A stretch of 63,994 nucleotides of DNA, the filler included, from Reclinomonas americana ATCC 50394 (Eukaryota): assembly GCA_048213135.1 (NCBI GenBank). It is 13 parts of 13 records of this genome, joined end to end, with 100 filler letters (N's around TTAATTAATTAA, not from the genome) between each part and the next. Parts side by side here need not be neighbours in the genome. Positions count along the whole stretch, not along the records: positions 1 to 8,870 come from AFZH01017063.1; 12 more parts are not named here. The stretch is one strand, 5' to 3'. Below, one piece after another: positions 1 through 63,994 of this stretch. The number at the start of each line of letters is the position of its first letter. The first letter of the stretch is position 1. Both the position numbers and the translations under genes were made by a program. The notes under the pieces are model-generated. The model did not search any database. It was not told the DNA's origin and saw nothing but the letters and a program-made list of their open reading frames with translations.

Positions 1-95
<95 letters not shown>

Positions 96-500
96 AAAAG
101 GGAAAGGAACAAGAGCGACAGTGAGAGGAAGTGAAGGAAAAGAGAGAAACAAGAGAGAGAGAGAAGATAAACCCGACAGTGAAAGAAAGAGAGAAGGAGG
201 TAAAGGAGGGAAGACAGGGAGACGTGGATGTATGAGAAACAGAGAGCAGGATAAGGGGTAATGAGGGAAGGATAGTGAGTGGGAGGAGAGCAACAGGTGG
301 AGGAAAAGAAAGAAGGGAAGAGACGGAAACGAGGAGAGAATGAGAGACGAAAGTAAATAGATGGTAAAGAGAGAAAGAAGGAAGAGTGGGAAAGTTGGCA
401 TGCATGGAAAGACTCAGAGAAAGACAAGACAGAAGACAAGACAAGGAAGTGAGAGAGTGACAAGGAGCAAGAGAAAACGACACAAGAGACCGACAAAAAC

Positions 501-548
<48 letters not shown>

Positions 549-740
549 AGAAAGGAAAGTAGGGAGGATGGAGAAAACGAGAGGAACGGGAATGAGCGAT
601 GGAGATTGGGGATAACGGAGTAAAGAAAATAAGAGAGACAGAGAGGGAGAAAGTAAGAGGAACGAGTTGAAGGGAATAGAGAGCGAAAACAAAGCAAGAA
701 AATGACAAAGAGAGCAAAACAGGGAGAGAAGGAGGGGGAA
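1..740. repeat. (GA)n microsatellite and purine-rich low-complexity tract
   Basis: Pure GA repeat at 1-90 and about 506-546. Similar (GA)/(CT)/(CA) tracts flank most contig ends. Confidence 0.9.
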
Positions 741-961
741 GGGAGAAGGAGCAACGTACCTTCACCGCCCTCCCTACTCTGCTCCAAAACTAAATCAAGA
801 AGCTGTGCAAACCGAGTTACGAAAAAACCAAACCCGCAGCTCATTCACTTTTGGAAACACACTGCCGCCACCGTCACACCCCATTCTCCAACCTCTTCTT
901 TTTCTCTTCGGTTTTGCCTAACTCACCCACCTCCGCCCCACACCCACCACCCGCATCTACG

Positions 962-2552
962 CTATTCGTCCGTCTCCATTCCCACGTGACCATTGGCACC
1001 GCTCCCTGATGCGCCACCCGCTTCACCGTCACCGTCACCCTGCAGCAACTCGCGTGGGAACATTCCAGTGGCGAGGGCGGTCTCGTATCGCGACATTTCC
1101 TCGGCGGTGTTGGCGTTTTGGATGGCCTCCTGCGAAGAAGGAAAAGGGGGTGGTGAGCAGAGGGAAAAGGGTGGCGGGCGAAGCGAGGGCAATAGGCACA
1201 CAGCCACCGCTCTCTTCCCCAACCACAAACCTCGATTCTCCGAATCTGTGCCCGTGTCAGCTTTGGTGCGTCCAGCGGCAGGAAACCGCCAGACGTGGGA
1301 ATGATTTCACCCGGCACAAATGTCCTCGATGGGCCCTCGTTGCCGCCGTCCGCCGCTGCACCAGCGCCGATCTTGGGCTTGCCAAAGAGGCGCTCTGCTG
1401 CCTCGCGTTCCTGCGAGAGATGAAGAGGGGAAAGAGCGTGAGCGTGAAGGGAGGCAGGGAAGAGAAGGAAAGTGATGGAGAAAAGTAGAAGAGCGAGCGG
1501 GTGTATGCGAGGAGGGAGGGAGGGAGGGAGGGGTAATGGGAGAGGAGGGAGTGAGAGAGAGAGAGAGAAAGAAAGCAAGAGAGGAGAGCAGAGTGCGAGG
1601 TGTGTGGCAGTAAGTGAGTGCGTATCCGTGCATCGTAACTGAGTGAACCCGTGAGAGGGATAGAGCTTGCAACTGAGAGAGAGTGCGCCTGCACCTCTCT
1701 AGCCTGCAACTGCATCTCACCTTTTGCTTCACTTTTGTGAAATCCAGCACGCGCAGCTTCGGCATCCGACTGATGGCGTACAGTCGGTAGTTGACTTGCC
1801 GGGTGACCATGTTGTTGCGCAGACTGACCATCTCCAACTTCGGGAATGTTGACAGTGCTGCAGACAAAGCGCACGTGAGACAAGCGAGCAAAGAGATGAG
1901 CAGTGACACGGGGGAGCCGCACCATCCAGCTCCGCCAACTCGCGAATGTGATTGTTGGTGAGAATGAGCATTCTGAGTTCGGGCAGCTGCTCGCCGCACG
2001 ATGGTGACAGTTTGCTGATGCGATTGTTGGCCAGCATGAGGACCTCCAGTCGTCGGAGGGTGGGGAAGTTGTCGAGCCGGATGACTTCGTTGTCGGAGAG
2101 GTCGATGCAGTTGAATTGGTCCTTGGTGGCGCCGAGGTTTTCAATGGCGGGGATTTTGTTGCCTGGGGGGAGGGGGATGAGGGGGGAAGGGGGGGAAGGG
2201 GGATGAGGGCAGGGGATGCAAGAGAGACAGAAAACAGAGAGTACATGACTCTCAGCAAAGGGAGCGAGAGAGTGTGCATTGAGCAAGCTGCATTGTCGCT
2301 CTGCCACAGCTCTCAAGTGCTTGAGTGCGTGAGAGAGATATACAAGAAGCATGCTTGAAGAGACAACAAGCAACATGCAAACAGACTCACATGACAAGAA
2401 TCACTCACTCTCTCTCTCTCACTCACTCTCTCTCCCTCTCTCTGCTCTGCTCTCTCTCTCTCTCTTTACTCACCTCGCAAGTCCAACTCGCGCAGCTTCA
2501 ACGGGTTGATAAAAGTCGGAGACCGATTCACAAGCTCTGCAGTAAGCCTCAT
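962..2552 (-). CDS. SNRPA1: U2 snRNP protein A' (leucine-rich repeat spliceosomal protein), 5 exons, complete
   Basis: Exons 2552-2474, 2162-1923, 1857-1721, 1410-1231 and 1129-962, all GT-AG and in frame. Product: MRLTAELVNRSPTFINPLKLRELDLRGNKIPAIENLGATKDQFNCIDLSDNEVIRLDNFPTLRRLEVLMLANNRI...YRLYAISRMPKLRVLDFTKVKQKEREAAERLF..., the characteristic U2A' N-terminus and LRR cap. Confidence 0.96.
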
Positions 2553-3117
2553 CTTGCACACTCACAAACACACACACAAACACACAAGACTGCTTGACAA
2601 CAAACACAAAGAGAGAGAGAGAGAGACATGTCAGTCATGGACATCACGCGCACACAAACAAACGAAAATATGCAACTTCTTTTGGGTATCTGCTGCTCGT
2701 GCTGCGCGTGAGTTGCTCGTGCACAGAGAGTTGGTGCACTGAGAGTGAACGAGAGGGCAAGAGAGAAAGTGCGCGGGAATGGGGACAATCACGCGAGGGA
2801 CGCGAGGACACAGCGGAAGCTTTGCGTTCGTTGAGGTGTTGGCACTGGCGTCGCGGAGGGGAGACAGAGAAACGTGCGGCAAAGAGAGTCAGACTGTGTG
2901 CGACGCTGGAACTCGATTCTCGTTTTTACGGCAGAAGAAAACGACAAACTTCACGCACCAAGTGTACAGCAGCGGCTTCAACGCAGCAGCTCAACAGCAT
3001 GACACACCTCGTCTGCCTCTGCAATCGCTGTTTGCAAAGTGCGCAGTGAGAGGTGAAAATATGACGAGTGGGGGGACGCGTCCTTGCACGGGACACGAAC
3101 ACTTTTCTGTGTTGAGA

Positions 3118-3413
3118 ATGGCCTTTGTGCCTGATCCCGATGCGCCGGTCATAGCACTGCCGGTGCTTCCGGTTGCTCCGCAGAGACCGTCTGCTGCTGG
3201 AGCAAGTGGAAAGGCGGTTTTGTCGCTGGATAATGTGTTGGAGGAGGATCGGCGGGAGGCGGACAAGTTTGTGTGTGCAGTGTGTCAGGTGAGTGAGTGT
3301 GAGGGAAGGGAGTGAGTGAGTGAGTGAGTGAGTGAGGGGGAAGGGGCTAGACTGTGGGTTTCATTGAACGCACGCGCGCACACACAGTCGTGCACAGAGT
3401 GACTGAGCGAGCG

Positions 3414-3451
<38 letters not shown>

Positions 3452-6400
3452 AGAGAAGAGCAGAGAGCAGAGAGCAGAGTGTGAGTGAGTGAGTGACTGA
3501 TTGCACTGTCTGTGTTGATGTTTTGGATACGGTTGAACTTGGTCATCAAGACAGCTGTTGCTTGTTTGTTTGTGAATGAATTGTTGTTGTTGTGACCAAG
3601 AGCGTGTCAATCGATGTTGAACTTGAGTTGACATGTTACCCCCAGGATCTGTGTGGCTTGGAGTTCTGTTTGTGTGCGGCTGGCGAGCACACTCTGTGTC
3701 GGTGAGGCAGCGTGTGAGCAGTGATCTTGTGACTTTTGTGATTACATTATTGTTCCGCAGTGAGCATGTTGATCAGCGAGAGCGTGGACTGTGCGGATGC
3801 TGCTCGACGACTGCGGCGTCGGCGCATGAGGCGCCTCCGTTTGTGCGGCGTGCGTTCCGTAACATTCGAGTTGCGTCGCCACAATGCTCGTGTCTTCCTT
3901 GTTGACCACTAATCGTTGCAAAACAGGTCCGCTGTCCGGCTTGCGGTGCTGGCCCGCAAGTTTCGTCCCTCCGTGTCGCTGTTAGATGGCAAGCACACTT
4001 GATTCACTGAGCAAGTGGCATAGGCCATTGGCGAGTTTCATGACTCGCACGACTGTCAGACGCAGTGTCCGCAATGCCACGCGCTGTTTCCGGTCAGCGC
4101 TCTTGTGGAACACGCGTGGAGTTCGTGCGCGGTGCCATGCTTGCGTGCCGATCAAGGATGCCGTGCGCGGCTGCCGCCCTGCGAGATGAGCGCGCATCTC
4201 GAGTTTGTGTGCTTGTTTGCATGTCCGCGACAGTGTGGTGCGGAGTGTGGCTGGTCGCAGCTCCGGCAGCATCTGGGTTAGTGGTGCTGTTGTTTAGTTG
4301 TGCGATGTGAGTGGTTGGGTGACACGTGCGGGTGTGTATTGTTTTCAGATACGCAATGCCGACTGCGGCCGGTGCGCTGTGGCGCCTTTGACCTGGGGTG
4401 TCCGTGGCGCGGCACGGCCGAGAGTCATGCCGATCATGCGCAAGTGTGTCCTCTCGTGACCACGGCTCCCATGTTTCGCCAGGTGTGGCATTCGCGCAAG
4501 CACACCGCACACACTCAGGAGGGTGTAGGAGATGGTGCGAGCTCACGCTGTTGTTGGTCACAGTTGGCGGCGCGACTGGTGCAACTCACCGAGCAAGTCG
4601 CCGTCGAGCGTGCAGTTCGAGAGGAGGTCAGTGTGTTGTTCGCTGGACTACTCTGTTGTGCGAGGTTAACAGTATGCGCGTGTCGTTGTCAGCAAGTGGC
4701 GCAACTCACGGAGCAAGTCGCCGTCGAGCGTGCAACACGTGCGGAGGTCAGTGTGTTTCGCTTGACAGCTCTGTTGTGCACACGAGAATCCAAGTGTATG
4801 TGTGTGCATTACATGTATACAGATATCAGGGCACGTGGTGCACCTGTCACAGCGATTGGTGGAGGAGCGCAACATGCGAGAGCAGGTTAGCGGTGTCGTA
4901 GCGACGCCAGCGATGTCATACCAGCTGTTCACGTATTCGATGTGCAGCTGGTGCACTTTTTGGAGCACCGACTGGGTGAGGAACGTGATGCTCGTGAAGC
5001 GGTAAGTGTGCGTGCGCGGCATCATATGTGTGAGTCAAATGGCGTTGCTGAATCGTTGCGTTTTGTTCCAGCTGGAGCGGCGGTGGACTGCAGATCGCGA
5101 AGCATTCGCTGCAGTTTCGTTGTTTACAGGCTGCATTGTCGCTCTCGATGGTCACTGATGCCTCTCTTGCAGCAACTGCAAGCACTGCACGAGCAATATC
5201 AGCGACAAGAAGCTCGCCTGAGTGATACCCACGAAGCGGTAAGTGTGGATGTGCAGCAACAAGTGCGCCACACGGGCTTGCTGAGCTTTTTTATCTTTAT
5301 GATCTAGCTTGAGCGGCGCGTTGCATCAGTTGCGTTATTGGCTGGCTTACTTCGACAATGATACCAAGGTAACTCATGCGCTTGAGTGTATTGCATCAAT
5401 CGCAGCCGCGAGGCGAACATGTTCAGGTGCAACAACAGTTGCGCTCTATTTCCCGACGTCTTGGTTCTTCTCGATGCTGCTGATTCGTATTACAGGAAGC
5501 TTAATGTCAAAATTCGCGATGCCACGGCCACGGACACTGGTTGGTTCAAGAATTCTCGTTATTCGACACAGCTGCGACTGATCTCTGCGTACTGTGTGTT
5601 GTACAGTTTCAACATCGATTCAAGCCACTGTGCTGGAGCTCAAGACTGGTAGCGAGCGTTATCAACTTGTGATTTTACTCCAATGATCTTATTTGTGTTT
5701 TCCGGAACACGCACACGCGCAGCAATCAAGCAACTTGTTCCACGATATGCTGACGTCGCACACGACGAGATGCGACTGGTGTTTCGTGGCCGTGAGTTGG
5801 CACCTGATGCTGCTGCACTCTTGTCGCTGAATGTCGACAACGATGCAATCATTATGATTGCAAAGCGTGCACGGTAAGCAATGTGCGCCGATTGAAGATC
5901 TGAAGACGTGAAAGGAATGTCTCGTCGTTCTTACTGTTCGTCCCCCCTTGCAGTGCACAGAAGAGAATCGTGGTCAGAGTTCGCGGCGCGCGTTCCGTTG
6001 CGGGTGACGGTTTGTTCATATTATCACAGGCATTAGCATGCTATGATCGAGAATGATGACTTGTAAACCCTGTGCAGTGACCATTGCGCATGATGCAACC
6101 GTGCTGCAGCTTAAGGACGGTAGTTCGCGCATAGTGTCGTACTCTTAGTCAACGGCATTGTGCGCTGTTGCCCTTAACTCGAGATCTAAACTCGCGCAGA
6201 ATGTGCTAGGCAGTTTCCGCCATGCGATCAGCTTTCGCATGACAGCATGCGACTGGTTTTTCGTGGCCGAGAATTGGCACCGGATACTGCCACACTGTCG
6301 TCACTGGGAGTTGAGGACGATGCAAACATTTTGTTTGTTGAGCGGTGAGCTTCTTCTGCTGCCCTGCTACGCGCTAGGTGTTTCATTGCGCATACTCCTT

Positions 6401-7661
6401 TCCGTTCTGCAGTCTGCAAAGGAATACAATTACCGTCAGAATCCGTGAGGGGCCAAATACTAACTCTGGTACATTATTGAGGCCGGACTGCTTTATCATT
6501 TATTGAGATTCTTGAGTTAGATAGATCTTCATTAACTTGTGTCGACGCAGTGACTATTCCGAAAGACGCAACCTTACTGGAGCTGAAGTATGGTATTCCT
6601 GGACTTGGTCAAGTCTCAACATCATTCCGCTGCTTTCAGCTGACTCGTGAGCTGGAACTCGTGCAGAAATCAACCGGCAAATTCCACGACATGCTCAGTT
6701 GCCAACTGACGATATGCGATTGGTGTTTCGTGGCCGCGAACTGGCACCAGATACTGCTACGCTCCGCTCGCTTGGAGTGGAGGAGGATGCAAACATTATG
6801 TTTGTTAAGCGGTGAGCTTCTTCTGCCGCCTTCGTATCACGTGCTTTGTGCAAACTTCTTTCCTTTCGGCAGTGCCCAAAGCAAAAATATTACCGTCAAC
6901 GTCCGCGACATGGCAGCTGTTCACTCTGGTGTGTTGACAGGGCACAGGTTTGTATGTGTTTGCTGCTTCAGTTGGGTTCATTATCGTGTGTCGCCTCGGC
7001 GCAGTGAGTATTCCCAAAGACGGAACTGTAATGGATCTCAAGCATGGTATTTTGCACTCGGATATGAATGGCTATCCGCGCCGACAACTCACGAGCTGCA
7101 ACTCGTTCAGAAATCGCTCGACAAATTCCACGACTTGCTCAGTTGCCACCCGGAGAGATGCGATTGGTGGTTCGTGGCCGCGAACTGGCACCTGATACTG
7201 CTGCACTCTCCTCGCTGGGAGTTGAGGAGGGGGCAAACATTATGTATGTTCAACGGTGAGCACCCTCAATAGACTTTTTCCTGCTCTATGTAGATCTGTA
7301 TCTGAGTACCATTTCCGGCAGCGTCCGCGGCTCCGACCGCCGCTTCAAGACCGATCTACGTCGCCTCGACAAGAGCGTCGCCGCTCGTCTCCGCCACGTT
7401 CACGCCTACACCTACCGCTGGAGGCCCGACACACCCATCCCCGGCACCGCGCCGGGTGTCACCGACTTTGGCGTCATGGCGCAAGACCTGGAAGCCGCGT
7501 TTCCGGAAATCGAGAGGCTGGTTGTCAGTTGCACCGACCGCGACTTCAAGATGGTGGCGTACGACTCGCTGGGACCGCTGCTGATCGACGCCATCAACGA
7601 GCACTCGGAGATGCTGGAGGCGCTGGTGGCGCGGTGCGACGAGTTGGAGAGTGTGGAGTGA
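3118..7661 (+). CDS. Multi-exon RING / TRAF-type Zn-finger / coiled-coil / 4x ubiquitin-like / Peptidase S74 (ICA) protein
   Basis: About 25 short GT-AG exons splice in frame. RING-like: KFVCAVCQDLCGLEFCLCAAGEHTLCREH...LCGCC. Zn fingers: VRCPAC..HDC, CPQC..EHAWSSC, RCGAFDLGCPWRGTAESHADHAQVC. Heptad-rich mini-exons follow, then four UBL repeats with ATxLELK and MRLVFRGRELAPD. The last exon (7322-7661) has SDRRFK, YTYRW, FGVMAQDL and VAYDSLGPLLIDAINE. The start could also be the in-frame ATG at 3061. Confidence 0.85.
5496..7255 (+). repeat. Four tandem three-exon cassettes, each encoding a ubiquitin-like (beta-grasp) domain
   Basis: Copies at about 5496-5873, 5954-6344, 6412-6811 and 6873-7255 share atgcga(c/t)tggt..ttcgtggccg.ga..tggcacc.gat.ctgc and have identical intron positions and phases. 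Confidence 0.88.
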
Positions 7662-7946
7662 GCAGTCGGCACAGTTTGGTGGTGGAGGTCTTGGAAATGC
7701 ATGCTGTGTAAAGTTGTTGTTTTACGCACCTCTCTTCACGTGTGCTATAAGCGGAGAGATCAGTGTGTGGTGACACCGCTGAAACCTACAGACGGATTTG
7801 GTTCAGCATATATTTGAGGGGAGGGCGCACACCGTATCGGTATATTCAGAGATGTAAGGCTGCTCGCTGGGTGATGAGCTGAAGGTGTGTCGGATGTTGT
7901 TGGAGTTGGTATTGATGTTGTCGGCGATCGATGTGTTGTGGCACGA

Positions 7947-8812
7947 CTAGAAGCCAGTGAAGCGTTTGAACACGGTTTCGCCCTTGACGCATACGGTGCC
8001 GCTGATGCAGGACTTGTAGGCATCCAAGAGTCCATCGCACTGAGGCGCCCAGTGCTGCCCGTCGCATCCGGACATGAAGGGGGAACACTCTTGAATCCGA
8101 ATGGTGACGTTGACCACACACTGGTTGTACAACTGTTCAAGCTGTTGGCGCTGATGGTTCTCCATATAATATGCGAGCGCGAGAGCGGCGAGGAAGCCAG
8201 TCACGCCAGCATGACCAAATGAAGCCGCTGTCTTGAGTGCACCAACCGACACCTGCATATGCATACAGCAGCAGTAAACATCCCAGTGGAGTGGACATGT
8301 ATAAGCAAGTCACTCACTGCGGCACTGCCGTAGGTAGAAAGGGAATCACTCCCACCGTCCTGTGACAATCACATGTTCAGCAAACATCTGCAGATCTAGA
8401 TCTGTGAATACAGGAATCGAACAAAATGACATTTGCATGTCGACACGAAGCGCACATCCAAGAAACATGCGCAATGAGAAAAGTTCTCGCACCCGCCTTT
8501 CAGTCATGCGATTCTCTTCTTGGTGCCACAAGAACTCATGAACAAGCGCGGATGCACATCCTGCGCATGCACTGTGCGCGCGCATCGCGCGCAGCGGTGC
8601 ACGTTTTCGTACCTTCAACAGCAGTTCGGACCCTTTGACCTGCGCGTTGACATCGCCAGCAGAGATTGCCATCAGCAACAACGAAGCAATGCATATAGTT
8701 GACAGATCCAACTGAGCACAAAGCGAACATGTGCGTGCGTGTGCACAGCGAGATCAGAACTAGTAATACAACACAGCAGCTTGACAAGGCGACAAAAACT
8801 CACATATCGCAT
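7947..8812 (-). CDS. Hypothetical small protein with signal-peptide-like N-terminus and Cys-rich C-terminus
   Basis: Tentative splice gives MRY|LDLSTICIASLLLMAISAGDVNAQVKGSELLLK|...|VSVGALKTAASFGHAGVTGFLAALALAYYMENHQRQQLEQLYNQCVVN...CSPFMSGCDGQHWAPQCDGLLDAYKSCISGTVCVKGETVFKRFTGF*. Internal exon boundaries are uncertain. Confidence 0.4.
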
Positions 8813-8870
8813 GTTTTGATGATGTTTCGCAGTTCCAGACAACTTGCGCTCAGCGAAATGAGAGAAAGAA

Positions 8871-8970
8871 NNNNNNNNNNNNNNNNNNNNNNNNNNNNNN
8901 NNNNNNNNNNNNNNTTAATTAATTAANNNNNNNNNNNNNNNNNNNNNNNNNNNNNNNNNNNNNNNNNNNN
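8871..8970. other. Assembly gap with six-frame stop linker (first of 12)
   Basis: 44 N + TTAATTAATTAA + 44 N. The same structure starts at 11465, 14929, 17456, 35320, 38937, 41421, 47270, 56672, 57963, 60417 and 62865. Confidence 0.99.
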
Positions 8971-9092
<122 letters not shown>

Positions 9093-9142
9093 TCCCTCTC
9101 CCTCTCCCGTCCCCTCTATACTAACCGCTTTTCCCTCCACAG

Positions 9143-11389
9143 GCATCATGGAGCTCGGCCCGAACGCCCTTCGCGACTCGTACCTGCAAGACTTTGCCTA
9201 CCTGATCACGCTCGACCCGGAGGAGCACGTGACCAACTTCAAGAACAACGACCCGCCGCTCACCGATTTCCACTCGGAGATTTTCAAGTTCAAGGAGGCC
9301 GCCCGCCGCATCCAGAAGCGCTCCGACGACATTGTGCTCTTCCAGTGCATTGCCGTCGACTGCACCGACATGAAGATTCTGCTGCAGGTTCGACTTGTGC
9401 TTCTCCCTGCAATAGTCAAAGTTTTCTCTCACACGCGATTCCTCCCTCCACAGAACAAGGCCGAGCACGTGGCCTCGCTGCTGCTGCAGGTCGTCGAGGA
9501 GCAGACGCACGTGCTGATGAACGAGGTGTGCAAGGCATACGCGTTCATCTTCAAGAAGATGGAGGGCATTCCGAAGAACGCCGAGGCCATGTTTGAGCTG
9601 CGGCGTTACCTGGACGAGCGCGCACAGGAGCTGCAGCGCCTGCAGGAGAATATCCAGATTGGAAGGGTTTGTCGATTCATGCTTTCTTGCTTTTTGATCG
9701 GCCTGTGTGCACTCACGTCACTTTCTCTTTCCCTGCGTGTAGGACAAGGTGGATCTGCTGGAGCATTTCCGACAGCTGCTGAATCAGCCCGACACCAAGA
9801 CGTTCTGGACGATGGTGTGGTGGCCGAGCAAGCTGTCGGAGCTGCAGGACCGCACCGAGATGCGTCTTGCCAACGACCATCGCAAGTTCCTCGAGCAGCT
9901 GAAGCGCGACCAGGCCGAGCTCACCGAGGCCTTTGACCACTTTGACGAGCGCGTGCAGGCGCTGAAGAACCTCGGCGACCTCGACCAGGTGTCGGAGAAC
10001 GCCAACTTGATTCGCACCATGATGGCCGAGTTGGAGGAGTTCAACAAGAGCGCGCAGCTGTACAAGCAGCGCGAGACTCTGTTCGGTCTCAAGCAGACGC
10101 AGTACACCAAGCTCAACGAACTCAAGGGCAACTTTGATCCGTTGCGTCGCCACACCGCACCACACCACACTTTGTAGTGTGGGCTCACCCTTTCACCGCA
10201 GATTCAAGAACCTGTGGCTGATCTCCGACGAGTTCATTCGCCAGTACCCTGAGTGGATGGAGGGCTCGCTGAAGGGTCTGGACGGCGAGAAGATCAAGGA
10301 CGACGTCACTGAGTGGAAGAAGGTGATGGGTCAGCTTGTGCACAAGCTGGACGGTCTGCCCGGCCCGAAGGCAGTGGCCGACAAGGTGTACAACGACGTT
10401 GCGTCACGACGACCACTTCGAAAGGAGAATGAGAGAGAACAGAGAGTGGAGAGAGAATGGGACTCTCATCCCTTTTCTTTTCGCTCTTTCACTGTTCCGA
10501 TGATTGCTCACTCCTATGCGTGTGCAGATCGAGACTTTCCGCCCGTACGTGCCGATTATTATCGCTCTCACCAACAAGGGCCTCAAGAGCCGCCATTGGG
10601 ATGAGATCTACTCTGTGTTGTCCATCACCGAGGCCGAGGACAAGGAGGAGCTGACGTTGACGGGTCTGCTCAAGTTCGACTTGGAGAAGAACCTGCAGCA
10701 GGTGTGTTTGCATGGTCGCCTCGTGCTGTGTGTTTCCATTGACTGACCCTTTCCCCGTGTCTGTCTGCTCAGGTGCAAGACATTAGCGAGCGTGCCTCGA
10801 AGGAGTGGAACCTGGAGAAGGCACTGGACAAGATGATGTCCGAGTGGCGCTCCATTAACTTTGAACTGGGTCCGCTCAAGGACACGCACATTTTGCGCGA
10901 GGTCGATCTCGTGCAGCAGGTGCTCGACGACCACATTGTCAAGACGCAGGTTTGTGTGACACATTATCTCTCTCCCACCACATCCATCGTTTTCTCACTT
11001 CTGCGTTCAACCCATCCAGGGCATGCGTGGCTCGCCGTTTGTCAAGCCGTTCGAGGACCGTGTGATCACATGGGACCAGAAGCTGCTCAGCGTGCAAGAC
11101 ATTTTGGACGAGTGGCTGCGCTGCCAGGTATTGTCAAAGAAAGAGAGAGACAGAGAAATAGGAAGAGAGAGTTTTCGTGTGTGTGTGTGTGTGTTCTTTG
11201 CCTGCTTGTTGATTTCCTTCCCCTCTTTTTCTTTGTAGGTGACGTACATGTATCTGGAGCCGATTTTCTCGTCGGACGACATTATGAAGCAGCTGCCGGT
11301 GGAGGGCAAGGCCTTCCAGGAGGTGGATGTGTTCTGGCGCAACACCATGGCTCTGGCCATCAAGAACCCTCTTGTGTTGTCCATTTGCG
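9143..11389 (+). CDS. DNAH: Axonemal dynein heavy chain, tail/linker region (partial, multi-exon)
   Basis: Spliced exons give ALTNKGLKSRHWDEI, ISERASKEWNLEKALDKMMSEW, LDDHIVKTQGMRGSPFVKPFE, WLRCQVTYMYLEPIFSSDDIMKQLPVEGKAFQEVD, which are hallmark DHC N2/linker motifs. Confidence 0.93.
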
Positions 11390-11564
11390 GTGAGTTTTTC
11401 CGCCTCCCCCGCTCTGGCTCACAATCCCCCCACTCACCTCCGCTTTCCCTCAATAACAGCCACANNNNNNNNNNNNNNNNNNNNNNNNNNNNNNNNNNNN
11501 NNNNNNNNTTAATTAATTAANNNNNNNNNNNNNNNNNNNNNNNNNNNNNNNNNNNNNNNNNNNN

Positions 11565-14500
11565 CTACGCCGGTCGTTCTGAGCTGCCCGATAACTTGAA
11601 GGTGAGTGGCGGAGAAGGGAAAGGAGGAGAAGAGGAGATCAAGGGGAAGACGATTTTTCACGAGCTTCTGTCTCTCCGTGTCTCGTGTCCTTTCTCTTCA
11701 TTTCGCGTCTTCTCTTTGTTGCCCTCTCCTTATCTCTGCTTTTCTGTTCTCTCTCAGCTTGTATTCTTCTTCTTTCTCTATGCCCTCGTTGTGTCATTTC
11801 CTTTGTTCTCTCCCTCCCCTCTCTCTCTCTATCCCTTTCCCCCTCCCTCCCTTCTCCTTCACCTCCTTCTCACCCTTCCCCCTTCACCTACACAGGCCCT
11901 CTTCCGCCCGGTGGCTATGATGGTCCCCGACTACGCGCTGATTGCCGAAATCTCGCTCTTCTCGTACGGCTTCCTGCTGGGCCGCGACTTGGCGCGCAAG
12001 ATTGTGGCCACCTACAAGCTGTGCTCCGAGCAGCTGTCGTCGCAAGATCACTACGATTACGGCATGCGTGCCGTCAAATCGGTGCTGACGGCTGCCGGCA
12101 ACCTGAAGATGAAGTACCCGAACGAGCGCGAGGACGTGCTCATGCTCCGCGCCATCACCGACGTCAACCTGCCGAAATTCCTCACGCAGGATATCGAGCT
12201 GTTCCAGGGCATCATTTCCGATCTGTTCCCTGGCGTTGATCTGCCGGCACCCGACCGCGAGGAGCTGGTGGAGGCCATGTGCGTGGCGTGCCGCGAGTTC
12301 AACTTGCAGCCGACGCAGCCGTTCTTGGACAAGACGCTGCAGGTGTACGAGATGATTCTCGTGCGCCACGGTCTCATGCTTGTCGGCTTCCCCAACTCGG
12401 GCAAGACGTGCTCGTACAAGGTGCTGGCGCACGCCATCAATCAGCTGGCGGAGCGTGGCAAGGAGAATCAGGTCTCGTTTGTCGTCGTCAACCCCAAGGC
12501 CATCACCATGGGTCAGTTGTACGGCGAGTCGGACCTGGTGTCGCAGGAGTGGACCGACGGTATCATGTCCAAGAAGTTCCGTCGCTTCGCCGACGACCAC
12601 TCGCAGAACCGCAAGTGGATTGTGTTTGACGGGCCCGTCGATGCCTTGTGGATTGAGAGCATGAACACTGTGCTGGTGAGTCTCCTCCAGCCTGCATTGT
12701 TTTTCACGCTTGGTGCTGACTTGATTCTTCTCCTTCTTCTTTTCACAGGACGACAACCGCAAGCTGTGCCTGGTGTCTGGTGAAATTATCACCATGTCGC
12801 CCAACATGAACTTGGTGTTCGAGGTGGCCGATTTGGCCGTGGCTTCGCCGGCCACCGTGTCGCGTTGTGGTATGATTTACATGGAGCCGGGCGCGCTGGG
12901 CTGGGAGCCGCTGCGTGACTCGTGGCTGGCCACGCTGCCCGACTACTTGGATCAGTCGCACCGCGATTTGCTGCGGACCATGTTCAATTGGCTGCTGCCG
13001 AGCGCACTCGACTTTGTGCGCAAGAACACGCGTGAGCCGTTGCCGACGGGTCCGATCCAGATGGTGCGCAGTCTGATTGATCTGCTCTCGTCCATGATGG
13101 ACGAGTTCCTCTTGGAGGAGAAGAGGGTGCGTATGCTTGTCACCGTGGTGGGATCCACAAGCGCGAGTACTGATGGTTTCTTTCTTTTATTGCGTGCGCA
13201 GTACAAGGACCTGGGTCAGCGTGTGGGCACAGAGTGGCTCGAGGCGCTTTTCGTCTTCTCAATGATCTGGACTGTGGGTGGCACCACCGACATTGAGGGA
13301 CGTGTCAAGTTCAACCAGTTCACGCGTCGTTTCCTCGACGGCAAGGAGCTTGGTGCGTGCTTTCCCCCTCTCCAACCGGCCACTCTGCCCTCCTTTATTT
13401 GTTGCTCATGATGTGCCACACAGACGGATCGACGCACGCCGTGCAACCGCCCATGCGCCTCAACATGCCGATTCCGGACAAGGAGACTGTGTACGACTAC
13501 TGCTTTGTCAAGGAGGACAACTGCTGGATGCGCTGGGTCGACCTGATTGTCGACAAGCCGTTCTCGCGCGACACTCGTTTCCACGACATTATCGTGCCGA
13601 CGGCCGACACCAAGCGCTACTCATTCATGCTCGAGACGCTGGTGACACATCGCAAGCCGGTGCTCTTTGTCGGTCCGACCGGCACAGGCAAGACGGTGTA
13701 CGTCAAGGAGACACTGGAGAAGGTGCTGGATCAGACCAAGTACATGCCAGTGATGATCACCTTCTCGGCCAAGACGTCGGCCAATCAGACGCAGGATCTG
13801 ATCGACGCCAAGGTCATGCGTCGCCGCAAGGGCTACTTTGGTCCGCCAATCGGCTTCAACATGGCCATTTTTGTCGACGATGTCAACTTGCCGGCGCTGG
13901 AGAGAGTTTCGTGAAGGGGGTGGGAGGAGGAGGAGGAGAAGGAGGAGGGCAAAGAGAAGGAGGGGAAAGAGAAGGAGGGGAAGGAGAAGGCGAGAAGGAT
14001 GAAGATAAGAAAGAGAGGCGGAGGAGGAAGGAAAGAAGAGCTAGAAGCAGCAGCACAAGTGTTTTGACACTTCAGTTACTCAAGATAAAGAAGAAAGAGA
14101 AGCAGAGGCAGAAGCAAGAAGAGAAATATGAGGAGGAAGAGAAGGAGAGAAAAGTGTTGTGATACAGCATTCACTCGAGACTACGAAGAAAGAGAAGCAG
14201 GAGCAGATCCAAGATGAGGAGGAGGAAGAGAGGGACGAGACGAAGAAAGGAGAGGAGAGGAGGACAGAAGGAAAAGCAGACTCAAAAACTGGAGTTGTTG
14301 TAGGAAGGGGAGAGCAAAGTTGTTCTGACCTAGACTTGCTCGAGACAAAAATAGAAGTAGCAGCAGAAACAGGAGAAGAAGAGAAGGAAGGCAAAGAAAA
14401 ACGAAGAAGAGTACTATGAGACACTCGCTCAGGTTAAAGAAGAATGAGAAGCAGAGCGAGAAAAGGCGCTTTGACGATGTACTCACTCAATTTTAATCTC

Positions 14501-14857
14501 TTTTCCTCTCCCTTTCCCCCTCCCCCCCTCCCTCTTTCCCCCCTCCGCAGTACGGCGCACAACCGCCAGTCGAGCTGCTGCGCCAGTACATGGACCACGG
14601 TGGCTGGTACAACCGCGACCGCGCCGACAAGGAGGCCACGTTCCGCAACTTGGTCGACTTGCAGCTGGTGTGCGCCATGGGCCCGCCTGGTGGCGGCAAG
14701 AACCCCATCACCGCGCGCTTCTCGCGCCACTTCAATGTCTTCTCGCTGACCGAGTTCGACGACGAAACATTGACGCGCATCTTTACGGTGATCACCACGT
14801 GGTTCTCCAAGCCGTTCGGCATGACGCTGGCTTCTGTCACTGGCCCGTGTGTCGCCG
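11565..14857 (+). CDS. DNAH: Axonemal dynein heavy chain, end of AAA1 through AAA2-AAA3 (partial); resembles the single-headed inner-arm class
   Basis: [66 protein letters not shown]-loops GFPNSGKT and [58 protein letters not shown]. Confidence 0.96.
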
Positions 14858-15028
14858 GTGAGTGCCACACTTGCATCATATCATGCATTCTTACGTCACA
14901 CTCACTCGCTCTCTCTCAAATCTCGCCTNNNNNNNNNNNNNNNNNNNNNNNNNNNNNNNNNNNNNNNNNNNNTTAATTAATTAANNNNNNNNNNNNNNNN
15001 NNNNNNNNNNNNNNNNNNNNNNNNNNNN

Positions 15029-17454
15029 CCGCCGGAAATGGTGAAGAAGGTGCTGGCTGCTGTGTGCATTCTGAAGGGTGTGCAACCCGTGAAGGCACTG
15101 GACGACAAGGGCAAGCGTGTGGAGGACTACTGGCCGAACGCCGTGAAGATGATGGGAGAAATGACCTTCCTCAAGTCGCTCTTCGACTTTGACAAGGACA
15201 ACATCCCCGCGGCCATCATCCAGAAGCTGCAGCCGTACCTGGAGGATCCCAAGTTTGTGCCCGAGGAAATGATCAAGGTGTCGTTCGCCGCCACCGGTCT
15301 GTGCTCGTGGGTGCGCGCCATGGACACGTACAACCGTGTAGCCAAGGTCGTGCGACCGAAGCAGGAGGCTGCTGCGGAAGGTGCGGTGGGAGGGGAAAGG
15401 GAAGAGAAGAGGGAGAGGGAAGGGAATATAGAGGGAGAGGGAGAGAGAGGTGAGAACGGAGGGGGAAAGAAGAGAACGAGCGGAAAGGCCAAATGTGCTG
15501 TTAGGGCATTGGAGTAAGGGAGCATTGCTCAAGTGATTCAGTGACTGCGTGAGTAAGAGAGACAGAGAAAGAATATGGAGAGTGAGAGGAAGTGGGAAGG
15601 ATCGAGAATGAGCGACGAGTGAAGAAGAGAGTGTGTAAGTGTGTGAGCGAGTGAGAGGGAGATACGCGTTCGATGTGTTGGTTCGGTGAGTGCGTGGGTG
15701 AGTTGTGATCGAGAGGAGAATGAGTGAGCAAGAGAGCATGAGCTCATGGTTGTTGTCCGTAAACTTCCCCTACGTGATCACTCACATCACTTGCTTCCCT
15801 CTCCCGCAGCCACTGCCGAGTTCGAATCTGCCATGGCGATTGTGAATGAGAAGAAGGCCATGGTGCAGGCGGTGCGTGCGCGCATTGCCGAGCTGGAGGC
15901 CGCCTTCCAGGCCTCCAAGGTCAAGGAGGAGAATTTGACGCGCGAGAAGGAGAATGTGCTGAACAAGCTGATCCGCGCCAACAAGCTGATTGACGGCCTC
16001 GGCTCCGAGCGTGATCGCTGGACAGAGGCCGCCAACGAGCGTGCGGCAGCGTACGTGGCGCTGACGGGCGACGTGCTCATCTCTGCCGGTCTGATCTCGT
16101 ACCTCGGTGCCTTCACGGCCGACTATCGCCGCGACGCTATTGTGGAGTGGGTGGCCAAGTGCAAGTTCTACAAGATTCCGTGCACCGACAACTTTGCGCT
16201 GGCACGCGTGCTGGGCGACCCCGTCAAGATTCGCGACTGGAACATTGCGAAGCTGCCGGCCGACGATTTCTCGATCGAGAACGGCATTGTGGTCGAGTAC
16301 GGCCAGCGATGGCCGCTCATGATTGACCCGCAAGGTCAGGCCAATCAGTGGGTGCGCAACATGGAGGAGAAGAACGGCCTGAAGGTGATCAAGCTCTCCG
16401 ACAACGACTTTGTGGCCAAGCTGGAGCAGGCCATTCAGTACGGCGACCCAGTCCTGCTCGAGAATGTCGGCGAGGAACTGGACCCCGTGCTGGAGCCGTT
16501 GCTGGTCAAGCAGATTTTCCGCGAGGCCGGCGGCTGGGCCATCCGCATGGGTGACAAGGTGCTGACGTACTCGGAGGAATTCCGCTTCTACATCACCACC
16601 AAGCTGCGCAATCCGCACTACCTGCCGGAGCTGTCGACCAAGGTGACGCTGCTCAACTTTATGATTACGCAAGCCGGTCTGCAAGATCAGATGCTTGGCC
16701 GTGTCGTCATTGAGGAGATGCCGGAGAAGGAGGAGGAGAAGAATGAGCTGGTGCTGCAGAGTGCGGAGAACAATCGCTTGCTCAAGCGCATTGAGGATCG
16801 CATTCTGGAGCTCCTGTCCACCGAGGGCGACTTGCTGGAGAATCAGGAGGTCGTGGATGCGCTCGACGAGTCCAAGCGCAAGTCGAACGAAATCGAGGAG
16901 AAGCAGGAGCAGGCGGCGAGGGTGAGTGGCGCGAAGGGGGGAGGGGAGAGGGAGAGAATAGGGAAAGATGACTGGTTTTCTGTTGCATGTCTGTGTTGTA
17001 TGCTGGCTATTAGTTTGATTATTCGGCGGTGTGTACTCTTTTGCGTGCGTTCATTCTCATTAGTTGAGATCTATTCGCCTGCTAGAGTGTGTCTTTTGTG
17101 CCCGTGTTTCATTCAGTCAGCCTACGTTCTACTCTGATGCGGGCCTACTTCCATCTTCAGTCTGAAGATCGGTAGTTTCTGGTGTGTTTTGCGTGTTGCT
17201 CGTGTGCGTTTCCAACTCGGTGACCAGAGAGTGTCTTTTGCGCTCGTGTTCCATTCAAGACCGTACTTTCTTTGCATGCTCTAGTCAGTGGCCCGAATGC
17301 GTCTGTTTCGTTCTATTTTGGCACCTCTCGTGTATCTCGTGTGTGTGCTGTTTGTTCGTGTTACTTCTTTCAGCGACAACTAATCATTATTCCTTCCGCT
17401 CTCTTTTCGCAGACGGAGGCAGATATCGATCGCGCTCGTCAGCAGTACGTGCCT
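15029..17454 (+). CDS. DNAH: Axonemal dynein heavy chain, stalk/MTBD and AAA5 (partial)
   Basis: VSFAATGLCSWVRAM, KLIDGLGSERDRW, RWPLMIDPQGQANQWVRNME, FRFYITTKLRNPHYLPE. Collinear with the two preceding contigs. Confidence 0.95.
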
Positions 17455-17635
17455 GNNNNNNNNNNNNNNNNNNNNNNNNNNNNNNNNNNNNNNNNNNNNT
17501 TAATTAATTAANNNNNNNNNNNNNNNNNNNNNNNNNNNNNNNNNNNNNNNNNNNNAAACCGCGACACATGAAGGAGCACAGAGCCTATTTTCTTTGCTCT
17601 CTTTCTCTCTCTCTTGTGCTCTCTCTTGCACTTAC

Positions 17636-20600
17636 CCGGCAGCGTGCTGTAACTGACCACGACGCCGTGCTCGTTGGAAACAGTATCAATGGCGCGCACG
17701 TTGTACGCGGTGTTGGGCACAAGTGCTTGCACCGAGCTCGACACCACTGAAAAAGAGTTGCCGGAGACCGACGAGGGCGACGTGGTGAGCGATGGTGGTG
17801 TGATCACGAGGCGGCGAATGACATGAGACTGATACTCTGTTAAAAGGAAATGACAATGAATGTAGGCCGGCAGAGAATGTGACTTTACGCGCTCGAATCC
17901 TTACCCGAAAGCACCAAGTAGCCGTTTGTCGCATCAACGGCAATTCCTTGCTGTGCGTGCATACGCATTGCAAAAGTGAGTGGTGGCACACACGCAATCC
18001 GCAGCAATGGCCCAATCTACAAACCGGCTGCGACAGGAGAGCCACCGAACGCAGTCCATCCGTGGTGCCCGAGGCACCACTCGATCCGAAGATCGTGGTC
18101 ACCGTGCCAGTGTTCGACACGGATCGCACAATGAAATGGCCACTCTGTTGATGTGCACACAGTGCAAGTCAGTAACACTCTTCCAAAATGAGCGTCTAAC
18201 ATACCTCGGCATGCGCGACGCAACATCGACAACGTAAAGAATATTTGCCACAGGATCCACAGCGATGCTGTATGGCGCAGACAGAGAGCCCCAAGCACCC
18301 GACGACGGCAACACAGTGGTGACGGCCAATGACGGCAAGCTGATGGAGCGGACAGCATTGTTGTCGCGTTCCAGCACATACAGAATCGAACGCGAGACAT
18401 CGATAGCCACGTCAATCGGATACGAGAAGCGGGCGGCGGAGCCGGTGCCATTGGCGGAGCCACTGGAGCCAGCCGATCCAGCCAGCGTCGTAACCGATCC
18501 CACAAACGACACCATGCGTACAGTGTGGTTCTGCGAGTCAGCCACAAAAATGGATTCGCGCTGCAGAGTGCTGTCGACGGCTGCACCGTGTGGACGGTTG
18601 AACCGGGCATTGGTGCCGACGCCTTCCGCACTGCCCGAGGAACCGTTTCCGGCCACCGTGGACACATTGCCGCCAGACAGGACGCGGACTGCATGATTCA
18701 GCTCCTGCGCAAGCAAACAATCAGCGCCAGTGACCAGCAACTCCTTCTCCTTCACCTACCTCGGTGATGAACAAATCTCCCGTCGCATTGTCGATACCGA
18801 CGCCAACGGGCCTGTAACCGTTTCAAGACAACATCAGAACGCACTTGAATAAAGAGAGAGGAGTGTGGAGTGACTTATTTCCGCCGCAACTGGTACAAAC
18901 GGGCCACTGTCAATGCGCTTCCGTCAACAAGGCCGCTCATGCCAGCGGTGCCAGCCACAGTGGTGACAGTGCCACCAGTTGTCACCCGACGCACGAGGTG
19001 GTTTCTGCAGAGGCGAGTGAGAATGGCGTGACAAGTAAACGCGGGTGCGATCATGACACAGCGCACCCCGAATCGGCAACAAAAATGTTGCCAGTCGAAT
19101 CGACACACACACCCTGCACAGTCACGTGAATACCATCGACTGCAACTGCACGTCATGGACAACCACCACGCAACGAATGGCTGGTTGAATTTGGTGGAGG
19201 TAGAGCCGGCTGAGTTGAGGGTACCGGCAAACGTGCTCACGGCTGCCAAATTGCCGTACGGACTCAGCAGCTGGAAGGTGGGTGTGGCAGGAAGAGGACC
19301 GCGCGTAGCAACTGTGCCCTCGAGGTCAACAGTGGTCGACGATTGTGCAGTGGCCACTCCCGTGATAACCACGGGCACTGCGTCACGTGTTCATGAATGA
19401 GAAAAACAAGACACTAATAACATTGTTCTTGTCAGTCTCAGCTCACCTGCGTCGGTCACGAACGACGAGACATCGCCAAGCTGTTGAGTGACCGTCTCCA
19501 GCACTCGGAAGTAGTATGTCGTAAGTGGACGCAAGTACGACAACGCGAGCGTCAGCGACGTATCACTGCTGCCTGTAACACTGCTCGGCGACGGTGTCAA
19601 CGAGCAGGGAGCAAGCGTGACCAGGCGCACAAGACTGTTGCTCGCGTCTGGCGATTCACGGCGACCAAGATAAGTATGGCAGTGTAATAATGCTTGGAAT
19701 TAGCACAACCACAACGCACCAGCAACAAAAAGATTCCCAGTCAGAGGCGAGAACGCGGCGGCATTCTACGAACGCAAGGCGCGAAATATGAGGTCGCAAC
19801 ATCTCTTCTCACGCTCGCACTCACTCACTCACTCACTCACCGGGAATGAGAAGCGAGCCACAGCGATGGGACCAGTTTGGTCACCCCCGCTGACGTTACC
19901 AGCCGCCGTGATGGTGTACCCGTCACTAACTCGCACAGCACGGATGGTACGGTTGGATTTCTGCAACACACCATAGTAAGATTAATGCACCCACATCAGG
20001 AACGGCAAAATAAGCAAATGTCACGCAACATCGGCCACATACAGCACGTTACACACGAGATCCAACGACAGCCCGTATGCCGAACCCAGCAGTGCACTTG
20101 CACCGTCTGTCGTGCCGCAATTGCCCGCCGTACCGACCAGCGTCGACACTACCATGGTGGTCAGGTCGATCTTGCGCACCGTGCAGTTATTGTTGTCGGC
20201 TGCAAACAATAGCGCACGGCCTCCGTCGATGGCGAGTCCGCGACATCCGCTAAATTGCGCCGTCGTGCATCCGCCATCTACACTACCGATGGCACCGAGT
20301 ACTCCACACACGGTGGTTGTGTAGCCGAGAAGAGAGACTCGTCTGCGCGCACGGCCATCAGCAGCATGCACAAATCTCTCACTTCCTCATCTACACACAA
20401 ACCGAATGACACGAATATCGTAGTCTGCCACATACAGCGCCTCACGCCCAGCGGTGCGATCCAGTGCAACGCCGAGCGGTTGTGAGAACTGGGCGACAGC
20501 AGAAACTCCATCGGTGGAGCCGATGCTGCCGGTGCCAGCCAGCAGTGACACCGTGCCGCCAGAGACCTTGCGAATGACATGGTTGCCATTCTGCACGTGT

Positions 20601-23600
20601 GCAGTTGCAATGAAATGTTCAGTCACAGGAGGTTGCCGGCAGCCTCGACGCGCACGCAACATCGGAAAAGTACACGTCGCCCGTACTTTGGTCGACGGTG
20701 GCATGCCGCGGACTGCAAAACGGCGGCATTTCTGTAAGCACCCACACAAGTACCAACTGTCGCGCATTACGCAGCACCTGTTGAGCAGTGCCGTAGTCGT
20801 GGCCGGGCCTTGCACGAATCCCGACTGACCGAGTTGACCGGCAAAGGTGACTACATTGCCGGCGGCTGTCATGTGCCGGATGACATGCGACCTGCAGACA
20901 AGAGCGCAAAAAACACATTAGGCGCGTCTGGCCGTGAGAAGAATGCAACATCAACGGCGGGACACTCACGCTCCGTCCACAATGTAACATCCGTCGCTGG
21001 TATCCACCACAATATCCTTTTTTCGGTGCGCGATGAGATTTAAGACAGACAGACAGACAAAGCTACATACACAACAAGAGTAACAGACCCACATGCTCCC
21101 CGCAAAGAACGAGGCAGCAGTACCGAGACCGTTAGTGGCCGATGATACTGCCACTGAGCCAGCAACCGTGGTGACGAACGGCGACACACCAAACGCTGTG
21201 CTCGAGCGGGCCAGTTCGAAAACCAACGAGTTGGTGGCGGTCGATCCATTGGCGTTTGCCGTGCCCCGCAGGGTACCAGTAGTCGTCGATGTGGACGTCG
21301 CAGACTGCGTGGCCACCGTCGGTGCTGCATTCCATTGTTATAGTCGAGCGTGCATTTGAAGAGGAACAAGGAAAAGATGGAGAGAGAGGCATGCAAACCT
21401 GTTTGCGTGACAAAAGAAGTCACAGAGCCGTGCAGCGTGCCACCGTTTACGCGGAAATAGTACGTGATCGCCGGCAGCAGCTGTGTCACTGCGGATGTGA
21501 CCGATGTGTTACTACTGCCACTCACTGTCGATGGCGAGGAGCTGAATGTCGTCGGCGGCAGCGTGATACGTCGGATGTTGTTGAGACTGGCATCTAATAT
21601 TCATGGAGCAGCACGAGCATGAAGAGGGTGAGAAGGAACAACGGACCGACAACAAACGGGACATTGCAAACACACCGGTCACCACCAGGCCACCGAGAAC
21701 AAAGTTTACAGCAATGCCATACTGCACAACAGCAGCCACCATGTTGAATGCTAAACACACACAGACACACACGACGACGAGCGATCGACTCAACTGGCGC
21801 AGCAAACGTCGCCACCACGGCGGTGCCGTCCGTGCCGGAAGCAGCATTGCCCGCGCCAGCTACAGTTGTCGCCACTCCACCCAGCGAGATGGATCGGACG
21901 GACATGAGAATGTACTGCAAGAGATAGATAAATAGTGAGAGGGCGGATTCGCGGTGAGAAATGAGAATGGCGAAACGCAACGTCGGTCACATACAGCACG
22001 GCAGACACGGCATCCATCGTGATGCCGACAGGCGACCACAAGCGCGCCGATGTACCCGTGGCATCCACATAGCCGTGCGTTCCAGAGAGACCGGCCAGTG
22101 AGGTGACGGCAAGCGTCGCCAAGTCGACTTTGCGCACGGAGCTGTTGCCCGAGTCGGCAATGTACAGCACTTGATTAGCGACATCGACAGCCACTCCACT
22201 CGGCTGAGAGAAGCGCGCAGCGGTGCCAGTGGCGTTCGTGGTGCCCGACTGTCCCGCCGATCCAGCCAGAGTGGTGACAACAGAACCATTCAGCGACATG
22301 CGTCGGATCGTGTGGTTGCCGCCATCAGCAATGTACAAGCATTCGCGTCCAGCTGTCGTGTCGATGCCAATACCCAGCGGCGTGTTGAACTGCGCGACTG
22401 TGCCAGTGCCGTCCACAGACCCCGCACTACCGCTGGTACCGGCAACAGTGGCCGTCAGCGTAGTCTGATTGGACAGTTTGCGGATCGAGTGGTTCAGCCG
22501 CTGCGGAGCAAGCAGGAAGTCGATGAGAGAGACTGATACAGGCGAGACAGGGAATTCAAACTCACATCAGCAATGTACACATTGCCGGCGATCGTGTCAA
22601 TCGCAACGCCGAATGGACTGCACACAGATGAGTATGCTATGCATGCCAGATATGGAAAAGGAACACGCATATCCCACGAACTTGTTGAACAGCGCAACGG
22701 CAACCGAGGGTCCGTCGTAAGCTCCAGATGTTCCAGCCTGACCGGCAACAGTCTGCACAACTCCTCCGCCGGTAATCGAGCGAATCGTGTGATTACTGTG
22801 GTTTGGGAAGGCAACATCAGTCTTGAAGCCGCCGCTGATGACTAAAAGTTGAAAACGCAACTCGTGGTCGGCGACAATGTAGTTCCCGGAGGCATCGACC
22901 GCCACACCCTGTAGAAGCCAAAAGTGAGAGATGCAGTGTGCGTCATTGCTGCCGTCCGTCACGCAACCTTGGGAGCCGAGAACGAAGCCGACCCCCCTGT
23001 GCCATCAGCGTGCCCGATGGCGAACGACGGCGAACCTCCGAGGGTTGATACCGTCGGCAACGCAAGATCGAACACGGTCGAGGACAGCGCGAATTCAAAG
23101 GAGGCAGCCACAGTGCCGGAACCTTGTGCGTTGATACTGCCATTCAGCGAGGCACTATTCATGGAGATGTTGCTGGCCGACGATGTGGAGACAGTGGCAA
23201 CTGAGAGCAGAGTGCGTGGAATTAGCATCAACAGAGAAGAGGGAAACCCACTTCAGCGCAATACACTACCGGCTGGGGTCGAGGTGGTGAACGATTGAAT
23301 CGATCCGTACAACCCATAGTCAGTCGCCCCGCGGTAATAGTACGTGGTCGACGACTGCAGCTGTGTAAGCGCCAGCGAGATGCTGGTATCGGAAACGCCA
23401 GTGACCGACGGCGGCGAGGCAGCCACGAGAGTGGCGGCCAGTGTGATTCGCCGGATGACATGATTTGTGGAATCTGGTAGCGCGAAACTGTAAGTAGAAA
23501 CACGCCGGCAGGCACCATCTGCACGTACGCACCGGCAACAAGAAGCCATCCGTTGACTGCATCATATGCCACGCCACTCTGAGCACAGAAGTGAGTGCGT

Positions 23601-26600
23601 GAGCAGTATTCACATTCGATTCGCCGTTCCACGTTGACAACAAACCGGTGCGGAAAACTGCGCCACGTAGCCGGCGCCGTCGGCGTAGCCGCTAGCACAC
23701 GTGCCAGCGACAGTGGAGACAAGACCGGAGCTTGAGATGAGTCGAATGCAGTTGTTGTTCGCCTGGTTCGCCATTGTATGACGCACACAGTTAGTAGGGA
23801 AGGGGTCAACGGTGTGCAACAAAGAAGAAACCGAGTCATGACAAAACATCGCTGACGTACACCACATTGGCCACGGCGTCCAAAGCCACTGCCGACGGCG
23901 AATTGAATCGAGCTGCGACTCCCATGCCATCGGTGCGAGAACAACTGCCGCTGGTGCCAGCCAGTGTAGACACTGCCATCGACGAAGCGATGATCTTGCG
24001 GATGGAGCAGTTGGTGCCGTCGGCCACGTAGAGCAGGCCACGTCCTGTGTCGAGTGCCAAGTGCTTCGGGCCATTGAAACGTGCGGCGCTGCCAGTGCCG
24101 TCGGCAGTACCAGAACTCGTGAGCGTACCAGCCACGGTCGTGGTGACACCAGCGAATGTCACTTTTCTGTGAGGGGAAAAGAGAGGTAAATGCTACTCAT
24201 CGTGTGCACCAATAACAACGCAAATGCACACACATACCGAATGGCGTGATTGCCCGTGTCCGCGACATACACCGCACTACCGGCACTGTCGACGGCGAGG
24301 CCAGCATTGCTGCTGAACTGGGCGCCGGTTCCAGTGCCGTCGACCGCACCGGCGCTTCCGTTGCCCGCGAGTGTTGACACCTGGTTGCTGGCCACTGTAC
24401 GAACGGCACTGTTCGACAACTGTAGTCGGAGCACACGCACACGCACACACACATCAAGAGCGTCAGTCGTCCACTACGAGACCGTGAATAACACCAGCCG
24501 CTGCTCACTCACATCGCTGACGTACAGCGTGCCCGTGGTCTTGTCGCACGCCACGTCGTTGGGACTGCATGTCAACACCCAGGAAAACCGTCAGAGTCAC
24601 AAAGAAGCGATTCTCCCAGGCACGGGTGTGTGCGACAGAACTTGCGGAAGGTGGCGAACGACACGTAGCCATTTGTGAAGCCACCGAGTCCCGACTGACC
24701 AGCAACAGTGGTCACCACACCTGCCGTGGTCACCTTGCGGATTGTGTGATACCTATACAACAAACACAAGGTAAGTTCTCGCGACTGCGCTCATGAAGCC
24801 AGCCAGCAAGTGACCGCTGCGCTCACGCAACGTGGGATCGGCAACATACAGGGAGCCAGCCGTGTCAAGGCTCATTCGCTGCACAGCACCTTGAGCATCC
24901 TCGGCAAGTACGTATTCTCTTTCGTCGACAACAAAAAACACACCGCGGGAGCGCCAAAGAGAGCCGAGGAACCCGTGCCGTCAGTTGCTCCCGCAGACCC
25001 CGCGGTGCCAACAAGTGTGCTCACTGTGGCGCTGGTGCCAAAGACCGACGACGACAGTGCCAGTTCGAAAGACGCACTCACAGTGCCTGAACCTTGCGCA
25101 TTGACAGTGCCCGAGATAGAGGCGGTGGTCAGCGTCACGCTGGATGCAGAGCCAGTGGCGACCGTGGGTGCCGCTGAGGAGTGGCGCGGTGTAGTGAGGG
25201 GCGAGGAAGAGAAAGAAAGAGAGATAGGAAAACAAGTCCAGACTCACTGAAGGCTGATGTGGTAAACGACTGCACAGATCCGTACTGTCCGTTGTCGCTC
25301 GACGCGCGATAGTAGTACAAAGTTGCTGCCTGCAACTGGGTGAGTGCCAGCGAGATGCTCGTGTCGGACGTGCCGGAGACAGTGGACGGTGAGGCAGTAA
25401 TGGAGGTGGCGGCCAGTGTGATGCGCCGAATGGTCACCCCCACGAAATCTGCAGACAAATCGCCGTGCGTGTGAGACGTGCAATATGCACAACGTGGCAC
25501 ACATAAATAAATGTGTAAACGCACCGGAGACAAGCAGGAAGCCACGGACAGGATCATACGCAAGGCCATTCTGCGCAGGCGGGTGAGTGCATTCAATTGA
25601 TTGTTCACACGAAGCTGGGTACGCACTGGGAACGCGAATTGCGCCTGATTGCCTGCTCCGTCTGCAGAACCAGTGGCTCCGGTTCCGGCGAGAGAAGAGA
25701 CGAGCCCGGCGCTCGAAATCTGCCGCACGCTAAAATTGTTCACCTGGCCCAGAACCGTTGAGTCACAGAAGCGGGTGATACGCTAGCAGAGACGCAGAAG
25801 CAACGAAACATCGCCGACATACACCACGTTGGCCACAGGATCGACTGCCACGGTCGATGGATGATTGAACCTTGCCGCCGACCCACTGCCGTCAGTGTAC
25901 GCGCAGCTGCCATTGGTGCCAGCCAGCGTCGACACTGCCATGGAGGAGATGATGATTTTGCGGATGGAGCAATTGTTGTAGTCGGCTACGTAGAGCAGGC
26001 CACGCCCAGAGTCGAGCGCAATGTCATTCGGGCTGTTGAAACGCGCCGCGCTGCCGGTGCCATCGGCGGTGCCTGAACTTGTGAGCGTGCCGGCCACGGT
26101 GGTGGTGACACCGGCGTATGTCACCTTGCTGCAATGGCGACCAGCACCGTCAGCAACGATTTCCCTTACTGGAACTGCGCTGGCACATACCGAATGGCAT
26201 GATTATTCGAGTCCGCGACATACACCACACCAGATGCACTATCGACAGCGAGACCACCGTTGCTGTTGAATTGAGCGGCGGGACCTGTGCCATCGACAGC
26301 ACCAGCGGTATTACTGCCAGCGAGGGTGGACACATAGTTGGCGGCGATTTTACGAATGGCGTTGTTGAGTTGCTGTGGAACGCATGAATAAACACAAAGC
26401 AATACACACATGCAAGTCATATCAGCAGCTACAGTGGTGCGGTACCTCGCTGACATAGAGCGCGCCCGTCGAGTTGTCGATCGCCACGGCGGTCGGGCTG
26501 TGCCCGCACGCATGTCAATGACAGCTGGGGCAAAGAAAAGCAGGAGGCACGCAACTGCTTGAAAGTAGCAATGGCAACGGATCCGTTGACGAAACTAGCC

Positions 26601-40339: not shown

Positions 40340-41420
40340 GCCTGCCGAGTCGAGGTCACTGTCGACGTCAGAAGGGATCAAGATGCAGCCATTGCGTTTT
40401 CTGTGTGACGCAAAAATGTTTTGGTTTCGATACCCAAAGAAAAGACTGCCTAATGAACAAAGAGAACCTGACCACATCAGGAAATTGATGGGTTTTGAGA
40501 GACTAACATTTCTGCATGCATTCACTTCCGCAATAAATACTCCCTTTTTCGCAACCGCTCAACTGTTCAGAGTCAGGTCAACCACACTCACGGTGACAAG
40601 CACGACAGCCTCCAGCCAACGAGAATGCTCAAGGATACGACGCTCCAATACGAAACGTAGGAAAGGGGTCACCACTCGAATCAGGAAGAACGTGAGCAGG
40701 AGATAGTTGAAAAAGCGCCCAAAGGTGAACCCGCCCTCTGCGTACACATTGCTCCAGTGGCATCGATACGGTGATCGCGCGGCCACGACAACGATGAGCA
40801 GAGCCGTGCACCACACATCTACCGCATACGCAAAAAGCTGGATAATCAACTTGAAAAACAAAATCCCTCCCATCTCATGGCATCGGCACAAGAACATCGC
40901 AACCAGGCAAAGACTGGACGACACCATTTGACCCGTCGCACCGTCAATCATCTTGCCGAACATGCTTCGGTCGACGCACGCGCAATCTGAATTGCCAGCG
41001 TAGTAACACGTTGTCCGATCAAGAAACAATGCGTCTCTGATCGTATCCTCCATGTCAGAGTGCGCTCCTTCGAGCGTCGATTCGGCGCGCACAGTGCCAC
41101 TTGACTGACCGGCAAGGTATCCTCCACAGCATACAGTTTGAGACCAGCCTTTTCCAGGCACATAGTTGGACGTGCACTTGTCCAGACATGCTTCGCTGGC
41201 AAACGGGGGATCGTAGGCCGTGTACTGTGACAAGCTTAAATTACACGAGCGCTGCAATGCACAGTGAACAGGGTGGACCCTCACCCACACAATCATTGCC
41301 GCCGCAACACCCAGCAAGTTGCCCGCAATCGCCAGCGACCCCCGGATGACCACGTACTTTTCCTTGCGCGATAGCTTTGTGCATGCGATACGCACAAGTG
41401 CGATAATCACGGCAATGCCG
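40340..41420 (-). CDS. Hypothetical multi-pass membrane protein with Cys-rich loop (partial)
   Basis: Long open frame 40559-41410 with hydrophobic segments (SLAIAGNLLGVAAAMIVWV, VWCTALLIVVVAA, FFNYLLLTFFLIRVV) flanking CLDKC..CCGG..CYY..CAC. Ends and introns are uncertain. Confidence 0.45.
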
Positions 41421-41797
41421 NNNNNNNNNNNNNNNNNNNNNNNNNNNNNNNNNNNNNNNNNNNNTTAATTAATTAANNNNNNNNNNNNNNNNNNNNNNNN
41501 NNNNNNNNNNNNNNNNNNNNAAATGAGACTCTTTCTTCTCTCTTTCACTTTCTCATTCTATCTTTCTTTTTATCTCTCTCTCTCTGTCATTCACTCTTTT
41601 CCTTAATCTCTCTATCTTCTATCATTTCCTTTATCTCTCTCTCTCTGTCATTCTCAATTTTCCTGTATCTCTCTCTATCATTCTCCCTTTTTCTTTACCT
41701 CTCTGTCTTCCCTTTCCCTCTCTCTTTCCTTTGTCTCTCTGTCTCTCTCTTCCTCTCTCTCTCTTCCCCTTCCCTCTCTCTCCTCCCTTCACGCAAC

Positions 41798-44700
41798 GAT
41801 TGCCCAGCGGTCCCGGCATGCGCCAACGCTGCCCGAGCCAGTACGCCTTGACCGGATCCTCAAACCCGGACTGCAGCACCGAGTTGCGCGCAATCTCGCA
41901 CATGTCGGCCGAGCTGAGGTTGTAGATTTGCGAGGCCACACTGTACTCCTCCACCAGCGCCTGGTTCGTAAAGTGGAACATGAGGGGGTCTGTGACACGA
42001 GGTGAAGGGATGAGAAGGGAGAGAGAAAGAGAGGGAGAAGAGGGAAGGAGAGAGAGACCGTCGGTGGACAGCGACACGTTCAGTCCGCGGGCAAAGAGCT
42101 GCGGGAACGGATTTTCGCGGATGCTGAGGAAGAGAGCGTTGTTGCTCAGAGGCGACACCGCAATGCCGATTTGCGTCAGGTAGAAGCTACGAGAGAAGTC
42201 AGTGTGACGAAGATCGGGACAAGAAATGGCCTGCAGTGCGCAACAGATACTGGAGCACTGGCGACGCGTGCAGGCGAATGCCGTGGTTGATGCCGTCGGC
42301 CAGGAAAAAGGCGGAGATGAGGTGCTCCGTGTCGCCCGCCTCGCCGCAGTGCGGGCGGAAGGCGAAGGTGTCTGCGGGGGAGGGGGAAGGGGGAAGGGAG
42401 AAAAAGGGAAGGGGAAGGGAAGGGACAGGAAAGGATGAGGAGACTTTCAGCACTTCTACATTAAATAAGGTCTTCTTCGGTCTCTGTTCCATTTTTTCTT
42501 GTCTCTGTCCTCCCTCTCTCTGGTCCTGCAATTCTTACATTCTTGAGCTCTTCCACACGAAATAAGGTCTTCTTCGGTCTCTATTCCATTTTGCTCTATT
42601 GTCTCTGTCCCTCCCCCTCTCTGGTCCTGTAATTCTTACATTCTTGAGCACTTCTACTTGAGATAAAGTCTTCTTCGGTCTCTACTCTCTGGTCTTGTAA
42701 TTCTTACATTCTTTCATCATTCGTTTTCTCTGTCTGTCATCGTGTTATTCATTCTCTCTTTCCCTCATTTGCAGTCGGATTCATGTTTCTTGCCCCTTCT
42801 CTCTCTGATTGTGTCGGTCTCTCTGCATGTTTCTCTCATATTTGCTCCTTTATTCTCATTCCTTTCCCTTGCGCCTTTTCATTGATCTTCTCAGTCTCAC
42901 TTCTCTCTCATCTGCCGTTTTCTCTCTCGCATAACCGCGTCGTTCAGCCTAATCCACTCACCCTTCCTGAAAGCATCTCTCTCCCTCGTTGTCTTTTTCT
43001 CTTCACTTTCTCATTCCCATCTGTTTTCTCTCTGGCTGTTGCTCTCTTTCACTCCCTCTCGCTTGCTGTCGTCGCTTCCTCTCGTCGTGTCGCATCCCAC
43101 ACCTCAAGCGCTCTCTCTCTCTTCTCTTAATCTCCGTCTCTCAATTAATAGTTCTCTCCTTCTCAGTTTTCTTCATCGTGTCGTTCTACAGCTCCTTTAT
43201 CGATTCGCACTACTTCTCAGCCATTCCCTCACGCACTCTCTCTGAACATGGCATTCTCACTTTCTCCCTCGTTTTTGCACTCTATCTTCCCCTCTTCATT
43301 CACCATGTCTTTCATATGCTGTCGTAATCCCACCCTCGATCTCTTTCCTCTCTCACTCATTGCTTTCTTTTTTCCGCCTCTCTCTCATCTTATTGTTCTC
43401 ACGTCACTATGTCTCTCATTTTGTCGTTTTCTTTCTCACTCCGATCTATCGTTTCTCAGTCTCTGTTTATCGCTCTCTCTGGCTGTCGCTTTCGTTCACA
43501 CCCTCTCACTGTCGTTCTCCCTCTTTCTCTCCCTCTCATACGTCCTATCTTTCTCTGTGCTATTCTCTCCGTTCCTCTAATCTTGTCGTTCTCTCACTCT
43601 CGATCTCTTCCATTCTCTCTCTCATCGCACTGTTCTCAATCCGTTCCTTTCATCTTGCCATTCTCCCTCTCTTTCTCCCTCTCAATCTCTTTTTCTCTCT
43701 TTCTCCGCCTCTCTCCTCTCCCTCTCCCTCCCCCGCTCACTGTTGCTTTGTTTCTCTCTTCTTGGAGCTCTCTTTCTCAGTGTCCATCTCTCCATCTCCC
43801 ACTCCAAGCTACTGTTGTTCTCTCCGTCTCTCTGTTCTCTCTCGCACACACATTTAAAAGTTTTCTCTTTCTCTCTCACACACAGACATCTGATTGTTCA
43901 CTCTTTCGCTTTCTCTCATATTGTCGTTCTGCCTCCCTCACTCTCTGTGAGTCTGGCTGCAGCTCTCTCTCTCTCTCTCTTCCCTTTCTCTCCGCCTCTC
44001 TCCCTCTCCCTCCCTCCCTCTCCCTCCCTCCCTCTCACCCCCTCCCTCTCCCTCTCTCTCTCCTCCAATCACATACACAACAGCTGTGCTGAGCACGCAA
44101 CTCATCCCACGCTCCTTGCGGAAGCGGTTCAACACAAATAAGTTGGAGTACCAGCTGCACCGAAAACAATGTCAACTCGACACCTCTTATCAACCACAAG
44201 CACTCCACACGCAACTAGTACTGGTAGTACGTGTACGGCGGATTGCTGTGCGAAAAAAAGGTGAGCTCTTTTCTAATCCCTCTCCACCTTCCCCACCACT
44301 CACCCATTGTAATTCCACTGCTGCGGCGGCCACAGCGTGTGATGGAAGCGCCGCTCGTGCTTCGACTCGTCGTCCACCGAGTCAATCGCCACCACCTGCC
44401 GCAGGAACATGTGCAGATCGGGGTTGCTCGATGGGTCGGCGGTGACCTCGAACAGCGGCACGAAAAAGTCTGCACTCCATTCTCAGCAGACAGTATCGAC
44501 ATTGCGTTCTCCCAGTCCTCCACACCCCGCAACTGTCAATCATCTCCTGGAACGACTTGACCTTGCCGGTGTCAAACAGCACCGTGTAGATGCGCGGCGC
44601 CTGGATCATCCATCGCACATTGGGCGACGACAGGCGGTGATGCAGCACCCAGCGCGCAACCGATGTCCATTCGTCGCGCTGCAAGGAGATCGAGTGAGTG

Positions 44701-45981
44701 CTTAAAGGTTGCTCTCTCTCTCTCTCCCTGTCTTTCTCTCTTCTCTTCTCTCACTCTCTCTCTCTCTCTCTCGCTCGCTCTCTCTCTCTTCTCTTCTCTC
44801 TCCCTCCCTCTGTCTCTCTCTCTCTCTTCGCTCTCTCTCTCTTCGCTCTCTCTCTCCCTCCCCCCCTCCCTCTCCCTCGCCTCCACCACCGCAACACGCA
44901 CCGATCCACCATAGACCGAGATGCGCGGCTCGGAGCCCACATACTTTTCGCTCTCGAAATCGTGAAACACGGAGCGTGCAATCTCCGCAAAGTACCGGCC
45001 GTCCATGTGGTTCTCGGTCTTGATGAAAATCGTGCGCAGCAGCGACTGGCCCATGGGGTTGTACTTGAGGTTGAAGTTGTCGAAGCGCTGGAAGGTGGAC
45101 TCGTCGGCCTGTCGCACCAAGGGTCAACGAAAGAAAAAGAGAGCGAGGGAGAAAGCAACATAGGGGTTGGCGCAACGTGCACGCCGAGGGCGTCGACGTT
45201 GAGGGTCTCCGGGTTCATATTGAGCGACTGGAAAACTTGTGCGAGGGTCATCTCGCGGCCGCTGCGGTCCTTGTGGACAATGTCCTGAAAGGGGGGTGAG
45301 AGGGGAAGGGGGTGAGGGGGGGAAGGGGGAGGGGGAAGGGGGGTAAAGGGGAAAGGGGGGAAGAGGGAAGGGAAATCATGGGGGAAGGGATGGAGGGGAG
45401 GACAATAGGAGGGGGAAGAGGGAAGCGAGGATAGCTATCTTCTTCCTCCACCTCCGCCTACCAGCAAGGTGAGACAGAGCGAGAAATATATCTCATTTCT
45501 TCTCAAACACGAGAAATGAGTTACAGAGGAGTGCGACTCAGGAGGAAGCAATGATGACCTGAGAAATAAAGAAGCGCCCGTCTGCAAATCCCTTATCTCC
45601 TTTCGCGCACCAACTGTCACACGACTTTATGCCCCGCCCTTTCTCTCAGTCTCTTTTCTCACAGCTCTCCGTCTTTCCGTCCCTGTTGACTTTCTGTTTC
45701 CTCGTTTTCTCTCTCACACACAGTCTTTTTTCTTCTCTCTCTCGCTCTTTCACTCTCACCATGTCTCTATGCCTCGACCTTCCTTTCAGTTTCAGTCTGT
45801 CTCTCTATCCCTTTCCTCTTTTTTCTCACTTTCTCTTCCTCCTCACTTTCTCTCCCTCAATCTTTCTCTCTATTCTCACTTGTTTGCTTCTCTCATGCAT
45901 TCTTTCATACTTTCTCTCTTCTTTTTTCACTCTCATCATGTCTTCACGCCTCGCCATCCTTGTCAATCTCTCTCTCTCCCT

Positions 45982-46031
<50 letters not shown>

Positions 46032-47236
46032 ACTCTCACCATGTCTTCATGCCTCGCCATCCTTGTCAATCTCTCTCTCCCCCTTTTCTCTTCTCTCTCT
46101 CTCTCTCATTCACTCTCACCATGCCTTCATGCCTCGCAATCCTTGTCAATCTCTCTCTCACCCTTGTCTTTCTTTCTCCTCTCTCTCTCTCTCACACTCA
46201 CTCTCACCATGTCTTCATGCCTCGCCATCCTTGTCAGTCTCTCTCTTCCCTCTCCTTGTCTCTTCTCCTCTCTCGCTACACTCTTCTCCACCACTGCATA
46301 TTTCCACTCTCTCCCTCTTCGCAACATCAGCATGGTGTCGCGCCTTGTCGCGAATGAAATCCAGCAGGCGCTGCTGGCTGCAGATGGAAGCCAGGTGGAT
46401 GTGCGTGTCGACTTTGAAGACGTTGTAAAAGTCGCGACCAGACACTTTCTGCGGATGGAGAAGGGGGGGAAGGAGGTGAGTCGAGGGAGAAAATGGGAGT
46501 GCTCTTTGTTGCGCGCTTCTCTTATTCGTCTCTATGCAGGCTCTCCCCTCCAAACACACGCACACACCTGCTGCTCCTTCAGCTCCGCGCCCCAGTTCAG
46601 CGACTTGTGAATGGTGAACTTGCGCTCCAGCAACGTGAGACGCCGGTGGCAGTAGGTGAGCAGCGGGCCGTCGGTGCAGAGGGCGGAGAGGCGCTTGTGG
46701 ATGGCGTAGTACTCGGGCATGCCCATAAAGGCGATGCGCGGCTGATTGGCGGCGGCCGCTGCGCAGGGCAAGGGTGTGGGTCGAAAAAGGAGGCGAGAAT
46801 GGAGAAGGAGATGTGTGGCGTACCTTCTTCAGAGTCGTACACTTGCATGACGCCGTCTTTCATGCGGAACACCGAGGTGGAGCGCGGGATGGAGGCGGCG
46901 TCGCAGGCGTAAGGGTCAAAGGGAAGGTCGGGGGAGTCCTCAGCAGCGGAGTCGCCGGTTCCGTGGTGGGCGAGGAGCTGCGCGAGTGGGGATGAGGGAA
47001 AGGGAGAGGGAAAGGGACAGGGTTAGGGAAAGGGGGAGAGTGGGAAAGGGAGAGGGAAAGGGTGAGGGAGAGGGAGACGGAAAGGGAGAGGGAAGGGGAG
47101 AGGGAAAAGGGAGAGGGAAAGGGAGAGGGAAAGGGAGAGGGAAGGGGAGAGGGAAAAGGGACAGGGAAAGGGAGAGGGAACTGCTGTACCGTACATCCGC
47201 CTTGGCCGTACAGCAGTCCTCTCTCTCTCTCTCTCC

Positions 47237-47269
<33 letters not shown>

Positions 47270-50200
47270 NNNNNNNNNNNNNNNNNNNNNNNNNNNNNNN
47301 NNNNNNNNNNNNNTTAATTAATTAANNNNNNNNNNNNNNNNNNNNNNNNNNNNNNNNNNNNNNNNNNNNGGAAAAGGGAGAGGGAAGGGGAGAGGGAAAA
47401 GGGACAGGGAAAGGGAGAGGGAAAGGGGGAGAGTGGGAAAGGGAGAGGGAAAAGGAGAGGGAAAGGGAAAGGATTTGGGAAAGGGGGAGAGTGGGAAAGG
47501 GAGAGGGAAAGGGAGAGGGAAAGGGAGAGGGAAGAGGAGAGGGAAAGGGGGGAAGAGGAGAAGGGATAGGTGAAACTCGGCGAGAGGAAGTGAGGTGGAG
47601 AGAAAGACGAAGTAGTTTTACGAAAGGTTGAGAGAGAAGGGACGGCAAAGGGAGAGAGAAGGGGAAGGACAAAAGGAAATAGAGTTTGCAAAACATCGGT
47701 GAGGGTCAGGAGAGCTGCAGAGTGTGAGAGATTGAGAGGGAAGTGTGGAGTGGGAATGCAAGGAGGGAGGGAGCGGTATGAGGGCAAGTAAGTTAAAAGA
47801 GGAAAGGATGAGATGAGAAAAGATGCAGGAAGCGTCTGTGTACTAAGTAGTAGAAGTCGAAGGTGGGAAGAAAGACCAGTGGCGTGATAAACCAAGAGAG
47901 TGAGAGAGAAAAGAGAGACAGAGAGTGCGAGCGAGAGAGAATGAGAGAGACGGAGACAAGGGGCATCATGCACTCTTGCTGACGATCGCAATACGTTGCA
48001 GTGCTTCATGAAGAAGCGCGCACAAAAAATCAGAGAAGAGAAAGTTTGGAGGGATGCAAATAAGGGAAAGTGCAGAGAAGGAGAGAATGTGGGAGAGAGT
48101 CAAGACGGAACGTGGGCGCAAGAGTGTAAAAGCATTCGATCTCGACGCCAGCAATGACTCAGTCCCTCCATCTCCATCTCCTCTTTCCGCTGTCTTTCCT
48201 TCTCAGTCTCTCCAGGCCTCACACATTGTCACCTCTCTCCTTCCCCTCCATCCTCACCTCATCCACCCCACTCCCCGCATCATGCTCGCTGTACACGCGG
48301 CGACGCAAGAACTGGTACGACGGATGCTGCATACAAACAAAATGAGCGCCACGTGCACCCACAGCGAGCACAAAACTCACAGCGGCAGCACCTCGTACAA
48401 CTCCGCATGACTGCGAAACGCTGCACGCAAGTCCAGCAACTCCACCAACTGCGACACTGCCGTGATGGCCTCTGCCGGCAACTCCTCCTCCTCTGTCATC
48501 AGAAGGAAGAGTGAGGGCGAGGCGATACATCGCAAAGGATCGGGAAAAAGAGATACAAACCACTGACAGCCGCGATGCGCTCTGTGCGCGCCCTGACACT
48601 CGCCTCCACGTCCACGCCGAACAGGGCATCGCTGGAGGAGGACGAGTGCAGGGACACGGACGACGACGACGGCTTGACAGGTGGCGGGGCAGCAGCAGTC
48701 GCTGCAGTGGCCGCAGCTGCAGCCGCCGCCGCCGCCGCTGCCGCACCCGATCCGGTCGGCCCGTCTGCAAGAGGGAAAGAGAAAATGAGAGGGAATCGGA
48801 AAATGGCCGTCGTCTGCACAATCCCAAACTCACGCCACGCAGTAAACTCGGCGTACTTGGCCGCGTCCCGCGCCGCCGTCTCCTCGGCCACCTTTAGCAC
48901 GTCGTCGAGTGACACTGCCACGTCCTCCGACTTGGGAATGTACGATCTGTGGCGGTGAAGGGAAGGAAGGAAGGAAAAAAGGAGAGGTTTGTGACACGTG
49001 CTGGAAGTAGGAGCATATATCTCATTCCCTTGCATGCACCCCACTCTCTCGTTCTCTGTCACTGCATTTCACTCTGCTTTTCTGTTTGCTCTCTCTTTCT
49101 CTCTCTCTCTCTGCCACTGCTTGTTGCTTTCTTCTCTCTTCCTCCTTGCACGCTCACAGTTCTCCTCCAGAAACACTCTCTCCAAACTCTGAGGAGTTCG
49201 ATTTCACGAGTCCTTCAAGGCAGAGAGTCTCCTATCCTCTTTTCTCTCACTCTTGCAGTTTTGCATCCCTGCGCCAGCGCACTCAATGACCAACGTATGC
49301 TCCTTGCTGAGTCTCTTGTGTTCCTTTGCATACCGCGCAGGAGGGATTCCTTAACTGTCGTAGCTGACTATTCGTGCTCTGTGCAGCTTCTTGCCAACAC
49401 CGACATTCTCCTCTATCCCTCTCTTCTCCCTGCGACCGCGCAAGAGGCATTCGTTAACTGTCGTAGCCGTGGTAAGGGACTATTCGCGCTCTGTGCAGCT
49501 TCTTACGTACACCTTCATTCTCCTCTATCCCTCTCTTCTCCCTGCGACCGCGCACGAGGCATTCCGAACTCTCGCAGCTGTGATAAGCGACTGTTTGCAC
49601 CTGCGCAGCTTCTTACGTACTCCTCAATCCCTCTCTTCTCTCTGCGACCGCGCAAAATGTACTCCTGACTCTCGCCGCTGCGTGCAGCGACTATTCGTGC
49701 TCTGTGCAGACTGTATTCTCCTTCGTGCACAACCAACCTGCGGCCAAAGAAGAAACCGACTTTGGGCTCCGAGCCGGCGGCTGCCGACGACGAGACGGCC
49801 TCGTCGAGATGGTCGGCGGATTGACGCGAGGAGAACATGCCGCGCGTCGATTGGCGCAGGAAGGCGAGCGGGTCAGAGGAGGCGGGGGTGCCCTGCGAGG
49901 GAAGGGAGAAGAGTGAGGGACAGAAGAGAAGGAGGAGGTGAAGAGGGAAGAGGAGGAAGAGGAGAGCAGGAAGAAGAGGAGAGCAGGACGGAGAGAAGAA
50001 GAAGGAGGAGAAGTGAAGCAGGAGATGAAAGCGGTGGAGACCGGGCAGCTGGAACGAGAAACAACTGCAGACAAAAGAAAAGCCAAGGAGAAGGACGTTG
50101 AGAAGAGCAAGAGAAGAAGAAGAAGTAGGAGGACGAGGAGGTGAAGAAAGAAGAGGAGGAAGAGGAGAGCAGAAGGAAGAGAAAAAGGAGGAGGAATAGG

Positions 50201-51136
50201 GAAACAAGAGAAGAAGGCGGTGGCGACTGGGCACGGGGAACGAGAAAGCCAAGGAGAAGGACGACAAGAAGAGCAAGAGAAGAAGAAGGAGAAGGCAGAC
50301 AAGGAGGGGAGAAGGTTTCGGAGGCAAGAAATGAGAGTGTCTGTGAGAGAGGAGGTGAAGAGTGAGGGAGAGAGGAGAGTGAGGAAGAGTGCAGATGATG
50401 AATGGAAGGGGAGGTGAAGAAAGAAGAGGGGAACCAGAGAGCTGCAGACAGCAGGAGGCAGGAGGAATACTTTGGAAAGAGGAGATAGAAATGGACGAGT
50501 GGAACGACACGAAGCGCAAGAGAAGGAGGAGAATGGGCAGAAGGCTTTGGAGGCAAGAAAAGAGGAGGAGTAAGAGGAAGAGGAAGAGGAGGAGAGAGGA
50601 AGAGGAAGGAGGCGGAGGCGGGGGAGTAAGAGAAGGAAGAGGAAACGACAAGAAATCAAAGAGAAACGTCAGGAGATGGAGAAGAAACAGCGGAGGGGGA
50701 AGGAGGGAAGAAAGAAGAGCGTCTGTGAGAGAGGAGGAGGAGAAGGAAGAGAACGGAAGGAAAAGAGAGAAAGAACGAGAGAGCAGGAGGGGAAGCAGAC
50801 AAAGAATGGAGAGAAGAAGGTGAAGGGATGAAGACGGAGGAGGAACAGGAAGCAGAGGAAAAGCAAGAAGTGCAAGAGAAGAGACAGACAACGCGCGGGA
50901 AATCATCATGCATGCAAACTGCAGACAACACAACACTCTCACTACACTCTTTCTCTCTCTCTCTGTCTCACATACACGCACACATAAACACGCTCTCTCT
51001 CTCTCTCTCTCTCTCCTTCTCACACTTTCACTCTCATTTCCCTTCTCCTCTCTCTCACACACACACTCACATCTGACTTGGCGCGCTTCACCGCCGGCTC
51101 TCCATCATCACTCGCACTCTCTCCAGCTCGTTTCAT
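41798..51136 (-). CDS. AMPD: AMP deaminase, multi-exon, spans one gap, 3' end missing
   Basis: [140 protein letters not shown]. The inferred first exons (51136-51071, 49892-49738) splice in frame but are less certain. Confidence 0.95.
42450..42712. repeat. Intronic degenerate tandem repeat, about 3 copies
   Basis: Repeated ataa(g/a)gtcttcttcggtctct...ctctggtc.tg.aattcttacattctt inside the long AMPD intron. Confidence 0.75.
45930..46245. repeat. Intronic tandem repeat, about 4 copies interleaved with (CT)n
   Basis: Repeated ctctcaccatgtcttcatgcctcgccatccttgtcaatctctctctc. Confidence 0.8.
47181..47216. other. Mate-pair internal adaptor (artefact)
   Basis: Exact CTGCTGTACCGTACATCCGCCTTGGCCGTACAGCAG near a contig end, where the purine-rich strand flips to pyrimidine-rich. 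Confidence 0.93.
49330..49712. repeat. Intronic degenerate tandem repeat, about 3-4 copies
   Basis: Repeated atccctctcttctc.ctgcgaccgcgca...gactattcg.gctctgtgcag in AMPD intron 2. Confidence 0.75.
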
Positions 51137-51888
51137 CACAAGAACACAAAAAAACTAAATGAAACACAAGAGCAATATCGATTGTCAACTTCGCGATCGG
51201 AGAAACCCACTCTCCTGCTCAAGCGGCCTTGGCACTTCCTCTCCCTGTTCTCCTGCTGTTGTCTCCTCTTATCTGCGCGCTTTCCATTCTTCTGCAATTG
51301 CACAGCAAAAGCGAGTGGACGTTGACGTCGAGAAATATGAGAAGATGACTGTTGGGAAAGAGCAATTATGTGTTTTTGTCGGTGTACCAAAGTCATTGTC
51401 GACAAGGGAATTGTGGACATTTGTCGCATTATTGCAATGCGGCGCGCGAATGAAGTGTTTTGCTCAGCGATAACTTCGAACGATATTGCAATTCAATGCA
51501 GCTTTCAGTTGTCTCTCACATTGCCGTGACTGGCACACACTCATTCACCCTGTCCTCCCATTCAATCCTCGCTTCTCCCGCGAGCTCCACGCTTGCAATT
51601 GCTCAAAAACCTGCAAAGCAAGTCGTGCGCACGTCACGCCTTCGAAATATCAATGCAACCCGGAATTGCACAATTTCTTCACTCGTTGCCTTGACACACT
51701 CCGTTCCCTTGTCCATCTCATCCTCTTCTCCCACACACACGCACTCCATAAACACACATTACATTGACACTGCTGTCCTCTCGGAGAATTATGCCGATTG
51801 TCCCCACTCACTCACTCTTCTCGTTGCCTCGGCACGCACGCGCATACCCCCCTCCCTCCCAATACCTACTTCACCCTCTTTTCCAATC

Positions 51889-52857
51889 ATGAGCAAGGCA
51901 TTCGTGCAGAAGCCCGCGCCCGCGTTCACCGCCACGGCTGTGGTCGGCGGCGAGTTCAAGGATGTCTCCCTCGATGACTTCAAGGGTGAGTGAGAGGAGG
52001 AGGAGAGGGAGAAGAGAGAGGGAGAGGGAGAGAGAGGAGGGGGGGAGGAGGAGGAGGAGGAGAAGAAGAAGAGAGAAAAAGAGATTGAGGAGAAGATGTG
52101 AGAAAAGTGCACTTTGTTGTCTTGCACTCTCTGCTCGCTCGCTTTGTGTATGTGTGCATCTGTTTGTGCAAGAGTGTGTGCAAGCGTGTATGTGCTGAGA
52201 GAAAGTGAGAGAAAGATGCACATTTTTCCGCTCACTGTTGTCATCTCTTTGTTTGCACACGCGCACACTGTCACACACTACCCCCCCTCTCTCTCTCGCA
52301 CTTGCACACACTTCTGCACACACTTGCAAGTGAGTGACGTCGACGACATGTCCGCACATCGCACTTGTCTTTCCCACTCCCACTCTCCCTCCCTGCTGCA
52401 CACACACGCAAACACGCGCGCACACGTAGCCACACTCCACCGCTCACTCTCCTCAACTCGTCACTTGCATTTCATGCGCGTGCGTGTGTTTTGTTTGCTG
52501 AACATTGCGTCACTTCTTTTTGTGTTTTTGCAACAGGCAAGTACTTTGTGCTGTTCTTCTACCCGCTCGACTTTACGTTTGTGTGTCCGACGGAGATTAT
52601 CGCGTTCTCGGACCGCGCCGATGAGTTCCGCGCTCTCGGATGCGAGGTTGCCGCTGTGTCGGTCAGTCGGAGTTTCTTATGTGTGGGAGGGAGCGAGAGG
52701 GAGGGGGAGAGAGGAAGGGAAAAGGGGTAAGGGGGAAAGGGAGAAGGAGATGAAGGAGGGACAGCAGAATGCTGTAATCATCGGAGTTTTGACTGCTGCA
52801 AGTTTGTTTGTTGATGTATGAGTGTGTGCTTGTTTGTGTGTCTTTTGTGTTCTATGC

Positions 52858-52889
<32 letters not shown>

Positions 52890-53130
52890 TAGAGAGAAGA
52901 GAGACAAGATGCACAGCTTTAAAATGTGTGATCATCAGAGTTTTGACCGCGTTGCAAGTTTGTGTGCAGAAGATTGAGAGTGTGTGTGTGTGTGTGACTC
53001 TTTGTGTGCGTATGTGTGCGTGTGTGTGAGAGAGAAGAGAGAAAGTAGGAGAGAGGCAAGAGGCACAGTACAGTACAATGTTTGATCATCGGAGTTTTGA
53101 TTGGCTTTGCAAGTTTGTTTGTTGTGAACG

Positions 53131-53170
<40 letters not shown>

Positions 53171-55491
53171 CGTGTGTATGTGAGAGAGAGAGAGAGAGTG
53201 AAGGAGAATCAAGAGGCAAAGATTGCATGTGTTTTGTTGCAGAATCTGTGTGCGTGTCCGTTTGTGTTGATTGTGCGTGAGTGTGTGCTGTTCGTGTGCA
53301 TATTTGTGCGTGCATGTGAGAGAGAAGATAGAAAGCTGGAGAGAGGCAAGAGGCACCATGTGGTGTGCGATCATTGGAGTTTTGACAGCATTGCAAGTTT
53401 GTTTGCGGGAGATTTAGAGAGTGTGTGCGTATGTGTGCGTGCGTGTGAGAGAAGAGAGAGAGCAGGAGACTCCAGAGGCACAGTGCAGTGTGTGATCTTC
53501 GGAGTTTTGACAGCTTTGCAAGTTTATGAGAACGCAGGTCGTGTGCGATATGTGAGGTCTTTGTGCTCAATTTGTGTCCCTTTGCCTTCCCCTACTTCCA
53601 GGTCGACTCGCACTTCACCCACCTGGCGTGGACGGAGACCCCGCGCGCGTCGGGCGGCCTCGGCAACATGAACATTCCGCTCATTGCCGATCTGACCAAG
53701 TCGATCTCGCGCGACTATGGTGTTTTGATTGAGGAGGCGGGCATTGCGCTGCGGTGAGTGCGACAAGGGGAAAGGGGATTGATTCTGTGCATCATTCTTG
53801 TGCGGTTGAGAGGGATCATGTCAATTCTGCGAGGGCTGGCATGACTTGCTTCTGGTATCGTTCTCTTGTCTTGCATGATGCGTTTCATCTGCATCTCTGA
53901 GTCACCTTCGTTGTCGTTTTTCTCGTCACGGTTGCAGTGGCATTTTTCTCTCCCTCTCTCGCTCTTCCTCCCCCTGTTCCGTGTCGCGATAGGTATGAGG
54001 CAGTGCTCGCTGCTCCCCACTTTTGTCACCGTCTCTGTTGAGACCTCCCTCCTTCTTCCGTCTCTCTCTTCCCCTACACTCTGTCGGGATGGGCCGATGA
54101 AAGACGGCGAGACAACAGCAGCCGATGCTCGCTTCTCTGCGCGCTTTGATCGTTTTCTCTCTCCCCCTCCTTCGTCCCTCTCTATCACTCCCTCCTTCGT
54201 TCCGACCCTCTCTCCCCCTACACTGTGTCGTGATGGGCATGATGAAGCCGGCGAGAGACGGCAGCAGGCAATGCTCGCTTCTCTGCCCTCTTTGGTCGCT
54301 GTCTCTCTCCCTCTCTCCTTCGTCCCGTCTCTCTCTCCCCCTGTCCCGTGTCGGGATGGGCATGGTGAAGTACGGCGAGAGACAGGCAGACAATGCTCGC
54401 TTCTCTGCACGCTTTGGTCGCTGTCTCTCTCCGTCGCTCCTTCGTCCCTCTCTGTCTCTCCTTCCTTCGTCCCGTCCCTCTCTCCCCCGACACTGTGTCG
54501 TGATGGGCACGATGAAGCCGGCGAGAGGCACAGCAGACAATTCTCGCTTCTCTGCACGCTTTGGTCGCTGTCTCGTTCCCATTCTCGCCTGTCTCCCTCT
54601 GTCTCTCGCACGCCCCATCTCCCGCTGTACCGTGTCGGATGAAAGAAGGCGAGGGACAGCAATGCTCTGTCTGTCTGTCCCTATCTTGTCTACCCTGCAT
54701 CGAAGAAGATCACACGATGTGAGAAGAGAGACAGGAAGGGCGAGACAGAGAGGGAGAGTTAGTGAGTGAGGCAGACAGACATGTGAGATCATGAATGCAT
54801 GCATTCTCCGATCACTGTCTCATCTCTCTCTTTCTCTCTCACACACACATACGCACACGCACACACAGTATGATGCGCCAGTTGCTTCTTTCATCCTGGT
54901 CTCACTTTCTTCTCTCTCCTTGCCTGCCCTCACTGTTTTCTGTGCACTTCACTCCCTCTGCATTAGAGTGTGCATGCGAGTGTGAGCGAGCGTCACTGAA
55001 GGAATGCTGTTGAGGACTCTTCGCTTCTCAGCTGGGCGCTGTGCCTTCTGTCTTCTTTTCATCCTCCCCTCCTCCCTCGCGACACACACACGCACACACT
55101 TACACTTTCTTGAATTTCTAGTTTCCCTCATTTCGTCCGCCCTTGCTACTTGCAATTACTCCGAGATACATCTGCAGTTGTCCGCATCTCTTTTCCCTCC
55201 CCTCCCCTTCTCCCCCTTCCCTCCTTCCCCCTTTTCTCACCATCCCTTCCCCCTTTCTCCTTCCCCCCTCACAGCGGCCTGTTCATCATCGACACCGCCG
55301 GCATCATCCGCCAGATCACCATCAACGACCTGCCGGTCGGCCGCAGCGTCGACGAGACCCTGCGCCTGGTGCAGGCCTTCCAGTTCACCGACATTCACGG
55401 CGAGGTGTGCCCCGCCGGCTGGAAGCCAGGCCAGGACACCATGAAGGCCGACCCGAGCGGCTCCAAGGCCTACTTTGCCAAGCACGGGTAA
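51889..55491 (+). CDS. PRDX: Typical 2-Cys peroxiredoxin (AhpC/TSA family), 4 exons, complete
   Basis: Exons 51889-51985, 52537-52661, 53602-53753 and 55275-55491. Motifs: [69 protein letters not shown]-terminal YF. Confidence 0.97.
52770..53530. repeat. Intronic dispersed-tandem repeat, about 5 copies
   Basis: gatcatcggagttttgac.gc.ttgcaagtttgtttg recurs at about 52775, 52930, 53085, 53370 and 53495, separated by (GT)n/(GA)n. Confidence 0.8.
53975..54670. repeat. Intronic minisatellite, about 4-5 copies of roughly 130-150 bp
   Basis: Repeated ctgtgtcgtgatgggca.gatgaagccggcgagag...caatgctcgcttctctgc.cgctttggtcgctgtctct in peroxiredoxin intron 3. Confidence 0.82.
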
Positions 55492-55812
55492 ACCAAAAAA
55501 TGCACACAACGTACAAGCTCTTTCATGTGAAGAGAGCCGCGCGTGCATGCAATGAAAGCACTTTTGGTTGGTGCGCATCGCGTCCGGTTCGGCGAATCTT
55601 GTCCACGAATTATTCGCATTCTCTGTCGGTGAGCGCACCACGTGCTTCACACCACTCGCATCTCTTGTGCACAAGACACACACACGCACACACGCATCAA
55701 CGCCACGCACCACACACAATTTCTCCGCGCGCGCTCGTGAAAGTGTGCGTTTTGTTTGTTTGCACGACATTTCTCACACACACTCTCTCTCTCTCTCTCC
55801 AGCTTCAACAAA

Positions 55813-56010
55813 ATGACCATCTCCGACTCGTTCTCTCTCGTGCTCGCCGTCGGCGCACTGGCGCTCCCGCTCGTCGCCGCCGTCACGCGTCGCTTCTTTG
55901 CCTGCTCCGCGTGCAACACGGATGCGTGCCGGTGCCCCTCAGAAGGCGCCTCTTCCTCGTCCTCGTCTGGAAAGGCCGCGGCGGGTGCTGCTGCGCCCTC
56001 GGGATGTTGA
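55813..56010 (+). CDS. Probable first exon (or 65-aa ORF) of a membrane-anchored protein with CxxC-x4-CxC
   Basis: caacaaaATG context and GC-rich codons. MTISDSFSLVLAVGALALPLVAAVTRRFFACSACNTDACRCPSEG..., ending either at TGA 56008-56010 or at a gttgagt donor before a CT-rich intron-like tract. Confidence 0.5.
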   Translation: MTISDSFSLVLAVGALALPLVAAVTRRFFACSACNTDACRCPSEGASSSSSSGKAAAGAAAPSGC

Positions 56011-56634
56011 GTTTTTTTCATGGGAGAACGCGCATTCTGACACTATTTTCTGTCAAACTCACTCTCTCACTCACACACACACATACGCACTGGCGTGTGC
56101 GCCTCTCTCCTTCTTTTTCCTTTATTCTTCTTGTCACTGTCGCTGTCTTTCGTTGCGCGTCTGCAAGTCATTGCCTTCATTTTTCCGCTGCTCTTTGTTT
56201 CTCTCTCTCTCTCTATATCTCTCTCTCTCTCACGCACACGCACTGGCGTGTGCGCCTCTCTCACGCTCTCTCCTCTGTTTTCTGCTCTTCTTGTCACTGT
56301 CGCTTTTGTCGTCGCTGTTTTGATTGCGATTGGCGATCGCATTTTTCCGCTCTTTCATCTTGCTGTCTTTCTTTCTCGCTTTCTTTCCTTCTCTCTCCTC
56401 TCTCTCACTCTCTCTCTCACACACACGCTCACACATACGCACACCCGCACACGCATTCTCTGTCTTTCAGTTTTCGTTTCTTCGTCAGCAAGTCATGCAT
56501 TCTCGCACTCTCTCTCCGTGTTCACTCACTCACTGCCTCTTGTTCTCTTTCTGTTCTTCTTTCTCGTAATGTTGCCTTTGTCGTTGCTTTTTATTGCGAT
56601 TGGCTCTTCCCGCTTTCTCTCTTTCTTCTTTCTT

Positions 56635-56671
<37 letters not shown>

Positions 56672-56771
56672 NNNNNNNNNNNNNNNNNNNNNNNNNNNNN
56701 NNNNNNNNNNNNNNNTTAATTAATTAANNNNNNNNNNNNNNNNNNNNNNNNNNNNNNNNNNNNNNNNNNNN

Positions 56772-57661
56772 GATGGCCGCGCGCCGCCTCCGTTCTTGTT
56801 CACGCTGCCGCTCCTCCATTTGGGCCTTCAATCGTGACAGCTACAGAGCGAAGGCAAGGGTGAGCAGAGATATATGATATGCAGTGCCACTGAATGCTTA
56901 CCTCCTCTGCTTTCTTCCTCTTCCTCGCGTCCTCCTTGCGACGCTCCCTGTCCGCGGCCATTTGACGCAGACGGGCGGCTTCGTCTACTGAGAGGGCGGC
57001 GCCACTGTCGTGGTGGTGATGGTCGCCGGTGGTGTGGGAGAGTGGTCCGAGGGTGGTGGGCTGTGGGAGGCGGAAATGAGGGTAGGGAGGGGGAAAAGGG
57101 GAAGGAGAAGGGGGAAGGAGAGGGGAAGGAAAGGGGGAAGCTTCTTCTTCTTCTTCTTGCCCTTCTCTTTCTTTTTTCTTCTTGATCTTCTTCTGCTGCT
57201 GCTACTGTTGCAGGTTGCTCTCCTTGTTCTCTTCTTCTTCCCCTTCGAACAGTGATGCACATACCGTCTCCTCCTGCGGCGTGGTGGCACCCGAGTGCGT
57301 GCGACTGCGCACAAAATCATCGTACGAGCCGGCAAATGGGTCCGTCGACTGCAGAGAGAGTGAGGGGGGACGATTCAGAGAAAGGATGACGAGTGGAACA
57401 AACCTCTGAACTCACTGGCGTCATGCGCGTGAGCGAAAACGCCATGGATGCCGAGCTGGAGCGCGGCTGGTGCAGCGGCGCCGGCGGGAGACCCATGTCG
57501 GACAAACCGAGCATCGTGTGCGCACTGTGGGCGGAGGGTTGTGATGGTGGTGGTGGTGGTGGAGCGGGTCGACGGGGCATGGCGAACGCAAGGTCGAATT
57601 CGACGCTCTGGCCCGCGCGGGGTGGGGTGGTGAGGGGTGGGGGCGCGAAGGCGGGGTGAAG
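56772..57661 (-). CDS. Hypothetical Pro-rich / charged coiled-coil protein (internal exons)
   Basis: In-frame GT-AG exons: LHPAFAPPP...MTPVSSE|STDPFAGSYDDFVRSRTHSGATTPQEET|PTTLG...AARLRQMAADRERRKEDARKRKKAEE|LSRLKAQMEERQREQERRRRAAI. Confidence 0.6.
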
Positions 57662-58089
57662 CTGCAAGAGATAAAGGGAAAGGGTGGGTAAGGGGGAAGG
57701 GTGGGGGAAGGGGGAGGGAGGAGATGAACACTGATGTGATTGAGAGAGAGTGGAAAAGGAGGAGGACGAGGAGAAAGAGGAAAAGACAAATGAACACGGT
57801 CATGGAAAGTGAAGAGGACGACAAACAGCGCCCTCCGCGCTGCCACGAAGACACACAGAGAGGGCCGAACCTGTCTTTTAATCCTCCTCTTCTCCTCCCC
57901 TCCTCTCCACACGCACTCGCCACTCAATTAGAGACCCTGTTGCTTCTCTCTCTCTCTCTCTCNNNNNNNNNNNNNNNNNNNNNNNNNNNNNNNNNNNNNN
58001 NNNNNNTTAATTAATTAANNNNNNNNNNNNNNNNNNNNNNNNNNNNNNNNNNNNNNNNNNNNTGGTGAGTGAGTGAGAGGGAGGTAGAG

Positions 58090-59884
58090 AGTGAGTGGAG
58101 AAGGCTGACCGTGGGAGCGCGAGGTCATCGCGTGCGCGGGAAAAAGGAAAAGCCGGCTTGTGGGACACCACTTGTCTCCGGGGCCACTTGGTGATCCACG
58201 TGTTTTGTTGGCAAAGGAAGTGGTGGATGGATTGTCTGTGTGTATACACTGGAAAGGTGCTTTGGTTGGCGTGGTGGTGAGAGAGCGCGAAGTTCATCGG
58301 TCGCGACGTTCGAAGTCTGGCCCAAAACACGATGACCAATCTCTTGCCGACAATGACTTGGCACACCAACTGTATGCAAAACACACAATTACTCTTCATC
58401 TTCCCTTTCAGGATCAAAGGCGTGTGGCGCATGTGGTGCTCGCTCGCCTTGCCCACTTTCTTCCTGTTTCCTGCACTCTTTCTCTTTCCCTCTGTCTCTG
58501 TCACTCACGCTCTGCCGGAATGCGACTCAGCTCTCACTGCAACTGACATTAGGAGTACGATCACTTCGCCTCCAAATTACATCACATACAGCGTCGGCGC
58601 ACCGGGCCCCTCTGCTGCTTTCTATCATGCACTCTTTCTCTTTCCCTCTTTCATTCTCTTTCTCACTGCAACTGAACCTTCACCCTCGACATTAGAAGTA
58701 CGATCACTTCGCCTCCGGATTACATCACATACAGCGTCGGCGCACCGGGCACCTCGGTCACCAACTGCAACTCGTCGCGCACCTCATCGTCCGAACCATC
58801 GTCTTCGTCGCTATCGTGCCCGCGTTGCAGGCCGCGTTCCTCGGGCGTCGGGTTGACGACCATGTGCAGGCGCGGCGACTTGAGTTTCCCGTCCACCACC
58901 ATCGCCAGAAACACGCTGTCGCGCAACGACGGCTGCCCGTGCGCAGACGTTGTTCCCGCCGCAGTCAAGTGCTGCTGGTGATGGTGGTGATGGTCGGGTC
59001 GACTCGGTGACGACGATGAGCGAGAGCGCGCTCCTGGGCTGACGCTGCGCGCTGGCGACACACTCGAGCGCTGCGACTGCGTGCGGCCGCGACCGCGCGG
59101 ACTCCTCTCCTCTTCCACCAACTTCTCCTCCACACTCGAGTCAAACTGCGGCTGCCGCAACGCTTCCTCGTCGCCACCCGCCACCGTCAGCACCGCCGTC
59201 GGTGGACATGGCAACTGCTCGCCCAGCGTCTTGAACGGCACCAGCATCACCTCGCCTTCGATCCAGTACACGCGACGACCGGCAATGCGCGGTGACGATG
59301 ATGACGACGACGACGAAGACGGTGATTTGGGGGACGACGGTGATGCCTTTGCTGCTGCCACACGCGAGTGAGCGCACGTATAATCAAAGGAGAGAGTGCC
59401 ATAGACGCACCATGCGTCGGCGACCTGCGCGTAGGCGATCGCTTTCCATTCGAAGGACTCGTGGTCGTGGTGGTCGTGCTGGTCGAGTAATACCTCTGCA
59501 GCACCACCGCCGGCATATCCGTGCGCTCATACACCTCAAAGTGCGCCGTGCCCGTCACTGGCGACACAAAGCGCGCCACCAGTTGCGTCGACCAATCGAC
59601 ACGCGCCAGGTCGCGTCGCGTGCGAATCATGAAGGGAGGGTGGTGAACGACGGCCACGGAGGAAGAGTCGCCATCGTGACGGCGATGCAGAATGGTGCGA
59701 GAGACGCAGCGGGTGGCCGAAGAGGAAGAGGAGGAGGATGAAGTGGGGGCGGGAGGTGGGGGGATGTGCTGTGGGGGGAGAAGGGAATGAGTGGACAAGA
59801 GAGGAGTGGTGATAGATGCGTGTGTCACCTGTGCTCGAGCGTGCAGGTGGGCGAGAAGCAGTGGATCGGAGGTTGCCACGTGAC
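58090..59884 (-). CDS. Hypothetical low-complexity protein (internal exons; may be the same gene as 56772-57661)
   Basis: Long GC-rich open frames with globular-looking patches (RVDWSTQLVARFVSPVTGTAHFEVYERTD, RVYWIEGEVMLVPF, DSVFLAMVVDGKLKSPRLHMVV) separated by Ser/His/Pro tracts. No family recognised. Confidence 0.5.
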
Positions 59885-60304
59885 CTGCGCATGGAGAGCG
59901 GGGGTGAGAGAGGGAAGGAGAGGAAGGAGACACGGAAAGAAAGGGAGAGGAAAGGAGAGAGGAAGAGGAAAGGAGAAAGAAGGAAGTGAGGAAAGATGAG
60001 AGACGAGAGAGAGAGAGAGAGAAGGAAGTGAGGAAAGATGAGAGAAGAGAGAGATAGAGAGTAGAGAAGAGAGAGAGAGTGAGAATGAGAGAAAGAAGTA
60101 AGGAGAAAGAAGGAAGTGAGGAACGATGAGAGACGAGAGAGTGAGAGTGAGTGAGAGAGAGAGAGAGAGGCAAGAGAGAGAATGAAGAAAAGTAGCAAAG
60201 AAGAAGAAAGGAGAATGAAGGAAGTGAGGAAAGTTGAGAGACGAGAGAGCAAGAGAGTGAGAATGAAAGGAGGGAGAGGAGGAAAAAGCAACAAGATGAC
60301 GAGC

Positions 60305-60416
<112 letters not shown>

Positions 60417-60936
60417 NNNNNNNNNNNNNNNNNNNNNNNNNNNNNNNNNNNNNNNNNNNNTTAATTAATTAANNNNNNNNNNNNNNNNNNNNNNNNNNNN
60501 NNNNNNNNNNNNNNNNAGAGAGAGAGAGAGGAAGAGAACAGTTTATCTGCAATTATTTATATTCTGTACACGCTTCTCAACTCTCACAACCGCGTTATAG
60601 ACTGAATAAGTTTCTGGCGTGTGAAGATTGCAGTACGAGGATGGCATCCCTCAACCTTCCATGCATAGCGATTACACACGTGTATCGATACAAAGACCCA
60701 CATCAACTGCACGAGAAGGTAGACCGCTGACAGTAGTCGCTAACCGATCACCCCGTTTCATGAAAGAGACGGAGGAGTTGAGGACAGAGAATCAACACAC
60801 TCGCACTCACTCTCTTTTCCACAATCTCCAATGCCACCACACTCTCTCACTTGACGTCTTCTTTCCACTCCTCCGTCTCTTTCTTGTCGCCCTACGTGAC
60901 AAGCTGCGTCTTCCGACAACTCTTTTCCCTGCCCCT

Positions 60937-62741
60937 TCAACAAAACGCAACAATCGCCCGCAAGTGCGCCGCCAGCTCATTCGGACACACGACGCCAATG
61001 CCCTCCAGCAGCGAGGTGAAGCTCAACACCAGTGGCGTGTGATCGCCTGGCTGCGAGTCCCAGTGACCCAGTGCCTGCGCGAGGCACCAGAACACATCCG
61101 GCAGGACACCCTGCGCGGCGGCCGAGGAGGAGAGGTGGCGGGCCAGCACTTGGGCGAGGAGTAGTGATGTCTCGGCGTCTTTCTCGCCAAAGATGCCACG
61201 CACTGTATGGGGGAAGGAAATGGGAGAGAGAGAGAGAGAGAGGAGATTAGAAGAGGTAGGAAGAAGCGAGTGAGGCTGTGTCAGAGAGAGAGTACGGCGA
61301 ATGCATGCGAGAGAAGAGAGAGCGCAGAAAACAGACACTCTTGCTTGTGAGGTTGCCGAGAGCATGGTGAGAATGGCCTCTTTGCTCACCATTGCGATAT
61401 CGGATCGAGAGAGAGAAAGACAGAGGAAAGCAGGAAAGACAAAAGGCAACACGGGGACGAGCAAGTACGCAGACAAAGAGACTTAGAAATGCAAGCATGC
61501 AGACGGACAGATACTGAGAGACATTGAACGGGAATACGAGAATGCGATTGGCGAGAATCTTGCTCCGACGGTGAGACGCAACAAGTCGGAAGAAACGTGG
61601 CTGTCGGCAACGGCCACTCGGGGCCTCGCCACAGTCTATCCAGTGTCGCCATGCCCCACGTGCGCTCTCTCGTGCCCGGGTGTCGCAACACAGCCAGCAC
61701 GCACGCAGCGACATTGCTCTCCTGCGCAAAGTGTGTAAGGCAGCAGTGACCCTCGGCGCCATTGCCTCGCAACGCAACGGTGACCATGCTGTCCACAAGA
61801 CGCATGAGTTGCTGCCGCAAACCCGCATTGTCGGCGGCGGCCAGCGTGGCCGTCGTGGCGTCGACACTGCCGCCCACCGCCGGCGCCAGTTGATAGTAGG
61901 CGGTCATGAGCGGAGGCAGCAGACGGTGAGCATGCTGCGACAAGACGGGTTGTGCCGCCGGGGACTTGGCCAGCAGGTCCAGCAGGCGTACGCACTCGCC
62001 GGCGAGCCTCGACGAGTGACCGTGGATGACACGGCGGTTGACGCCGGCGAGGATGCCGCAGATGCAGCACTCCCAGAGGGGGAGAAGGAAGAACTGCGAG
62101 GAGGGGGAAGGGGGGCACGTGGGAAGGGGATGAGGGAGGGAAGGGGGGCAAAAGAGGCAAGGGAGAGAAGGAAGAACTGCGAGGAGGGTGTGAAAGGGAA
62201 CGAGGTGAGAAGGGTGCGAGATGTGAATGGAAGGCTTGAGATAGCGAGGCGAGATTAGCAGAGCGGAAGCGAAATAAAGCAATGACGAGGAAGTGGAAGT
62301 GGATGCAGAGTGGGAGCAACGAATGCAGGAATGAGTAGCTGGACTCCCGAGCGCGAACGGAGAACAACGCAAACGACACAAGAGACCCCGATATGACAAA
62401 CCGTGGCAAACAAATGAGACGTCTCCGCGGACGAGGGTGACGATTTGAGCTGAATAAGAGTCTCCAACAAGCTCTCCAGGGCCTCCTCCGCTGTGACATC
62501 AAGGAAGTCAGTAGAAAGCAAACGCACTCTCTGCTAACTCGTCGGGAAGTCAAGTTGTGTGCCAACTCTTCTCTGCCGTCAACACTCGCGTTGCCTCGTT
62601 GTCGAGAATGCTTAGCATCTCGTCTGGTCGCATGTCTCACCGTTGTTTCTCAGCCACCAGCACTCGCTGCTGCATGCTCTTGTAGAGGCTCTGCCGACTC
62701 TCTGCGCTTGGCTGTCTTCGATCTCCCAATCTGCTCGTCAT
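60937..62741 (-). CDS. Hypothetical helical (ARM/HEAT-like) protein, multi-exon
   Basis: Leu-rich amphipathic segments such as AEEALESLLETLIQL, ECVRLLDLLAKSP, LRQQLMRLVDSMV, LLLAQVLARHL and LAAHLRAIVAFC*. Start and several junctions are uncertain. Confidence 0.5.
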
Positions 62742-63098
62742 GGTTCCCTTCTTCCCAAGCCACGCGGCCTTCCTTTCTCCACGATGACACCAAAGCTCAT
62801 GCCACAGGCAACTTGACTTGTCTCTCTCTCTCTGTCTCTCTCTCCCTCTCTGTCTCTCTCTCTCNNNNNNNNNNNNNNNNNNNNNNNNNNNNNNNNNNNN
62901 NNNNNNNNTTAATTAATTAANNNNNNNNNNNNNNNNNNNNNNNNNNNNNNNNNNNNNNNNNNNNCGTAACGTAACGACGACGACGACGACGACGACGACC
63001 GACGACGACGACTACGACCGACCGTACCGTCCGGTCCGACCGGTACCGGTACGTACGTACGTACGTACGTACGACGTACGTACGTACGTACGTACGAC

Positions 63099-63190
<92 letters not shown>

Positions 63191-63246
63191 TGAGTTCAAG
63201 TAGCTTCAATCACGAAATGCGACGGAATGACGAGTTAGCGACGTAC

Positions 63247-63994
63247 CACTCCTGGCACAATCCATGCCTGCACGACAACTGGTAGCACACGTCCAAGTCC
63301 TGACCGGTGCAGCTGGCACACTGCAGACTGCGATTGATGGTGACACCTGGTACAGGCGACGGTGACGGATGAGAGCCGGCAGCGGACGCGGCGGACTGCG
63401 CAGAGGGCTGGCGCTGTGGTGGCGCATGAGGTCTTGCGCCACGTGCAAACGATTCATCAACTGGTCCAGTTGCGGCAATCAGCGGCCCATGTGGCAACCG
63501 CCGCGGAGACCGTGACTGTGACTGCTGATTCGCAGCAGAGACCGGAGCAGCGGCCGATGCAGCACCTTCAAAACCACCAGCCATTGTCGCAGACGGCTGC
63601 TCTGCAGGCGGCCAGTCTGCTGATCGAGGATCTCGTTCGTACGGATCACGATGACGAAGACCGTAGCCAGCGCCACCACGACCACCACGACCACCACCGC
63701 GACCGCCACGACGACCGTAAAATGCACCTTCTGCAGAAGCGGACGATGCAGCACCATCATCGGCGCCATCAACGGCGTCGGCAATGGTGACAGCCATTGC
63801 CGCAGACGGCCGCTCTGCAGCCGGCCAGTCTGCTGAACGTGGATCTCGTCCATTCGGATCACGATGACGAAGACCGTAGCCAGCACCACCACGACCGCCA
63901 CGACCACCACCGCGACTGCCATGACGACCGTAGAATGCACCGTCCGCTGCAGCGGACGATGCAGCACCATCATCGGCGCCATCAACGGCGTCGA
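63247..63994 (-). CDS. RING-finger protein with upstream tandem RGG-containing repeats (partial)
   Basis: Two copies of a 213-bp (71-aa) unit containing RGGRGGGRGGRGGAGYG, followed by LQCASCTGQDLDVCYQLSCRHGLCQE(C) ending at a gtacgt donor. Confidence 0.7.

Follow-up and report, generated by a model that had tools for sequence, protein, structure and literature searches.

Ubiquitin-like proteins (UBLs) as a rule depend on separate proteases for their maturation and on an E1-E2-E3 cascade for their attachment. Polyubiquitin and UBL precursors are matured by deubiquitinases or ULPs, the ubiquitin tail being R-L-R-G-G, and in Parkin-type ligases UBLs are found as interaction modules. Self-processing has been described in Tetrahymena, where the BUBL genes are poly-UBL genes with a fused intein-like BIL self-processing domain (PMC8616854, section 2.4). 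The BUBL account in that source, which cites Dassa 2004 and Chiarini 2021, describes ATP-independent conjugation of ubl4 by BIL2; no other published bypass of UBL maturation or of the E1-E2-E3 cascade was found. A different autoproteolytic module, the Peptidase S74 (ICA) domain, is present in phage tailspikes and in MYRF, where it trimerises and cuts directly before a Ser (PMC3742443, PMC8326128).

A locus of Reclinomonas americana ATCC 50394 was analysed within a window of 63,994 nucleotides (the whole stretch of DNA under study, filler included). An initial annotation had proposed that positions 3118 to 7661 encode one polypeptide comprising a RING variant, TRAF-like zinc fingers, a coiled coil, four UBLs and a self-cleaving S74 domain. 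The domains that it named are present, the RING as a candidate; taken as a whole the annotation is partly confirmed, and its interpretation is partly supported. Our predicted model, built on the + strand over 3118-7661, joins 27 exons into 818 residues with no frame break. All 26 introns are GT-AG and 25 of them are 57-82 bases long; the acceptors are CAG or TAG throughout, apart from a GAG at 5413 used by some rival paths. Exon 1 (3118-3288, +) begins at ATG 3118, is placed by the sequence and the ORF 2749-3315, and has GTGAGT as its donor. A second in-frame ATG lies upstream of this start, at 3061. Intron 1 is 357 bases long and contains (GTGA)n and (GA)n microsatellites, which are all that Tandem Repeats Finder detects, the diverged UBL units being missed. 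The GC content of the locus is like that of its surroundings, and no second copy of any part of the gene was found elsewhere in the window.

The last exon (7322-7661, +) encodes V-R-G, the tail of the fourth UBL, and then a domain that is confirmed, by profile and by predicted fold, as Peptidase_S74/ICA with an intact dyad; self-cleavage itself is predicted. The exon scores 49 bits with PF13884 (cut-off 22; E 7.5e-13), and SDRRFK, Y-x-Y-x-W and GVMAQD each occur in it, as had been claimed. ESM Atlas feature matches fell within the PF13884 set in 30 of 30 cases, and PDB searches gave a sequence match to 6f45 and profile matches to six ICA structures. Ser5 and Lys10 of the exon (codons 7332-7334 and 7347-7349, with the preceding Gly at 7329-7331 and the stop at 7659-7661) occupy columns with a conservation of 90% or more in an alignment of 32 sequences, and form the Ser-x4-Lys dyad. 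With Arg8, at +3, and the aromatic residues Y32 and W34 close to the cut, all of the expected residues are there. Ser5 and Lys10 are in register with MyRF S587 and K592, the dyad position being Ala in the MyRF crystal sequence, and Y32 and W34 align with MyRF Y615 and Y617. At residue 93 the protein has Asn where at least 90% of the 32 S74 sequences have Lys. In MyRF, K671 proved dispensable, contrary to the expectation of its authors (PMC8326128); its column may be another than that of N93.

Structure prediction is in agreement with the profile matches. The AF2 model of the S74 exon has a pLDDT of 93 and a pTM of 0.75, and in Foldseek its ranks 1-3 are the MyRF ICA 7dc3 (probability 1.00, TM 0.75), followed by 3gw6, 3gud and 4uw8. 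The initial annotation had described a trimer-triggered module, and the exon is indeed predicted as a homotrimer, with a score of 0.90 against 0.02 for the best of three controls; of the proteins solved as pairs of one chain, 21 of 30 attained the mark set for this score, compared with none of 23 solved as single chains. Contact agreement between runs was at least 97%, the partner pLDDT was at least 87, and residues 1-16, which include the Ser, contact neighbouring copies in the predicted trimer. The trimer pass may stem from solved ICA trimers remembered by the predictor. The S74 exon cannot stand alone, because it has no in-frame Met before the Ser and follows a 66-base intron that ends in a CAG acceptor, with a join in phase 2, the same phase as between the UBL units.

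The claim of four UBL units holds. Each unit on the + strand has three exons with conserved intron positions: unit 1 at 5496-5873 (5496-5539, 5607-5648, 5723-5873; PF00240 E 9.4e-5 and 2.1e-5), unit 2 at 5954-6344 (5954-6009, 6078-6119, 6200-6344; E 1.1e-4), unit 3 at 6413-6811 (6413-6468, 6551-6592, 6667-6811; E 1.5e-6) and unit 4 at 6873-7255 (6873-6928, 7005-7046, 7111-7255; E 2.1e-4). The third exon matches PF00240 in 4/4 units (E 1.5e-6 to 2.1e-4), at profile positions 23-71. Only one of the four, that of unit 3, exceeds the gathering score (28.3 bits against 25.4), because each piece represents about two thirds of the domain. PDB matches are ubiquitin and UBLs. Exons are 57-79% identical between units, compared with 26-49% for introns, in 6/6 pairs, and dN/dS ranges from 0.25 to 0.82.

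The four UBLs are joined directly to the S74 domain through the fourth. By ungapped extension of an alignment covering ubiquitin residues 29-67, the last residue of the UBL4 unit (7255) falls at the position of ubiquitin R72 and the catalytic Ser of S74 at that of G76. In MyRF the cut lies N-terminal to the Ser (PMC8326128); a cleavage of this kind, with the Ser at the G76 position, would give a UBL4 whose end is R-V-R-G. The best 150 of 2282 relatives include 138 with S74 motif sites, 153 sites in all; Gly precedes the Ser at 21 of these and R-G at none, so that by sequence comparison with the best 150 the R-G tail before the Ser is peculiar to the Reclinomonas americana protein. A conjugatable C-terminal Gly-Gly is absent: the last unit reads R-V-R-G and then the S74 Ser, so that at most one Gly could be exposed, and a Gly tail is lacking at all three junctions between UBL units.

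These junctions bear on an alternative that we regard as unlikely, in which there is one gene and its S74 domain is a discarded folding and trimerisation chaperone, the UBLs being plain interaction modules and R-V-R-G having no role in conjugation. This is just the role that ICA domains have in phage fibres and in MyRF (PMC3742443), and it would suit the lack of Gly tails at the internal junctions as well as the Gly that precedes Ser at some S74 sites anyway. However, the full R-x-R-G register with ubiquitin is seen at 0/153 of the other S74 sites in the best 150 of 2282 relatives, and four globular UBLs between a coiled coil and S74 would be strange cargo for a chaperone of fibres.

The N-terminal half is less sharply defined by profiles. 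The RING is a candidate given by a Cys/His pattern of atypical spacing that is divided among exons 1-4: exon 1 ends with the first C-x2-C, and exons 2-4 of the model (3646-3701, 3761-3869 and 3927-3959, spanning 3646-3959, +) hold the remainder, with C-P-x-C at the end. The position of the exon 3 donor is uncertain. In exons 5-6 (4024-4276 and 4349-4482, spanning 4024-4482, +), a regular expression run on the model found four consecutive C-x(2-6)-C-x11-H-x(3-5)-C fingers of SIAH/TRAF type, the fourth interrupted by an intron. The TRAF-like fingers of the initial annotation are thus borne out by a pattern that is unique in the window (four overlapping matches at three sites in an unspliced six-frame translation of 127,984 residues), but their profile scores are weak, with zf-TRAF_2 and Sina_ZnF matches at E 0.016-0.49 and 11-16 bits against cut-offs of 27-32. 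SIAH1 appears in 9/9 PDB matches (best E 0.047), and an AF2 model of exon 5 made without an alignment was unusable (pLDDT 42.8).

Exons 7-12 (4564-5238, +) are short, repeated and all of phase 0, and encode a coiled-coil-like segment of 114 residues without a single Pro. Its heptad contrast, by a home-made measure, is 0.461 against 0.261 in shuffles and was reached by 0/500 of them, in agreement with the coiled coil that had been proposed. The absence of MATH was likewise upheld: Pfam found no MATH/TRAF-C or SIAH substrate-binding domain, and no Hint/intein (BIL) domain, in seven exon pieces or in 25 plus-strand ORFs at 2749-7708, which represent most, but short of all, plus-strand frames. Hydropathy over 19 residues peaks at 1.7, within the Cys-rich stretch of the RING-like pattern, and there is no transmembrane segment. 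Nor does the model contain an NDT80-type DNA-binding domain or a visible beta-helical stalk.

Whether the two halves belong to one gene turns on the junction at 5239-5495 (+), which several GT-AG paths can cross; the preferred one uses small exons at 5308-5328 and 5406-5437. There are 28 strict GT-AG paths across it, and shuffled sequence is also bridged in 290 of 300 cases. Continuity of the reading frame is therefore no proof of a single gene, and was ruled out as such by this shuffle control. The claim of one spliced polypeptide is compatible with an open 27-exon GT-AG model, in which this junction is unconstrained by sequence. In favour of one gene, the two halves are on the same strand, only 257 bases lie between the coiled-coil exon last placed with certainty and the start of UBL1, and the introns of the model are GT-AG throughout and short in all cases but one. 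Judged by eye, the donor at 5329 is placed like that of exon 11 at 5114.

The same stretch could instead divide two neighbouring + strand genes, a MATH-less SIAH/TRAF-like RING/zinc-finger/coiled-coil gene ending at about 5361 and a poly-UBL-S74 gene starting at ATG 5419-5421, an arrangement that we consider rather unlikely. Read-through of exon 13 meets a stop at 5359-5361; the ATG opens Met-Phe-Arg and then UBL1, with a GT donor at 5427 in a phase that fits UBL1, and paths ending at 5426 exist. The uninformative continuity of the junction also favors two genes, as does tight local packing, the next ORF being 286 bases away tail-to-tail. Against this, the stop would be followed by the next start within fewer than 60 bases, too few for separate untranslated regions; the size and style of the introns are alike on both sides; and the acceptor needed at 5413 is GAG, compared with CAG or TAG at all other acceptors of the model. 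If there were two genes, the idea of a self-processing UBL would survive, while that of an E3 carrying its own modifier would not. The ligase-like front part (RING/TRAF) probably belongs to the same polypeptide as UBL-S74, but the two may be separate.

Searches for relatives returned the S74 domain and nothing of its companions. HMMER with the S74 exon gave 2282 matches at E <=0.001 (best E 3.6e-11; best identity 46% among the best 150 of the 2282), and none of 16 Pfam-scanned S74 relatives from those best 150 contained a ubiquitin, RING or TRAF family. The UBL array and the N-terminal half were matched at E <=0.01 in 0/162 proteins and 0/35 loci (277,668 bases), where S74 alone matched; metagenome and viral contig scans likewise gave S74 matches only, at 27-40% identity. 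Word-indexed searches of longer proteins gave no match with the S74 exon, with an alignment of the third exons of all UBL units or with zinc-finger exon 5, each such blank being weak evidence. UBL and S74 were not found together in one relative in any search run, nor was a UBL-S74 or RING-S74 protein found in the titles and abstracts listed from the literature on S74, ICA, MYRF and ubiquitin. The initial annotation knew of no described protein with this architecture, and no UBL-S74 relative was found in these searches, but the concept is known from BUBL (PMC8616854).

Such isolation would also be seen if the locus had arisen within one lineage by exon shuffling or gene transfer and were unexpressed or decaying, a bacterial, phage or giant-virus S74 exon having come to lie behind a UBL array. 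The nearest S74 relatives among the best 150 of 2282 are metagenomic and at most 46% identical, the sole one with an organism name among the matches listed is a Chryseobacterium tail-fibre protein, and no orthologue was found in any collection searched. This reading is nevertheless very improbable, given 27 exons free of frame breaks, exons conserved over introns in every pair of UBL units with the dN/dS values above, intact catalytic residues and a GC content that matches the surroundings. In all searches, no relative of the same architecture was found, so that conservation cannot vouch for our preferred explanation; this was counted against it.

That explanation, to which we give somewhat less than even chances, is a single gene of about 27 exons encoding the RING-like, zinc-finger, coiled-coil, four-UBL and S74 parts, whose S74 domain trimerises, sheds itself and leaves an R-V-R-G tail. 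The S74 domains of three chains would assemble, and each would sever the bond immediately N-terminal to the Ser that it carries, in the manner of MyRF and of the tailspikes of phages, shedding a C-terminal piece of about 109 residues. The product would be a trimeric ligase-like protein, its last UBL ending in R-V-R-G, made with no separate protease. The protein's own ubiquitin-like tail may thus, by analogy, be trimmed without a separate protease. Several points count against the explanation: ICA domains are normally preceded by a trimeric beta-helix (PMC8326128), unlike the globular UBL here; the internal UBL junctions are free of Gly tails; and N93 stands in a column that is mostly Lys. Self-processing as first proposed is consistent with the Ser at the G76 position and with the S74 trimer model, cleavage being suggested by analogy with MyRF.

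A bolder version, which we think improbable, casts S74 as a built-in maturase for a UBL modifier, with an N-to-O acyl shift at Gly|Ser set off by trimer assembly. The resulting UBL-Gly ester could be hydrolysed, giving a conjugatable tail without a deubiquitinase, or be passed straight to a lysine in an ATP- and E1-independent, single-turnover reaction like that of BIL2/BUBL. A phage-derived fold unrelated to BIL would then be coupled physically to a RING/TRAF-type targeting module. Under the preferred explanation of a self-shedding S74 domain, conjugation of the tail after cleavage may or may not follow.

Compared with MYRF and Dictyostelium MrfA, the Reclinomonas protein is alike in being a eukaryotic protein with a phage-type S74/ICA domain and a Ser-x4-Lys dyad, and 7dc3 is the top structural match to its S74 model. 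Unlike them, it lacks an NDT80-type domain, a transmembrane segment and a visible beta-helical stalk, and its S74 domain is at the extreme C-terminus, behind a UBL. In sequence this domain resembles the fibres of phages and bacteria more than it does MyRF, and the phage tailspike and tail-fibre ICAs (endoNF 3gw6, GA-1 3gud, T5 4uw8 and 6f45) are the closest group. In those proteins the terminal S74 is shed after trimer assembly; the Reclinomonas domain is likewise terminal and would likewise be shed, but its cargo is a spliced eukaryotic RING/zinc-finger/coiled-coil/UBL protein and no fibre. In the case of TRAF and SIAH E3s, the order of candidate RING-like motif, putative SIAH/TRAF-type zinc fingers and coiled coil is shared, whereas a MATH/TRAF-C or SIAH substrate-binding domain is lacking, the RING spacing is atypical and the finger scores are below the Pfam cut-offs.

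Like polyubiquitin and UBL precursors, the protein has a head-to-tail array, and its last unit is in register with the ubiquitin tail; unlike them, internal Gly-Gly is missing, a fused domain would make the cut, and the product would have one Gly and not two. BUBL, as described in the cited account, also has an autoproteolytic module fused to UBLs at the UBL C-terminal end (PMC8616854). The Reclinomonas module differs in being S74, with a Ser-Lys dyad and dependence on a trimer, which is unrelated to the Hint/intein fold; it is single and at the end of the array, compared with a position between UBLs in BUBL, and any conjugation by it is putative. If the preferred explanation is true, this would be a second eukaryotic reuse of a phage ICA domain, beside MYRF, and a second, unrelated self-cleaving module at the position of the ubiquitin tail, suggesting that autoproteolysis has repeatedly been wired to UBL tails in evolution.

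The locus examined spans 3118–7661 (+ strand). Its C-terminal open frame, at 7260–7661, matched PF13884 (Peptidase_S74, the intramolecular chaperone or ICA domain) with 49 bits (E 7.5e-13; Pfam, cut-off 22). The PDB sequence search with this frame gave a single match at E ≤ 0.01, to a chain of a phage long tail fibre (6f45). When a profile of the last exon (the S74 exon, 7322–7661) and 31 relatives was used, six ICA-bearing structures were matched, including MyRF 7dc3 at E 4.9e-18. An AlphaFold model from the same alignment had a mean pLDDT of 93, and Foldseek ranked the MyRF ICA domain first (7dc3, probability 1.00, TM 0.75), followed by the endosialidase chaperone 3gw6, 3gud and T5 4uw8. MyRF is reported to be cleaved at the P586–S587 bond, just N-terminal to the Ser; cleavage is abolished by S587A and by K592A, and the endoNF equivalents of these residues are S911 and K916 (PMC8326128). 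The predicted catalytic residues of the S74 exon, Ser5 (codon 7332–7334, + strand) and Lys10 (7347–7349, + strand), occupy columns at least 90% conserved in 32 sequences, and the positions of MyRF R590, Y615 and Y617 are held by Arg8, Tyr32 and Trp34. One deviation was seen, an Asn at a column where 90% or more of the 32 sequences have Lys.

Published work describes the ICA domain as a chaperone for trimerisation that also senses folding (PMC3742443). Prediction with three copies of the S74 exon scored 0.90 as compared to 0.02 for the best of three controls; among proteins of solved structure, 21 of 30 homodimers and none of 23 monomers passed the mark applied. The predicted trimer had at least 97% contact agreement between runs and pLDDT of at least 87, and its Ser-bearing residues 1–16 touch neighbouring copies. 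Because solved ICA trimers exist, this pass indicates likeness to ICA trimers and is not proof of assembly.

Four ubiquitin-like units (UBL1–UBL4, between 5496 and 7255) lie 5’ of the S74 exon. Each comprises three exons of 44–56, 42 and 145–151 bases, with intron phases (1, 1, 2) identical across all four. The third exon of every unit matched positions 23–71 of the PF00240 profile (E 1.5e-6 to 2.1e-4), the gathering score being exceeded by one of the four, and the UBL4 piece matched polyubiquitin and ubiquitin-like proteins in the PDB. Identity between units was 57–79% in exons as compared to 26–49% in introns (exons higher in 6/6 pairs), with dN/dS of 0.25–0.82; this is the look of coding repeats under constraint.

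In the S74 frame no Met precedes the catalytic Ser, and an upstream exon is therefore needed. The last UBL4 exon ends in phase 2 at a GTGAGC donor, as in units 2 and 3. A CAG acceptor 66 bases further on opens the S74 exon, which is in frame only in phase 2. HMMER aligned UBL4 residues with ubiquitin 29–67. Ungapped continuation of this alignment places the final residue of the UBL4 exon at ubiquitin R72, with V, R, G and S following at 73–76; the catalytic Ser therefore falls at the position of ubiquitin G76. By analogy, a MyRF-like cut here would give a UBL4 ending in R-V-R-G. An R-G ending before Ser is not typical of S74 domains: of 153 motif sites provided by 138 of the best 150 of 2282 relatives, 21 have Gly at that position and none has R-G.

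These 2282 relatives of the S74 exon (best identity 46%) came from an exhaustive HMMER search; word-indexed protein searches with the S74 exon, the UBL third exons and zinc-finger exon 5 found no relatives. The ten best are metagenomic, and among the nearest relatives the only one assigned to an organism is a tail-fibre protein of Chryseobacterium. No ubiquitin or RING family was found in 16 Pfam-scanned relatives from the best 150, and the UBL or N-terminal parts were matched by 0/162 proteins and 0/35 loci examined. Neither an orthologue nor the same architecture was found among the best 150 or in searches with separate exons, nor a UBL-S74 protein among the titles and abstracts listed by literature searches on Peptidase S74/ICA proteins.

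In the N-terminal half (exons 1–12, 3118–5238), exons 1–4 carry a RING-like Cys/His pattern with C-P-x-C at its end, atypical spacing and an uncertain exon 3 donor. Exons 5–6 hold four successive C-x(2-6)-C-x11-H-x(3-5)-C fingers, a pattern confined to this locus when the window is translated unspliced in all six frames (127,984 residues). Profile support is weak (E 0.016–0.49 with zf-TRAF_2 and Sina_ZnF, under the Pfam cut-off), and SIAH1 accounted for 9/9 PDB matches of the region (best E 0.047). Exons 7–12 encode 114 residues with no Pro and scored 0.461 on a home-made heptad measure as compared to 0.261 in shuffles, none of 500 shuffles being as high. Exons 10–11 and 12–13 with their introns (4948–5113 and 5173–5328) resemble a local duplication. 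The same exon join (...E-A / L-E-R-R) and similar intron starts recur in both, and the coiled coil therefore seems to have been enlarged by duplication of exon pairs. The absence of MATH claimed in the initial annotation was borne out, as neither MATH nor any family beyond those named was found in 7 exon pieces or in 25 plus-strand ORFs at 2749–7708, which cover most of the plus-strand frames.

A stop-free model of 27 exons and 818 residues was built by reading splice sites alone; its introns are all GT-AG (26/26), with 25 of 57–82 bases. An in-frame ATG at 3061 is an alternative start, and intron 6 (81 bases, stop-free, in frame) may be retained. The junction from exon 12 to UBL1 (5239–5495) is crossed by 28 in-frame paths under strict rules. 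However, at least one path also crossed the interval in 290 of 300 shuffles, so continuity here is no evidence for one gene and was rejected as its proof. The preferred path (5308–5328, then 5406–5437, + strand; CAG or TAG acceptors) has a donor at 5329 which, by eye, is placed similarly to that of exon 11. The same interval could, on its sequence, separate two genes, with a stop at 5359–5361 and a start at 5419–5421. The initial observation is largely real; the link between the two halves is putative.

A Cys-rich ORF of 120 codons without a Pfam match (7950–8309, - strand) lies tail to tail with the S74 exon, 286 bases from its stop, a sign that genes are closely spaced here. The window, eukaryotic nuclear DNA with GC of 0.49 to 0.58 along its length, contains N gaps and is rich in (GA)n and (GT)n tracts. 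Among its microsatellites, long runs of (GTGA)n, (GA)n and (GT)n (3289–3479; also, for example, 8900–9600, 41500–44400 and 59250–60460) are intronic and intergenic and yield long spurious S/L- and C/V-rich ORFs. Dynein heavy chain exons (DHC_N2, Dynein_AAA_lid, AAA_7, MT stalk, AAA_9), with N gaps between them, occupy 9700–17140 (+ strand). The organism probably forms cilia or flagella, or has cytoplasmic dynein at the least. A very long series of repeated ORFs at 17500–38600 (- strand), with NHL-repeat, Teneurin-NHL and arylesterase-like matches, looks like NHL-repeat coding sequence, either of one giant gene or of several arrayed genes. Exons of AMP deaminase lie at 44575–46859 (- strand).

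On the best-supported reading, the locus encodes a SIAH/TRAF-like protein with a terminal ICA domain that would trimerise and then cut itself off, leaving a ubiquitin-style tail. The initial proposal of a self-processing E3 carrying its own modifier is partly supported: the Ser-Lys dyad and the G76 register argue for self-processing; the putative single polypeptide gains nothing from the uninformative junction. On this reading the single locus would encode a UBL precursor that processes itself, and would add a new protein to the hosts of the ICA domain. The nearest published concept, as described in section 2.4 of PMC8616854, is the Tetrahymena BUBL locus. There, ubl4 and ubl5 flank BIL2, an intein-like domain that attaches ubl4 to lysines independently of ATP. 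The same place is held here by S74, a module unrelated to BIL2.

Follow-up and report, generated by a model that had tools for sequence, protein, structure and literature searches.

In Reclinomonas americana ATCC 50394 (GCA_048213135.1) we describe what appears, from its sequence, to be a protist-type gene in which four tandem ubiquitin-like (UBL) domains are fused directly to a phage-type, self-cutting ICA (Peptidase_S74) domain. The locus lies within AFZH01017063.1, which supplies positions 1 to 8,870 of the window, by which we mean the whole 63,994-nucleotide stretch of DNA that was analysed. The explanation that we favour, and that as a whole, including trimer-gated cleavage, we hold at slightly better than even confidence, is that of a multi-exon eukaryotic gene whose 3′ end would comprise four tandem UBLs, a 66-nt intron and a complete ICA terminal exon (Table 1).

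Gene layout and the last splice junction

All 12 introns in the curated UBL-ICA chain are of the form GT..CAG and are 61-82 nt long, and the UBL-region exons resemble each other more than most introns do. Between UBL repeats, dN/dS was 0.18, 0.24 and 0.49, with the value of 0.18 belonging to the comparison of UBL2 and UBL3, and an open wrong-frame control on the same repeats gave 0.64-1.71. By these ratios, the UBL exons are under purifying selection. In single-exon scans with PF00240, the last exons of the UBLs gave E-values from 7e-4 to 1.5e-6, with one of the four above the gathering score and every last-exon Pfam match lying near or below its cut-off.

Further upstream, the zinc-finger-like exons at 4024-4482 probably belong to the same gene as the UBL array. 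The coiled-coil-like exons that follow them are linked to the exon beginning at 5496 by 140 ORF-preserving GT-AG paths, and the ATG at 5419-5421 is a possible alternative, separate start. A preliminary description of this DNA had placed a RING upstream of the UBLs; a RING was not confirmed there, and what likeness there is points weakly to a SIAH-type zinc finger (E 0.04). On exon 1 (3118-3288) and on 3927-4007, Pfam returned nothing beyond weak zinc-ribbon matches.

Table 1. Features of the UBL-ICA locus, in window coordinates
Feature	Position	Strand	Observations
Cys/His-rich exons, SIAH/TRAF-like zinc-finger pattern	4024..4482	+	SIAH1 E 0.04; zf_UBZ E 0.029, below cut-off
Short repeated heptad-rich exons, coiled-coil-like	4554..5426	+	read from reading frames
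UBL1	5496..5873 (exons 5496-5539, 5607-5648, 5723-5873)	+	GT..CAG chain; Pfam ubiquitin on last exon E 2e-5
UBL2	5954..6344 (exons 5954-6009, 6078-6119, 6200-6344)	+	last exon PF00240 E 1e-4
UBL3	6413..6811 (exons 6413-6468, 6551-6592, 6667-6811)	+	PF00240 E 1.5e-6, 28.3 bits vs cut-off 25.4
UBL4	6873..7255 (exons 6873-6928, 7005-7046, 7111-7255)	+	PF00240 E 7e-4; phmmer to polyubiquitin E 2.4e-6
Last intron	7256..7321	+	66 nt, GTGAGC...CAG; in-frame TGA 7257-7259; best of 4 candidate acceptors
Terminal exon, ICA / Peptidase_S74	7322..7661	+	109 residues from Ser; stop TGA 7659-7661
VRG tail	7322..7331	+	Arg codon third base and V-R-G codons; predicted new C-terminus after cleavage
Predicted catalytic / P1′ Ser	7332..7334	+	PF13884 profile position 1; invariant column S4 in 21-sequence alignment
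Predicted general-base Lys (S-x4-K dyad)	7347..7349	+	invariant column K9 in 21-sequence alignment
Long C-terminal helix, predicted trimer core	7560..7655	+	exon-product residues 80-111; DSSP on model

The direct fusion of UBL4 to the ICA domain depends on the last splice junction. After ...NIMYVQ, the last exon of UBL4 stops two bases into an Arg codon: the DNA reads ...caacg up to 7255, the intron runs from gtgagc to ccggcag (7256-7321), and the following exon opens cgtccgcggctccgac at 7322. Splicing 7255 to 7322 is in frame and would give ...YVQ-R-VRG-SDRRFK, with the Ser at 7332-7334 and the Lys at 7347-7349. The preliminary description had stated that removal of 7256-7321 keeps the S74 frame and yields ...QRVRG-SDRRFK, which we reproduced from the window sequence. 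Its further statement that this acceptor alone keeps the frame stands for the two acceptors compared at that time, 7293 breaking the frame, but fails once all four AG dinucleotides in the 7260-7345 interval are considered, as two of them (7306 and 7321) preserve it. Acceptors 7272 and 7293 both break the S74 frame. Use of 7306 would give a GAG end and a 51-nt intron and would add TISGS between QR and VRG. In an acceptor weight matrix trained on the 11 sibling introns, with percentiles taken against all AG in the window, 7321 scored +3.3 bits (93rd percentile) and 7306 scored −5.5 bits (50th percentile); this score, together with a GAG end and a 51-nt length where the siblings have CAG and 61-82 nt, disfavours 7306. 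The Gly-Ser junction is unaffected by the choice between 7321 and 7306 because VRG and the Ser are coded downstream of both. From the sequence, we infer that the 7256-7321 splice site is used.

Codon usage changes sharply across this junction. GC3 is 0.48 in the UBL exons (154 of 321 codons) and 0.84 in the ICA exon (96 of 114; Fisher p 3e-12), and the UBL and ICA parts therefore have different histories; given the break, the fusion could be a recent one or one that is not expressed. The same break, the in-frame stop directly after the donor and the lack of a similar protein in the protein collections searched would all suit a junction that is not used, with the UBL gene stopping at the TGA at 7257-7259 (...YVQR) and the ICA exon being a relic, a piece of some other transcript, or an illusion of assembly or annotation. 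We think this unlikely. There is no in-frame ATG before the Ser (7260-7331), so the ICA frame must be entered from an exon upstream; two sibling exons share the donor GTGAGC, and CAG is the acceptor; and the 66-nt length and the phase fit the other 11 introns. The ICA domain is moreover fully intact, with all invariant residues, and its codon usage is host-like, the GC3 of the neighbouring dynein gene being 0.72-0.90.

The terminal exon and its predicted self-cleavage

The terminal exon looks like an intact and functional ICA domain, for which catalysis is predicted from sequence and model. PF13884 matches it with an E-value of 7.3e-13 (49 bits, the cut-off being 22) over profile positions 1-55 of 58, and the match begins exactly at the Ser (profile position 1). 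The ICA site reads SDRRFK, the aromatic pair near the Ser-Lys dyad is retained, and all nine of the columns that are invariant in a 21-sequence ICA alignment are kept (S4, D5, K9, W33, G50, A53, Q54, P61 and V68). In the Atlas, 30 of 30 feature matches fell in the Peptidase_S74 (PF13884) set, with PF13884 on 65-100% of members in the three clusters shown. An AF2 model of the ICA exon had a pLDDT of 92.1; its best Foldseek match was the MyRF ICA 7dc3 (E 6e-5, prob 1.00, TMq 0.75, identity 21-22%), and the next were the phage chaperones 3gud and 3gw6 (prob 0.85-0.99).

A three-copy model of the ICA scored 0.90, against 0.02 for the best of three controls. Of proteins solved as pairs of one chain, 21 of 30 came up to this mark, and of those solved as single chains, none of 23; for eukaryotic proteins, the corresponding counts were 17 of 29 and 0 of 30. 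The trimer runs agreed in at least 98% of contacts, with a partner pLDDT of at least 87. Like complexes have already been solved, and passing the mark may reflect memory on the part of the predictor. In the modelled interface, residues 1-15 of one copy lie on the β-strands of the next, residues 1-3 already contacting the neighbouring copy, and the C-terminal helices of the copies touch and contribute to the interface. The interface agrees in this with MyRF, for which a "cable through donut" and a triple coiled coil are reported (PMC8326128). The ICA is thus modelled as a homotrimer formed via its C-terminal helices, with the cleavage strand placed on the neighbouring subunit. Between them, the PF13884 start position, the 7dc3 fold and the trimer model bear out the earlier identification of this exon as an S74/ICA domain with its catalytic Ser at 7332-7334.

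Published work on other ICA domains indicates where this one would be expected to cut. Cleavage immediately N-terminal to the catalytic Ser, which the preliminary description had taken as known, is documented for MyRF, where mass spectrometry places the cut between P586 and S587 (PMC8326128), and for endoNF, where it falls just N-terminal to S911 (PMC3828593). The MyRF dyad, S587/K592, has the same S-x4-K spacing as the one here, S-to-A and K-to-A mutations abolish MyRF cleavage, and trimerisation of the ICA is required (PMC8326128). In both E. coli and yeast, ICA processing proceeds autonomously (PMC3742443). The scissile bond is reported to be attacked by the hydroxyl of the neighbouring Ser (PMC3828593, citing Schulz 2010), and an ester intermediate is therefore implied.

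We propose that, in the R. americana protein, the ICA domains of three chains would trimerise through their C-terminal helices, with the N-terminal V-R-G-S strand of each chain laid on the β-strands of its neighbour. With the Lys five residues further on as activator, the hydroxyl of the Ser would then attack the Gly-Ser peptide bond, yielding a free ICA fragment of 109 residues together with an N-terminal part whose last domain, UBL4, ends ...QRVRG. Since an ICA cuts just before the Ser, cleavage would leave this C-terminus without a deubiquitinase. The ICA would act mainly as a self-removing trimerisation or assembly module for what is probably a zinc-finger/coiled-coil protein, and UBL4 would natively carry the Arg-x-Arg-Gly as its tail, uncovered as a by-product of cleavage. 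Self-cleavage between Gly and Ser is what we infer from sequence and model together, and a course of events running from trimerisation through this cut to a UBL-ended product, with the ICA mainly a self-removing assembly module, seems to us on balance the probable one.

The immediate surroundings of the ICA are unusual. A fibrous trimeric stalk before it is absent; three residues separate the end of the globular UBL from the Ser, and the coiled-coil-like exons lie about 330 residues upstream. The other ICA domains examined all follow a fibrous or repetitive stalk, for example collagen or Shufflon_N, and a stalk Arg participates in catalysis in endoNF (PMC8326128), so that, against our main reading, cleavage beside a UBL is a prediction. 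With the UBL too near the site, the ICA might never cut and might serve as a permanent C-terminal trimerisation module. Such a module would accord with a flexible link of only three to four residues from the UBL core to the Ser, with the contacts that residues 1-3 already make to the neighbouring copy in the trimer model, and with phage endoNF, in which cleavage is set off when the stalk folds correctly (PMC8326128). However, the Ser-Lys dyad and the nearby aromatic pair, which would be unnecessary for pure oligomerisation, are kept, and MyRF cleavage needs no stalk residue (PMC8326128). We regard a non-cutting ICA as quite unlikely.

The RVRG tail and its possible fates

With phmmer against solved ubiquitin, residues 10-42 of the UBL4 exon aligned with ubiquitin 34-65, with one inserted residue, and gapless extension of this alignment places R, V, R and G on ubiquitin 72-75 and the Ser on ubiquitin 76. 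The Pfam register is consistent, exon V47 corresponding to position 68 of 72 in the ubiquitin profile. The likeness of RVRG to the ubiquitin tail, with the Ser at position 76, had been proposed in the preliminary description and is recovered by both the phmmer extension and the Pfam coordinates. Its observation that the three internal UBLs are without a Gly tail likewise agrees with our reading of their ends, ...KRARAQ, ...ERLQRN and ...KRAQSK, from all three of which Gly is absent. The predicted post-cleavage end, ...QRVRG, has one Gly, in the register of ubiquitin 75, and not Gly-Gly. Because the P4 Arg is common to all four UBL repeats, only the P2 Arg and the P1 Gly count as extra matches to ubiquitin; the chance of this pair is about 0.9%, a post hoc estimate made from the Arg content of the protein (0.104) and the frequency of Gly at P1 (22 of 265 sites in ICA relatives).

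Across 262 ICA relatives, RG stands directly before the Ser at none of 265 cleavage sites, and RG is therefore not an ICA requirement. Gly at P1 appears to be tolerated, as P1 varies: it is Thr in endoNF (PMC3828593), Pro in MyRF (PMC8326128) and Gly at those same 22 of 265 sites.

The exposed RVRG tail may have a role of its own. One would be maturation free of a deubiquitinase, in which the exposed ...RVRG lets UBL4 be activated by an E1-like enzyme or recognised by ubiquitin receptors that bind the tail, in the manner of a processed modifier. A single C-terminal Gly is found in some conjugated UBLs, which speaks for this role, as do the register of the tail (ubiquitin 72-75), the restriction of Gly to the last of the four UBLs and the low chance, on the post hoc estimate of about 0.9%, of Arg-Gly at P2-P1. 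However, the tail has one Gly and not two, and the UBLs are divergent, with last-exon Pfam matches near or below cut-off. We find this role unlikely.

A more speculative role would be conjugation independent of E1 and E2, the acyl-ester between Gly and Ser being resolved by an amine so that UBL4 and all that lies upstream of it become attached to a target via the Gly. By analogy with ciliate systems, the ICA would then be a trimer-gated, ATP-independent "dispenser" of the UBL end, passing its ester to a target amine, a function to which we assign a very small chance. Ser attack on the scissile bond implies the ester intermediate that is needed (PMC3828593), and in Tetrahymena BUBL1, BIL2 needs no ATP to join ubl4 to ubl5 or to a Ras GTPase (PMC8616854). 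In the R. americana protein, the R-x-R-G tail adjoins the nucleophile directly, and its RG, absent from P2-P1 at all 265 sites in ICA relatives, is not needed by the ICA. Nonetheless, the moiety transferred would be a large trimeric protein, its tail has a single Gly, and conservation of that tail is seen in no homologue. As a matter of general chemistry, amines attack the Cys thioester of Hint domains more readily than an oxy-ester, which would form here. In addition, the ICA reports cited above describe no acyl transfer to anything but water. Conjugation by this route therefore seems to us very unlikely, and we retain exposure of the tail as a by-product of ICA removal as the preferred reading.

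The UBL-ICA arrangement was not found elsewhere among the relatives searched. A homologous-protein search with the ICA exon gave 713 candidates, none at E<=1e-3, and one with a single UBL exon gave 22 candidates, again none at that threshold; an exhaustive search of representative proteins gave 2203 matches, the best at 38% identity (E 4e-11), with no orthologue. Metagenome contigs contained 23 ICA loci (29-39% identity) and viral contigs 11 (30-40% identity), and tblastn with the four repeats found no UBL at any of them; a search of viral contigs with a UBL exon also found nothing. In the profile search, there was no PF00240 partner among the 120 matches listed of 2981. When 28 of the 30 best profile matches were scanned with Pfam (two very long ones were left out), PF13884 was found on 27 and ubiquitin on none; the remaining match, an ankyrin protein, is a chance match. 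A local UBL HMM had no matches in 150 proteins, and no relative with domains listed or scanned had a globular neighbour three residues upstream of its ICA. The conservation of RxRG-SD in homologues that the preliminary description had looked for was not seen, as the searches gave no orthologue and RG preceded the Ser at 0 of 265 sites in the nearest relatives.

Comparison with known systems and significance

The ICA domains of MYRF and of Dictyostelium MrfA share with the present one the same fold (7dc3), the S-x4-K dyad and a eukaryotic host, and on the strength of sequence and model the same trimer-dependent self-cleavage just before the Ser would be expected here. MYRF has an Ndt80-type DNA-binding domain and a β-helical stalk before its ICA and a transmembrane segment after it, whereas the present protein has a UBL three residues before the ICA, has no Ndt80 domain and stops right after the ICA helix (7659-7661). 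The chaperone domains of phage tailspikes and tail fibres (endoNF CIMCD, PF13884) are likewise C-terminal, are about 110 residues long and have all invariant residues, and the nearest relatives in sequence are of the phage tail type (38% identity, E 4e-11; 6f45 long tail fibre, E 3e-5). These domains serve fibrous trimers such as triple β-helices and collagen, whereas here the neighbours are globular UBLs in a spliced eukaryotic gene.

In the ciliate BUBL proteins, as here, a UBL C-terminus adjoins the nucleophile of an auto-processing domain, and their processing needs neither a deubiquitinase nor ATP (PMC8616854). The analogy, already drawn in the preliminary description, is stronger than was stated there, in that BIL2 conjugates a UBL independently of ATP (PMC8616854). 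It is an analogy of arrangement only: BUBL proteins use a Hint fold with a Cys nucleophile and a thioester and do not depend on a trimer, whereas here the domain is S74 and the nucleophile is Ser, and conjugation is demonstrated for BUBL and hypothetical here. Precursors of polyubiquitin and of ubiquitin fusions also resemble the R. americana protein, with head-to-tail UBLs at ubiquitin-like spacing and a removable extension on the last unit. In contrast to these precursors, the internal units here are without Gly-Gly and thus not cleavable, the extension is a self-cleaving domain and not a deubiquitinase substrate, and the UBLs are far from ubiquitin, with Pfam scores near the cut-off.

In summary, the roles known for ICA domains are that of a self-removing trimerisation chaperone in phage fibres and, in eukaryotes, that of the release switch of MYRF. 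If our reading is true, the R. americana gene would represent a new use of the ICA, in which a UBL C-terminus is made by trimer-coupled self-cleavage without a deubiquitinase. If hydrolysis is the only outcome, the protein would show that a globular domain three residues upstream is compatible with ICA cleavage. Should the ester be open to interception, the arrangement would be a second natural conjugation of a UBL free of an enzyme cascade, evolved independently beside the Hint-based BUBL and built on the fold of a phage tail-fibre chaperone, and a candidate tool for protein ligation.

Gene structure and the UBL4-ICA junction

The predicted gene at 5496–7661 comprises 13 exons with an open frame of 434 residues. 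Its four tandem ubiquitin-like units (UBL1 to UBL4), of ~81 residues each, are encoded by three exons apiece (44/56, 42 and 145/151 nt) with conserved phases, and a terminal exon encoding an intramolecular-chaperone auto-processing (ICA; Peptidase_S74) domain follows. Two comparisons show that the UBL units genuinely code for protein. Units 2–4 share 71–84% identity in their long exons, compared with 24–55% for most introns, and between-unit dN/dS, at synonymous differences of up to 0.60, is low (0.18, 0.24 and 0.49) relative to a wrong-frame control (0.64–1.71).

Upstream of the array lie a series of short heptad-rich exons and the Cys/His-rich exons (see table), in which a zf_UBZ match below cut-off (E 0.029) marks a C-x2-C...H-x4-C finger 5′ of the SIAH1-like part. 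The exon at 5308 (5308–5333) begins L-E-R-R, as an earlier coiled-coil exon does. As many as 140 ORF-preserving GT-AG paths lead from the upstream exons to the exon at 5496. At 5419–5426, ATG-TTC-AG followed by GTGCAA allows an in-phase splice to the first UBL exon via a 69-nt intron; this may be a micro-exon within the gene, or a separate UBLx4-ICA gene may begin here. The RING named in the preliminary description is therefore at most putative.

Coordinates of features in the joined sequence
Feature	Position	Strand	Basis
Cys/His-rich exons	4024–4482		weak SIAH1 zinc-finger likeness, E 0.04
Ser codon (predicted nucleophile)	7332–7334	+	spliced reading frame
Lys codon	7347–7349	+	spliced reading frame
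Dynein heavy chain gene	9148 to beyond 17137	+	Pfam domains
AAA_6	11521–12783	+	E 4e-67
AAA_9 + MT stalk	15728–17137	+	AAA_9 E 2e-87

On the plus strand, the last UBL4 exon ends ...caacg at 7255, the intron gtgagc...ccggcag occupies 7256–7321, and cgtccgcggctccgaccgccgcttcaag begins at 7322. Joining 7255 to 7322, a splice predicted from sequence, completes an Arg codon and continues V-R-G-S-D-R-R-F-K. This agrees with the preliminary description, which held that removal of 7256–7321 keeps the S74 frame and sets VRG before the Ser. It had also held that, of the two acceptors it compared, only this one keeps the frame. Among all AGs between 7260 and 7345 (n = 4), 7272 and 7293 do break the frame, as had been said of 7293, but 7306, outside that pair, preserves the frame as 7321 does. 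Acceptor 7306 (AG at 7305–7306) would add five residues, TISGS, between UBL4 and VRG, giving a longer linker and a 51-nt intron with a GAG end, and it scores poorly. Against the use of 7306, all 12 curated UBL-ICA introns have CAG ends and span 61–82 nt. With a weight matrix from 11 sibling acceptors, 7321 scores +3.3 bits (93rd percentile of all AGs in the window) and 7306 scores −5.5 bits (50th percentile). Because VRG/S is encoded 3′ of both sites, the Gly-Ser junction is independent of acceptor choice.

The last intron (66 nt) is in frame and has TGA as its second codon; thus, its retention would give a protein ending ...YVQR without the ICA domain. A CG/GTGAGC donor with a built-in stop also occurs after UBL2 (6345) and UBL3 (6812). 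Another GTGAGC, the usual donor motif of this gene, spans the ICA stop codon (7658–7663), so an additional 3′ exon is possible, although aligned relatives stop at the same point in the helix.

Ubiquitin ends in Arg-Leu-Arg-Gly-Gly at positions 72–76. In a phmmer search of solved structures, residues 10–42 of the last UBL4 exon aligned with ubiquitin 34–65 with one inserted residue, and gap-free extrapolation would place Q-R-V-R-G at 71–75 and Ser at 76. Pfam coordinates concur (exon residue 47 is profile position 68 of 72), bearing out the earlier proposal that RVRG lies in the ubiquitin tail register with Ser at 76. Arg at the position of ubiquitin 72 is common to all four UBLs, and in each of them position 73 is small or aliphatic, but only the last has Arg-Gly at 74–75; the internal units end ...KRARAQ, ...ERLQRN and ...KRAQSK. 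The linker is coded by the downstream exon in every unit, so V-R-G occupies the place of A-Q-K, L-Q-R and A-Q-S. Use of such a tail, once exposed, by E1-like enzymes or tail readers seems to us unlikely.

The ICA domain and its relatives

The terminal exon encodes an intact ICA domain. It matches Pfam Peptidase_S74 at 49 bits (cut-off 22; E 7.3e-13) with Ser at profile position 1, and when aligned with 20 short relatives from the database it keeps nine of nine invariant columns (S4, D5, K9, W33, G50, A53, Q54, P61 and V68). An AlphaFold model of the exon has a pLDDT of 92.1 and a terminal helix of 32 residues. The closest Foldseek match to this model is the MyRF ICA domain (7dc3; E 6e-5, prob 1.00, TMq 0.75), followed by the phage intramolecular chaperones 3gud and 3gw6; the sole solved relative found by sequence is the phage long-tail-fibre chaperone 6f45 (E 3e-5). 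That the junction goes unused or the ICA exon is a relic is, in our judgment, improbable.

A three-copy model formed a trimer with a score of 0.90, against 0.02 for the best of three controls. Because structures of such complexes already exist, this result indicates likeness and may reflect those known structures. The same mark was reached by 21/30 proteins solved as one-chain pairs and 0/23 single chains, and on eukaryotes by 17/29 and 0/30, respectively. Runs agreed in at least 98% of contacts, with partner pLDDT of at least 87. In the model, residues 1–15, including V-R-G-S, lie on the β-strands of the neighboring copy, and the C-terminal helices are packed against one another. This matches the published account of MyRF, with its "cable through a donut" and its triple coiled coil (PMC8326128). 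The domain might also trimerize without cutting, the UBL being too close, but we give this little probability.

We surveyed the residues preceding Ser (P2 and P1) in 262 relatives, 150 from an exhaustive search and 112 from a profile search; the pattern S-[DN]-x-[RKQ]-x-K was present in 248, at 265 sites in total. P1 counts included Thr (70), Ser (49), Pro (32), Gly (22), Tyr (21) and Ala (18), and Arg-Gly preceded Ser at 0 of the 265 sites. Published P1 residues are Thr in endoNF (PMC3828593) and Pro in MyRF (PMC8326128), and thus Gly at P1 appears tolerated but not typical. By this comparison, Arg-Gly is no requirement of the ICA domain and is part of what the UBL brings to the junction; a post hoc estimate of its chance occurrence by composition is ~0.9%. 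In six relatives (P0079, P0001, P0002, P0009, P0029 and P0066) a single chain has between two and four ICA cleavage sites; P0079 has four S-D-x-R-L-K sites in 5473 residues. Such chains resemble polyproteins built from fibre modules that cleave themselves.

Partners and history of the ICA exon

The check that the preliminary description called for, conservation of RxRG/SD in homologues, had no orthologue to draw on in the collections searched. Word-indexed protein searches with the ICA and UBL exons found none, nor did an exhaustive protein search, in which top identity was 38%. Metagenome and viral loci reached at most 40% identity, none with a UBL upstream, and the UBL exon had no match in viral contigs. 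PF00240 was absent from the 120 profile-search matches listed, of 2981, a ubiquitin domain from the 28 top matches scanned with Pfam, and a local UBL profile matched 0 of 150 proteins. Partner modules were instead collagen, Shufflon_N, YadA-head-like and similar fibrous types. Full-text searches of openly accessible main texts yielded no description of a UBL-S74 fusion.

The ICA exon has a GC3 of 0.84 (96/114 codons) versus 0.48 in the twelve UBL exons (154/321; Fisher p 3e-12); it is 0.48–0.67 in upstream exons and 0.72–0.90 in the neighboring dynein gene, whose presence marks the host as a flagellated eukaryote. Flanking introns have 38–54% G+C and flanking non-coding DNA about 45–50%. This break weighs against a simple reading of the locus and indicates that the history of the ICA exon differs from that of the other exons; codon usage favors exon shuffling or a fusion of recent date and suggests donation by a different, codon-adapted gene. 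Elsewhere, two N runs at 8871–8970 flank a TTAATTAATTAA linker (8915–8926), with a long (TC)n microsatellite immediately after them (8971–9089), and further (GA)n and (TC)n tracts occur at 1–90 and ~3420.

A probable self-removing assembly module

ICA domains are reported to cut directly N-terminal of the Ser, an activity abolished by Ser-to-Ala and Lys-to-Ala mutations, and MyRF requires ICA trimerization but not the stalk residues (PMC8326128). In the published mechanism, the Lys takes a proton from the Ser hydroxyl, which then attacks the scissile bond next to it (PMC3828593, citing Schulz 2010). In both E. coli and yeast, processing is described as autonomous and constitutive (PMC3742443). 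These published properties argue for a model to which we assign somewhat better than an even chance: three chains would come together via their ICA helices, each Gly-Ser bond would be cut, and the 109-residue ICA fragment would depart, leaving a mature trimer in which UBL4 is last and has a free ...QRVRG end.

The interpretation in the preliminary description is supported in part: cleavage exposing a ubiquitin-like end is plausible and mechanistically grounded, whereas its suggestion of conjugation via the ester is speculative. If the ester were transferred to an amine, conjugation would proceed without E1, and for this the arrangement in ciliate BUBL1 is a genuine precedent: its Hint-like BIL2 domain is reported to attach a UBL, independently of ATP, both to a second UBL and to a Ras GTPase (PMC8616854). 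BUBL chemistry proceeds through a Cys thioester in an unrelated fold. The UBL-ICA protein is analogous to the BUBL arrangement and not a member of it, and we consider such conjugation very unlikely here. Under the favored model of assembly and release, the ICA domain would serve to assemble the trimer and then remove itself; the exposed tail would be a by-product, perhaps used, perhaps not. An ICA auto-processing domain would be placed in a new context, beside ubiquitin-like units.
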